Made by a program: the position numbers and the translations under genes. Source: Nemertoderma westbladi (taxonomy: Eukaryota > Animalia > Xenacoelomorpha). From it: a stretch of 64,000 nt of DNA. The notes below the pieces were generated by a model. That model saw nothing but the letters and a program-made list of their open reading frames with translations, searched no databases and had not been told where the DNA came from. Of the stretch, positions 1 through 64,000 are shown in pieces. Each line of letters begins with the position of its first letter. Position 1 is the first letter of the stretch. The stretch is from contig JAUCBJ010007908.1 of NCBI GenBank assembly GCA_032718475.1, positions 31,626 through 95,625 on the forward strand. Direction: 5' to 3'.

Positions 1-1074
1 CGTACTACTGGGTTAGAACGCATACTACCTAATCATTTCGGAGTCTGCATGTCCTGTAGTTTATTTAGGCTTGATAGTAGTCTGTCAGTGTTTGGTCTGC
101 ATTTTGTTTGAGTGGTTTGTACGCGTAGCTTAATATTTATTATTCAGAGTTTATGCGATTATTCGCAACATTCATTCCCCAAGTTTGTTCCTACAATAAT
201 TTGTTATACATACCGCTATAGTTAAATTAACCCCGGTACTACACGGGCTGCTTGGCGTAGGTAAAGACTGGTGATTTTGTGCACCGGTCACTCCAGCAGA
301 TGCCGTGGTTCTTTTAGCTGTTCAAGTATATTTAACTACTGATTATATGTTGTACAAGTACTCGTACCTAATTTAGGGTTTAGTGTACAGTGCTTTCCGA
401 AAGTAATTAGTGTAGGCATTATATTTGTGTTGTAAAGTGGTTGATAGGCACGTTCGATTAGCTCTATTAACTTCTAGGTAGGAACACTCCGTGATACATA
501 ACGTAGTACCTATAGCGATACGGCTATAGGTCGTCAGGCGGTGGTATTTTCCTATCTGGACAACGCAGTGTATTTACTACTACGTATTATTTTCAAATAC
601 CGCAGTACCCTGTCCGTTGTAATAACCAGAATTCTAACCCTTTGTTAGGCTGGTTTGTAGACTTCTTGTAAAATTACCCTAAAAATGTCGTATTTTGTGT
701 TTTTTTTGTAAATTTTTGTGTTTATTTAGAGATTGTAATCTCACCCGAATTGTACGTAATTTGTAGTATTAAGTAACTTAGGTAAATTAGAATTATTTGT
801 TTTAGTGTCCTATAAGTAACACTTCACTGAAAGCGCACTGCTTTGTGTAGTGATTACTCCCCAGAAATAATAACATTTATTTCAAACATTGACTAAACCC
901 ATTAAAACGGGTATATATATATTATAAATCAAATCTAACGATTTATAAATAGTAGGCCTACCATACAACCATTAGGTCTCAATATCAGTTGGATTACTGC
1001 TCAAAAAACGGTAATAAAGTAAGTAAAGTAACCAAGTAACCCTAAAATTCAGAAATTCAATTATTTAAAATAAT

Positions 1075-1330
1075 TGATATACCGGTATTTACGATAGGCC
1101 TATTATCTTTATTTCTATAAATTTAGGCTGAAATTATACCGGTACTTTATAATTAATTCTAGTCCAGAATTATAATTATATACTACAAAACTGTAAGCTG
1201 TATACCGGTATTCCCGATAGGCCTATTATATATTTATATATATTTGTGCTAAAATTATACCGGTATTCTGTGATAAACCTAGTCTGTAATAATAGTTATA
1301 TATACTATAAGCATACCGGTATTCTAATAT
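1075..1330. repeat. ~123-bp imperfect tandem duplication in the BEL leader with recurring TACCGGTA palindromes
   Basis: tataccggtatt..cgataggcctattat occurs at ~1078 and ~1201; TACCGGTA recurs about every 55-65 bp. The same arrangement is at ~25326-25570 in copy 2. Confidence 0.75.
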
Positions 1331-1457
1331 ATTATATATATCACGCTACACTGAGTAGCAGTACCGGTAATTAATTACTAGGCTAGCAGTTAATACTGAG
1401 TTACTAGACTTGCTCAGACTGTAATACAGCAGTAGACATTCAACTGTACACATAAAC

Positions 1458-4400
1458 ATGTCTGATACTAAGCAGAACCTGTCAGACAGTTTATTAGATG
1501 TAACTATCTGCGACTCAGATAGAGGCGTAGAACCATCTAGTCGTAAGTTCAGTTCACCTCCCACTGTGAGGAAGGTCATCCCTCCTGTAGTAATAACAGA
1601 ACCTAGGCTGGTCCAACATCGTAGGTCTATCATAGGCACTCGAGCTCAGGTCAAGCGGGACCAAGAAGCAGCGAACAGCAACAACCCGCGAACCAAGAAC
1701 TTACTTCTCAACGGCCCAACAGCTCCAGTAGTGAGGATACTGTAGAACTGACACCAGAACGCGGAGCAAAGATGATGGATGCGGTTTATTCGGATCCCCT
1801 TCTCATCCTTCCTACAGCCGTACTCACTAGGTTGTTGATTGCAGTGGAAGAACACCAGATCGATTGGGCGAGAAGTCAACGATCAACTAAAGATAATTAT
1901 GCGGGATACACGAGTGAAGAACTGAAGTCTATTGTCGAGTCGCAATGGAACTTCCCCGGACCCGGACTCCCGTTTGATTTATCAGAAGCTGCCTGGGAAG
2001 ACATACACCGGATGGGAGTAGCCAAAGAAACCATAGATCCCGCTGTGTGGAAGAGGTCCGCAGCCGGATACGCACAGGGATTCTTCAGCTCTATGGAGCG
2101 AGTAAAAGGACAACTGTTTCAACAACCACAAGGACCTCAAGAGCAGGGACAACTGCTTTATCAAGTTAGAGAAAGAATTCTACGAATCAGGCTAATATTA
2201 TCGGCCTTTGAGGAGGCTTCTAAACGAAGGCAAGACACGTCGTTGCAAGTTGCCGTAAAGACTTGGTTTCAAAGGGTGAGTCTCCAGGTTCAAGGAACAG
2301 CTCAGTGGAAAGCTCAGCTGGAGGAGCGCTCAACCCATGGAGAATCAACAGACGCTACTTTTTCCCAAGTGGAAAGTGAAGCGACGGTAGAGAAACCGCA
2401 TAAGAGGGATGCCATTGACATCTATCTGTCAGACTATCAACGTTTTTTAGGTGATGACGAGTTGAGGAGAAGGTTAGAGGGACTTAGCCCTAATAGTGAA
2501 GGAACCAAGCTTGTGTTGGATGCCATCGATGTGGAAATGAGGGCTGCGAATCAGGCTAAATTTGATGAACAACTCCGCCTGACACGAGTCCAAGAAGAAC
2601 AAGTAAAGAAAAAACGTATAGAAGACAGAAAGAAAGCAGCAGTAGCAGCTGCCGAAGCGGAAAGGAAAGCAGCCGAAGAGGAAAGTAATGCAGCCGAGAT
2701 GGAAAGAAAAGCGGCAGCGACAGCAGCAGAAGCAAAGGCGGCAGCGGCAGAGGCAAAAGCGGCAGCGACAGCGGCAGAGGCAGAAGCAAAAAGAAAAGCA
2801 GCCGAAATGAAAAGAAAAGCGGAAATGGCAGTGGCAGAAGCTGAATGTAGAGCGGCGGAAGAAATCACCCAATTAGAATTGGAAAACATTCAGGAGAATC
2901 AAGACTGCATAAATAAACAGTTAACAGCTAGTAATATGCAGATGATGAATCGATCTACTCCCAAAAGACAGGGATATACATCATCTGAGGAAGGCGATAC
3001 CACCGATACTGAAGGCAAAGGAAATAGATCTCGTCTAAGCAGACGTAAAAGAACATTCCACCGTCAGAAATTGCCTGATTTGCCTCCAGCTGTTAGAAGG
3101 CAACTAAATAACACCAACTTAGGTAGTACAGAACCCACAGACCAAACAATTAAAATAGAAAGACTCCCTACGATAGTAGATGATCCTGAAATAATTAGGC
3201 CTGTTCTTGAAATCACCCCTTCGGTGATAGACACACCTGTGCTCCCTGAAACTACCTCTAAATTCCCTCTGCATAGCACTAAGCTACCTGTGCCCCGTAG
3301 AACTGCCCAGGAGACAGTTCAGGTCCTGGACCCCGAGCGAAATATTCATGATTTGTCGCCCGTTGTCCCTCGTCCGCCCGCTACAACGTTGGCGACTCCC
3401 GCTTCGGCGGTTGAATGGGAGGACGAGAGACGACGGGGGATGGATCTCCTGCTCGGACAGATGCAGGAGACTGTTCAACAATTCAAAGGCACAGTAAGGG
3501 AAAGTAGGCTAGAGTTGCAAGAAGTGCAGCAAAGTATCGCGCTAGAACGCGATAAATTAGTAAATACACAAAAGGGTATACCACCACCCTCTGTAACAAT
3601 GTGTCAACCTGTTAGGTCTGAAGTATCTCATGCGCAAGGTGTGGAGCCTACACGCATATATACTGCTAGCGAAGTAGAAACTCCTATAGTGAACCCTATT
3701 AAGGGTAATTATAGACCTGTTGATAATGACATTCCCTATAGAACTGATCATAATCCGAGAAATTTATATACCGATAACTCGATATTAAATAACACGATGG
3801 CCCAAGAAAGTTTTACGCGTCAAATGGCTAGAACCGAAGCCCGGCAAGCGGTAAAGGTGGGAGAGATCGTCAAGTTCAATGGAGATGAGATGAAATGGTT
3901 ACCTTTTAATGAATATTACAAAGATAACATACAGAACTCTGTACTATCTAATGGAGAAAAACTTAGATACCTCATCGAGTGCTTGGAAGGATCTCCCAAG
4001 TTAATGGCGTTAAAGTTTATTGGACATCCAGACGGATTAAGACAAGTTTGGGATACACTAAACATCAGGTATGGTAATAGGAATAACATCGCTGTGTATT
4101 TGTATGCAAAGTTGGTAGCGCCCCGAAAGTTTATTAGCAGCGGGATTATCGAGTTTTCCGATGAGATCCAGGAGATCTGCAGACAATTAGATTGGCTAGG
4201 TAAGTCTCATGAGTATCAGAACACTATGGTTATTAGAGCAGTGGCTTCTACTTTACCGAAAGGTGGAGTAGGTACACGCTGGGATAAGAAAGTGTTATAT
4301 ATGATGGAACAACAACGACGAGACCCTACCATGGCTGATCTCATGTCATTCCTAGATGGAGAAGTGAAATTACAGCTCCTGAAACTGTCCAGAGAGAAGA

Positions 4401-7400
4401 CACCGGAAAACAAGGTAAGTGAAAAACCCGTCTCTAGGAGAAAGGTAACACCAGTGTGTTATACAGACGACGGTGAAAGCCAGACTTCTCAAGGAGAAGA
4501 TAGCGGGAAAGACACTGATAGATCTTATTACGTAAATAAAATGCCTAAAGATCAGGTAAGTAAATTCAAGTCTCGAACAAATGACAGGAGAGAACAGGTA
4601 AGAAAAACTCCTCCTACGTCTCCCAAGAGAATTCAGGTGAGAAAGCCCGAAGAAAAGGCAAGTGTACACAATGTGACTCAGATTAAGGTGAGTAACATCA
4701 AACCAAAATGTGCGCTATGTGATGGGACCCATCGCTTGAATATGTGTGATGAATTTCTAAAGAAATCATTAACTGAGAGACGTGAAGTCATGTGGGACAA
4801 GCGGTTGTGTTATAATTGCCTCAGACAAGGACATCAACGGCGAACCTGTTACTCAGACATAAGGTGTGCAAAGTGTGGTGCGAAACATCATATCTTGTTG
4901 CACGCTGAATTCGATCGAAATAGTCCTAATCAGGTAAGTGATTCCGAACTACATGTCCAATTCAGTGATGAAAACGACACTGATCAATCTGAGATGGAAG
5001 GATTCTATACGGACGAGTTCTCCGACGAAAACGAATCTTGTTACATGATAAATACCGCAGTGTATCGAGCACTCACATATGAAAAAGATACAGACAGCGA
5101 CTTCACTCTAACTACTTCTGAGCGACAACCATCGTGGAAAGCACCAACTTCCAATGTAGGAATCCGAGAATTTCCTGTAGTCCAGTTACGGGTCCATGGA
5201 CCTCAGAAGAGCTATATAGTGAACGCCCTCCTGGACTCCGGCAGCACAGGAACATTCATTGATAAAGAACTAGCCAAAGACATCTTCGCTGGACAACCTA
5301 AGTTCCGAACCAAGCTAAATATGTCAGGCATTATGCAAGTTTGGAAATCTACAATAACAGCGGATTATTATGTAGGAGCGTTGTCCACCCCCCAGGACGA
5401 ACTAGGAGAACATAGCATAAGGTCAGTGAAAATGGTGGCTATAAAGAACTTCGCTACTACTCAAGCAGACCTTTATAATTGGGACGAGGATGAGAGCATC
5501 CAACATCTTAACATACCTCGATTCCAGACTGATTATCCTGGAGTGCAAATACTCATCGGCCAAAACGCGCATGAGGCGCTGGAGACATTAGAGAAACGGC
5601 CTGCTCAACCGCAGCCGCTACAGACCTATGCGGTAAGAACTAGAGTAGGTTGGTACTTTACTGGCCCTTCCCGTAGAACACTCAGAGAAAGACTACCGCC
5701 AGAGAGCGTCTGCCAGGTGAGTGAATGGGAAGATGATACTAGTGAGGGAGACGATTTAACTGAGGGAACTCCATACTCCTCAGATAACGACGACATTCAC
5801 CAGCTTTTTGATGAGGAGAATACCATCGATCTCCTTAAGGAAAACAAGGCTTGGCAAAACCAAGTGAACTTATGTCAACTTCTTTATCCATCTGAACGAG
5901 AAGCTTATAACGACGAGTTAAATGACGTCATTGAGCGTCATAATGCCAAGACCCGAGATGAACATGCCGTACGATTCTTTACGCAAGAGGCGGTAGAACC
6001 CAATTCCTACGATAAAGCCTTGTCGGTGGAAGAGGAAAGGGCCAAGCAGATCCAAGAGACAACTACACGTTTCCTCAAAATCAAGGCAGGTATGAAGTCG
6101 GTCTACCTTTCCGCAAGAGAGAACCGAAGTTCATCAATAACAGACCCTTGGCGGAAAAAAGAATCGCGCAACTCCATCGACGCCTTACGGCTAATTCTTC
6201 AGCTAAAGAGATGTATAAAACACAGCTTGAGAAATTTATTAGTAAGGGATACGCGGAGAGAGTACCGGAAGAAACACCTGTGACTGAAAGAACGTATTAC
6301 TTAACTCACCATTACGTTCCTAAACCCGGTAAACCACATGAAGTGAGAGTAGTGTTTGATGGCTCCGCTCTTTACATGGGTCAATCCCTTAACTCTGAAT
6401 TGTTACCCGGACCCAACTTACTTCAATCTTTGTTGGGAATTCTTTTAAGATTGAGACAATATTCGATTGCTTTCGCCTCCGATATAGAAGGCATGTTCTT
6501 ACAAGTCAAGGTGTTAGATAGGGATCGAGATAGTCTACAATTTCTGTGGTGGCCCGAAGGAGACCTCAACCAGAAACCGATGGAGTACTGGATGACCATC
6601 CAGGCATTTGGGATAATCTCAAGCCCTTCCAACGCCTGTTCGGTAGTGCGTACCACTGCAGAGGACAACCGAGAGGCATTCTCTAAGGAAGTGATCGACA
6701 ACATCAAGCGAGACATATACATGGACGACAATCTGAAGTCCCTCCCATCAGTTGAGGAAGACATTGAGGTCGCTAAAGGAACGGTAGAGTGCTTAAAAAG
6801 AGGTGGGTTTCGATTAACGAAATTCACCAGCAACTCCCGTGAGTTTCTGGAGTCGATCCCTGCGGAAGATCGAGGGGCGAAAGATCTAGATTTGATCAAA
6901 GATGATCTGCCAGAAACCAAGACACTCGGCTTGAAATGGGACACAGAGCGAGATATCCTGTTTTTCCAGCTAAAACAGCGAGATAATCCAGTTCGAACCA
7001 AACGGATTTGCTTAAGTATACTGAGCACTTATTTCGATCCATTGGGATTTATTAGCCCAGTTATCTTGATTGCTCGTAGTTTGGTATAACAAATGTGGCT
7101 TGAAAACCACTCATGGGACGATCCACTTAAGGGAGAATTATTGAAGAAGTGGATGAAATGGGAAGATTCTCTGCCGGCTATCGAGGATTTTATAATTTCC
7201 CGTTCATATTTTGGTCATGTTCTCCCTACGTATTCCTATCAACTCCATGTGTTTGGAGACGCCAGCGATATGGGAATAGGTATAGTAGCCTATCTAAGAG
7301 TGGAAACTCCGGATGGAATCAAAGTCGCCTTGGTTACTTCTAAGGCATTAATCAACAACAAGTTGAAAGTTCCTCGAGCGGAGTTAAAAGCGGCTCTATA

Positions 7401-9592
7401 CGCTACAGCCATCGGCCGGAATGTAACCGAACAGATTGACTATCCATTAGAGAAAACTGTCTATTGGACCGACGCTTTACTCGTGTTAGAATATATAACC
7501 AATGAAGTCTGTCAGTTCAGCGTCTTCGTTACCAACAGAGTAGCCATCATACTTAGTCGCACGACGATGGACCAATGGAGACATTGCCCCGGAACGATTA
7601 ATCCAGCAGACATCGCCTCCCGAGGAGCGACTCCAAAGGAATTGGTAAATACTCCCGAATGGTTAGGTGGACCCGACTTTCTCTACAGAGAAGAAGAAGA
7701 ATGGCCTCCCCATCTCACAACAGCAGAGATCAGACAGGCCAAAGGAGCGGAGAAAGTTAAACCCAAAACTCGAGCGAGTAAATCGAAGTTGTTTAAACCT
7801 GCAGTTGATCTATCTGTATTATTTACTTCCGGAGAGGATGCTTTGGATCAGAAACCCACAGCCACGGATAAAGAAGTCTTGGAAATCCGTGACAAGGATT
7901 GGAAATCTGGAATACCAGATATTTCGCAAGGACTCTCACCCCTCTTGCAGAGAGCGATACGTCACTACAGTTCCTGGAATCGGCTCTGTAAAGCCGTCAC
8001 CTATTTAAAACGATGTTTTCATCATCGTTACTCCGGGACAAAGACCAATAGTGATGATGCTCCATCAACATCTGCAAGAGTCCATGTTGTTAAAGATCTT
8101 CCTAAATATAAGATATCCGACAGGTTTCTAAAGGAGAAGATCAGTTACCAGGAGCATGATGAAACCAACAAACAGATGCTGAGACTCCTACAATGCTATG
8201 AGGATCCCGATAAGTATTTCCTGTTGTTAAGAAATCCGCAGATGCGCTTAAGGGATCCTAGTACCATGATAGATGGGTTAATACGTGTTGGAGGCAGGCT
8301 CACCAACGCCCCCTTATCCTTTGACACTAAGTTTCCCATACTCATTAGAAATCTTGACATACAAATCAAGATGATTGTAGATGTTCATAGCAAACTGTAT
8401 CATGCTGGAAGAGAACGAGTTCTGAGCGAAATTCGAACTCGCTACTATTTTTATAAACCCCGTAGGGCTCTGAACCAAGTTCTTAGGAACTGTATACCCT
8501 GTAGGAAAGCATTCAGTAGGCCTTTGACACAGCGAGAGGCAGAATTACCTAGGGAAAGAGTAAGCTTCTATGAACCACCCTTTACTAATACCGGTGTGGA
8601 TTTATTTGGCCCTCTTGAAGTATATCGTGCCCGGACTATAGTCAAGAGATGGTGTGTCATCTTCGTTTGTATGACTTGTAGAGCTATCCATCTCGATATG
8701 GTAAACGATCTATCCACCAACAGCTTCGTGTTGAGTTTACGACGACAGATCGCTCGCTTCGGAACCAGTAACGCGATGAGATCGGATAAGGGAACGAACT
8801 TCATTGGCGCCAACAACGAAATTCAAGCTTACGTAAAGGACTGGAACAAAAGACAGGTGGACGATCAGCTAAAGATAACAGCGTCTAGCTGGACCTTCAA
8901 CGCCGGGAGGAAAGTGGGGAGGAAGTTGGGAGAGATTGATTAGGAGCGTGAAGACTGCGTTCCACTTTATTGTGCCTTGTCGCGCTTATCTCACCGACGA
9001 ACTATTGCGGACGTTAATGGAGGAAATCGCCGCCTATCTCAACGAAAGACCGCTTATGCCAGTCTCTTCAAGTCCTGATTCCCTGGAAGTGCTAACACCC
9101 GCGCACTTTCTACTGAAGAAACCCGTAGCCATGCTCCCACGATCGGAGATCACAGACGGAGACGAGTACTGCCGTCGAACCTGGCAACTTATGCAGTTGC
9201 TATCCCGTCGTTTCGCTGACCATTTCGAGAAACATTACCTGCCCACTCTACAACTTCGAACTAAGTGGTTTGCGCAGCAAGAAAACGTCAGCGCTGGAGA
9301 CATGGTGCTTATTGTGGACCCCGATCTTCCACGTAAGCGATGGCAAACAGGACGTATCATCGAGACTCATATCTCGAGTGATGGTTTGGTGCGATCAGTA
9401 GAACTCGTCGTCATGCGGCGTAACTTTAAGAAACCAGGGATAGTCTTTGAGACTCAACAGCTCAATCGCCCAGTGGGTCGTTTATGTTTACTGGAAAGAG
9501 ACAGAGAGCTCTCCGGAAACTATGGAAGGCAAGAAACTCTTCCCACGACCACTTCCCTAATCCAACCGACATCTAGGGACTCCCCAACTTAA
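1458..9592 (+). pseudogene. BEL/Pao gag-pol polyprotein (Gag, protease, RT, RNase H, integrase), disrupted
   Basis: BEL triple zinc knuckle (CALCDGTHRLNMC, CYNCLRQGHQRRTC, CAKCGAKHHILLH), protease LLDSGS, RT YMDD, RNase H HVFGDAS and YWTD, integrase GVDLFGP/SDKGTNF/WERLIRSVK. Lesions: frameshifts near 1672, ~6075 and ~8905, and CAA>TAA at 7087. Confidence 0.93.
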
Positions 9593-10140
9593 TATCGTTC
9601 GGAGTGGGCGTGTGACTCTATTATTTTATATTATTTTATTATTTTTATATTTCTGTATGTATTACTATGTAATTTTATTATAATCGTTTTATTTAATTTA
9701 GTAGAATATTATTTAGCGATTATTTAGTAGAATAGTGCAATATGTTCATGTTATTGCGTACGTAATTACTTATATTATATTTAGTGTGACGGTGAGAAAC
9801 AAGTGTTTTTCTCTTTCCTTACTGTCCTGTCCGTATTATATTATAAATACATAACTACAGTCAGATGACATGTCCGTACTTATTAAAGTACAATAAAGCC
9901 ACTACTATATTTAAGTATTATTGGTAGGCAGAGTATTAGGAATGCAAAGTTCAGATCCTCGTGTCTCGGCTAAACCAAGCTCTGGGTAGACCTTGGAAAC
10001 GACTTGCCTCTTCACACTGACATTGCTTCGTGCGATATTGCTCTCATACCGTATATTAAATAATACATATAGTAGCGTGATGTCCCTTTAACAGTAGCGT
10101 ATAACGCAAAATAAATCTGTTAAACCCTTTGACCATCTGT

Positions 10141-10480
10141 AATTCTAGTCGATTAAGATATCGCGGCACCCACCGATATACTTGAAAGACAAATTCTAGA
10201 ATCAGTGGTTAACGTCCCCAGACAAGTTCTGGAATAAATCGGTGCCCATCTCAAATATTAATTATTTAATATTTGCAAATCTAATAAATCAAAATCTGTA
10301 AAATTCAGATCCTTCAACAATTCTAGTCAATTAAGATATCGTAGCATTTACCGATATTCTTAAAAAGACAATTGTCATAGAATTAAGGATCTTGTGTCCC
10401 CAGACATGTTCTAGAATCAAAATATGTCCATTTAATTATCAAATAATAAAATTTCAGGGAATAAATTTAAATTCATGCCT
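10141..10480. repeat. ~178-bp diverged tandem duplication in the BEL pol-to-ORF3 spacer
   Basis: aattctagtcRattaagatatcg...gtccccagaca at 10141 and 10319; also at ~34034 and ~34212. Confidence 0.75.
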
Positions 10481-11038
10481 TTTAATGAATTTAATAAATT
10501 GCCATTTTTACGCAATTTATAACATTCCCAAAATTCCATTAATTAATAGATCAAGGGAGCGGAGATTTATCTTATTATGCATATGAGTGTGCGAAAGTCT
10601 CCCAAACATAGTCAATAGCCGATAAAATTCATAAAGTCATGTATAAAACAGAACATTGACTATTAAAGAATACTATTAAATAACATCCCAGATCTGTATG
10701 CATTGGAATTACCCTAATTCTACCGCTAGCTTTGCATAATGTCACCATAGCAACAACCACGCTAGAATTAGAATTGAGTTAAAAGAACAATAGAAAGCTT
10801 GTCCCATTGAATAGCATAGGGAATAAATAGCGCACTGCTAGTATCCAAGGATACATAATAATACAGTGACATTCTGGAAGGCATTGACTAACGGACAAAT
10901 GGTCCGAATGTGCGTAGTTGTGACCAGTTGTGTGGTATTTGTGAGTTTATAGGTGAATGTTACTGCTAAAGTGTGTTTACAGTATCTAGTCGCAATCGTG
11001 AAAGTAACCTAACTCTCCAAGGAAAACCTGAAGTACAT

Positions 11039-11200
11039 CTAAGCCTTTGGGACGGACAGTTGAGTGACTTGTGCCGGTTATCGTTGTCGTTGTACGGCTA
11101 CGTCGTTGGCGAAAGTACAGCTACAGCGGTACATCGGCGCTGAGAATCTCACACTGTCCGGGGGCAAGGGAGAAGTAGGCAGCGACGCCCGTTCGCCTAA
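11039..11200 (+). other. Conserved structured RNA element, copy a (upstream of BEL ORF3)
   Basis: Nested stems cggacagt/actgtccg and gtgccggt/atcggcgc, a 17-bp inner stem, an apical hairpin and a 3' taggc/gccta hairpin. Homologous to 11771-11929 and 34934-35094 with compensatory changes. Confidence 0.75.
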
Positions 11201-11293
11201 TAAATATATAAACTCATTATAATATTGGTGAACTCGTATAGCAGATATGACTGAATTAATAGAAGATGATCTTGGTATCAGGGAGAGATATAC

Positions 11294-11594
11294 TGTTAGA
11301 TTATGTATTGTTAGGGTTCTAGTAGACCCTGGCTTGGTGGTGGTTAGATCCAACCTACTGGTCTTTTACCTACCGGTCCTCTTCTGGTATTCCGGTATTC
11401 AGTCTTTCCTATCTTCTAGGTCTGTAGGTACAGTAACCGTTACCGGTACCTACTGTACTGCTGTACTGATGTGCTGTAAGGTGGTGGGTGTGTTCGTTGG
11501 TCTGTTGGTTCATATTATTGTTTGATATGCTGTTCTGTATGTCGACCATTAATAAACTGATGCAGCTGGTATTCATTTATTTCCGATCCCAATA
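11294..11594 (+). repeat. Gypsy 5' LTR
   Basis: TGTTAG...CCCAATA, apparently identical to 15785-16085, contains AATAAA. Confidence 0.95.
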
Positions 11595-11605
11595 TGGCGC
11601 AGTGA
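11595..11605 (+). promoter_or_regulatory. Gypsy primer-binding site (probably tRNA-Ser type)
   Basis: TGGCGCAGT directly follows the LTR; TGG is complementary to the tRNA CCA end. The Ser assignment is recalled from tRNA 3' ends and was not checked. Confidence 0.65.
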
Positions 11606-11770
11606 TGTACTTGATGTTCCTACAACCCTATTCAAATGGTGGACATTCCAGCGCATTCAGCAGGTCAGATAATTAAATATTATTCTACCGGTCGCCTCTA
11701 CTGATTCTGATCTAGGCCTAGCTACCTACCTATACTTCTGGTGGTGTACCTACTCCAGTACTCTTCTAAA

Positions 11771-11929
11771 CTAAGCCCTTGGGACGGACAGTGGAGTGGC
11801 TCGCGGTTATCGTTGTCGTTGTGTAGCTACATCGTTGGCGAAAAACACAGCGACGACGGTACATCGGCGCTGAGGACCTTGCACTGTCCGGGGGCCGTGA
11901 GGGGTAGGCAGCGACGCCCGCTAGCCTAA
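11771..11929 (+). other. Conserved structured RNA element, copy b (Gypsy 5' leader)
   Basis: Homologous to 11039-11200; the 17-bp stem tatcgttgtcgttgtgt/acacagcgacgacggta is fully paired including G-U pairs. Confidence 0.75.
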
Positions 11930-12128
11930 TTATAACTACCGGTACCTATTCAATTCACATTCAGCAGTCAGGCGGTATTCCAGTCTGCCAGTATTCGATA
12001 ACTACAGATTTTGGCTGATTTGCATGCAAAAGTTTTGCACATTTTTGCAAAATTTTTTCTTTTCGGATTTTGCAAATTTTTTCGGATATTTAATTTCCTG
12101 AAATTTCTCTAATATTCAACAGTCAGAT

Positions 12129-15100
12129 ATGCCTACTAAAGCTGAACTCGAAACCGAACTGGAGGTTTTAAGAGAACAGTTGGCTGGTCGTGGTAATCCT
12201 GATCCCACCTCAGCTCTTCTACATGCTTTAGTTAAATCACAACGCGATTTGGCTGATTCCTTAGCACAATCCCAAGCCCAAAATGCCCATCAATTTCAAC
12301 AATTACTTGGTCAACCACATCAACCTGTAGTTCATCAGGCTGACTCAACCCCTCGTAATCTTCAAATTAAAGCACCAATTGCTTTAGAACCGGATTTCAG
12401 TTTAGCAAAATTTGAAACTTGGAAGTCGGTTTGGACGGATTATTATTCTGCATTTCAGATGGATAGAATGGCTAGGGATAGGCAAATCTGTATTTTCAGG
12501 AGTTACCTTTCTATAGGTATGCGCTCTACACTGGAACAAGTTATTGACATTCCTCCTGACACACATGATAATCCTTTAACAGTTCAGGTGTTAATAGATT
12601 GTATTCAAAGTTATTTTCGTGGTAAACGGAATATAGCCCTTGATTGTGTTCAGTTTGATAATAGGAAACAACGTCAAAGTGAAAATTTTGATAGCTACCT
12701 GGTTGCTATTAAAGATCTTGCTCGAGATGCTGATCTATGTCGTCATTGTTTCGATCGGCGGTTGACTACTCTAATTATGTCTGGTATTTCTTGCGAGGAC
12801 ACCAGATCTAAACTTCTTGCATTGACTCCATTTCCATCGCTTGAAGATGCTGTAAATCTTTGTAGGTCTGAGGAATCAGCCCAAGCTGGAGTTCAGGATT
12901 TAAAAAACCCTTCAATCAACCAAGCTTCTCGACAATCCCGTTTTCACAACAAAAAGCCTTATAATTCCAGGCGCAACAATTCTTCTAAATCCAATTCCAG
13001 AAACAATTCTTCAAGTACTGGCCCTATAGTTTGTTATGGTTGTGGTAAAACAGACCATAAACGTGCTGACTGTCCAGCAAGGAACAAAGATTGTTCTTAT
13101 TGTGGCAAGGAAGGCCACTTTGCCAGTGTTTGTCGGTCTAAACCAAATAATTCGAATTCATCTTCAAAACCTAAGATAAAACCCATTAGCCGCATCACCC
13201 TCAATTTGGTTGGAAGCCATAATCGACAAGCTCCGAAAGTATTTCTGAACTTCTGTCATATCGCAACAGGACATTTATTCGGTTCTCTCAAAGCAACTCC
13301 AGATACTGGTGCTGAGGCCACTGTTGCCGGCTTAGATTTTCTTCAGGCCCTTTCTATTGACAAAGAAAATTTACTTCCACCAGACCATGATGATCTTTCT
13401 GCTGCTAATGGTAGTCTTCTTTCATGCATTGGTCTCCTCCACACCACAATTTCCTATGGTGAATATTCAACTGATGAGCTTATCTGCATTTGTGAAGAAG
13501 TCAATGGAATTCTTTTGGCATGGTATACTTGTCAAAACCTAGGAATTATTTCAAGTTCATATCCAGAACCAGTGGCAGAAATTCAGTCTGTTGCTTCTTC
13601 TAATTCTTCTAATATGTCACCAATTGGTATTAAAAACTCAATTCCAACAACATCATTCAAGGTTGACTTCCATCTTTCTGATGAACCTTCGCCTTCAGAA
13701 TGGGATACTGTTAAGCAGAAACTCATAAAGGCTTATTCTGATGTTTTTGACCAAGATGACAAACTTCGTCCAATGAATGGCCCACCCATGACCATTTCAT
13801 TAAAAGATGATGCCCAACCATATGCTATTCATACAGCCAGGCAACTTCCTTTAGCCATTAGAGACTGGGCTAAAGCTCGCTTAGAGAAAATGGTTGAACA
13901 AGGTATTATTTGTCCAGTTCTGGATAACGAACCAACTGATTGGGTCCATCCTTCCGATATCACTTCTGATATCACTTCTGATATCACTTCTGATATCACT
14001 TCTGATATCACTTCCGATATCACTTCCGATATCACTTCTGATATCACTTCCGATATCACTTCCAATATCACTTCCGATATCACTTCTGATATCACTTCTG
14101 ATATCACTTCCGATATCACTTCCGATATCACTTCTGATATCACTTCCGATATCATTTCCGATATCACTTCCGATATCACTTCCGATATCACTTCTGATAT
14201 CACTTCCGATATCACTTCTGATATCACTTCTGATATCACTTCCGATATCACTTCCGATATCACTTCTGATATCACTTCCGATATCACTTCCGATATCACT
14301 TCCGATATCACTTCCGATATCGATTCCATTCCAGACGCACTTTCCCGTGCCCCTGTTTCGGATCCTACTCCAGAGGATATTCTTTGTGATACAGATGTCA
14401 ATGACCATGTTTCCGCAGTCATTCGTCACGTGTCTACCTCAATTGTTGTTTCTGATGCTCCAAGTCATCTCAAGGATTCATATATTGAGTCTATCCGATC
14501 ATCTGCAAAGGATGATATTTCTTACATGGCTTTGGTGGATGCTGTTATTTCTGGATTTCCCTCAACATCCACACAATGTTCTGTGCACATACGCCCATTC
14601 TGGAATGTGTGACATCAGTTATCTTGTGAAGATAATCTTCTTTTATTAGGTTCCCGGATTGTAATTCCATCTTCCCTCCGCAAGAATGTCCTGAAGCACC
14701 TTCATGATGCTCATCAGGGCATTGAACGTTCTAAGAGGATAGCTAGGCAAACTGTATTCTGGCCTGGTATCAATAGCGATATTACAAACATAGTCAATTC
14801 TTGTCCCCAGTGTCAACTTTATCAACCAAGTTTACCTAAAGAGTCTCTCCAAAGCGAACCTCATCCATGTCTTCCAATGGAGGATTGCTCTGCTGATCTT
14901 TTCTACTTCAGCACCTGGTCATACCTGGTTTATGTCGATAGATATTCTGGGTGGCCATGCGTTCATTCTTGGCGTGCCGATCCTTCCAGCTCTCAAGTTA
15001 TTTCAGCTCTTCGAGGATGGTTCAAAGATTTCGGTATTCCAAAACGCCTTCGTTCTGATGGTGGTACACAATTTAATTCAGCACGTTATCATGATTTCTT

Positions 15101-15713
15101 ATCCGAATGGAATATCATCCCTGAGTATTCTACTCCTGAGTATCCTCAGTCTAATGGCCATGCAGAGGGGGCTGTAAAGGCCATGAAATCATTGATAAAA
15201 AAGTTAGATGTCGAAGGAGATCTAAACTCTACTTGCTTTGTTCGTGGTTTGCTGGAATGGAGAAATACTCCTAAAGAACATGGTATGTCTCCAGCTCAAC
15301 TGTTGTTCGGTAGATCCCTCCGTTCTACTATACCAGCTCATTCATCCACACTGGCAGGTGATTCATTCCCTATCCCTGGTCCTTCAACGTCTTCAGCAAC
15401 TGAATCATATTATAATGATCATGCTCACGACTTAACCCCGATTCCTATTGGTTCCCGAGTTTGCATCCAGAGTGCACATTCCAAACTATGGAACAAATCT
15501 GGTATCGTCCTTTCCCGTGGTACTAGGCGAGATTACCGGATAGAACTAGACAATGGTCGGGTGTATTGGAGAAATCGTCGTTATCTACGTTCCATCCCAG
15601 ATGACTCTTCTCTTCGTGATATAACGCCTCAAAAACATGTACAGTTCGCTGATGATCTTCCCAGGCGCAGTTCGAGAACTCACAAGCAACCAGCAAGATT
15701 CGGAGTTCAATGA
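12129..15713 (+). pseudogene. Gypsy gag-pol (Gag with two CCHC knuckles, protease, integrase); RT/RNase H absent; in-frame TGA at 14610-14612
   Basis: CYGCGKTDHKRADC and CSYCGKEGHFASVC; protease DTGA; integrase HHCC (LHDAHQG...CPQC) and D-D-E core (ADLF, SDGGTQF, SNGHAEGAV). ORFs 12129 and 14877 share one frame. Confidence 0.92.
13951..14321. repeat. 12-bp tandem array (CTTCYGATATCA, ~31 units) in place of RT/RNase H
   Basis: Read directly; translates as (SDIT)n between WVHP and SIPDALSR. Confidence 0.95.
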
Positions 15714-15784
15714 ACTGACCTATTGGTGGTGGTTGGATTTTTTTTTTTCAGTACAAATGTCTCCTACATTGTTCTTGGGGGAGA

Positions 15785-16085
15785 TGTTAGATTATGTATT
15801 GTTAGGGTTCTAGTAGACCCTGGCTTGGTGGTGGTTAGATCCAACCTACTGGTCTTTTACCTACCGGTCCTCTTCTGGTATTCCGGTATTCAGTCTTTCC
15901 TATCTTCTAGGTCTGTAGGTACAGTAACCGTTACCGGTACCTACTGTACTGCTGTACTGATGTGCTGTAAGGTGGTGGGTGTGTTCGTTGGTCTGTTGGT
16001 TCATATTATTGTTTGATATGCTGTTCTGTATGTCGACCATTAATAAACTGATGCAGCTGGTATTCATTTATTTCCGATCCCAATA
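15785..16085 (+). repeat. Gypsy 3' LTR
   Basis: Matches 11294-11594 and is followed by the TSD TATAC. Confidence 0.95.
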
Positions 16086-16824
16086 TATACCCTACCTTTA
16101 CAAGCGTTTGTCGATAGCTTGATACGCGGCGACGCTGATCCAACTACTACGGAGGACGATGGTCGTTATATCGAACCGCCAATGTCCCAGGAGCAACTTA
16201 CGCGTGAATTGGACTATAGAAAATTCACTGCTCGCTATACGCATCGTAATGGTACGTATCTGGACTTCCTGACTACTGGTCATCCTATTGATTTACACGA
16301 CACCGACGAGGTTGACACCGAAAGGGAAATGGTTTTATTTAAATATCATACCCAGCGGAGTCGAAACGACAAATCGAGAATAGAACACGAGAACTCTATT
16401 CGAAATCAACTCGAAGGATAGAACGTGGAAGAAGGTTGATGCGGACAAATAAAGGAGAACCACTGGAGAAGAGACATGGGTTAATGTCCAGGGTCCATAA
16501 TGTGAATAGTTTTCCCCGGGGCACGGGTGCTCGCGGGCGGTCTCCTTCGGGAGGCTGTAACTTTCTCTTCCTTCATCGTTTTCCTGTAATTATTGTGATC
16601 AGTGTCACAATTAAAAGGCAAGAATGAATGATGATGTGACGGAAAACACATCCATTGTGGTATCTCATGGATACTATCGTATATCCTCCCTCCTCTCTAC
16701 TCCTCTTACCCTCTTATACGTTGTTACTAAAGATACGACATATTTCGTCCCACCTTCTCTTCCCAACGTGCTCGGAGCTTCGGGAAACGAGCACTAAACC
16801 TCCCATCCCTTACTATTAATCTGG

Positions 16825-16985
16825 ATGCTAATATTGGTGTCCGCACCTCCTGTCCATGTCATATTCTGTTGATATTTATGATATCAACCTCCACCCCCTT
16901 ACCGTTTATTTGTATGCTAATATTGGTGTCCGCACCTCCTGTCCATGTGTCATTCTGTTGATATTTATGATATCAACTTCCACCC
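16825..16985. repeat. 89-bp-period tandem duplication
   Basis: atgctaatattggtgtccgcacctcctgtccatgt...ccaccc at 16825 and 16914. Confidence 0.85.
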
Positions 16986-17340
16986 TCTCGTTGATGATTG
17001 GATAATCAACCACCAAGGATTTCCTTAAATCCACAACCGTGATACAAGGACTGAAAGGACACGCAGTTAGTAGGTGAACAACTGGTACCATTGTGTGTCA
17101 TAAATATGGTTGTTCACCTCCCTCAATGATTGGAGATATAAATCTTATAATCTGTAGAACAACTGAGGCATTGAACTGGTTGTTCCCTCATCGCACTGGG
17201 GATAAATTCAGTTGGAGATAGTCCTCGAATGTTACAATCCTCCTACTGAGATCGTATTTCTGAATATTTAGAATGCGAAATAGTTTTTTCCTCTGCTCTA
17301 CCATCGCTGTCGGAGAACATATTAGGCATACAACAGGAAT

Positions 17341-19116
17341 ATGGAGAACATTCCATACCCTTTCGTTGATACTCAGCTGATTGCTCCTTGGGCCGAAGGC
17401 CGAGGTTTCTTTCGCACTATGTATGCCCATACACCCAGCGACATTACTAAAGTACAACGGACATCCATCGGACATCTTGCCTTTCAAGAATATGGATGGA
17501 ACTTCAAAGTTGGAAATCCTATCAATTACCAGCAAGTATATGGAGATCATTACTCTCGTTTATATTTTGATGGACCATTAACTGCGCCTGGTGCCGTATA
17601 TAGCTTTATGAGTGTTCCACTTCGCCCTTCCTTAGCTATATACACGATCTTTGAAAACGCAGCACTTGCCGGTTGGCTAGCCGATGTGTGCAGTCGTACC
17701 ATACGCGCTCACCCATTAATACTTGGAACTAAACTCGCCAAGTTAGACGAACACAATAAGTTCATACGTTTCGAATGTTTCCGGCGCTTTCTGACTCCGT
17801 TCCGTAACGTCGATAGTCAGTTCAAGGACCGCGCGCTGACCAAGCTCAGTCTGAGAGACTCAGCTGCGGAGAAACTGAGTAGCGCTGGATTTGCCGTTTT
17901 TCAAGACGTTTGTATACAGAACTTACATTCATCTGTTATACAAAGACCCCGAATACCTACAGGTTATTCTGTCGTGGAAATACAGACAGTGGATCCACTT
18001 ACTGACACAGACGCACCCACTTCGTCTATACAGCTGGAGGATGAACCAGTATGCTTGGAATCAGAAGCGATTCAGCCTACGGCTTCCCGGAGCAGTGACA
18101 CTGATTATGTCATAGAGTGGTATCAAGGTCCACAACGTCTCACAGCGTACGATTATCGACACGCCAACTACGTTTCTCGAAAACGTTGTCGATTATGCGC
18201 ATCGAGAGACCACTTCACCCCTCTAGACTCGAGCGTACCTTGTTCCTATTTCCTCGAACAACCGATGATGGAAATATATTGTGCTTATTGCCGGCTTAAT
18301 AACTCTCATATTTTTGCCGTCTGCCCACAATTTATGACTCAATGTCACTACTGTCAACTTAAAGGACATGAAAGTTACAATTGTCCCTTTAATCGCGATT
18401 TAGAGAGCGTAGACGAGATGATCACCCTGCGATACATCCGAGCTTGGGAAGCGAACGCAGATTTACATTGCGAATCCCGACATCGCTATTACCCTGGACG
18501 AGCTTACGAGGGAGTTTACGCGTTCCATCCTTATCTATTCGCGTCGATTGAACAGAAAACACGCGTACCAAGTTACGAGTTAATGAAGCGTGTTGGTGAG
18601 TGTATTTCCACCAAGTTTGTCAGAAAATACCTTAGAAACGTTAACCCTAATGATATAACCACATATCACCTGATCAATTTTATCCGTCAGGACCCTGAGT
18701 ATGGCGACATCTTTGTGAACTCGCATCCTGAACTACAGGAAATATCTCGGCGACCATATGAATATCGAACCCGAGAACGCGAGCTGGAGAGAACCATTAA
18801 ACCGAGAAAGTTCCTCACCACTCACGGTCCACCCACCGCTAGTGTCCAGACGACCCGTCAAGGACCCGTAGGAGCTGCTGTCCTGAGACGCGCTCTAAAG
18901 GCCGTTAGACCTCGCTCCACTGAGGTTGATATTAATCAACCAGGTACTTCGACCGGCGGGTATACCGATCGTAACCCTACACCTTCTGATGCAATTGTAT
19001 TGCACCCTTCGCCTCGGAGCTACAGCCCTCCTCGTAAAGTGGCTCGCCCCAAAGAGAAAAGGACTCTTGCTGGCCTCGGGAAACTGCGTAAACGCCGTCC
19101 GCGTAAGAAAGACTAA
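17341..19116 (+). CDS. BEL accessory ORF3, 3' part: 591-aa zinc-knuckle protein with basic C-terminal tail, function unknown
   Basis: Long open frame ending just before the PPT; CRLCASRDH, CAYCRLNNSHIFAVC and CHYCQLKGHESYNC (CX2CX4HX4C); ends KLRKRRPRKKD. The same C-terminus is at ~36500-36655. True start is uncertain. Confidence 0.7.
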   Translation: MENIPYPFVDTQLIAPWAEGRGFFRTMYAHTPSDITKVQRTSIGHLAFQEYGWNFKVGNPINYQQVYGDHYSRLYFDGPLTAPGAVYSFMSVPLRPSLAIYTIFENAALAGWLADVCSRTIRAHPLILGTKLAKLDEHNKFIRFECFRRFLTPFRNVDSQFKDRALTKLSLRDSAAEKLSSAGFAVFQDVCIQNLHSSVIQRPRIPTGYSVVEIQTVDPLTDTDAPTSSIQLEDEPVCLESEAIQPTASRSSDTDYVIEWYQGPQRLTAYDYRHANYVSRKRCRLCASRDHFTPLDSSVPCSYFLEQPMMEIYCAYCRLNNSHIFAVCPQFMTQCHYCQLKGHESYNCPFNRDLESVDEMITLRYIRAWEANADLHCESRHRYYPGRAYEGVYAFHPYLFASIEQKTRVPSYELMKRVGECISTKFVRKYLRNVNPNDITTYHLINFIRQDPEYGDIFVNSHPELQEISRRPYEYRTRERELERTIKPRKFLTTHGPPTASVQTTRQGPVGAAVLRRALKAVRPRSTEVDINQPGTSTGGYTDRNPTPSDAIVLHPSPRSYSPPRKVARPKEKRTLAGLGKLRKRRPRKKD

Positions 19117-19194
19117 CTGTTTAGAGTATCTTTAGGTTTTAGAAACTGTGATTTTTGTATTTTATAGACTGAAAATCCCATTTTCTGGGAGCGG

Positions 19195-20424
19195 TGTAAA
19201 AGCCTTTGCTGAATTGCCCCGTTATTTTTATTATCTTTTACATTAAAATACTCTGTAGTTGATTTAATAGGTGTAAGAGACCGTATTATTGCTGTATCGG
19301 TGTTTTTTAGAGGATCTAAGAGCTATTTCCTCCGTATGTGTACTGTGAAAGGCATAGTTGATGATTCTATGGCAATTCGTGACGCAATAGGTGATAGCTA
19401 CTCTTGAACAGTAGTTACTATGACTACGGTTAACAGCTGATATTCATACGTGTTGATTTTCTTTGTTCTACGGCATCTCTCAGTTCAGTCAGCCAATCAG
19501 AGCATTTTTATGGCTCTTGTACAGAGATTTCCTAGAAATCACTCAATGCATTATAGGCAGTGTTTACATTCTGTCCTGAGCCAGGAGAGAGCGGCTTGGA
19601 AATATTTTGTGCTTTTCTGTTTTAGCTTAACACTAGTAGGCTTAATTATAAGGACATATATCCGTTATCTGATGAACTAAACATAACTCAACTTAACAAA
19701 CCATAACTGACTGATGATCTGCATGTACCACATACCTGTGCATACGTTTATATTGTTATACTGCTATTTACTGTCGGTTCTTCATAATATGGTTGATGAA
19801 TTATTATATTTGGAATAACGATAAATAACCCCGAAAACCCAATATTCTTGATATACCGAAGGTAAGAGAGAAAGGTTACATATAACGATTGTGACTTATG
19901 TTAAAGTGGTTTGAAGTGAATCTAATGTTATTTGATAGACCCTACATGAGTCGGTCCGTGTTCCTTTTATATGTGGCTAAAATCAGTGAAGATCGGCAGA
20001 TCAGTGTGCAGTATTGTGCAGCATTGTGTATGAGTGAGTCTGATAACGAAGCATTTCCTAAAGAATGCGCCATATATGTGAATTATAACTAAGCCATATC
20101 GTTGTGAGTAGTTTAAGTCATAACTCTGTTTATATAGATAGAGCGCCACGTCCTAAAGGAACTGTTAATATTCCCCGAAGGTGAATAATATTGTCAGAGA
20201 TTATATAATACTGTCAGTCGAATAATACATTAAGCTTACATAGCAATAAGATTAAGCCGTCGAACCCAATCTCCCGGGTATATCCAGCGGGTGAATGATC
20301 GCGCACAGATTGGTTTCGACTAGTGTAGTGAATTAAATACTTGTCATAGGCTAAAAGTGATTTATTATCTAGAAGACATCCTAATTTGGCGGGTTAAACT
20401 GCCAAAGGTCTGAAAGCGCGAACA
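19195..20424 (+). repeat. BEL copy 1 3' LTR
   Basis: TGTAAAAGCC...GCGCGAACA, homologous to 22332-23534 and 36734-37933. Confidence 0.95.
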
Positions 20425-20749
20425 ACACATTAGAAGAAGAAGCAGAAGAAGGTTCAAACTAACATTACTGCACCATAGCAGGATCGGAAGTAAAGATATG
20501 ATAACATATCAGAATGTCTGTATAATAAAATAACACTCAACTGCACAGCAATTATCCAACCATCACCAATGTAATCATAATAATATTAATAACAGTACCA
20601 GTACACGGTAGGTATCCATCTCTACTAGGCTATACACCATGGCCTAGTTATACGTTCACATATCACAACAGGAATTGCAGTAGTTCATGATGCGATACAA
20701 TCTGGGCAAACACTGCACATGGTGGATCATACCTCTTAACTGTGAACAG

Positions 20750-21560
20750 TCCTTTCTGAAAGCCGCAAGACCAAGGATGGGGTATGTGTAGTGAATCAAG
20801 AGGTGGCATTAGCATCTCTACCTGCCCACTGACAGTGAACAGTGACTTGCACCATGCTCAATAAGACAGGGGGGCTGTTGACTGCCCAAACCAGTTTCCT
20901 CGATGCCACTGACGTCAGTCCAGATGAGTTTCGGGACAACCTGGTGCTCCGTTACGGCCTCACTCCACCGGGTCTCCCAGTGAAGTGCGAGGATTGTGGA
21001 GGACAGTTCTCCGCCACCCACGCATTGAGCTGCAAGTCTGGTGGCCTAATAATAAAATGACATAATGATATACATGAGGTGTTTGGAGATGTCCTGGCAA
21101 CGGCGTTTGGGACATCGATCGTCGACCCTACCCCATGGTTATCTGGATAGGTAAAGTCAGGATGTAGGGGGGTCTGGATGGATTTGATCGCTCGGGGGGT
21201 CTGTGCTAACAAGAGAGTGGCATCATTCAATATCGCTGTTATAAATGCTGGTGCCACCTCTTCTGTCCAGGCCAACCATTCTACAGAAGCTGCACTGCCT
21301 AGTCATCTGTGGTGAGGGCTGGAGGATGGCATTTACACCCATGGTCAGCACCATTGATGGTGTCTGGTGCACCGAGGCCCAGATATTAATTAGCCATCTT
21401 GCCGTGAGACACTCATGGCTCGTCGGGATGATATGTAGGAAACTGGCCTAGTGTGCATTGTGGGGGTGTGCGTCAGCAACTGCAGTTCGCGTTCCTTCAG
21501 TTCAACTCCCTCTGCCTGCGTGGTAGCCATTAGTCATGGTGGTCCATGGGTTTTGTTAAT
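20750..21560 (+). pseudogene. Decayed 3' fragment of a CRE-like non-LTR retrotransposon (zinc finger plus restriction-like endonuclease region)
   Basis: FRDNLVLRYGLTPPGLPVKCEDCGGQFSATHALSCKSGG..HNDI, then DLIARGV and FTPMVSTIDG, with stops and frameshifts. Boundaries are approximate. Confidence 0.65.
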
Positions 21561-22331
21561 CATGGCGCGGATTGATGTGGGGTCAGGCGGGCAGACGATT
21601 ATTAAGGACAGTATTCTGCAGCCTACCTAACTGTAGGACCAAAACTACAGAACTTGCTTTTGGCCCTACTTTGCTTTAGTAATACCGTTTTTATATATAT
21701 TATTATAAATGTTATTGATTATGTTTATAACCTATGTAATTTCAGCTGGTCGTAGGATTTTAGATCGAAATGGTAAATTTCTTCATAAATATTAATAATT
21801 TAATTGAATAAAAAAACTTGATAAACATGTGGCCTGTCAAAGGTTTAGAAATATTCTGAATTTTGGACAGAATCAAACTGTTTGTCTGTTGGTACTGGTA
21901 GATTCAGATTTTCGATAAAAACCACGATAAGTCAGCTAATCATTGCTGAAATTAAACCAAACTTTGTACGTATGCAGTCCATCACGCAAACCTCCATCAT
22001 CATGAGACCAGGGCCGTATTTAGGGGGGGGGGGGGGGGGGGGGGGGGGAGGGGCCGAGGCCGCAGTGCCCCCACCACAGGTGCCCCCCCCCCCCCCCCCC
22101 CCCCCCCACCACGATCCCACAACTATAATGATCGAGCAAACTATAGAGGAGCCAAACCGAAACCGAACTGAAACAGAACATAACAATTTTGAATTTTGCC
22201 TCTTATTTTTCCCAAAATAAATGTAAAACAAAAAGTTCGTGTGAAAAACATTAAATATTGTTGTATCTTATGAAATTATATTTTTTCACTTTCGATTCTT
22301 GCATTTTTGGATCAGATGTTTTTATACTGAA

Positions 22332-23534
22332 TGTAAAAGCCTTTGCTGAATTGCCCCGTTATTTTTATTATCTTTTACATTAAAATACTCTGTAGTTGAT
22401 TTAATAGGTGTAAGAGACCGTATTATTGCTGTATCGGTGTTTTTTAGAGGATCTAAGAGCTATTTCCTCTGTATGTGTACTGTGAAAGGCATAGTTGATG
22501 ATTCTATGGCAATTCCGTGACGCAAAAGGTGATAGCTACTCTTGAACAGTAGTTACTATGACGACGGTTAACAGCTGATATTCATACGTGTTGATTTTCT
22601 TTGTTCTACGGCATCTCTCAGTTCAGTCAGCCAATCAGAGCATTTTTTATGGCTCTTGTAGAGAAATTTCCTAGAAATCAGGCAATGCTTTATGGTGCAG
22701 TGTTTACATTCTGTCCTGGGCCAGGAGAGAGCGGCTTGGGAATATTTTGTGCTTTTCTGTTTTAGCCTAACACTAGTAGGCTTAATTATAAGGACATATA
22801 TCCGTTATCTCAAACCTTACTTACTGACACTGCATACTGTGTAACACTGTGCATACTTTAAACTGTTATACTGCTATTTACTGTCGGTTCTTCATAATAT
22901 GGTTGATGAATTATTATATTTGGAATAACGATAAATAACCCCGAAAACCCAATATTCTTGATATACCGAAGGTAAGAGAGAAAGGTTACATATAACGATT
23001 GTGACTTATGTTAAAGTGGTTTGAAGTGAATCTAATGTTATTTGATAGACCCTACATGATTCGGTCCGTGTTCCTTTTATATGTGACTAAAATCAGTGAA
23101 GATCGGCAGATTAGTGTGCAGTATTGTGCAGCATTGTGTATGAGTGAGACTGATAACGAAGCATTTCCTAAAGAATGCGCCATATATGTGAATTATAACT
23201 AAGCCATATCGTTGTGAGTAGTTTAAGTCATAACTCTGTTTATATAGATAGAGCGCCACGTCCTAAAGGAACTGTTAATATTCCCCGAAGGTGAATAATA
23301 TTGTCAGAGATTATATAATACTGTCAGTCGAATAATACATTAGGCTTACATAGCAATACGATTAAGCCGTCGAACCCAATCTCCCGGGTATATCCAGCGG
23401 GTGAATGATCGCGCACCGATTGGTTTCGACTAGTGTAGTGAATCAAATACTTGTCAGAGGCTAAAAGTGATTTATTATCTAGAAGACATCCTAATTTGGC
23501 GGGTTAAACTGCCAAAGGTCTGAAAGCGCGAACA
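22332..23534 (+). repeat. BEL copy 2 5' LTR
   Basis: About ten differences from the 3' LTR by eye; CCAAT motif at ~22631 and TATAA at 22787. Confidence 0.96.
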
Positions 23535-23545
23535 ATAACGGATAT
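23535..23545 (+). promoter_or_regulatory. Non-tRNA primer-binding site candidate ATAACGGATAT, complementary to LTR 22798-22808
   Basis: Directly abuts the LTR end, lacks TGG, and is the exact reverse complement of ATATCCGTTAT in the LTR. Confidence 0.65.
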
Positions 23546-23818
23546 TGCTTCTGTATTGCAGTAGGCAATAAAGCTGAAGTACCGGCAACCGGTACCCAGT
23601 AGGCCTGACTACCTAACCACCCGGACCGGTACCTACAGCAGTACAGGTACAGCAGTATTATTCGATTTTGATAATTATATACCGGTAGGCCTTAATAATT
23701 AATCAGGGACTGCAGCCCTGGTTTTTTATTGAGATTTTTACTTATTTCTGTCAAGTTTTATTTGTTTGTAGGCCAGTATTGAACAGAAGGCGTGTAAGCC
23801 TGATCAGATTGTACAGAC

Positions 23819-24390
23819 AATTTGTAGGCTGAGCTGTTGTCTGATTGTTGTTAAGTCTGAACGGATTGCAGTGTGTGTAGATCACCTGTCCGATAAAGAA
23901 CGGTTAGGAAGTAGGGGCAGCCAAAGCTGTAAGGTAAACCCCCAACTAAAGAATAAGTCGTACTACTGGGTTAGAACGCATACTACCTAATCATTTCGGA
24001 GTCTGCATGTCCTGTAGTTTATTTAGGCTTGAGAGTAGTCTGCCATCGTTTAGTCTGTACTTTGTTTGTGTAGTCTGTACAGGTAGCGTATAATATTTAT
24101 TTAGATAATTTGTAGGCTGGATAGTTGTCTGGCTGTTATTAGGTCTGAAGGATTGCAGTGTGTGTAGAGCCTCTGTCCGATAAAGAACGGCTAGGAAGTA
24201 GGGGCAGCCAAAGCTGTAAGGTAAACCCCCATCTAAAGAATAAGTCGTACTACTGGGTTAGAACGCATACTACCTAACTCATTTCGGAGTCTGCATGTCC
24301 TGTAGTTTATTTAGGCTTGATAGTAGTCTGTCAGTATTTGGTCTGCATTTTGTTTGAGTGGTTTGTACGCGTAGCGTAATATTTATTATT
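23819..24390. repeat. ~287-bp tandem duplication in the BEL 5' leader
   Basis: cgtactactgggttagaacgc at 23959 and 24246, with homologous flanks. Confidence 0.85.
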
Positions 24391-25707
24391 CAGAGTTTAT
24401 GCGATTATTCGCAACATTCATTCCCCAAGTTTGTTCCTACAATAATTGTGTTTGTTATACATACCGCTATAGTTAAATTAACCCCGGTACTACACGGGCT
24501 GCTTGGCGTAGGTAAAGACTGGTGATTTTGTGCACCGGTCACTCCAGCAGATGCCGTGGTTCTTTTAGCTGTTCAAGTATATTTAACTACTGATTATCTG
24601 TTGTACAAGTACTCGTACCTAATTTAGGGTTTAGTGTACAGTGCTTTCCGAAAGTAATTAGTGTAGGCATTATATTTGTGTTGTAAAGTGGTTGATAGGC
24701 ACGTTCGATTAGCTCTATTAACTTCTAGGTAGGAACACTCCGTGATACATAACGTAGTACCTATAGCGATACGGCTATAGGTCGTCAGGCGGTGGTATTT
24801 TCCTATCTGGACAACGCAGTGTATTTACTACTACGTATTATTTTCAAATACCGCAGTACCCTGTCCGTTGTAATAACCAGAATTCTAACCCTTTGTTAGG
24901 CTGGTTTGTAGACTTCTTGTAAAATTACCCTGAAAATTCGTATTTTGTGTTTTTTGTAAATTTTTGTGTTTATTTAGAGATTGTAATCTCAACCCGAATC
25001 GTACGTAATTTGTAGTATTAAGTAACTTAGGTAAATTAGAATTATTTGTTTTAGTGTCCTATAAGTAACACTTCACTGAAAGCGCACCGCTTTGTGTAGT
25101 GATTACTCCCCAGAAATAATAACATTTATTTCAAACATTGACAAAACCCATTAAAACGGGTATATATATATTATAAATCAAATCTAACGATTTATAAATA
25201 GTAGGCCTACCATACAACCATTAGGTCTCAATATCAGTTGGATTACTGCTCAAATAACAGTATAAAGTAAGTAAAGTAACCAAGTAACCCTAAAATTCAG
25301 GAATTCAATTATTTAAAATAATTGATATACCGGTATTTACGATAGGCCTATTATCTTTATTTCTATAAATTTAGGCTGAAATTATACCGGTACTTGTAAT
25401 TAATTCTAGTCCAGAATTATATATACTACAAACTGTAAGCTGTATACCGGTATTCCCGATAGGCCTATTATATATTTATATATATTTGTGCTAAAATTAT
25501 ACCGGTATTCTGTGATAAACCTAGTCTGTAATAATACTTATATAGTTATATATACTATAAGCATACCGGTATTCTAATATATTATATATATCACGCTACA
25601 CTGAGTAGCAGTACCGGTAATTAATTACTAGGCTAGCAGTTAACTCTGAATTACTAGACTTGCTTAAACTGTAATATAGCAGTAGGCATTCAACTGTGCA
25701 AACCAAC

Positions 25708-28700
25708 ATGTCTGATACTAAACAGAACCTGTCAGACAGTTTATTAGATGTAACTATCTGCGACTCAGATAGAGGCGTAGAACCGTCTAGTCGTAAGTTC
25801 AGTTCACCTCCCACTGTGAGGAAGGTCATCCCTCCTGTAGTAATAACAGAACCTAGGCTGGTCCAACATCGTAGGTCTATCATAGGCACTCGAGCTCAGG
25901 TCAAGCGGGACCAAGAAGCAGCAGAACAGCAACAACCCGCGAGCCAAGAACTTACTTCTCAACGGCCCAACAGCTCCAGTAGTGAGGATACTGTAGAACT
26001 GACACCAGAACGCGGAGCAAAGATGATGGATGCGGTTTATTCGGATCCCCTTCTCATCCTTCCTGCAGCCGTACTCACTAGGTTATTGATTGCGGTGGAA
26101 GAACACCAGATCGATTGGGCGAGAAGTCAGCGATCAACTAGAGATAGTTATGCGGGATACACGAGGGAAGAACTGAAGTCTATTGTCGAGTCGCAATGGA
26201 ACTTCCCCGGACCCGGACTCCCGTTTGATTTATCAGAAGCTGCCTGGGAAGACATACACCGGATGGGAGTAGCCAAGGAAACCATCGATCCAGCTGTGTG
26301 GAAGAGGTCCGCAGCCGGATACGCACAGGGATTCTTCAGCTCTATGGAGCGAGTAGAAAAACAACTGTTACAACAACCTCAAGGACCTCAAGAGTGGGGA
26401 CAACTGCTTTATCAAGTTAGAGAAAGAATTCTGCGAATTAGGCTAATATTATCAGCCTTTGAAGAGGCTTCTAAAAGAAGACAAGACACGTCGTTGCAAG
26501 TTGCCGTAAAGACTTGGTTTCAACGGGTGAGTCGCCAGGTTCAAGGAACAGCTCAGTGGAAAGATCAGCTGGAGGAGCGCTCAACCCATGGAGAATCAAC
26601 AGACGCTACTTTTTCCCAAGTGGAAAGTGAAGCGACGGCAGAGAAACCGCATAAGAGGGATGCCATTGACATCTATCTGTCAGACTATCAACGTTTTGTA
26701 GGAGATGAAGAGTTGAGGAGAAGGTTAGCGGGACTTAGTCCTAATAGTGAAGGAGCCCAGCGTGTGTTGGATGCAATTGATGTGGATAGGTTAGCGGCGA
26801 ACCAAGCTAAATTCGATGAACAACTCCGCATCGCTAGAGACCAAGAAGAAAAAGTAAGGAAAAAACGTATAGAAGACAGAAAGATAGCAGCAGTGGCAGA
26901 GGCAGAAAGAAAAGCGACCTTGGCAGCGGCAGCAGCAGAAGCAGAGGCAGAGGCAAAAGCGGCAGCAGCGGCAGCGGCAGAGGCAAAAGCGGCAGCGGTG
27001 GCGGAAGCAGAACGGAGAGCGGCTGAAGAGATCGCCCAACTGGAGTTGGAAAATCTTCAAGAGAAGCAAGACGACTTCAGTAAACAGTTAACAGCTAGTA
27101 ATATGCAGATGATGAATCGATCTACTCCCAAAAGACAGGGTTATACATCATCTGAGGAAGGCGATACCACCGACACTGAAGGCGGAGGAAATCGATCTCG
27201 CCTAAGCAGACGTAAAAGAACATTCCACCATCAGAAATTGCCTGATTTGCCTCCAGCTGTTAGAAGGCAACTAAATAACACCAACTTAGCGAGTACAGAA
27301 CCCACAGACCAAATAATTACAATAGAGAGACTCCCTACTATAGTAGATGAGCCTGAAATAATTAGGCCTGTTCCTGAAGCTACCCTTTCGGTCGTAGAGA
27401 CACCTGTACTCCCTGAACCTACCTCTCAATTCCCGTTGCACAGCACTAAGCTACCTGTGCCCAGCAGAACAGCCCATGAGACAGTTCATGCTCTGGACTC
27501 CGAGCGAAATATTCATGATTTGTCGCCCGTTGTCCCTCGTCCGCCCGCTACAACGTTGGCGGATCCCGTTTCGGCGGTTGATTGGGTGGACGAGAGACGG
27601 CGGGGGATGGACATTCTCCTCGGAAAGATGGAGGAGAATCAAAGGCGCTCCTCCCAACAGGTCCGAGAGTTAGAAGGGACTGTTCAACAGTTAAAGGGAA
27701 CCGTAAAGGAAAGTAGGTTAGAGTTGCAGGAAGTGCAGCAAAATATTGCACTAGAACGTGATAAATTAGTAAATTTACAAAAGGGTATACCACCACCCCT
27801 TGTAACAATGTGTCAACCTGTTAGGTCTGAAGTATCTCGTGCGCAAGGTGTGGAGCCTACACGCATCTATACTGCTAGCGAAGTAGAAACTCCTATAGTG
27901 AACCCTATTAAGGGTAATTATAGACCTGTTGATAATGATATTCCCTATAGACCGGATCATAATCCGAGAAATTTATATACCGATAACTCGATATTAAATA
28001 ACATGATGGCCCAAGAAAGTTTTACGCGTCAAATGGCTAGAACCGAAGCCCGGCAAGCGGTAAAAGTGGGAGAGATCGTCAAGTTCAATGGAGATGAGAT
28101 GAAATGGTTACCTTTTAATGAATATTACAAAGATAACATACAGAACTCTGTCCTATCTAATGGAGAGAAACTAAGATTCCTCATCGAGTGCTTGGAAGGA
28201 TCTCCCAAGTTAATGGCGTTAAAGTTTATTGGACATCCAGACGGATTAAGACAAGTTTGGGATACACTAAACATCAGGTATGGTAATAGGAATAACATAG
28301 CTGGGTATTTGTATGCAAAGTTGGTAGCGCCCCGAAAGTTTATTAGCAGCGGAATTATAGAGTTTTCCGATGAGATTCAGGAGATCTGTAGACAATTAGA
28401 TTGGCTAGGTAAGTCTCATGAGTATCAGAATGCTATGGTTATTAGAGCAGTGGCTTCTACTTTACCGAAGGGTGGAGTAGGTACACGCTGGGATAAGAAA
28501 GTGTTATATATGATGGAACAACAACGACGAGACCCTACCATGGCTGATCTCATGTCATTCCTAGATGGAGAAGTGAAATTACAGCTCCTGAAACTGTCCA
28601 GAGAGAAGACACCGGAAAACAAGGTAAGTGAAAAACCCGTCTCTAGGAGAAAGATAACACCAGTGTGTTATACAGACGACGGCGAAAGCCAGACTTCTCA

Positions 28701-31700
28701 AGGAGAAGATAGCGGGAAAGACACTGATAGATCTTATTACGTAAATAAAATGCCTAAAGATCAGGTAAGTAAATTCAAGTCTCGAACAAATGACAGGAGA
28801 GAACAGGTAAGAAAAACTCCTCCTACGTCTCCCAAGAGAATTCAGGTGAGAAAGCCCGAAGAAAAAGCAAGTGTACACAATGTGACTCAGAGTAAGGTGA
28901 GTAACATCAAACCGAAATGTGCGCTATGTGACGGGACCCATCGCTTAAATATGTGTGATGAATTTCTAAAGAAATCATTAACTGAGAGACGTGACGTCAT
29001 GTGGGATAAGCGGTTATGTTATAATTGCCTCAGACAAGGACACCAACGGCGAACCTGTTACTCTGACATAAGGTGTGCAAAGTGTGGTGCGAAACATCAT
29101 ATCTTGTTGCACGCTGAATTCGAGCGAAATAGTCCGAATCAGGTAAGTGATTCCGAACTACATGTCCAATTCAGTGATGTGAACGACACTGATCAATCTG
29201 AGATGGAAGGATTCTATACGGACGAGTTCTCCGACGAAAACGAATCCTGTTACATGATAAATACCGCAGTGTATCGAGCACTCACATATGAAAAAGATAC
29301 AGACAGCGACTTCACTCTAACTACTTCTGATCGACAACCATCTTGGAAAGAGCCATCTTCCAATGTAGGGATCCGAGAGTTTCCTGTGGTGCAGATAAGG
29401 GTTCACGGACCTAAACGGAGTTATGTAGTGAACGCCCTCCTTGACTCCGGTAGTACAGGAACATTCATCAACAAAGAGCTAGCCGAAGACATATTTTCTG
29501 GACAACCCATGTTCCGAACTAAGCTAAACATGTCAGGCATTATGCAAGTTTGGAAATCTACATTAACAGCGGATTATTATGTAGGCGCGTTGTCCACCCC
29601 CCAGGACGAACTAGGAGAACATAGCATAAGGTCAGTGAAAATGGTAGCTATAAAGAACTTCGCTACTACTCAAGCAGACCTTTATAATTGGGACGAGGAT
29701 GAGAGCATCCAACATCTTAACATACCTCGATTCCAGACTGATTATCCTGGAGTGCAAATACTCATCGGCCAAAACGCGCATGAGGCGCTGGAGACATTAG
29801 AGAAACGGCCTGCTCAACCGCAACCACTACAGATCTATGCGGTAAGAACTAGAGTAGGTTGGTACTTTACTGGCCCTTCCCGTGGAACACTCAGAGAAAG
29901 ACTACCGCAAGAGCGCGTCTGCCAGGTGAGTGAATGGGAAGATGATACTAGTGAGGGAGACGATTTAACTGAGGGAACCCCATACTCCTCAGATAACGAC
30001 GACGTTCACCAGCTTTTTGATGAGGAGAATACCATCGATCTCCTTAAGGAAAACGAGGCTTGGCAAAACCAAGTGAACTAATTCTTCAGCTAAAGAAATG
30101 TATCAAACACAGCTAGAGAAATTTATTAGTAAGGGATACGCGGAGAGAGTACCGGAAGAAACACCTGTGACTGAAAGAACGTATTACTTAACTCACCATT
30201 ACGTTCCTAAACCCGGTAAACCACATGAAGTGAGAGTAGTGTTTGATGGCTCCGCTCTTTACATGGGTCAATCCCTTAACTCTGAATTGTTACCCGGACC
30301 CAACTTACTTCAATCTTTGTTGGGAATTCTTTTAAGATTGAGACAATATTCGATTGCTTTCGCCTCCGATATAGAAGGCATGTTCTTACAAGTCAAAGTG
30401 TTAGATAGGGATCGAGATAGTCTACGATTTCTGTGGTGGCCCGAAGGAGACCTCAACCAGAAACCGGTGGAGTACTGGATGACCATCCAGGCCTTTGGGA
30501 TAATCTCAAGCCCTTCCAACGCCTGTTCGGTAGTGCGTACCACTGCAGAGGACAATCGAGAGGCCTTCTCTAAGGAAGTGATCGACAACATCAAGTGGGA
30601 CATATACATGGACGACAATCTGAAGTCCCTTCCATCAGTTGAGGAAGCCATTGAGGTCGCTAAAGGAACGGTAGAGTGCTTAAAAAGAGGTGGGTTTCGA
30701 TTAACGAAATTCACCAGCAACTCCCGTGAGTTTCTGGAGTCGATCCCTGCGGAAGATCGAGGGGCGAAAGATCTAGATTTGATCAAAGATGATCTGCCAG
30801 AAACCAAGACACTCGGCTTGAAATGGGACACAGAGCGAGATATCCTGTTTTTTCAGCTAAAACAGCGAGATAATCCAGTTCGAACCAAACAGATTTGCTT
30901 AAGTATACTGAGCACTTATTTCGATCCATTGGGATTTATTAGCCCAGTTATATTGATTGCTCGTAGTTTGGTACAACAAATGTGGCTTGAAAACCACTCA
31001 TGGGACGATCCACTTAAGGGAGAATTATTAAAGAAGTGGATGAAATGGGAAGATTCTCTGCCGGCTATCGAGGATTTTATAATTTCCCGTTCATATTTTG
31101 GTCATGTTCTCCCTACGTATTCCTATCAACTCCATGTGTTTGGAGACGCCAGCGATATGGGAATAGGTATAGTAGCCTATCTAAGAGTGGAAACTCTGGA
31201 TGGAATCAAAGTCGCCTTGGTTACTTCTAAGGCATTAATCAACAACAAGTTGAAAGTTCCTCGAGCGGAGTTAAAAGCGGCTCTATACGCTACAGCCATC
31301 GGCCGGAATGTAACAGAACAGATTGACTATCCATTAGAGAAAACTGTCTATTGGACCGACGCTTTACTCGTGTTAGAGTATATAACCAATGAAGTCTGTC
31401 AGTTCAGCGTCTTCGTTACCAACAGAGTAGCCATCATACTTAGTCGCACGACGATGGACCAATGGAGACATTGCCCCGGAACGATTAATCCAGCAGACAT
31501 CGCTTCCCGAGGAGCGACTCCAAAGGAATTGGTAAATACTCCCGAATGGTTAGGTGGACCCGACTTTCTCTACCGAGAAGAAGAAGAATGGCCTCCCCAT
31601 CTCACAACAGCAGAGATCAGACAGGCCAAGGGAGCGGAGAAAGTTAAACCCAAAACTCGAGCGAGTAAATCGAAGTTGTTTAAACCTGCGGTTGATCTAT

Positions 31701-33490
31701 CTGTATTATTTACTTCCGGAGAGGATGCTTTGGATCAGAAACCCACCGCCACGACTAAAGAAGTCTTGGAAATCCGTGACAAGGATTGGAAATCTGGAAT
31801 ACCAGATATCGCGCAAGGACTCTCACCCCTCTTGCAGAGAGCGATACGTCACTACAGCTCCTGGAATCGGCTCTGTAAAGCCGTCACCTATTTAAAACGA
31901 TGTTTTCATCATCGTTACTCCGGGACAAAGACCAATAGTGATGATGCTCCATCAACGTCTGCAAGAGTCCATGTTGTTAAAGATCTTCCCAAATACAAGA
32001 TATCCGACAGGTTTCTAAAGGAGAAGATCAGTTACCAGGAGCATGATGAAACCAACAAACAGATGCTGAGACTCCTACAATGCTATGAAGATCCCGATAA
32101 GTATTTCCTGTTGTTAAGAAATCCGCAGATGCGCTTAAGGGATCGCTTCTCGAGTACCATGATAGATGGGTTAATCCGTGTTGGAGGCAGGCTTACCAAC
32201 GCCCCATTATCCTTTGACACTAAATTTCCCATACTCATTAGAAATCTTGACATACAAATCAAGATGATTGTAGATGTTCATAGCAAACTGTATCATGCTG
32301 GAAGAGAACGAGTTCTGAGCGAAATTCGAACTCGCTTCTATTTTTATAAACCCCGTAGGGCTCTGAACCAAGTCCTTAGGAACTGCATACCCTGTAGGAA
32401 AGCATTCAGTAGGCCTTTGACACAGCGAGAGGCAAAATTACCTAGGGAAAGAGTAAGCTTCTACGAACCACCCTTTACTAATACCGGTGTGGATTTATTT
32501 GGCCCTATTGAAGTATATCGTGCCCGGACGATAGTCAAGAGATGGTGTGTCATCTTCGTTTGTATGACTTGTAGAGCTATCCATCTCGATATGGTAAACG
32601 ATCTATCCACCAACAGCTTCGTGTTGAGTTTACGACGACAGATCGCTCGTTTCGGAACCAGTAACACGATGAGATCGGATAAGGGAACGAACTTCATTGG
32701 CGCCCACAACGAAATTCAAGCTTACGTAAAGGACTGGAACAAAAGACAGGTGGACGATCAGCTAAAGATAACAGCGTCTAGCTGGACCTTCAACGCCGCC
32801 GACGCCCCTTGGTGGGGAGGAAGTTGGGAGAGATTGATTAGGAGCGTGAAGACTGCGTTCCACTTTATTGTACCTTGTCGCGCTTATCTCACCGACGAAC
32901 TATTGCGGACATTAATGGAGGAAATCGCCGCCTATCTCAACGAAAGACCGCTTATGCCAGTCTCTTCAAGTCCTGATTCCCTGGAAGCGCTAACACCCGC
33001 GCACTTTCTACTGAAGAAACCCGTAGCCATGCTCCCACGATCGGAGATCACAGACGGAGACGAGTACTGCCGTCAAACCTGGCAACTTATGCAGTTGCTA
33101 TCCCGTCGTTTCGCTGACCATTTCGAGAAACATTACCTGCCCACTCTACAACTTCGAACTAAGTGGTTTGCGCAGCAAGAAAACGTCAGCGCTGGAGACA
33201 TGGTGCTTATTGTGGACCCCGATCTCCCACGTAAGCGATGGCAAACAGGACGTATCATCGAGACTTATATCTCGAGCGATGGTTTGGTGCGATCAGTAGA
33301 ACTCGTCGTCATGCGGCGTAACTTTAAGAAACCAGGGATAGTCTTTGAGACTCAACAGCTCAACTGCCCAGTGGGTCGTTTATGTTTACTGGAAAGAGAC
33401 AGAGAGCTCTCCGGAAACTATGGAAGGCAAGAAACTCTTCCCACGACCACTTCCCTAATCCAACCGACATCTAGGGACTCCCCAACTTAA
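25708..33490 (+). pseudogene. BEL/Pao gag-pol, copy 2; open except for one ~322-bp frameshifting deletion at ~30080
   Basis: ORFs 25696-30081 (Gag-protease) and 30098-33490 (RT-RNase H-integrase). The sequence matching 5871-6192 of copy 1 is missing, with CT microhomology at the junction. Confidence 0.93.
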
Positions 33491-34933
33491 TATCGTTCGG
33501 AGTGGGCGTGTGACTCTATTATTTTATATTATTTAATTATTTTTATATTTATGTATGTATTACTATGTAATTTTATTATAATCGTTTTATTTAATTTAGT
33601 AGAATATTATTTAGCGATTATTTAGTAGAATAGTGCAATATATTCGTGTTTATTGCGTACGTAATTACTTATATTATATTTAGTGTGACGGTGAGAAACA
33701 AGTGTTTTTCTCTTTCCTTACTGTCCGTATTATATTATAAATACGTAACTACAGTAAGATGAAATGTCCGTACTTATTAAAGTACAATAAAGCCACTACT
33801 ATATTCAAGTATTATTGGTAGGCAGAGTATTAGGAATGCAAAGTTCAGATCCTCGTGTCTCGGCTAAACCAAGCTCTGGGTAGACCTTGGAAACGACTTG
33901 CCTCTTCACACTGACATTGCTTCGTGCGATATTGCTCTCATACCGTATATTAAATAATACATATAGTAGCGTGATGTCCCTTTAACAGTAGCATATAACG
34001 CAAAATAAATCTGTTAAACCCTTTGACCATCTGTAATTCTAGTCGATTAAGATATCGCGGCACCCACCGATATACTTGAAAGACAAATTCTAGAATCAGT
34101 GGTTAACGTCCCCAGACAAGTTCTGGAATAAATCGGTGCCCATCTCAAATATTAATTATTTAATATTTGCAAATCTAATAAATCAAAATCTGTAAAATTC
34201 AGATCCTTCAACAATTCTAGTCAATTAAGATATCGTAGCATTTACCGATATTCTTAAAAGGACAATTTTCATAGAATTAAGGATCTTGTGTCCCCAGACA
34301 TGTTCTAGACTCAAAATATGTCCATTTAATTATCAAATAATAAAATTTCAGGGAATAAATTTAAATTCATGCCTTTTAATGAATTTAATAAATTGCCATT
34401 TTTACGCAATTTATAACATTCCCAAAATTCCATTAATTAATAGATCAAGGGAGCGGAGATTTGTCTTATTATGAGTATGAGTGTGCGAAAGTCTCCCAAA
34501 CATGGTCAATAGCCGATAAAATTCATAAAGTCATGTATCAAACAGGACATTGACTATTAAAGAATTACTATTAAATAACATCCCAGATCTGTATGCATTG
34601 GAATTACCCTAATTCTACCGCTAGCTTTGCATAATGTCACCATGGCAACAACCACGCTAGAATTAGAATTGAGTTAAAAGAACAATAGAAAGCTTGTCCC
34701 ATTGAATAGCATAGGGAATAAATAGCGCACTGCTAGTATCCAAGGATACATAATAATACAGTGACATTCTGGAAGGCATTGACTAACGGACAAATGGCCC
34801 GAATGTGCGTAGTTGTGACCAGTTGTGTGGTATTTGTGAGTTTATAGGTGAATGTTACTGCTAAAGTGTGTTTACAGTAGCTAGTCGCAATCGTGAAAGT
34901 AACCTAACTCTCCAAGGAAAACCTGAAGTACAT

Positions 34934-35094
34934 CTAAGCCTTTGGGACGGACAGTGGAGTGACTTGTGCCGGTTGTCATTGTCGTTGTGCGGCTACGTCG
35001 TTGGCGAAAGTACAGCGGCGACGACACATCGGCGCTGAGGATCTCGCACTGTCTGGGGGCTGATTGGGGTAGGCAGCGACGCTCGCTAGCCTAA
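34934..35094 (+). other. Conserved structured RNA element, copy c (upstream of ORF3 in BEL copy 2)
   Basis: Homologous to copies a and b; inner stem tgtcattgtcgttgtgc/gtacagcggcgacgaca. Confidence 0.75.
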
Positions 35095-35137
35095 ATATAA
35101 ACTCATTATAATATTAATAAACTCATATATAGCAGAT

Positions 35138-36655
35138 ATGACGGAGTTGATAGAAGATGGTCTTGGTATCAGGGAGCGATATACTCTACTTTCAAGCATT
35201 TGTTGATAGCTTGATACGCGGTGATACTAGTCCAACTACTACGGAGGATGATGGTCGTTATGTCGAACCTACGATTTCCTGGAAATAACTTACGCGTGAA
35301 TTGGACTATGGAAAATTCACCGCTCGCTATACGCATCGTAATGGTACGTGTATGGACTTCTTGACTACTGGTCATCCTATTGATTTGCGCGACACCGACG
35401 ATGTAGACACCGAAAGGGAAATGGTTTTATTTAAATATCATACCCAGCGGAGTCGAAACGATAAATCGAGAATAGAACACGAGAACTCTATTCGAAACAG
35501 ACTCGAGAGGGAAGACGTTGAAGAGCCTGATGGACGTCGCGACTTCAACGACTATCTAGAATTCCTAAGAGAGACCTATCTCAATATTGCCAGTCAACAA
35601 AACCTCGAAACTCGATATCCTCAAGGTATACATCCGGACCCTATGATGGAGCTCAAACGGCTCTATTTTGCGGTGGTGTGTCTTACCGCCAGTCGGCCGC
35701 TGCCTGTCGTTCCGGGTGGCTTCGAGCGGATGGGGGGGTGTTGTGGGGCTGGAGAGCGATCACCCGCGTTTCCCCTTCGGGGCGTGCGTCTTTGGTGTTG
35801 TTGCGATAGATGCCCTGGACTCAGCCGATAGACGGAAAGACATAAACATCCACGGAAACGTTGTGTTAAACACAGTTGTGCTTGTTATATTTACTGGAGT
35901 TTCGAGCGAAACTTGTTTGACGTATCACCTATGCTCACTCTGCTCGAACGATCCTGGAGTAAACCTACGATCAGAGTCCCGGAATACTCGGTCAAACCTC
36001 CTCGTTCCTTGGTTGGACCTCGGACCTGCGATCCTGGTGGTGTCGCGGATCCTCGCGGATTGTATTCACTGTTCAAAGATCTAGTGCTACCCTAACAATT
36101 AATCGGTAACACTCCGACAGTGATTTCTAGCTAGCCGCCCATCTTACCTAGCCGGATTGTGACGCGGACACCTAATATCACTATCCAACCGTATGGTCGT
36201 CCCCGTTTAACGCGATACAACCCTTCATCAAGGTGAAGGAGAGCGTTGTACGAAACGAGTTAAACGCTATTCTATAAAGATCAAAAAAGAAATCTGCGTT
36301 TGTTCAGATAAACGTAAGTTATAACAGTAAGTCCAATCGATAAACGAATTAGCCCTATCTCAGTTCGATTGGGAAATCTCGAATCTCTAAGAAGATATCA
36401 AGCTTAGAAAACCCTATTCTCTGCGAGAGTTTTGGACGAACGTATCCCATGACAAGCGGAGGAAAATCAGCTCGAGGAGAAGCATATCGAACTGGACGAG
36501 ACACCGACCGTAAACCCAAACCTTCTAATGCAATTGTATTGCACCCTTTACCCAGGAGTTATAGCCTTCCTAGTAAAGTGGCTCGCCCTAAAGAGAAAAG
36601 GACTCTGGCTAGCCTCGGGAAACTGCGTAAACGCCGTCCGCGCAAAGAAAACTAA
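35138..36655 (+). pseudogene. BEL accessory ORF3, copy 2, frameshifted, with a different central segment
   Basis: Starts MTELIEDGLGIRERY, shares RYTHRNGT...KYHTQRSRNDKSRIEHENS with copy 1, ends AIVLHP...KLRKRRPRKEN. Several frameshifts and stops. Confidence 0.75.
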
Positions 36656-36733
36656 CTGTTTAGAGTATCTTTATGTTTTAGAAACTGTGATTTTTATATT
36701 TTATAGACTGAAAATCCCATTTTCTGGGAGCGG

Positions 36734-37933
36734 TGTAAAAGCCTTTGCTGAATTGCCCCGTTATTTTTATTATCTTTTACATTAAAATACTCTGTAGTTG
36801 ATTTAATAGGTGTAAGAGACCGTATTATTGCTGTATCGGTGTTTTTTAGAGGATCTAAGAGCTATTTCCTCTGTATGTGTACTGTGAAAGGCATAGTTGA
36901 TGATTCTATGGCAATTCCGTGACGCAAAAGGTGATAGCTACTCTTGAACAGTAGTTACTATGACGACGGTTAACAGCTGATATTCATACGTGTTGATTTT
37001 CTTTGTTCTACGGCATCTCTCAGTTCAGTCAGCCAATCAGAGCATTTTTTATGGCTCTTGTACAGAAATTTCCTAGAAATCACGCAATGCGTTATGGGCA
37101 GTGTTTACATTCTGTCCTGAGCCAGGAGAGAGCGGCTTGGGAATATTTTGTGCTTTTCTGTTTTAGCCTAACACTAGTAGGCTTAATTATAAGGACATAT
37201 ATCCGTTATCAAACCTTACTTACTGACACTGCATACTGTGTAACACTGTGCATACTTTAAACTGTTATACTGCTATTTACTGTCGGTTCTTCATAATATG
37301 GTTGATGAATTATTATATTTGGAATAACGATAAATAACCCCGAAAACCCAATATTCTTGATATACCGAAGGTAAGAGAGAAAGGTTACATATAACGATTG
37401 TGACTTATGTTAAAGTGGTTTGAAGTGAATCTAATGTTATTTGATAGACCCTACATGATTCGGTCCGTGTTCCTTTTATATGTGACTAAAATCAGTGAAG
37501 ATCGGCAGATCAGTGTGCAGTATTGTGCAGCATTGTGTATGAGTGAGACTGATAACGAAGCATTTCCTAAAGAATGCGCCATATATGTGAATTGTAACTA
37601 AGCCATATCGTTGTGAGTAGTTTAAGTCATAACTCTGTTTTTATAGATAGAGCGCCACGTCCTAAAGGAACTGTTAATATTCCCCGAAGGTGAATAATAT
37701 TGTCAGAGATTATATAATACTGTCAGTCGAATAATACATTAGGCTTACATAGCAATACGATTAAGCCGTCGAACCCAATCTCCCGGGTATATCCAGCGGG
37801 TGAATGATCGCGCACCGATTGGTTTCGACTAGTGTAGTGAATCAAATACTTGTCAGAGGCTTAAAGTGATTTATTATCTAGAAGACATCCTAATTTGGCG
37901 GGTTAAACTGCCAAAGGTCTGAAAGCGCGAACA
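36734..37933 (+). repeat. BEL copy 2 3' LTR
   Basis: TGTAAAAGCC...GCGCGAACA followed by the TSD CTGAA. Confidence 0.96.
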
Positions 37934-38519
37934 CTGAAATAAACAGGAACATGCTTCAAATTTCTAATTTCTGCGTCTAATATATTGGATGTGAGTTTTC
38001 CTGAAATATGTTTTTCAAGTAAATTTCCGGAAAAGTAAACTTCATCTGTAGTTACGACCACAAGAGACAAGATAACGAACCACGTAAACTCATCTAAGCA
38101 GGAATCCCTTGTTTCTAGTGTTTACTCTACTTATGTTTTACTATACATATGTTTTCAGAATGTGCTAAATAAAATAATTAATATAATAATTGGACATTTC
38201 TGGAAAATTCGAAAATGTATAAGAAATTATTGGAAAAATGTATGGGAAATTTCCTGACTCAAATCCCTACTAAATATATTTACATTCAGGTTTCTTTGAA
38301 AGGTATTTGCAATAAATAGATTGAAAAGTTGGGGTAATAAAAACGAGAGAAAATGTGTCTTTCAGTATAGTATGTGAGAAGTGCTCGCCGCCGTATGTGT
38401 AAACCCCATACAGTAGAGGCCAGGCCCAGCCCCCCCACCACTGACCCGGCCCCAGGCCACCCACCACTCTAAATCCAGCCCTGCCTGAGACCATTCGGGA
38501 TGAATGCTACTAAGTTTAA

Positions 38520-39541
38520 CCCTTTGAGCCCTAAGGACGTATATATACGTCCTCAACAGTGTCCTAAGGACGTATATATACGTCCTGTTGTTAATGGCTG
38601 CCAATGGGGATGATTCAAGTTTAGGTTATTCTAGCAGTGTTTATCCATCGCTTAGGACACTATACTACCCGTTTTAGTTAAAAAAGTGATCTGGAGTTTG
38701 AGTTAGAGGTTGGAATTCAACCAATCAGTGATGAGCTCCTTTTCAGAGAAAGCAGGGTGCTTATTGAAAGCAGGTTGATTGTAACAGTAGGATACAGTAG
38801 GATATGGCAGAGGTTTGAATGAGTAGCCCTTGAGAATTCCAACCAATCAGAGTTTATTTCCCTGTCAAGCTTTCCACTGTAATAATCTACTTTGTAAATA
38901 AATAAATAAATACATCACATGACTGAAAAGTGAAAAGTAAAAGTGAAAACCTGGTATTCTTCATATTGGTGAATTACGTAATTGTATTTCATAAATAGAA
39001 TAATGGGAATGATGATTGTTCCTGTACTAGCATCCTGGTGGATTATTGTGGTAATTCTGCAATAATGTATCTATATTGCATTTTGGTATTACAATAATTA
39101 TTCATTTATATTTATCATTCATTTACAGTTTATATCCAGGGCTCTGCCTTGATAAATAAATGCTTTGCAGATTATCATAAATAAGTCATATAGATTATAC
39201 CGGTACCATAAATAGACCATGGAGTGTAATAATATATATGATATAGTTCAGAAGAATAAATATTTTTTTCATTTTTTAATTTTCAATTTTTTTTTTCATT
39301 TTTTAAATTAAAAAAAAATTTTTTAATTAAATTTTTTTTTTTAATTTTTAAAAATTTAATTTTTTTAAATTAAAAAAATATGAAGAATGTCAATCATGAC
39401 ACCTTTTAAGATAAAAGTCAAATCATTTTAAAAATGTGTCATAACTTCTAGATGATTGGCATTGCCGTAAATGTGTTTTAAAGTTTGCTTAATTTTTAGG
39501 TTCTGGGGGGCTATTTAAAAAAGGGCCTAGTAACCAAAGGG
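38520..39541. mobile_element. piggyBac-like non-autonomous DNA transposon
   Basis: TTAA|CCCTTTG ... CAAAGGG|TTAA; two subterminal palindromes GGACGTATATATACGTCC (~38536 and ~38568); no ORF. Confidence 0.75.
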
Positions 39542-39697
39542 TTAAGGGAGAAAACTGCCAGTCTGACCCAGAAATTGGTGGGGAGTCAAATATGCCACGA
39601 AACTCAGGAAAATTAATAGACTCTTCCTATCATGCGGCTGGAAATCGAGTTAATGCTACACATATGGACGCCTCATTTTTAGTTCAAAATTCATAAA

Positions 39698-42600
39698 TAC
39701 TACTACTACTAGGTCGAGCGAACTCGGACAGTGGAAATGAGATCCTTCCAGGCTTCCCGATTCTCCATAGTTGTCGCAATTTCGTTTCTCCCAAGTTCAG
39801 TATCCCTTTCAAGTTGATCTATATATGTTATGGCCGGTCGTCCATGACTACGCTTTCCATGAGTTGGTTGCCAGAAATGTAGATCTGGTATGACCTCGTC
39901 TTTACTTCGCCAGCAGTGCCCACTGAATCTTAATCTGCGTTCACGGAGGGTGGTTGATACAGGTGGTATTGTACCATAAAGCTCGGCGTTTGTCATGTGT
40001 TGTCTCCAGCTGATGTTTAGGGCTGCCCTTAGTAGTCTTGTGTAGCAACCATCAATTCGTTGTTCAAGTGATTTAGTCAGTGTCCAGGTCTCACCCCCGT
40101 ATAAAAATACACTTTCCGCTGTGGCTCGAAAGAACTTAGTCTTCAGGTTCCTGGAGAGATCAGATTTCCAGATGGTATCCATTTTTGATAGAGCTACCCA
40201 AGCCTTTGCTTTCCTAACTTCTATGTCCTTTTTGCTACTCTCTATCCATGATCCAAGGTAGTGGAAGTTGTTGACCTTTCTAAGTTGATTATTATCAATG
40301 GTTGTCAAGTTTCCATCAACATTAAAGGTCATGAATTCGGTCTTGGTAGCATTTATATGCAATCCAACCTCCTTAGCAGCCCTCTCCGCTTTATTTAGTA
40401 GAAGCTGTGCATTTGCTAGCGTATTAGAGAGCAGGGTGATGTCATCTGCAAAGTTGACGTCTGTGACTGTAGTTGCCGGATATCTACTACTTCTGCGTTT
40501 TTGAAGTGTGAATCCCAGATCTTCACCCTTTGTTGCCGTCCTCATTGCATAATCCAGCACAATTACAAATAGTAATGGTGCTAATGTGTCACCTTGCAGT
40601 ACGCTAGCCAGGATTGAGAAAACCTCAGTTTCACCATCTGGTGAGAGTACCTGCACTTCTGTGTCACAATATAACAATCCAATGCCAGCAACAATTACTT
40701 CTGGTATTCCATAAGCTCATAGGATTTCAAGCATTTTACCTCTATGGATGGAGTCAAATGCCTTCTTGAAGTCCACAAAAGTCATGACTGCAGCGAGACT
40801 CTTTCACTTAATTCCTTCAATCAGTCTCCGTAGTGCAAGTATCTGAGCTATTGTTGATCTACTTGGTCGAAATCCGTTTTGGCTCTTATGCAGTAGTTTC
40901 TCTATGTGAGGCCTAATCCTATATAGAATCATTTTATTGTATATTTTGGCAGCTACCACAAGCAGACAGAACCCACGATAGTTTGTTGGCATGCCGAGTT
41001 GTCCTTTCTTGGGGAGAGGCTTTAGTTGACCTTTAGTCCAACTTGGTGGTGGCTTTTCCCCTTTTAACATCCGGTTGCAAACATTCAATAATGGTCTGTT
41101 TAGCACTCCGGTTTTCCATACCTCTGCTGGGATTTCATCTAATCCACTCGCTTTATTATTGGACATGCTTTTAATGCTTCTTTGGAGTTTGGCAGGTGTA
41201 AAGTCCCCTGTTTATATAGGTAGTGTCTTGTCATATATTTCCCTTGTAGGGCTGACCTTGGTGGCTGCCCAAGCAAGTTGCTGAAGTGATTTCTCCACTT
41301 CCCAACACGTTATTCAGGACTATCGGCTTTGAGGCGCCCCTTTGCACAACTTTTCCAACCAGATACCTCATTTACAGTTTGCCAGGTAAGTCTTGATTGT
41401 TGCTGTATGTGAGCAGTTGTAATTGCGTCAATTTTACCCTGTATGTCCTTTTCCTGGCTGATGTTGTAGGCCAATTTAAGATCGACCTTAACTTTCTCAA
41501 CCTTGTTAATGTTTTCGGTTGTGGGTTGTTCGGTTTTAACTTTGTAGGCTATCTTAAGATCTTCTCTCTTACAAGTAACCTCAGAGTTTTGCCATGGCAC
41601 ATACTGTTTTCGTTTGGGTTTCTGGGGGATATGCCTCTTAGGTGATTCCTTGTGGGCTGTTATTATATTCTGGTATATTGAATCGGTGGACTGGTCTTCA
41701 TCCATTGACTGAAGTGCTTCAAAGCGGTTTTGAACTTCTACTGTGTAGTGTAAGCATCCTTTACAGCATTGTCAGTTCTGAGTTTCTCCCAGTCATAGTT
41801 GATTTGCTTGCTTGTCCTGGGTTTGCTGGCTCTCAATCTGAGTCTGATCTCTGCAGTCACAATTCTGTGGTCCAAACCAATTAGGTTCAACGAGCTGTAT
41901 GCCTCGCAGTTGATCATGCTGTTTCTCCACTTTTTGTTTATAAGGATGTAATCCAGTTGTGCTTTGGTTCCATTAGGGTATTGAAAGGGTATAATTAAGG
42001 CAAAAAAGCAAAGCGTACTCTTTTCGAATGTGTTGTTTGTTGGTATCAATTCACATTCTTCCATTAGGTCAAAAAGTAAGTACCCATTTCTGTTAGAACT
42101 GGTGTTATAGGTGTAACCCTTGATGTCTTCTGGGCCAATTTGCGCATTCAGGTCACCAGCAATGACTTTAACATTGTGTTTCGGAATGTCCTTTATAAGT
42201 CCAGTCTGATCTTCATAAAACTTGACTGCTTGTTCTGGCTCTGAGGCATTGGTTGGACTGTAGCAACATATAACTGTTGCCTTGGGATTCCCATCTAATG
42301 TCCAAAAATCAAATCATTACCCTGGAATTTATAGATTCGATGTTGTTTAGTGTCTTAAGTGCAAATGGGCTTAGCAGAATTCCTACTCCACCAATTGATG
42401 CATTGGCCGAGTTTCTTACTGTTGAGCTTGTTACTAACGTCCATCCATTTCCAATGTCATTGTACTTCATGGCAGTGTCTTCATGACAAATCCGATGTTC
42501 TTGGATGCAGATGATGTCGATGTTATATTCCATTGCCAGAGCGACCATGTCACCCTGTTTGCTCTGTGCTTTCAGCGTGTGCGTTCATTGTAGCAATCTT

Positions 42601-42950
42601 TGGTGTCTTTTTACATTTCAACAGGTTGGTTCTTCTATCTTCTCTGCCGTCTGTTCCAGTGGCCAATTTATCGACCCCAACTTGGTGTACCACTGAGGGA
42701 TACGGTCCTTGTTGACCTGGGCGACGACTGAGCTGGTATTTCTCCTGGAGGGTTCTCATACTCATATCTTTCAGTTGCGAGAGTAAACCGCTTGTGGTCA
42801 CAACTCCTACAAGCGACTTCGCAAGAGGTCGCTGTTGGTTGATTACCTTCCGCAGACCTTGTCAGCATGTCTAGACGTTGGTTGATTACCTTCCGCCTAT
42901 CCATGGCCTACAGCCCTGCTGCCGACTGTAGGGGTCCTTTTGTTACACCC
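39698..42950 (-). mobile_element. RTE-type LINE, near full length, decayed (APE endonuclease plus RT)
   Basis: APE motifs ICIQEHR, GGVGILLSP, QLDYILIN, DHRIV; RT motifs QNGFR, QGDTLAP, FADD; stop codon runs into a (TAG)n tail at 39698-39712. The 5' boundary is approximate. Confidence 0.9.
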
Positions 42951-43668
42951 TGAACCAAGTGTGCCTCCTGGGTTAGGTTACCTAACACTGGTAGAGGAGC
43001 ATCCAGTATAGACAGAGCGGGCATGTATCATCTCTATTGCAGATGTGTATCAAGCATTTGCATTCAATGGTGCCCTAGGCGCTATATCCCTCAACAGCTC
43101 AACAGCTCAACATTCCTCAACAGATACAAGGGGAGATTTCTGACAAAGCACAAGCTTCTAGTAGACTGCACTAACAATATTAGAATTCCTCGAATATCTG
43201 GTGAGGGAGAAAACTCAGTTCGCCACAGCAGTAGAGGAGAATCTACAGTGACACCAATGCATTGCCCAATGCACCGCCGACTTCCAGATGAGTTGCTGTG
43301 TTTCCTGCATCCCACTCTCCAAACAACACCTTGACTTTTCCTGCAAGAGTTCTGAGACACCCTGGCCACCTGGTGAGCTACAGTCGCCTCAGTGCACAGT
43401 CAGAGTCATGGTTGTGTGGCCCACTTCGATTTGAACCATGGCTTAAATTACTCTGCTTACTCTGGATCTGATCGTCCATGAGCAGCAGGGGACGGATCGA
43501 GATTCCAGTCTTCAGTGCGACATAGGCATTCGAGGAGCATTCATCCCATTCAGTCCTTCAGTCAGCCGAGGATAAGAAGAAACTGCAGGATGCGGATGCT
43601 GCCTATGAATGGTTCTTTGTCTCAATTTATCGTGTCGTGTGATGGTGTCCTAGTCCAATAGGATTGGA

Positions 43669-44997
43669 TTGCTATACAATAGGATTCTATTAAATCGCAT
43701 CAGGGATCCCATTGAGAGACTGCTCCGTGGAAATCAGAATGGGTTCCGTAAAGGGCGTGGGACCATGGAGCCCATTTTGGCACTTAGAAGGATAATTGAA
43801 GAGTTATCAAAAAAGAAAGACAGGCATCTGGCTGTTATCTTTGTTGACTTCTTCAAGGCCTTTGATTCAGTCTCTCGCTCACGTATGTTCAGCATACTTT
43901 CATTATATGGGATTCCTGATGAAATTATTGCAGCAATCAGATCAGTATACGATGGTTCGACAACATTTGTGTCTACTGTTGACGGTGACACAGAACCATT
44001 TGAAGTGTTATGGGGCGTCCTCCAAGGAGACACACTTGCACCATTTTTGTTCATTATTGTGGTTGACTATGTTCTACGCATGTCCTTAGATCATTATAAT
44101 GATGATGGGGTGATGATAACTCCACATGATGGCTCCAGAAGTCGAGGAAATCCTGCCAAGTACCTAACTGATCTAGACTTTGCTGATGACTTAGGAGTAC
44201 TCTCAGAATCATTAGAGGGAGCCCAACGGCTCCTCAGCTCATTAGAACATGCTGCTTCTAGTGTTGGTCTTTTTATTAACTCCAGAAAGACCAAAATTCT
44301 GACAGTTAACTTTGAAAGTCCTCAGCAAGTCTCTGATCGGATGAGCATAAGCTCAAAGGATGGTATGCTTGAGCATGTGGACGACTTCTGTTACCTGGGA
44401 TCATGGATCCGGAAGTCAGGTGAGGACCTTCGAATACGTAAGGGAAAGGCATGGGCAGCCTTGAATAGGCTTTCCAGGATTTGGAAGTCACCGAGAATTA
44501 ATCGGAAACTTAAGGTCCGATTATTTAGAGCAGCAGTAGTTCCAGTACTCCTCTACGGGAGTCCATGCTGGGCTCTAACTGCTGAGGACACCAAATCTCT
44601 GGATGGCACATTCACAAGAATGCTACGCCGGGTTCATTGTGTCAAGTACAATGCACACATCTCCAACCAGACACTATATAACATTGGAGGTGTCTCATTG
44701 GTTCCCCCAAGCTTGACACTAGAACAAAATCGCCTCCGCTTTGCAGGACATTGCTTTCGCCGTGAGGACCAGCCAGTGCATAATCTTGTACTTTGGCAGC
44801 CTCATGGAGTGAATAAGCATGGTGGACAGCCCATGACTTTCTTGAGACGCATCTTAAAGGACACTGGCCTTAAAGATGCGGATGATCTAGCAAATGTCAT
44901 GGGTGATAGGGAGTTGTGGTGGTGCAATTTTGTTGACAAGCATTCTTAAAAATGCAGCTGCAATGCAGCATGCCGATCCTAGTAGTAGTAGTAGTCC
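43669..44997 (+). mobile_element. 5'-truncated RTE-type LINE (open RT C-terminal ORF 43669-44949) with (TAG)n tail
   Basis: QNGFRKGRGT, FVDFFKAFDSV, GVLQGDTLAPFLF, DFADDL, FCYLGS; short 3' UTR then tagtagtagtag. Confidence 0.9.
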
Positions 44998-45486
44998 GGT
45001 AATTCCACTGGCCTCTAGTGGCTGGACCTCCGCATTGCTAATGTAATCCATAGTGGGGGTTGGGGGGTGCTTTTTTGCCGAGTCAGCTCTCGGGGCAAAT
45101 ACCACACCCTGGTTTGCCATTCCACAGGGTGGGTGTCGCAATGGAGTCAGATATGAGGCCCATCACCCATATCTACTCTGGCACACATGACCCACCATTG
45201 GCTGTTGCAGCTCATCTGCTGGGTCATGCCCTGTACCCTTGCTGCCATCCAGGTGCAGGTCGCAGTGAAGTGCTCTCAGAGTGGACATGAGAACACTCTA
45301 CTCCTGACCAGCCATTGGTAGATCACCATCTGCCTGGTCAGGCCATATACCCCTGCAGCCAAGTATATGGGTCCTTAATCCAGGACCAAGGGCGTCCTTA
45401 TCCCAAAACGACATTGGGATAGCACAGCATTATTAAAAATGCAGCTGCAATGCAGCATGCCGATCCTAGTAGTAGTAGTAGTAGTC
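44998..45486 (+). mobile_element. Short non-coding element ending in the same 3' UTR and tail as the adjacent LINE (SINE-like or internally deleted copy)
   Basis: ttaaaaatgcagctgcaatgcagcatgccgatcc(tag)n occurs at ~44946 and again at ~45432. Confidence 0.55.
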
Positions 45487-45727
45487 CTAGTCCCCGAAGC
45501 AAGCATGCTCCTGCGGGTTATCACTGAGAGACTCCACCAGAATTGTGACGTTCATCTGGCCAAGTCAGGAGCTGGGTCCCAAATCGGATTCAGTTCGACA
45601 TTGTCCATGGTGCATCCCATTGCATTGCATCCCATTTTGCGCGGAAAGTTCAAATTTAATGGCAAATACATTGGAATGTCTTTTTTGCATTTTCGATATC
45701 ACAACTCCTCCGCCAATTTATAATTAA

Positions 45728-46638
45728 GGGGGGGGGGGGGGGGGGGGGGGAGGTATACCCTTTTTTTAAAAGGTATGAACCTTTTTTTAAAATGGCTGTA
45801 AATTAGTGTTAAACGATAATATTGCTATTTTGTCATGGTCAGCCACTGTATGGAAGGCCAAATAGCCTTTTTAGTAAAATTTGAAAATTTATAGCCTCCC
45901 CCTAGCGGCTGGCGGCGGAATTAAAGATTTCACTAAAATTGCTACTAGTCCCTCAATTTTGGTCTAAATTTCTTGAAACCAACTTTTTAGGACTCAGCGT
46001 GATCGACTCTACAAAAGTTATCTTATAGAATTTTTAATTAGCCATTTTTATTTTAATTAATTAAATTAATTAATTAATTATCATATTTTTAATTAAAATT
46101 GGCTAATTAGACAAAATGGTTACATTTATCAAAATTCCATAATATAACTTTTAAAGAGCTTCCAAAGCTCGTTCGAATGAGCCATAAACGAAGAAAATTG
46201 GTTAAAAAATGACGGAGGAGTAGTAATTTTAAAATGAAAAATGTCATTCCGAGACAATGCCCTTCAAAGTTTAAACCATCCCGCCAAAATTGGCCGTCTG
46301 TGTTCTGGTTGGTTAATTATTTCCGGCACGAAGGATGCACACCAACGAGCTAAAATGTTCATTACGGGGGTTTTCGGGGTCGCTGATTTCATTTCCGAAG
46401 TCAGTTTTAATTTTTGGTGGAATCTAGTCTATCTGTCTGTCTGTCGGTCTTCTGTCTTTCTTACAGTCATAGACCGTCATACGGAAAAACAGTGATAACT
46501 CGAGAACTGAAAGAGGTCTCACTAAGCGGTTTTCAGATTTATAATCCTCATTAAATTCTGCACTAGATGAAATAAAGAAACAATAAATTGAAAATTTTAC
46601 CTGAGGGGGGGTATACCCCCCCCCCCCCCCCCCCCCCC
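45728..46638. mobile_element. TTAA-flanked non-autonomous DNA transposon with G-rich TIRs (Kolobok-like)
   Basis: TTAA-G(n)AGGTATACCC at the left end and GGGTATAC-C(n)-TTAA at the right end. The superfamily assignment is an inference from the TTAA flank plus purine termini. Confidence 0.6.
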
Positions 46639-47035
46639 TTAAATGTCCTGTTGTTTTTCTAGTTATTAAATTACGATTTTCTAGCGCATTTTCTGAAATT
46701 TTGAAATATATTTTGATAATAATGGTATTCTCTTTGAAAAGTGCAAAAAAGTCCTGAAAATAAAGCTTAATGAAGAAGTACAATTTTATGTAAAATATAA
46801 GTTCTGGCTCTAAGCCACTAAGTTTATATCAAAAATATATATTCAGACATTTCTATTTAAACCATAAATCATCTTCCAGCAAAGAAGTGCGGCAGTAATT
46901 AAATAAATATTATTAAATACATAGAAATATTAAATGCAATTAATATTCTTCCTATTTAACCTATTATACACTGCTGGCTCTTCCATTACATTTAATTTTT
47001 TTCTGAAAAATTTTTTCCCAAGTAATCCACCCGAT

Positions 47036-47070
47036 TGTGCATTGTGCATTGTGCATTGTGCATTGTGCAT
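47036..47070. repeat. (TGTGCAT)5 microsatellite
   Basis: Read directly. Confidence 0.85.
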
Positions 47071-47693
47071 TTTACTTTATTTAACTCTATTTGCTTTTTG
47101 GAGCATTATTACAGGAATTCATTTCAAAATATAAGGTAAAAATTCAGCATCCGCATATATATTTTTGGTTTAGATTTGTTAGCGGACTAATGGCCTTCCA
47201 TTTCTTACAAACTATCAATTATTTATATTATTGGCAAATAAATATTTATTGACTATTTGGAATCGTATTAACTATCAAAGATCTGCTCATTTCATTTCAT
47301 AACAATAAAACGTTAAATTTATTATTATTCAGCCTTTCAGACAAGTAATAGGTTCTCACAATAGCAAGCATCATACATTGCAGTTGTATACCAAACAGGT
47401 TGACCAATCATGAACGTTCATTAATAAATAATCAGCCAATCATTGTTAAGTTTTCAAGGGGGTTGATAGATTGATGGCTAAACATCCACAGTTCATTTAT
47501 ATAACTTAACCAGTTTCAGGTTCAAAACGAATTTAAAATTTCCATAACTCCAAATTGGTGGCGTGCAATCCTTTCCCATTCCGAACCTGAAAATTCCGAT
47601 CATAAATATGTAACGAATTTTCGAAATTGTCCGGGTTGGAATTGCCCAAAACAGAAATCATTTACGATTAAATATTTTGCAAACAAATGTTTA

Positions 47694-48476
47694 GTAGCAA
47701 TGTAGTTTGTTTTGTAGCATTGTAGTTTATTTTGTAGCAATGTAGTTTGTTTTGTAGCAAGGTAGTTTGTTTTGTAGCAAGGTAGTTTGTTTTGTAGCAA
47801 TGTAGTTTGTTTTGTAGCAATGTAGTTTTGTTTTGTAGCAATGTAGTTTTCTTTGTAGCAATGTAGTTTGTTTTGTAGCAATGTAGTTTGTTTTGTAGCA
47901 ATGTAGTTTGTTTTGTAGCAATGTAGTTTTGTTTTGTAGCAATGTAGTTTTCTTTGTAGCAATGTAGTTTGTTTTGTAGCAATGTAGTTTGTTTTGTAGC
48001 AATGTAGTTTGTTTTGTAGCAATGTAGTTTGTTTTTTGTAGCAATGTAATTTGTTTTGTAGCAATGTTGTTTGCTTTGTAGCAATGTAGTTTGTTTTGTA
48101 GCAATATAGTTTGTTTTGTAGCAATGTAGTTTGTTTTGTAGCAATGTAGTTTATTTTGTAGCAATGTAGTTTGTTTTGTAGCAATGTAGTTTGATTTGTA
48201 GCAATGTAGTTTGTTTTGTAGCAATGTAGTTTGTTTTGTAGCAATGTTGTTTGCTTTGTAGCAATGTAGTTTGTTTTGTAGCAATATAGTTTGTTTTGTA
48301 GCAATGTAGTTTGTTTTGTAGCAATGTAGTTTATTTTGTAGCAATGTAGTTTGTTTTGTAGCAATGTAGTTTGATTTTGTAGCAATGTAGTTTGTTTTGT
48401 AGCAATGTAGTTTGTTTTGTAGCAATAATGTAGCAATGTAGTTTTGAAGCAATGTAGTTTTGTAGCAATATAGTTT
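47694..48476. repeat. 20-bp minisatellite (TTTGTAGCAATGTAGTTTGT, ~39 units)
   Basis: Read directly; the overlapping ORFs are translations of the repeat. Confidence 0.95.
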
Positions 48477-49833
48477 ACAACAGATACCACACTGGGTTTC
48501 ACAATGGATTAGCAACTGACTATAAGCCCCTATTTACGGACATAACTCGAATATTCTGTGAGAAAATCATCCACAGATATTCAGGTAGGTTGGGGGTTGT
48601 GGGTGGGGGGTGGGGGGTCCGGGTGGGGGGTGGGGGGTCCGGGTGGGGGTGGACTGCTGCTAGGGTGGTGGTTCAATTTTTACAAATGATGTTACCCTTT
48701 TTGACATGCTAATAACTTTGTCGGATTTAAAGCTGTCAAGTTTAAAATTTGTAGTCATCAATAGGGCCAAAAGCTGAACGAAAATCAAGATTTTCCCGCT
48801 AGATGGCTCTAAACTTCTCACATTTATTTGCATTTACTTTTTTACATGAGAGTATATAATTTTATTTTAAACAATAAGAAGCCATAAATATTTACAATAG
48901 TAGTAATAAATAAACAGGCATAATGGTACTAAAATTAAAAGAAAATACAGTTAAAATTTTTGAATTATTAAAATAATTGTATTGGATTGTAGTATATCAA
49001 TCCTTACTATAATTCTATGTGTGGTCCTAATTAATCGCATCAATTCAATCGCCAGACCCAAACAGGGCTACTTTATAGAAAATATTATTATTATACCTTT
49101 ACGGTATTATTATGATACCTGTACGGTATTATTATGATACCTGTACGCAGTGTACGGCATTATTAATCTGTGTACATGATCCAGCATTAAGGAACACCTA
49201 AGATAACCAGTTCTATGAAAACTAAGAGAAATATTTATATTATTTAATATATTGGAGTAATCTAAAATAAATATTTAAATATAAACATCCATAGCTATAC
49301 GGGTCGGGTGTCATGGTGGGCCGTCTTTCTTTATTGCAACCTGGGGGGCTGTAAATGATTTTATGCGGAGTCTAGCTCCTTTGTGTCGTTTTTACTCCAT
49401 TGACTAATCAATCCTCTTTGCTGGGTCATATCGACAGCACAATCTATATGTATACAATATCATTGCTTTTTTTGTCGGTTATTTTATATTAAATTTATTA
49501 ATGATGTATATGGTAGACCTTTACGCCAGGCCAGATTGTAATAAAATATGTTAACAGTGTTGAGAGATGATATAGTATATCATTATAGTAGAGTAGAAAT
49601 CATGCTTGGGTTGAAATAATTTTCAATTTAAATAACAAGAAGGATTAAACTACTCCTTATGATAAATATTTCTCTATTTTAGATCGTACATTATTAGTAA
49701 ACGTGCTATTTTGAAGAAATCTGTTTAGTGGAGGAATTAAAGAAAAAAGAAGGAAAAACATTATGTGGCATGGAAAGCTAACTTTATAAATTATAAAATT
49801 ATATCCTTTTTATTTTTTAGGGCGACTTACATT

Positions 49834-50348
49834 ATGGAAACTAACAACGAAAATATAGATAATCCGGACAATAAAGTGGATAACATGAAAGACACGTTGG
49901 TAGATGAGGAGAAGCCGGAGCCAAACCCCCCAAAATCCATAAGATACTTCCTCCAACATCCTTATCTTCGGCTGCTAACCGCGTACGGCGTTATCTTCTG
50001 CAACTTCCTAATGTTCGCTGAGGACCCTATCGCCCATAGTTACATCGAGGCCAACACTCCCATCATAGGCAACGCCTGGACAATGGTGTTCACTAAGTAC
50101 CCCGACGATGTTCCCAATGCTATAATAAAGGTTGCCATGGCGATATCCGGTTTAGCTATTGGAATGGTTGTGGGAAAGTTTGTGATACACAAACAGTTGT
50201 TTTCTCGATTTCTTCGACTAAAAATGTTCCGAAAGGATCAAGGGTCCTGGATGATAATGGTTTTGACGACGGTTTTAATGTTGTACTTTATGTCGCTGTT
50301 TTACAATCTCACGTTAAAAATACACAAAGACGACTATTTGTATGACAG
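49834..50348 (+). CDS. TMEM117: Transmembrane protein 117 homolog, first coding exon
   Basis: RYFLQHPYLRLLTAYGVIFCNFLMFAEDPIAHS...KYP...LRLKMFRKDQGSWM matches the recalled TMEM117 N-terminus (RYYFQHPWSR...FAEDPVSHS...LRLKMFREDHGSWM). Acceptor ttttttag ends at 49820, ATG at 49834, donor CAG|GTGCGT at 50348/50349. Confidence 0.9.
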
Positions 50349-53300
50349 GTGCGTTGTTAATATGGGAGGGGGTTGGTCGTGGCAGCCCAGGTAGGTGCGT
50401 TGTTGATATGGGAGGGGGTTGAGGTCGTGGCAGCCCAGGTAGGTTCGTTGTTGATATGGGAGGGGGTTGAGGTCGTGGCAGCCCAGGTAGGTGCGTTGTT
50501 GATATGGGAGGGGGTTGAGGTCGTGGCAGCCCAGGTAGGTGTGTTGTTGATATGGGAGGGGGTTGAGGTCGTGGCAGCCCAGGTAGGTGTGTTGTTGATA
50601 TGGGAGGGGGTTGAGGTCGTGGCAGCCCAGGTAGGTGCGTTGTTGATATGGGAGGGGGTTGAGGTCGTGGCAGCCCAGGTAGGTGTGTTGCTGATATGGG
50701 AGGGGGTTGAGGTCGTGGCAGCCCAGGTAGGTGCGTTGTTGATATGGGAGGGGGTTGAGGTCGTGGCAGCCCAGGTAGGTGCGTTGTTGATATGGGAGGG
50801 GGTTGAGGTCGTGGCAGCCCAGGTAGGTGTGTTGTTGATATGGGAGGGGGTTGAGGTCGTGGCAGCCCAGGTAGGTGTGTTGTTGATATGGGAGGGGGTT
50901 GAGGTCGTGGCAGCCCAGGTAGGTGCGTTGTTGATATGGGAGGGGGTTGAGGTCGTGGCAGCCCAGGTAGGTGTCGTTGTTGATATGGGAGGGGGTTGAG
51001 GTCGTGGCAGCCCAGGTAGGTGTCGTTGTTGATATGGGAGGGGGTTGAGGTCGTGGCAGCCCAGGTAGGTGGGTTGTTGATATGGGAGGGGGTTGAGGTC
51101 GTGGCAGCCCAGGTAGGTGCGTTGTTGATATGGGAGGGGGTTGAGGTCGTGGCAGCCCAGGTAGGTGTGTTGTTGATATGGGAGGGGGTTGAGGTCGTGG
51201 CAGCCCAGGTAGGTGTGTTGTTGATATGGGAGGGGGTTGAGGTCGTGGCAGCCCAGGTAGGTGCGTTGTTGATATGGGAGGGGGTTGAGGTCGTGGCAGC
51301 CCAGGTAGGTGTGTTGTTGATATGGGAGGGGGTTGAGGTCGTGGCAGCCCAGGTAGGTGTGTTGTTGATATGGGAGGGGGTTGAGGTCGTGGCAGCCCAG
51401 GTAGGTGTGTTGTTGATATGGGAGGGGGTTGAGGTCGTGGCAGCCCAGGTAGGTGTGTTGTTGATATGGGAGGGGGTTGAGGTCGTGGCAGCCCAGGTAG
51501 GTTCGTTGTTGATATGGGAGGGGGTTGAGGTCGTGGCAGCCCAGGTAGGTGCGTTGTTGATATGGGAGGGGGTTGAGGTCGTGGCAGCCCAGGTAGGTGT
51601 GTTGTTGATATGGGAGGGGGTTGAGGTCGTGGCAGCCCAGGTAGGTGTCGTTGTTGATATGGGAGGGGGTTGAGGTCGTGGCAGCCCAGGTAGGTGTCGT
51701 TGTTGATATGGGAGGGGGTTGAGGTCGTGGCAGCCCAGGTAGGTGCGTTGTTGATATGGGAGGGGGTTGAGGTCGTGGCAGCCCAGGTAGGTGTGTTGTT
51801 GATATGGGAGGGGGTTGAGGTCGTGGCAGCCCAGGTAGGTGTCGTTGTTGATATGGGAGGGGGTTGAGGTCGTGGCAGCCCAGGTAGGTGCGTTGTTGAT
51901 ATGGGAGGGGGTTGAGGTCGTGGCAGCCCAGGTAGGTGTCGTTGTTGATATGGGAGGGGGTTGAGGTCGTGGCAGCCCAGGTAGGTGTCGTTGTTAGATA
52001 TGGGAGGGGGTTGAGGTCGTGGCAGCCCAGGTAGGTGCGTTGTTGATATGGGAGGGGGTTGAGGTCGTGGCAGCCCAGGTAGGTGTGTTGTTGATATGGG
52101 AGGGGGTTGAGGTCGTGGCAGCCCAGGTAGGTGTCGTTGTTGATATGGGAGGGGGTTGAGGTCGTGGCAGCCCAGGTAGGTGTGTTGTTAATATGGGAGG
52201 GGGTTGAGGTCGTGGCAGCCCAGGTAGGTTCGTTGTTGATATGGGAGGGGGTTGAGGTCGTGGCAGCCCAGGTAGGTGCGTTGTTGATATGGGAGGGGGT
52301 TGAGGTCGTGGCAGCCCAGGTAGGTGTCGTTGTTGATATGGGAGGGGGTTGAGGTCGTGGCAGCCCAGGTAGGTGTGTTGTTGATATGGGAGGGGGTTGA
52401 GGTCGTGGCAGCCCAGGTAGGTGCGTTGTTGATATGGGAGGGGGTTGAGGTCGTGGCAGCCCAGGTAGGTGCGTTGTTGATATGGGAGGGGGTTGAGGTC
52501 GTGGCAGCCCAGGTAGGTGCGTTGTTGATATGGGAGGGGGTTGAGGTCGTGGCAGCCCAGGTAGGTGTCGTTGTTGATATGGGAGGGGGTTGAGGTCGTG
52601 GCAGCCCAGGTAGGTGTCGTTGTTGATATGGGAGGGGGTTGAGGTCGTGGCAGCCCAGGTAGGTGCGTTGTTGATATGGGAGGGGGTTGAGGTCGTGGCA
52701 GCCCAGGTAGGTGTCGTTGTTGATATGGGAGGGGGTTGAGGTCGTGGCAGCCCAGGTAGGTGTCGTTGTTGATATGGGAGGGGGTTGAGGTCGTGGCAGC
52801 CCAGGTAGGTGCGTTGTTGATATGGGAGGGGGTTGAGGTCGTGGCAGCCCAGGTAGGTGTGTTGTTGATATGGGAGGGGGTTGAGGTCGTGGCAGCCCAG
52901 GTAGGTGCGTTGTTGATATGGGAGGGGGTTGAGGTCGTGGCAGCCCAGGTAGGTGTGTTGTTGATATGGGAGGGGGTTGAGGTCGTGGCAGCCCAGGTAG
53001 GTGCGTTGTTGATATGGGAGGGGGTTGAGGTCGTGGCAGCCCAGGTAGGTGTGTTGTTGATATGGGAGGGGGTTGAGGTCGTGGCAGCCCAGGTAGGTGT
53101 CGTTGTTGATATGGGAGGGGGTTGAGGTCGTGGCAGCCCAGGTAGGTGCGTTGTTGATATGGGAGGGGGTTGAGGTCGTGGCAGCCCAGGTAGGTGTGTT
53201 GTTGATATGGGAGGGGGTTGAGGTCGTGGCAGCCCAGGTAGGTGTGTTGTTGATATGGGAGGGGGTTGAGGTCGTGGCAGCCCAGGTAGGTGTCGTTGTT

Positions 53301-56300
53301 GATATGGGAGGGGGTTGAGGTCGTGGCAGCCCAGGTAGGTGCGTTGTTGATATGGGAGGGGGTTGAGGTCGTGGCAGCCCAGGTAGGTGCGTTGTTGATA
53401 TGGGAGGGGGTTGAGGTCGTGGCAGCCCAGGTAGGTGCGTTGTTGATATGGGAGGGGGTTGAGGTCGTGGCAGCCCAGGTAGGTGCGTTGTTGATATGGG
53501 AGGGGGTTGAGGTCGTGGCAGCCCAGGTAGGTGCGTTGTTGATATGGGAGGGGGTTGAGGTCGTGGCAGCCCAGGTAGGTGTCGTTGTTGATATGGGAGG
53601 GGGTTGAGGTCGTGGCAGCCCAGGTAGGTGTCGTTGTTGATATGGGAGGGGGTTGAGGTCGTGGCAGCCCAGGTAGGTGTGTTGTTGATATGGGAGGGGG
53701 TTGAGGTCGTGGCAGCCCAGGTAGGTTCGTTGTTGATATGGGAGGGGGTTGAGGTCGTGGCAGCCCAGGTAGGTGCGTTGTTGATATGGGAGGGGGTTGA
53801 GGTCGTGGCAGCCCAGGTAGGTGTGTTGTTGATATGGGAGGGGGTTGAGGTCGTGGCAGCCCAGGTAGGTGTGTTGTTGATATGGGAGGGGGTTGAGGTC
53901 GTGGCAGCCCAGGTAGGTGTCGTTGTTGATATGGGAGGGGGTTGAGGTCGTGGCAGCCCAGGTAGGTGCGTTGTTGATATGGGAGGGGGTTGAGGTCGTG
54001 GCAGCCCAGGTAGGTGTGTTGTTGATATGGGAGGGGGTTGAGGTCGTGGCAGCCCAGGTAGGTGTGTTGTTGATATGGGAGGGGGTTGAGGTCGTGGCAG
54101 CCCAGGTAGGTGCGTTGTTGATATGGGAGGGGGTTGAGGTCGTGGCAGCCCAGGTAGGTGTGTTGTTGATATGGGAGGGGGTTGAGGTCGTGGCAGCCCA
54201 GGTAGGTGTGTTGTTGATATGGGAGGGGGTTGAGGTCGTGGCAGCCCAGGTAGGTGTGTTGTTGATATGGGAGGGGGTTGAGGTCGTGGCAGCCCAGGTA
54301 GGTGCGTTGTTGATATGGGAGGGGGTTGAGGTCGTGGCAGCCCAGGTAGGTGCGTTGTTGATATGGGAGGGGGTTGAGGTCGTGGCAGCCCAGGTAGGTG
54401 CGTTGTTGATATGGGAGGGGGTTGAGGTCGTGGCAGCCCAGGTAGGTGTCGTTGTTGATATGGGAGGGGGTTGAGGTCGTGGCAGCCCAGGTAGGTGTCG
54501 TTGTTGATATGGGAGGGGGTTGAGGTCGTGGCAGCCCAGGTAGGTGTCGTTGTTGATATGGGAGGGGGTTGAGGTCGTGGCAGCCCAGGTAGGTGCGTTG
54601 TTGATATGGGAGGGGGTTGAGGTCGTGGCAGCCCAGGTAGGTGCGTTGTTGATATGGGAGGGGGTTGAGGTCGTGGCAGCCCAGGTAGGTGTGTTGTTGA
54701 TATGGGAGGGGGTTGAGGTCGTGGCAGCCCAGGTAGGTGCGTTGTTGATATGGGAGGGGGTTGAGGTCGTGGCAGCCCAGGTAGGTGTGTTGTTGATATG
54801 GGAGGGGGTTGAGGTCGTGGCAGCCCAGGTAGGTGCGTTGTTGATATGGGAGGGGGTTGAGGTCGTGGCAGCCCAGGTAGGTGCGTTGTTGATATGGGAG
54901 GGGGTTGAGGTCGTGGCAGCCCAGGTAGGTGCGTTGTTGATATGGGAGGGGGTTGAGGTCGTGGCAGCCCAGGTAGGTGCGTTGTTGATATGGGAGGGGG
55001 TTGAGGTCGTGGCAGCCCAGGTAGGTGTGTTGTTGATATGGGAGGGGGTTGAGGTCGTGGCAGCCCAGGTAGGTGTGTTGTTGATATGGGAGGGGGTTGA
55101 GGTCGTGGCAGCCCAGGTAGGTGTGTTGTTGATATGGGAGGGGGTTGAGGTCGTGGCAGCCCAGGTAGGTGCGTTGTTGATATGGGAGGGGGTTGAGGTC
55201 GTGGCAGCCCAGGTAGGTTCGTTGTTGATATGGGAGGGGGTTGAGGTCGTGGCAGCCCAGGTAGGTTCGTTGTTGATATGGGAGGGGGTTGAGGTCGTGG
55301 CAGCCCAGGTAGGTGTGTTGTTGATATGGGAGGGGGTTGAGGTCGTGGCAGCCCAGGTAGGTGTCGTTGTTGATATGGGAGGGGGTTGAGGTCGTGGCAG
55401 CCCAGGTAGGTTCGTTGTTGATATGGGAGGGGGTTGAGGTCGTGGCAGCCCAGGTAGGTGCGTTGTTGATATGGGAGGGGGTTGAGGTCGTGGCAGCCCA
55501 GGTAGGTGCGTTGTTGATATGGGAGGGGGTTGAGGTCGTGGCAGCCCAGGTAGGTGTGTTGTTGATATGGGAGGGGGTTGAGGTCGTGGCAGCCCAGGTA
55601 GGTGTGTTGTTGATATGGGAGGGGGTTGAGGTCGTGGCAGCCCAGGTAGGTGCGTTGTTGATATGGGAGGGGGTTGAGGTCGTGGCAGCCCAGGTAGGTG
55701 TGTTGTTGATATGGGAGGGGGTTGAGGTCGTGGCAGCCCAGGTAGGTGTGTTGTTGATATGGGAGGGGGTTGAGGTCGTGGCAGCCCAGGTAGGTGTGTT
55801 GTTGATATGGGAGGGGGTTGAGGTCGTGGCAGCCCAGGTAGGTGCGTTGTTGATATGGGAGGGGGTTGAGGTCGTGGCAGCCCAGGTAGGTGCGTTGTTG
55901 ATATGGGAGGGGGTTGAGGTCGTGGCAGCCCAGGTAGGTGCGTTGTTGATATGGGAGGGGGTTGAGGTCGTGGCAGCCCAGGTAGGTGTGTTGTTGATAT
56001 GGGAGGGGGTTGAGGTCGTGGCAGCCCAGGTAGGTGGGTTGTTGATATGGGAGGGGGTTGAGGTCGTGGCAGCCCAGGTAGGTGTGTTGTTGATATGGGA
56101 GGGGGTTGAGGTCGTGGCAGCCCAGGTAGGTTCGTTGTTGATATGGGAGGGGGTTGAGGTCGTGGCAGCCCAGGTAGGTTCGTTGTTGATATGGGAGGGG
56201 GTTGAGGTCGTGGCAGCCCAGGTAGGTGTCGTTGTTGATATGGGAGGGGGTTGAGGTCGTGGCAGCCCAGGTAGGTGTGTTGTTGATATGGGAGGGGGTT

Positions 56301-59300
56301 GAGGTCGTGGCAGCCCAGGTAGGTGCGTTGTTGATATGGGAGGGGGTTGAGGTCGTGGCAGCCCAGGTAGGTTCGTTGTTGATATGGGAGGGGGTTGAGG
56401 TCGTGGCAGCCCAGGTAGGTGTGTTGTTGATATGGGAGGGGGTTGAGGTCGTGGCAGCCCAGGTAGGTGCGTTGTTGATATGGGAGGGGGTTGAGGTCGT
56501 GGCAGCCCAGGTAGGTGTCGTTGTTGATATGGGAGGGGGTTGAGGTCGTGGCAGCCCAGGTAGGTGTGTTGTTGATATGGGAGGGGGTTGAGGTCGTGGC
56601 AGCCCAGGTAGGTGTGTTGTTAATATGGGAGGGGGTTGAGGTCGTGGCAGCCCAGGTAGGTTCGTTGTTGATATGGGAGGGGGTTGAGGTCGTGGCAGCC
56701 CAGGTAGGTGTGTTGTTGATATGGGAGGGGGTTGAGGTCGTGGCAGCCCAGGTAGGTTCGTTGTTGATATGGGAGGGGGTTGAGGTCGTGGCAGCCCAGG
56801 TAGGTGTGTTGTTGATATGGGAGGGGGTTGAGGTCGTGGCAGCCCAGGTAGGTTCGTTGTTGATATGGGAGGGGGTTGAGGTCGTGGCAGCCCAGGTAGG
56901 TGTCGTTGTTGATATGGGAGGGGGTTGAGGTCGTGGCAGCCCAGGTAGGTTCGTTGTTGATATGGGAGGGGGTTGAGGTCGTGGCAGCCCAGGTAGGTGT
57001 CGTTGTTGATATGGGAGGGGGTTGAGGTCGTGGCAGCCCAGGTAGGTGTGTTGTTGATATGGGAGGGGGTTGAGGTCGTGGCAGCCCAGGTAGGTGTGTT
57101 GTTGATATGGGAGGGGGTTGAGGTCGTGGCAGCCCAGGTAGGTTCGTTGTTGATATGGGAGGGGGTTGAGGTCGTGGCAGCCCAGGTAGGTTCGTTGTTG
57201 ATATGGGAGGGGGTTGAGGTCGTGGCAGCCCAGGTAGGTTCGTTGTTGATATGGGAGGGGGTTGAGGTCGTGGCAGCCCAGGTAGGTGGGTTGTTGATAT
57301 GGGAGGGGGTTGAGGTCGTGGCAGCCCAGGTAGGTTCGTTGTTGATATGGGAGGGGGTTGAGGTCGTGGCAGCCCAGGTAGGTGTGTTGTTGATATGGGA
57401 GGGGGTTGAGGTCGTGGCAGCCCAGGTAGGTGTGTTGTTAATATGGGAGGGGGTTGAGGTCGTGGCAGCCCAGGTAGGTGTCGTTGTTGATATGGGAGGG
57501 GGTTGAGGTCGTGGCAGCCCAGGTAGGTTCGTTGTTGATATGGGAGGGGGTTGAGGTCGTGGCAGCCCAGGTAGGTGTCGTTGTTGATATGGGAGGGGGT
57601 TGAGGTCGTGGCAGCCCAGGTAGGTGTGTTGTTGATATGGGAGGGGGTTGAGGTCGTGGCAGCCCAGGTAGGTGTGTTGTTGATATGGGAGGGGGTTGAG
57701 GTCGTGGCAGCCCAGGTAGGTGTGTTGCTGATATGGGAGGGGGTTGAGGTCGTGGCAGCCCAGGTAGGTGCGTTGTTGATATGGGAGGGGGTTGAGGTCG
57801 TGGCAGCCCAGGTAGGTGTGTTGTTGATATGGGAGGGGGTTGAGGTCGTGGCAGCCCAGGTAGGTGTGTTGTTGATATGGGAGGGGGTTGAGGTCGTGGC
57901 AGCCCAGGTAGGTGCGTTGTTGATATGGGAGGGGGTTGAGGTCGTGGCAGCCCAGGTAGGTGTGTTGTTGATATGGGAGGGGGTTGAGGTCGTGGCAGCC
58001 CAGGTAGGTGCGTTGTTGATATGGGAAGGGGTTGAGGTCGTGGCAGCCCAGGTAGGTGCGTTGTTGATATGGGAGGGGGTTGAGGTCGTGGCAGCCCAGG
58101 TAGGTGGGTTGTTGATATGGGAGGGGGTTGAGGTCGTGGCAGCCCAGGTAGGTGTGTTGTTGATATGGGAGGGGGTTGAGGTCGTGGCAGCCCAGGTAGG
58201 TGCGTTGTTAATATGGGAGGGGGTTGAGGTCGTGGCAGCCCAGGTAGGTGCGTTGTTGATATGGGAGGGGGTTGAGGTCGTGGCAGCCCAGGTAGGTGTG
58301 TTGTTGATATGGGAGGGGGTTGAGGTCGTGGCAGCCCAGGTAGGTGTGTTGTTGATATGGGAGGGGGTTGAGGTCGTGGCAGCCCAGGTAGGTGTGTTGT
58401 TGATATGGGAGGGGGTTGAGGTCGTGGCAGCCCAGGTAGGTGGGTTGTTGATATGGGAGATGGTTGAGGTCGTGGCAGCCCAGGTAGGTGAGTTGTTGAT
58501 ATGGGAGGGGGTTGAGGTCGTGGCAGCCCAGGTAGGTGTGTTGTTGATATGGGAGGGGGTTGAGGTCGTGGCAGCCCAGGTAGGTGTGTTGTTGATATGG
58601 GAGGGGGTTGAGGTCGTGGCAGCCCAGGTAGGTGTGTTGTTGATATGGGAGGGGGTTGAGGTCGTGGCAGCCCAGGTAGGTGTGTTGTAGATATGGGAGG
58701 GGGTTGAGGTCGTGGCAGCCCAGGTAGGTGTGTTGTTGATATGGGAGGGGGTTGAGGTCGTGGCAGCCCAGGTAGGTGTGTTGTTGATATGGGAGGGGGT
58801 TGAGGTCGTGGCAGCCCAGGTAGGTGTGTTGTTGATATGGGAGGGGGTTGAGGTCGTGGCAGCCCAGGTAGGTGCGTTGTTAATATGGGAGGGGGTTGAG
58901 GTCGTGGCAGCCCAGGTAGGTGCGTTGTTGATATGGGAGGGGGTTGAGGTCGTGGCAGCCCAGGTAGGTGTGTTGTTGATATGGGAGGGGGTTGAGGTCG
59001 TGGCGGCCCAGGTAGGTGCGTTGTTAATATGGGAGGGGGTTGAGGTCGTGGCAGCCCAGGTAGGTGTGTTGTTGATATGGGAGGGGGTTGAGGTCGTGGC
59101 AGCCCAGGTAGGTGTGTTGTTGATATGGGAGGGGGTTGAGGTCGTGGCAGCCCAGGTAGGTGCGTTGTTGGTATGGGAGGGGGTTGAGGTCGTGGCAGCC
59201 CAGGTAGGTGTGTTGTTGATATGGGAGGGGGTTGAGGTCGTGGCAGCCCAGGTAGGTGTGTTGTTAATATGGGAGGGGGTTGAGGTCGTGGCAGCCCAGG

Positions 59301-62300
59301 TAGGTTCGTTGTTAATATGGGAGGGGGTTGAGGTCGTGGCAGCCCAGGTAGGTGCGTTGTTGATATGGGAGGGGGTTGAGGTCGTGGCAGCCCAGGTAGG
59401 TGTGTTGTTGATATGGGAGGGGGTTGAGGTCGTGGCAGCCCAGGTAGGTGTGTTGTTAATATGGGAGGGGGTTGAGGTCGTGGCAGCCCAGGTAGGTTCG
59501 TTGTTGATATGGGAGGGGGTTGAGGTCGTGGCAGCCCAGGTAGGTGCGTTGTTGATATGGGAGGGGGTTGAGGTCGTGGCAGCCCAGGTAGGTGCGTTGT
59601 TAATATGGGAGGGGGTTGAGGTCGTGGCAGCCCAGGTAGGTGTGTTGTTGATATGGGAGGAGGTTGAGGTCGTGGCAGCCCAGGTAGGTGCGTTGTTAAT
59701 ATGGGAGGGGGTTGAGGTCGTGGCAGCCCAGGTAGGTGTGTTGTTGATATGGGAGGAGGTTGAGGTCGTGGCAGCCCAGGTAGGTGCGTTGTTAATATGG
59801 GAGGGGGTTGAGGTCGTGGCGGTCCAGGTAGGTGCGTTGTTAATATGGGAGGGGGTTGAGGTCGTGGCAGCCCAGGTAGGTGTGTTGTTGATATGGGAGG
59901 GGGTTGAGGTCGTGGCAGCCCAGGTAGGTGTGTTGTTGATATGGGAGGGGGTTGAGGTCGTGGCAGCCCAGGTAGGTGTGTTGTTGATATGGGAGGGGGT
60001 TGAGGTCGTGGCAGCCCAGGTAGGTTCGTTGTTGATATGGGAGGGGGTTGAGGTCGTGGCAGCCCAGGTAGGTGCGTTGTTGATATGGGAGGGGGTTGAG
60101 GTCGTGGCAGCCCAGGTAGGTGCGTTGTTGATATGGGAGGGGGTTGAGGTCGTGGCAGCCCAGGTAGGTGTGTTGTTGATATGGGAGGGGGTTGAGGTCG
60201 TGGCAGCCCAGGTAGGTGTGTTGTTGATATGGGAGGGGGTTGAGGTCGTGGCAGCCCAGGTAGGTGTGTTGTTGATATGGGAGGGGGTTGAGGTCGTGGC
60301 AGCCCAGGTAGGTGTGTTGTTGATATGGGAGGGGGTTGAGGTCGTGGCAGCCCAGGTAGGTGTGTTGTTGATATGGGAGGGGGTTGAGGTCGTGGCAGCC
60401 CAGGTAGGTGTGTTGTTGATATGGGAGGGGGTTGAGGTCGTGGCAGCCCAGGTAGGTGTGTTGTTGATATGGGAGGGGGTTGAGGTCGTGGCAGCCCAGG
60501 TAGGTGCGTTGTTGATATGGGAGGGGGTTGAGGTCGTGGCAGCCCAGGTAGGTGCGTTGTTGATATGGGAGGGGGTTGAGGTCGTGGCAGCCCAGGTAGG
60601 TGCGTTGTTGATATGGGAGGGGGTTGAGGTCGTGGCAGCCCAGGTAGGTGTGTTGTTGATATGGGAGGGGGTTGAGGTCGTGGCAGCCCAGGTAGGTGTG
60701 TTGTTGATATGGGAGGAGGTTGAGGTCGTGGCAGCCCAGGTAGGTGCGTTGTTAATATGGGAGGGGGTTGAGGTCGTGGCGGTCCAGGTAGGTGCGTTGT
60801 TAATATGGGAGGGGGTTGAGGTCGTGGCAGCCCAGGTAGGTGCGTTGTTGATATGGGAGGGGGTTGAGGTCGTGGCAGCCCAGGTAGGTTCGTTGTTGAT
60901 ATGGGAGGGGGTTGAGGTCGTGGCAGCCCAGGTAGGTTCGTTGTTGATATGGGAGGGGGTTGAGGTCGTGGCAGCCCAGGTAGGTGTGTTGTTGATATGG
61001 GAGGGGGTTGAGGTCGTGGCAGCCCAGGTAGGTGCGTTGTTGATATGGGAGGGGGTTGAGGTCGTGGCAGCCCAGGTAGGTGCGTTGTTGATATGGGAGG
61101 GGGTTGAGGTCGTGGCAGCCCAGGTAGGTGTCGTTGTTGATATGGGAGGGGGTTGAGGTCGTGGCAGCCCAGGTAGGTGTGTTGTTGATATGGGAGGGGG
61201 TTGAGGTCGTGGCAGCCCAGGTAGGTGCGTTGTTGATATGGGAGGGGGTTGAGGTCGTGGCAGCCCAGGTAGGTGCGTTGTTGATATGGGAGGGGGTTGA
61301 GGTCGTGGCAGCCCAGGTAGGTGCGTTGTTGATATGGGAGGGGGTTGAGGTCGTGGCAGCCCAGGTAGGTGTGTTGTTGATATGGGAGGGGGTTGAGGTC
61401 GTGGCAGCCCAGGTAGGTGTGTTGTTGATATGGGAGGGGGTTGAGGTCGTGGCAGCCCAGGTAGGTGCGTTGTTGATATGGGAGGGGGTTGAGGTCGTGG
61501 CAGCCCAGGTAGGTGCGTTGTTGATATGGGAGGGGGTTGAGGTCGTGGCAGCCCAGGTAGGTTCGTTGTTGATATGGGAGGGGGTTGAGGTCGTGGCAGC
61601 CCAGGTAGGTGTGTTGTTGATATGGGAGGGGGTTGAGGTCGTGGCAGCCCAGGTAGGTGCGTTGTTGATATGGGAGGGGGTTGAGGTCGTGGCAGCCCAG
61701 GTAGGTGCGTTGTTGATATGGGAGGGGGTTGAGGTCGTGGCAGCCCAGGTAGGTGCGTTGTTGATATGGGAGGGGGTTGAGGTCGTGGCAGCCCAGGTAG
61801 GTGTGTTGTTGATATGGGAGGGGGTTGAGGTCGTGGCAGCCCAGGTAGGTGTCGTTGTTGATATGGGAGGGGGTTGAGGTCGTGGCAGCCCAGGTAGGTG
61901 TGTTGTTGATATGGGAGGGGGTTGAGGTCGTGGCAGCCCAGGTAGGTGCGTTGTTGATATGGGAGGGGGTTGAGGTCGTGGCAGCCCAGGTAGGTGCGTT
62001 GTTGATATGGGAGGGGGTTGAGGTCGTGGCAGCCCAGGTAGGTGCGTTGTTGATATGGGAGGGGGTTGAGGTCGTGGCAGCCCAGGTAGGTGCGTTGTTG
62101 ATATGGGAGGGGGTTGAGGTCGTGGCAGCCCAGGTAGGTGCGTTGTTGATATGGGAGGGGGTTGAGGTCGTGGCAGCCCAGGTAGGTGCGTTGTTGATAT
62201 GGGAGGGGGTTGAGGTCGTGGCAGCCCAGGTAGGTGCGTTGTTGATATGGGAGGGGGTTGAGGTCGTGGCAGCCCAGGTAGGTGCGTTGTTGATATGGGA

Positions 62301-64000
62301 GGGGGTTGAGGTCGTGGCAGCCCAGGTAGGTGCGTTGTTGATATGGGAGGGGGTTGAGGTCGTGGCAGCCCAGGTAGGTGTGTTGTTGATATGGGAGGGG
62401 GTTGAGGTCGTGGCAGCCCAGGTAGGTGTGTTGTTGATATGGGAGGGGGTTGAGGTCGTGGCAGCCCAGGTAGGTGTGTTGTTGATATGGGAGGGGGTTG
62501 AGGTCGTGGCAGCCCAGGTAGGTGCGTTGTTGATATGGGAGGGGGTTGAGGTCGTGGCAGCCCAGGTAGGTGTGTTGTTGATATGGGAGGGGGTTGAGGT
62601 CGTGGCAGCCCAGGTAGGTGCGTTGTTGATATGGGAGGGGGTTGAGGTCGTGGCAGCCCAGGTAGGTGCGTTGTTGATATGGGAGGGGGTTGAGGTCGTG
62701 GCAGCCCAGGTAGGTGTGTTGTTGATATGGGAGGGGGTTGAGGTCGTGGCAGCCCAGGTAGGTGCGTTGTTGATATGGGAGGGGGTTGAGGTCGTGGCAG
62801 CCCAGGTAGGTGCGTTGTTGATATGGGAGGGGGTTGAGGTCGTGGCAGCCCAGGTAGGTGCGTTGTTGATATGGGAGGGGGTTGAGGTCGTGGCAGCCCA
62901 GGTAGGTGAGTTGTTGATATGGGAGGGGGTTGAGGTCGTGGCAGCCCAGGTAGGTGTGTTGTTGATATGGGAGGGGGTTGAGGTCGTGGCAGCCCAGGTA
63001 GGTGTGTTGTTGATATGGGAGGGGGTTGAGGTCGTGGCAGCCCAGGTAGGTGTGTTGTTGATATGGGAGGGGGTTGAGGTCGTGGCAGCCCAGGTAGGTG
63101 TGTTGTTGATATGGGAGGGGGTTGAGGTCGTGGCAGCCCAGGTAGGTGTGTTGTTGATATGGGAGGGGGTTGAGGTCGTGGCAGCCCAGGTAGGTGCGTT
63201 GTTGATATGGGAGGGGGTTGAGGTCGTGGCAGCCCAGGTAGGTGCGTTGTTGATATGGGAGGGGGTTGAGGTCGTGGCAGCCCAGGTAGGTGTGTTGTTG
63301 ATATGGGAGGGGGTTGAGGTCGTGGCAGCCCAGGTAGGTGTGTTGTTAATATGGGAGGGGGTTGAGGTCGTGGCAGCCCAGGTAGGTGTGTTGTTGATAT
63401 GGGAGGGGGTTGAGGTCGTGGCAGCCCAGGTAGGTGTGTTGTTGATATGGGAGGGGGTTGAGGTCGTGGCAGCCCAGGTAGGTGTGTTGTTGATATGGGA
63501 GGGGGTTGAGGTCGTGGCAGCCCAGGTAGGTGTCGTTGTTAATATGGGAGGGGGTTGAGGTCGTGGCAGCCCAGGTAGGTGCGTTGTTGATATGGGAGGG
63601 GGTTGAGGTCGTGGCAGCCCAGGTAGGTGCGTTGTTGATATGGGAGGGGGTTGAGGTCGTGGCAGCCCAGGTAGGTGTGTTGTTGATATGGGAGGGGGTT
63701 GAGGTCGTGGCAGCCCAGGTAGGTGCGTTGTTAATATGGGAGGGGGTTGAGGTCGTGGCAGCCCAGGTAGGTGTGTTGTTGATATGGGAGGGGGTTGAGG
63801 TCGTGGCAGCCCAGGTAGGTGCGTTGTTGATATGGGAGGGGGTTGAGGTCGTGGCAGCCCAGGTAGGTGCGTTGTTAATATGGGAGGGGGTTGAGGTCGT
63901 GGCAGCCCAGGTAGGTGTGTTGTTGATATGGGAGGGGGTTGAGGTCGTGGCAGCCCAGGTAGGTGTGTTGTTGATATGGGAGGGGGTTGAGGTCGTGGCA
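50347..64000. repeat. 48-bp intronic minisatellite, ~284 units, runs past the window end
   Basis: Unit CAGGTAGGT-(GCG/GTG/TCG/GTCG)-TTGTTGATATGGGAGGGGGTTGAGGTCGTGGCAGCC; no unique spacers. Confidence 0.98.

Follow-up and report, generated by a model that had tools for sequence, protein, structure and literature searches.

The window, that is, the whole stretch of 64,000 nucleotides of Nemertoderma westbladi DNA analysed here, carries two copies of a BEL/Pao element and one Gypsy element, and a module of about 160 nt occurs in all of them. The elements, the open part of BEL ORF3, and the three module copies (a, b, and c, with their covariance model scores) are located as follows.

1-20424, + strand: BEL/Pao copy 1, with its 5' end outside the window, the 3' LTR at 19195-20424, and a frameshifted pol
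17326-19116, + strand: open 3' part of BEL ORF3 (596 aa), with CCHC-like knuckles and a basic C-terminus recognized by eye
11294-16085, + strand: Gypsy element with identical LTRs (11294-11594 and 15785-16085), TSD TATAC, and a PBS at 11595
22332-37933, + strand: BEL/Pao copy 2, with both LTRs (99.1% alike) and TSD CTGAA
11039-11200, + strand: module copy a, in BEL copy 1 between pol and ORF3 (176.7 bits)
11771-11929, + strand: module copy b, in the Gypsy leader, with 3 nt of the middle stem missing in comparison with a and c (172.9 bits)
34934-35094, + strand: module copy c, in BEL copy 2 (184.1 bits)

Pfam domains DUF1759, Peptidase_A17, and DUF5641 were found in both BEL/Pao copies; the Gypsy element, with gag-pro and integrase present, matched zf-CCHC, Integrase_H2C2, and rve. 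Pfam gave no match to reverse transcriptase (RT) or RNase H in this Gypsy copy. A 12-bp tandem array (13948-14321), in frame in the Gypsy ORF, occupies the place where RT and RNase H would be expected. The named protein relatives were 30-50% identical and came from various animals. The search for BEL pol in viral contigs produced 0 matches. The identical LTRs and the TATAC target duplication show that Gypsy inserted recently into the beginning of BEL ORF3. Only 93 nt separate the insertion point (11294) from the homologous module upstream of it in BEL copy 1, by chance or by targeting.

The BEL ORF3 protein is Cys-rich with a basic tail. It had no Pfam match and 0 relatives in two homology searches; Atlas leads under 0.9 point to CCHC-knuckle clusters, and a single-sequence structure model (pLDDT 29.6) was unusable. 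Since no relative is detectable, any role given to ORF3 is a guess. The middle of ORF3 is non-homologous between the BEL copies (16432-18964 versus 35524-36503) and both ends match; judged by its sequence, ORF3 behaves as an exchangeable cassette. Elsewhere in the window there are a 20-bp array (47688-48476) and a 48-bp satellite extending over 13.6 kb (50347-64000).

The module is the sole clear homology between the BEL/Pao and Gypsy elements here. In a sensitive blastn comparison of the whole Gypsy element with the first 47.5 kb, the only two strong matches were the module (E 5e-47 and 4e-41), and the next-best match (E 0.016) was situated outside the BEL copies, in agreement with the original prediction that the families share nothing else. 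That weaker match, 33 nt at 20462-20494 (- strand), resembles the Gypsy LTR end and PBS and is perhaps a relic of a related family. Between the families, the module identity was 82.9% over 164 nt (a-b) and 84.5% over 168 nt (b-c).

The limits of the stretch shared by BEL and Gypsy coincide exactly with those of the fold, and no BEL flank was carried over; the module appears as a GC-rich island with sharp edges within AT-rich DNA. CTAA is present at both ends of a, b, and c; in other BEL variants the 5' CTAA is replaced. The coordinates and spacing predicted for the three copies were correct: the next AUG is 46 nt past copy a (11247) and 43 nt past copy c (35138), and the gag AUG (12129) is 199 nt downstream of copy b.

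The covariance model search detected no further module copies in 50 kb. A fourth match (21963-22134, 23.7 bits) was rejected as a poly-G/poly-C hairpin. The BEL leader repeat had no score with this model. It is a tandem 290-nt unit in the BEL 5' leader (23815-24101 and 24103-24387, 89.6% alike). A long closing stem rich in G-U pairs is predicted for both copies, with whole-unit z-scores of only -0.9 and -1.3.

The Rfam search, which had been proposed along with the module, matched no family: Rfam 15 gave 0 matches at the gathering threshold over the 64 kb and 6 weak matches within 10900-12100, the best of which over the module had 17.8 bits compared to a threshold of 43. Scans with module patterns gave 1 match for one pattern (attributed to chance) and 0 for two others in viral contigs, 2 matches in a metagenome, both within bacterial ORFs, and 0 matches in prokaryote genomes.

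The consensus fold has 58 pairs and consists of a short basal stem, a long bulged rod, a 4-bp apical hairpin, and a 9-bp 3' hairpin. Its main parts in copy b are the following.

11785-11793 and 11882-11890, + strand: arms of the outer stem, nearly invariant
11808-11861, + strand: 17-bp inner stem (11808-11824 pairs with 11845-11861) and apical hairpin, the covarying part
11905-11928, + strand: 3' hairpin, predicted to have 9 bp and a 5-nt loop, nearly invariant in sequence

The predicted folding energy per copy was from -74 to -79 kcal/mol. On the + strand the folding z-scores were -5.55 (a), -4.00 (b), and -4.75 (c), with 0 of 200 shuffles as good in each case, compared to only -1.79 (b) and -2.21 (c) on the - strand. 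The fold is far better on the + strand, and these predictions support a structure of the + strand RNA, the strand named in the earlier proposal. A conserved structure on the sense RNA, as expected of an export or packaging signal, is thus predicted for the module.

The changes described originally in pairs 2, 16, and 17 of the inner stem were confirmed. Among the three window copies, 98% of the cells pair and 3 pairs are changed on both sides; since 46 of 500 shuffles scored as high, these copies alone do not prove covariation. In 11 haplotypes (the three window copies and eight contigs from public runs) the inner stem pairs in 183 of 187 cells, with two-sided changes in 4 of the 17 pairs. For example, one pair series includes U-A, G-C, and G-U, and another A-U, G-U, and G-C. 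The number of broken pair types was 3, compared to 8.3 ± 1.4 when the 17 alleles were re-placed at random (rough P about 0.001, not tree-corrected). This statistic is support rather than an R-scape result, since it ignores relatedness and the stem was derived from the same sequences. The claim of a conserved, covarying + strand structure across both superfamilies therefore held in the larger set, with kinship ignored, while the three copies did not reach significance. We also observed that copy b has a 3-nt deletion in the middle stem without compensation. In the BEL flanks, 10942-10951 is complementary to 11207-11216 over 10 bp, without a matching change.

Seven public runs were listed, none of them as an RNA run, and five were examined as contigs, which were phased by the depth figure. 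The haplotypes included 2 of 2 contigs from run X5 and 6 of 17 from run X4; left out were X4 contigs that covered a single strand or were not among the listed pieces, a c-like contig of the same run, and every contig from X6 (8) and X3 (328). The X4 haplotypes, with eight variant rows outside the listing, may miss some changes; in the X5 contig of depth 61 the changes and gaps sum to the stated 23.

In these contigs, the BEL positions had a far greater summed depth than the Gypsy positions, as well as many variants; the module is present in many other BEL copies, as the original prediction would have it. The X5 contig of depth 61, which is fully phased, is equal to b in its first 29 and last 26 aligned nucleotides; in its 5' flank, about 16 of 30 positions agree with a when compared by eye. 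One of the X4 contigs, placed in a group with a BEL-type 5' loose end, is 7 of 127 letters off b, compared to a difference of about 17% for a. Among 24 of the 52 loose-end rows, the ones listed, 12 were at the module edges; 9 of these were BEL-type by eye, 1 was too short, and 2 were mixed and unreadable, and no third context was seen in the 24.

On the Gypsy side, a contig from X3, with a depth of 779, extends from the leader into the module by 29 nt, two short of the 31-nt bridging rule. The leader/module junction is likely multi-copy, since rare variants had depths of 25-90. This evidence concerns the 5' Gypsy side, and the 3' junction was absent among the listed pieces. Neither joints skipping the module (five runs examined) nor splice joints (public-run contigs, including those of X6, guessed to be an RNA run) were seen; such contigs show presence, not absence.

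An 8-bp pseudoknot or kissing loop between the apical loop and CAGCGACG, with the latter in a free hairpin loop, had been part of the original prediction. We found that the first five bases of CAGCGACG are instead predicted to be paired in the 9-bp 3' hairpin (unpaired probability at most 0.11 in each of the three copies), so the partner would be locked in its own hairpin. The loop has six variants (CGUCGU, CAUCGU, CAACGU, CUACGU, CGACGU, and one 5-nt form), and the fully phased X5 contig has mismatches at two loop positions opposite an unchanged partner. The apical stem in which the last loop bases are held is supported by a U-G to C-G change. The 8-bp contact therefore lacks support; a shorter invariant contact is conceivable. 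The idea of a dimer loop is a lead only: 6-nt palindromes are found in two loop variants, but not in the loops of a, b, and c.

The flanks of the module contain start codons and splice-like sites.

11201-11293, + strand: AU-rich linker, acceptor-like AG, and the ORF3 start AUG (11247), cut by the Gypsy insertion
11661-11680, + strand: donor-like CAG/GTCAG (site 11663/11664), followed by a 16-nt arm complementary (14/16) to 12086-12101
12033-12131, + strand: T-rich tract, tandem acceptor-like AGs at 12122 and 12126, and the gag AUG (12129), with splice use predicted

An acceptor-like AG occurs just ahead of the next AUG in BEL as well as in Gypsy. ORF3 and gag both have CAGATATG at their start, and in Gypsy it is preceded by a long T-rich tract. 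The 16-nt arm after the Gypsy donor-like site is not rare by chance alone and is a lead only. In BEL, an AU-rich, AUG-free linker of 43-46 nt separates the module from the ORF3 AUG; an AUG-free stretch of 326 nt also occurs elsewhere in the pol-ORF3 spacer. Splicing to another acceptor-like site, near 10983, would leave the module within the ORF3 mRNA; no AUG follows that site for 290 nt. Past the ORF3 AUG, 4 of 5 differences between a and c are silent. In the Gypsy leader, an AUG at 12024 opens a short in-frame uORF. The frame after the module is open to the AUG in c and closed in a and b, and YAGCAG occurs about 40 nt downstream of the module in all three copies.

Other parts of the BEL element had features of a similar kind. 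A stretch of 1157 nt before the BEL gag start (24551-25708) is AT-rich and AUG-free, beginning just before a good acceptor-like site near 24568, and its sequence suggests a spliced, scanned leader. In the pol-ORF3 spacer there are further well-folding AT-rich windows (10079-10560, z from -5 to -6) and a two-copy 100-nt repeat (10141-10238 and 10319-10421) in which no two-sided changes were seen.

BEL copies 1 and 2 differ at 13 of 1000 positions upstream of the module, 18 of 158 inside it, and 9 of 88 after it (Fisher P 5e-9). Because the differences jump in this way and then stay near 10%, crossovers occur at the module, and we infer a crossover point in its 5' part between the BEL copies. 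The results also supported the earlier view that b was not copied from the neighbouring element. On the other hand, the independent mobility and two-way exchange proposed with it lost ground: only BEL and Gypsy contexts were seen, and one-way capture from BEL by Gypsy is simpler, since b falls within the BEL diversity. To judge from the sequences, the module looks native to BEL, and a multi-copy Gypsy family seems to have acquired it a single time; it does not look independently mobile. Both the direction, BEL to Gypsy, and capture by RT template switching are what we infer from these patterns.

The reading we favour, with a rough probability of 0.4, is that the module is a covarying BEL/Pao structure, likely captured by Gypsy through recombination, and likely acts as a handle that proteins bind to export or package unspliced RNA. 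The structure would form on the sense RNA of a high-copy BEL/Pao family, and a Gypsy family would take it from BEL by template switching of the reverse transcriptase. Splicing to the AG before each AUG would then remove the module from the ORF3 and gag mRNAs, while a host factor or the zinc-knuckle ORF3 protein would bind it and aid nuclear export or packaging of the unspliced genomic RNA. A bolder version, which we hold to be doubtful, makes the module the response element of a Rev-like system, with the orphan BEL zinc-knuckle ORF3 as its protein and the RT-less Gypsy tapping its export or packaging machinery.

Export or packaging would be favoured over an IRES because of the splice-acceptor-like AG just before the next AUG in both contexts. 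Use of the predicted splice sites would place the module in introns and restrict it to genomic RNA, as is the case for export and packaging signals. However, an IRES would account equally well for a location 5' of an ORF start in both elements, the acceptor-like site near 10983 would retain the module in the ORF3 mRNA, and covariation is weak in the window copies, with relatedness ignored in the larger count. It is possible, if somewhat unlikely, that the module is an IRES or translation enhancer loading ribosomes for ORF3 and, after capture, for Gypsy gag. Hairpins as strong as -74 to -79 kcal/mol block ribosome scanning, and such a function would also be consistent with the sense orientation and the AU-rich, AUG-free linker in BEL. 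Two IRESs are described in Drosophila gypsy in the accessible part of PMC4276936. Nevertheless, the spacing to the AUG is not kept (199 nt in Gypsy, with the intervening AUG at 12024 and its uORF), no Rfam IRES matched over the module, and an acceptor-like AG stands beside each AUG. An IGR-type (type 6) IRES, whose open frame would begin right behind the 3' pseudoknot, does not fit, since the frame is open to the AUG in c only.

That the module functions in BEL only, with the Gypsy copy a neutral passenger from template switching at a strong hairpin, we regard as improbable. Copy b could be a passenger because of its uncompensated deletion and its host copy without RT; it is also nested in the BEL diversity, and a crossover occurred at the same place between BEL copies. 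Still, the shared stretch ends exactly at the fold ends without BEL flank, the fold is kept in b (z -4.0), and the deep X3 contig runs from the Gypsy leader into the module. Regulation of the nearby acceptor, e.g., by hiding a donor-like GUAGGC and a branch-point-like CUAA, appears slightly less probable again: both motifs are paired in the invariant 3' hairpin, and YAGCAG follows in all three copies, but the motifs are short and common, and the long covarying stem would be left unexplained. For a self-cleaving or self-processing RNA of an undescribed class, which we consider quite unlikely, one could cite the invariant junction core with a variable peripheral helix and the precise ends of the transferred piece. 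An HDV-like fold has nested P1/P2/P3 with L3, a G after P1, and C-N-A before P2, and a hammerhead core has CUGANGA and GAAA with three stems. Our own HDV-like descriptor, run with no positive control, had 0 matches in three regions on both strands; no conserved hammerhead core was found, CUGANGA being present in b and c but not in a, with CUGANGA and GAAA in or beside the long stem. Together with the Rfam result, this speaks against the known ribozyme cores; furthermore, the proposed tertiary contact does not covary, and cleavage within genomic RNA would presumably hinder LTR replication. The least probable account is that BEL and Gypsy each received a separate insertion of a dispersed SINE or MITE. 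The sharp-edged GC-rich island and the CTAA at both ends would suit it, yet the window and the listed contig rows revealed no TSD, TIR, poly(A), or empty site, the 5' CTAA is absent in other BEL variants, and there was no module-skipping joint in the five runs, no third context among the rows listed, and no further copy in 50 kb.

We conclude that the module is a real and covarying RNA element, undescribed in the literature covered, which belongs to a BEL/Pao family in one host lineage and was likely captured with precise ends by Gypsy. A structure excised at its own ends and moved across two LTR superfamilies is a natural transplant experiment, which marks a minimal portable element of 160 nt. 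How unspliced RNA leaves the nucleus is an open question for LTR elements without known export signals. If the favoured reading is true, a BEL/Pao RNA signal with a candidate partner protein makes this question testable, and Gypsy's use of the module would amount to RNA-level parasitism across superfamilies. We found no report of an RNA structure common to BEL/Pao and Gypsy in the literature covered, which included few subscription papers and no supplements.

Several known systems could be compared with the module. The musD transport element (MTE) is a structured cis-element that needs a validated kissing loop and pseudoknot (accessible part of PMC5767303). Like the MTE and CTE/RRE (same source, same part), the module is a structured cis-element that lies outside the main ORFs of its LTR element and is plausibly carried by unspliced RNA. 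Unlike them, it has no sequence or Rfam match to these elements, its proposed kissing contact fails covariation, and export is a candidate role. The Drosophila gypsy IRESs are also cis-elements upstream of retroelement ORFs (PMC4276936, in the part accessible), but there is no sequence link, the AUG spacing of the module is not kept, and its IRES activity is putative.

The CERV protein of C. elegans Cer1 is an extra Cys-rich protein, made from a spliced mRNA and needed for genomic RNA export (PMC10309623, accessible text). BEL ORF3 is similarly Cys-rich with a basic tail; however, it had no homology match, CERV has a C4-type loop compared to the CCHC-like knuckles of ORF3, and binding by ORF3 is a candidate activity. 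The HML-8-derived transport element of SERV-K/MER11, about 750 bp, was gained by recombination between two related retroviruses (PMC11379458, as far as its accessible part describes). It is likewise an RNA module acquired through recombination between retroelement lineages, while the module described here has 160 nt, is cut at the fold ends, and crosses from BEL/Pao to Gypsy. In bdelloid retroelements, ORF3 has been exchanged between unrelated elements (accessible part of PMC5408684). Exchange across unrelated retroelements is thus common to both cases, with proteins exchanged there and a non-coding RNA structure here.

Follow-up and report, generated by a model that had tools for sequence, protein, structure and literature searches.

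Predicted priming of reverse transcription by LTR-derived RNA in a BEL/Pao retrotransposon and in a range of its distant relatives

In the retrotransposon Tf1 the initial 11 bases anneal to the site of primer binding (PBS), with RNase H cleavage falling between bases 11 and 12 (relevant passages of PMC7175516). Self-priming is also reported, in the portions of the literature concerned, for Tf1/sushi, Tcn1 and Tj1, and is predicted for TAR copia elements (PMC7175516, PMC4600332, PMC6317226, PMC5341516). As in the element dealt with here, Tf1 and Tf2 of Schizosaccharomyces pombe, Tj1 of S. japonicus, Tf1/sushi and Tcn1 have, going by the parts of the accounts that describe them, an 11-nt stretch of LTR that is the complement of the PBS, and no tRNA site (PMC7175516, PMC4600332). 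The present element is, however, BEL/Pao, with a Pao-type Pol, and not a Ty3/Gypsy chromovirus like the Tf1 group; in comparison with Tf1 its primer is placed 730 nt ahead of the LTR end, while the primer's place at the RNA 5′ end and the cut are predictions; and, unlike the Tf1 group, BEL relatives would assemble their primer across a predicted splice junction.

Self-priming in the TAR lineage of plant Ty1/copia elements (Houba, Osr-1), which belong to another superfamily and another kingdom, was predicted from sequence by the criterion also applied here, namely at least 10 bp starting 0–5 bp past the LTR (PMC6317226, sections on priming); the element in question has 11 nt at offset 0. Fungal GalEa copia elements similarly have no tRNA PBS and show self-pairing at the PBS position in the account given in part of PMC5445492, but there the site is palindromic with its partner outside the LTR, whereas here the partner is inside it.

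For BEL/Pao itself, the ICTV profile of Belpaoviridae names host tRNA as the primer, with an 18-nt PBS that fits either tRNA-Arg or tRNA-Gly (PMC8742986). The element shares with that description the Pao peptidase, DUF1759, DUF5641, the order PR-RT-RH-IN, 1.2-kb LTRs and a polypurine tract (PPT). It departs from it in that a tRNA PBS is absent, both here and in 13 of 16 relatives; a PBS of the ICTV type is complementary to the 3′ end of a host tRNA, and here no TGG follows the LTR. The sequence-only reading of this DNA knew of no BEL/Pao example of self-priming, and none was found in the full-text literature searched, a scope that left subscription journals, Repbase entries and supplements outside. 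In the BEL surveys PMC3118150, PMC554778, PMC6238403 and PMC8556966, look-up of the terms PBS, tRNA and priming came back empty for the text it covered; the part of PMC8220671 concerned has generic mentions of these terms only, and the parts of PMC3601003, PMC3286476 and PMC5443660 concerned hold nothing further on BEL priming.

The window, i.e. the whole 64,000-nt stretch of DNA analysed, contains two copies of one BEL/Pao element, of which copy 2 is complete, while copy 1 starts before the window, has a Gypsy insertion inside it and ends with an LTR (Table 1). LTR ends were set by where the three LTR copies diverge from each other, and the TG...CA LTRs, target duplication and PPT are those of BEL/Pao structure. 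By its Pao-type Gag and Pol domains the element is BEL/Pao (Belpaoviridae): Pfam on the copy 2 frames yields DUF1759, Peptidase_A17 (7e-35), an integrase zinc finger and DUF5641, and motifs of RT, RNase H and integrase are found in the same copy, the domain architecture being common to the element's homologues. The RT-RNase H-integrase frame of copy 2 is out of frame with its gag-protease frame, at a junction ~320 nt shorter than in copy 1.

Table 1. Coordinates of features of the BEL/Pao element in the window
Feature	Position	Strand	Remark
5′ LTR of copy 2	22332..23534	+	1203 bp, TG...CA
3′ LTR of copy 2	36734..37933	+	11-mer at 37199-37209
3′ LTR of copy 1	19195..20424	+	11-mer at 19658-19668, then a longer, different tract
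Target-site duplication, left, CTGAA	22327..22331	+	
Target-site duplication, right, CTGAA	37934..37938	+	5-bp duplication flanks copy 2
CCAAT-like promoter motif	22631..22635	+	consensus match only
TATA-like TATAAG	22787..22792	+	consensus match only; 11 nt upstream of 11-mer
Predicted self-primer, exact PBS complement	22798..22808	+	
Hypervariable tract	22809..22868	+	starts right past 11-mer; predicted strand-transfer junction, where strong-stop DNA would end
Predicted intra-LTR partner of 22779-22809	23152..23205	+	would mask 11-mer in RNA with upstream bases
U5 hairpin	23490..23518	+	-12.1 kcal/mol; equal or better fold in 12/200 shuffles
PBS position, ATAACGGATAT	23535..23545	+	no TGG, offset 0 from LTR end
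gag-protease reading frame, copy 2 (DUF1759)	25675..30081	+	
RT-RNase H-integrase reading frame, copy 2	30077..33490	+	catalytic motifs present
Polypurine tract	36726..36733	+	

Several other features of the window deserve mention. The 2.1-kb leader between PBS and gag includes a 288-bp tandem duplication (23815-24387). Copy 1 has, downstream of pol and ahead of its 3′ LTR, a 596-aa frame (17326-19116, +) with CCHC-like zinc knuckles, for which the best Atlas lead is DUF8363/zf-CCHC (0.86); a search of this frame for a hydrophobic segment found none. The frame is not recognisably env, an identity that was rejected. Its remnant in copy 2 (36491-36652, +) shows similarity over the last 54 codons only. 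The Gypsy element nested in BEL copy 1 occupies 11294-16086, with 302-bp repeats that are 100% identical and a 4-bp target duplication. Two more reverse transcriptase fragments (39709-40716, -, and 43654-44949, +) are probably from non-LTR elements, a further short-period repeat is at 47688-48476, and the last 14 kb of the window (50255-64000) is a 48-bp satellite in at least 272 copies.

The 11 nt following the 5′ LTR had been described as lacking TGG and as the exact reverse complement of 22798-22808, and both are confirmed: in a window-wide match search ATATCCGTTAT is present on the + strand at 19658, 22798 and 37199 and on the - strand at 23535-23545, with no further site in the window when up to one mismatch is allowed. 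The PBS starts on the first base past the LTR CA, and the duplex is, as had been claimed, limited to exactly 11 nt, with 22797 T opposite 23546 T at one flank and 22809 C opposite 23534 A at the other. Occurrence of the 11-mer in all three LTRs also holds, but these are three copies of one family and do not amount to independent evidence of conservation. When the LTR is shuffled with dinucleotides kept, a complement to the PBS 11-mer arises in 4 of 5000 shuffles, and in 11 of 5000 when any offset of 0–5 is accepted; among 2140 internal 11-mers, two have a complement in the 5′ LTR, the PBS at 23535 itself and another at 23655. ARAGORN finds 0 tRNA genes in the window. The nested Gypsy element of the same window has a TGG primer site, and the longest match there to its own LTR is 5 nt. 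A splice-made primer for the window element was considered and rejected, as none of 1037 junctions beats the contiguous match.

Evidence of a different type comes from distant elements. Close relatives were not found, the nearest being 33–44% identical and the best protein matches reaching 36–43%; the U5-end 23-mer gave 0 matches to metagenome contigs, and 37 candidate viral contigs included 0 relatives. Alignment of 29 Pol proteins led to 95 loci of distant BEL elements, of which the 16 with both a definable 5′ LTR end and a definable whole LTR were counted and the other 79 left out. Boundaries were given by divergence of the LTR copies in 14 (with adjustment by eye for L012, L058 and L070), via the sister locus L035 for L031, and by the contig end for L084. 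(Seventeen animal-type BEL/Pao loci, L079-L095, are in prokaryotic genome records, most likely from host contamination.) In 13 of the 16, a PBS of 10–13 nt, mostly 11, located 0–5 nt past the LTR has an exact complement in the element's own LTR, while of 272 pairings of a PBS with a foreign LTR, 10 reach 10 nt. The own-LTR match is contiguous in five relatives (L053, L058, L070, L071, L081), and in eight it exists only across a predicted GT-AG intron (L002, L005, L012, L020, L031, L044, L084, L091), a number to be read in the knowledge that the splice rule was loosened stepwise after inspection, giving 3 cases, then 6, then 8; with any GT donor allowed, seven of the eight spliced matches fall on GTAAGT, GTAAGG or GTATGT. 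In the other three, L042, L059 and L086, there is a TGG site and a 7-nt match to the element's own LTR is lacking, and the site of L059 is the motif complementary to tRNA-Met according to the relevant part of PMC5445492. Across the 14 elements formed by the 13 relatives and the window element there are 13 different last-10-mers of the primer.

Primers end in AC in 12 of these 14 and in AT in the window element and L084. For the 11 relatives L002, L005, L012, L020, L031, L053, L058, L070, L071, L081 and L091, AC is the predicted end in all 11 and the next base is C in 10; the C after the primer, in relatives and window alike, possibly reflects a cut-site preference. Extra pairing beyond the duplex, between bases upstream of the primer and bases past the PBS, is seen in 4 of 11 relatives at no more than 10 of 200 shuffles, and in the splice types the upstream exon supplies only 4–7 bases of the primer; on both counts, the relatives' primer need not be the first bases of the RNA. 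In the window element such upstream pairing is absent, 186 of 200 shuffles being as good. A second set of 12 loci lacking a fixed LTR end has 11-nt own matches in nine, with foreign matches in 4 of 132 pairs, but is not counted because its ends are not independent, two members are sisters of counted loci and some matches resemble LTR-internal hairpins.

Within the family, the sequence just past the 11-mer is where the LTRs part company. Of 73 columns differing between LTR1 and LTR2, 49 are in the 60 nt of 22809-22868 and one is in 22760-22808, and of the 11 differing columns in the copy 2 LTR pair two form a 2-nt indel, the sole multi-base one, at the 3′ edge of the 11-mer. Family contigs from four public runs (X1, X3, X4, X5), whose depth is not copy number, go across 22805-22819 from 173,869 to 15,899 to 662 in X1 and from 105,429 to 7,200 to 0 in X3. 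In each of the four runs depth collapses at 22809-22815 into many different continuations, and the loose ends at 22807-22813 differ. One X1 contig carries an insertion of additional letters beside the 11-mer, before window sequence resumes. Contig depth is also low at 22650-22755, so that 22809-22868 is not the sole variable tract. Variation directly past the duplex was rejected as a general feature of the relatives: sister LTRs of L002 have none within -15..+40, and the L031 sisters differ from +9 onward. (L031, at 9225-9615, and L029 and L035 have a short tandem array, variable in copy number, that starts right past the predicted duplex end.)

The PBS itself also varies. Among the matches listed, three of the four runs have T in place of A at 23535 and A in place of C at 23539, with shares of depth of 50% and 45% in X1, 35% and 45% in X3, and one contig in X5; X4 has neither among the matches listed. 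Self-priming predicts partner changes at 22808 for 23535 and at 22804 for 23539. Five pieces from X1, X3 and X4 stop aligning at 22807, among the matches listed, and the loose ends of X3 and X4 there start with the base complementary to the changed 23535; a substitution at 22804 or 22808 is not seen at 1% of depth or more among the matches listed, and X5 has a changed PBS, yet its single contig over the 11-mer aligns through 22810. The covariation of PBS and LTR 11-mer for which the sequence-only reading had proposed to look is therefore of two kinds: across the group it is present, the 13 relatives having different letters, while within the family it is only half seen, the shares of PBS and partner changes disagreeing.

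Consideration of where transcription starts complicates the assignment of the primer. A TATA box just upstream of the 11-mer had been noted, and the TATAAG there stands. Together with TCAAACC at 22810-22816, which we take to be an initiator-like motif, it would fit a start near 22812, past the 11-mer. Folding of the RNA gives the PBS helix a probability of 0.94–1.00 for 5′ ends at 22785-22800, and of 0.00–0.17 for 5′ ends at 22640-22780, where the helix is lost because 22779-22809 then pairs with 23152-23205, as it does in all three LTRs. Such an intra-LTR helix would mask the 3′ copy of the 11-mer and leave the 5′ copy free; 7 in 500 shuffles equal it and better pairing is found for at least 8 of 201 other LTR windows, so that it is only weakly exceptional and is kept as a lead only. 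A U5 stem-loop reportedly supports priming of the Tf1 type. The hairpin that had been pointed to at the U5 end is indeed present, ending 16 nt short of the LTR end, but it is not significant against shuffles and, as it stands, lends self-priming no added support; as a common feature it was rejected, 2 of 17 elements, one of them TGG-type, having one at no more than 10 of 200 shuffles. The long R/U5 part (22972-23482) has splice-donor-like sites at 22972, 23144, 23214 and 23291 as well as acceptor-like tracts, and spliced contigs over the LTR are not seen among the family contigs in the matches listed. A canonical poly(A) signal was not found in R/U5, the only AATAAA near the LTR being just past the PBS and outside the LTR (23567-23572).

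The element very probably primes reverse transcription with its own LTR-derived RNA in some form and not with a host tRNA, and a Tf1-like form, with the primer coming from the 5′ LTR copy of 22798-22808, is probable. A version of self-priming in which the primer instead comes from the 3′ LTR copy, or in trans from a separate LTR-derived RNA, would have transcription starting at about 22809-22817 and the 11-mer as the end of U3. That TATAAG fits a start at about 22812, being 22–30 nt ahead of 22809-22817, keeps this version alive, and the onset of the variable tract at 22809 would also fit a U3/R junction; use of two RNAs would, moreover, solve the problem posed by the eight splice-type relatives, which keep the intron in their DNA yet need it removed in the primer. 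It is nevertheless thought unlikely, given the predicted tying-up of the 11-mer within the LTR, the reasoning that cutting the 3′ copy would sever the R on which strand transfer depends, and the fact that the passages of self-priming literature examined provide no precedent.

Chance complementarity in an AT-rich LTR, for which the second internal 11-mer with an LTR complement might be cited, is extremely improbable in light of the shuffles for this element, and for the group it is excluded by the contrast of 13 in 16 own matches with the foreign pairs. Pairing that is real but structural, i.e. for dimerisation, packaging or a conformational switch, with priming by another route nearby, is improbable: the alternative partner predicted for the 11-mer inside the LTR and the extra pairing beyond the duplex in some relatives would suit it, but the matches are perfect Watson-Crick runs of 10–13 nt that start within 0–5 nt of the LTR end, the very place at which a primer has to end, and they take over from a TGG site instead of accompanying one. 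Marginally less probable again is that a small host RNA, be it a tRNA, a half-tRNA or some other, primes here and the LTR match has another cause. Priming by tRNA is what ICTV describes for the family (PMC8742986), copia lineages include half-tRNA primers that lack TGG (PMC6317226, portions on priming), and the AC with which 12 of 13 relatives' primers end could reflect a common host RNA end; against this, 13 of 14 elements have differing PBS sequences, each matching its own LTR, and variation of the family PBS at its first and fifth bases makes one fixed host primer hard to reconcile.

For the preferred Tf1-like form, the following course of events is envisaged. The 5′ LTR copy of 22798-22808 would anneal to 23535-23545, and the RNA would be cut after 22808, the candidate enzyme being the RNase H of the element's RT; RNase H motifs are present and variation begins at the predicted cut site. 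The new 3′ end would then be extended through U5 and R, stopping at 22809, and the strong-stop DNA would jump to the 3′ LTR, with errors of the jump accumulating as the variable tract 22809-22868. Changes inside the 11-mer would be purged while strand-transfer errors would be fixed at 22809. An RNA start at or upstream of 22798 would be required, and folding favours one at ~22785-22798. The central proposal of the sequence-only reading, tRNA-independent self-priming, is well supported by the 13 of 16 relatives with different letters and by the onset of divergence exactly after the 11-mer.

Its further suggestion, that self-priming was invented independently in this lineage, is not supported, since the signature is spread across most of the sampled tree. 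That tree is a quick one of 105 RT segments, with a midpoint root, without named reference elements and with L044 labelled TGG. In it the window element is on a long branch, in no well-supported group and loosely beside L084; the three TGG elements (L042, L059, L086) group together (SH-aLRT 87), and self-matching elements are scattered over the rest. Clustering of splice or contiguous types was sought and not found, 337 of 500 and 130 of 500 shuffles being as low. Self-priming, whether with a contiguous or a spliced primer, looks to be an old trait in this BEL group. A more comprehensive scenario is that a large aquatic BEL/Pao branch dropped tRNA in favour of two interchangeable primer routes, contiguous or spliced LTR, and that in the window element the 3′ copy is helix-masked and the 5′ copy free, with the tract past the 11-mer being a running log of strand-transfer errors from which the cut site can be read to the base; taken as a whole this is less likely than not.

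The feature is real and non-random, and likely represents self-priming in a superfamily described as tRNA-primed, in a variant common to a wide group. The reference description of BEL/Pao is host tRNA priming, and self-priming has so far, in the parts of the literature consulted, been a matter of chromoviruses and one plant copia lineage. The window element offers predictions at the level of single bases, namely a cut after 22808 and paired changes at 22804/23539 and 22808/23535. If the proposal is true, annotation tools that require a tRNA PBS miss or misjudge such elements, and the elements would presumably be freed both from dependence on tRNA supply and from silencing directed at tRNA sites. 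Self-priming would then be common in a third superfamily, and in animals, which would bear on the issue of whether tRNA priming or self-priming came first.
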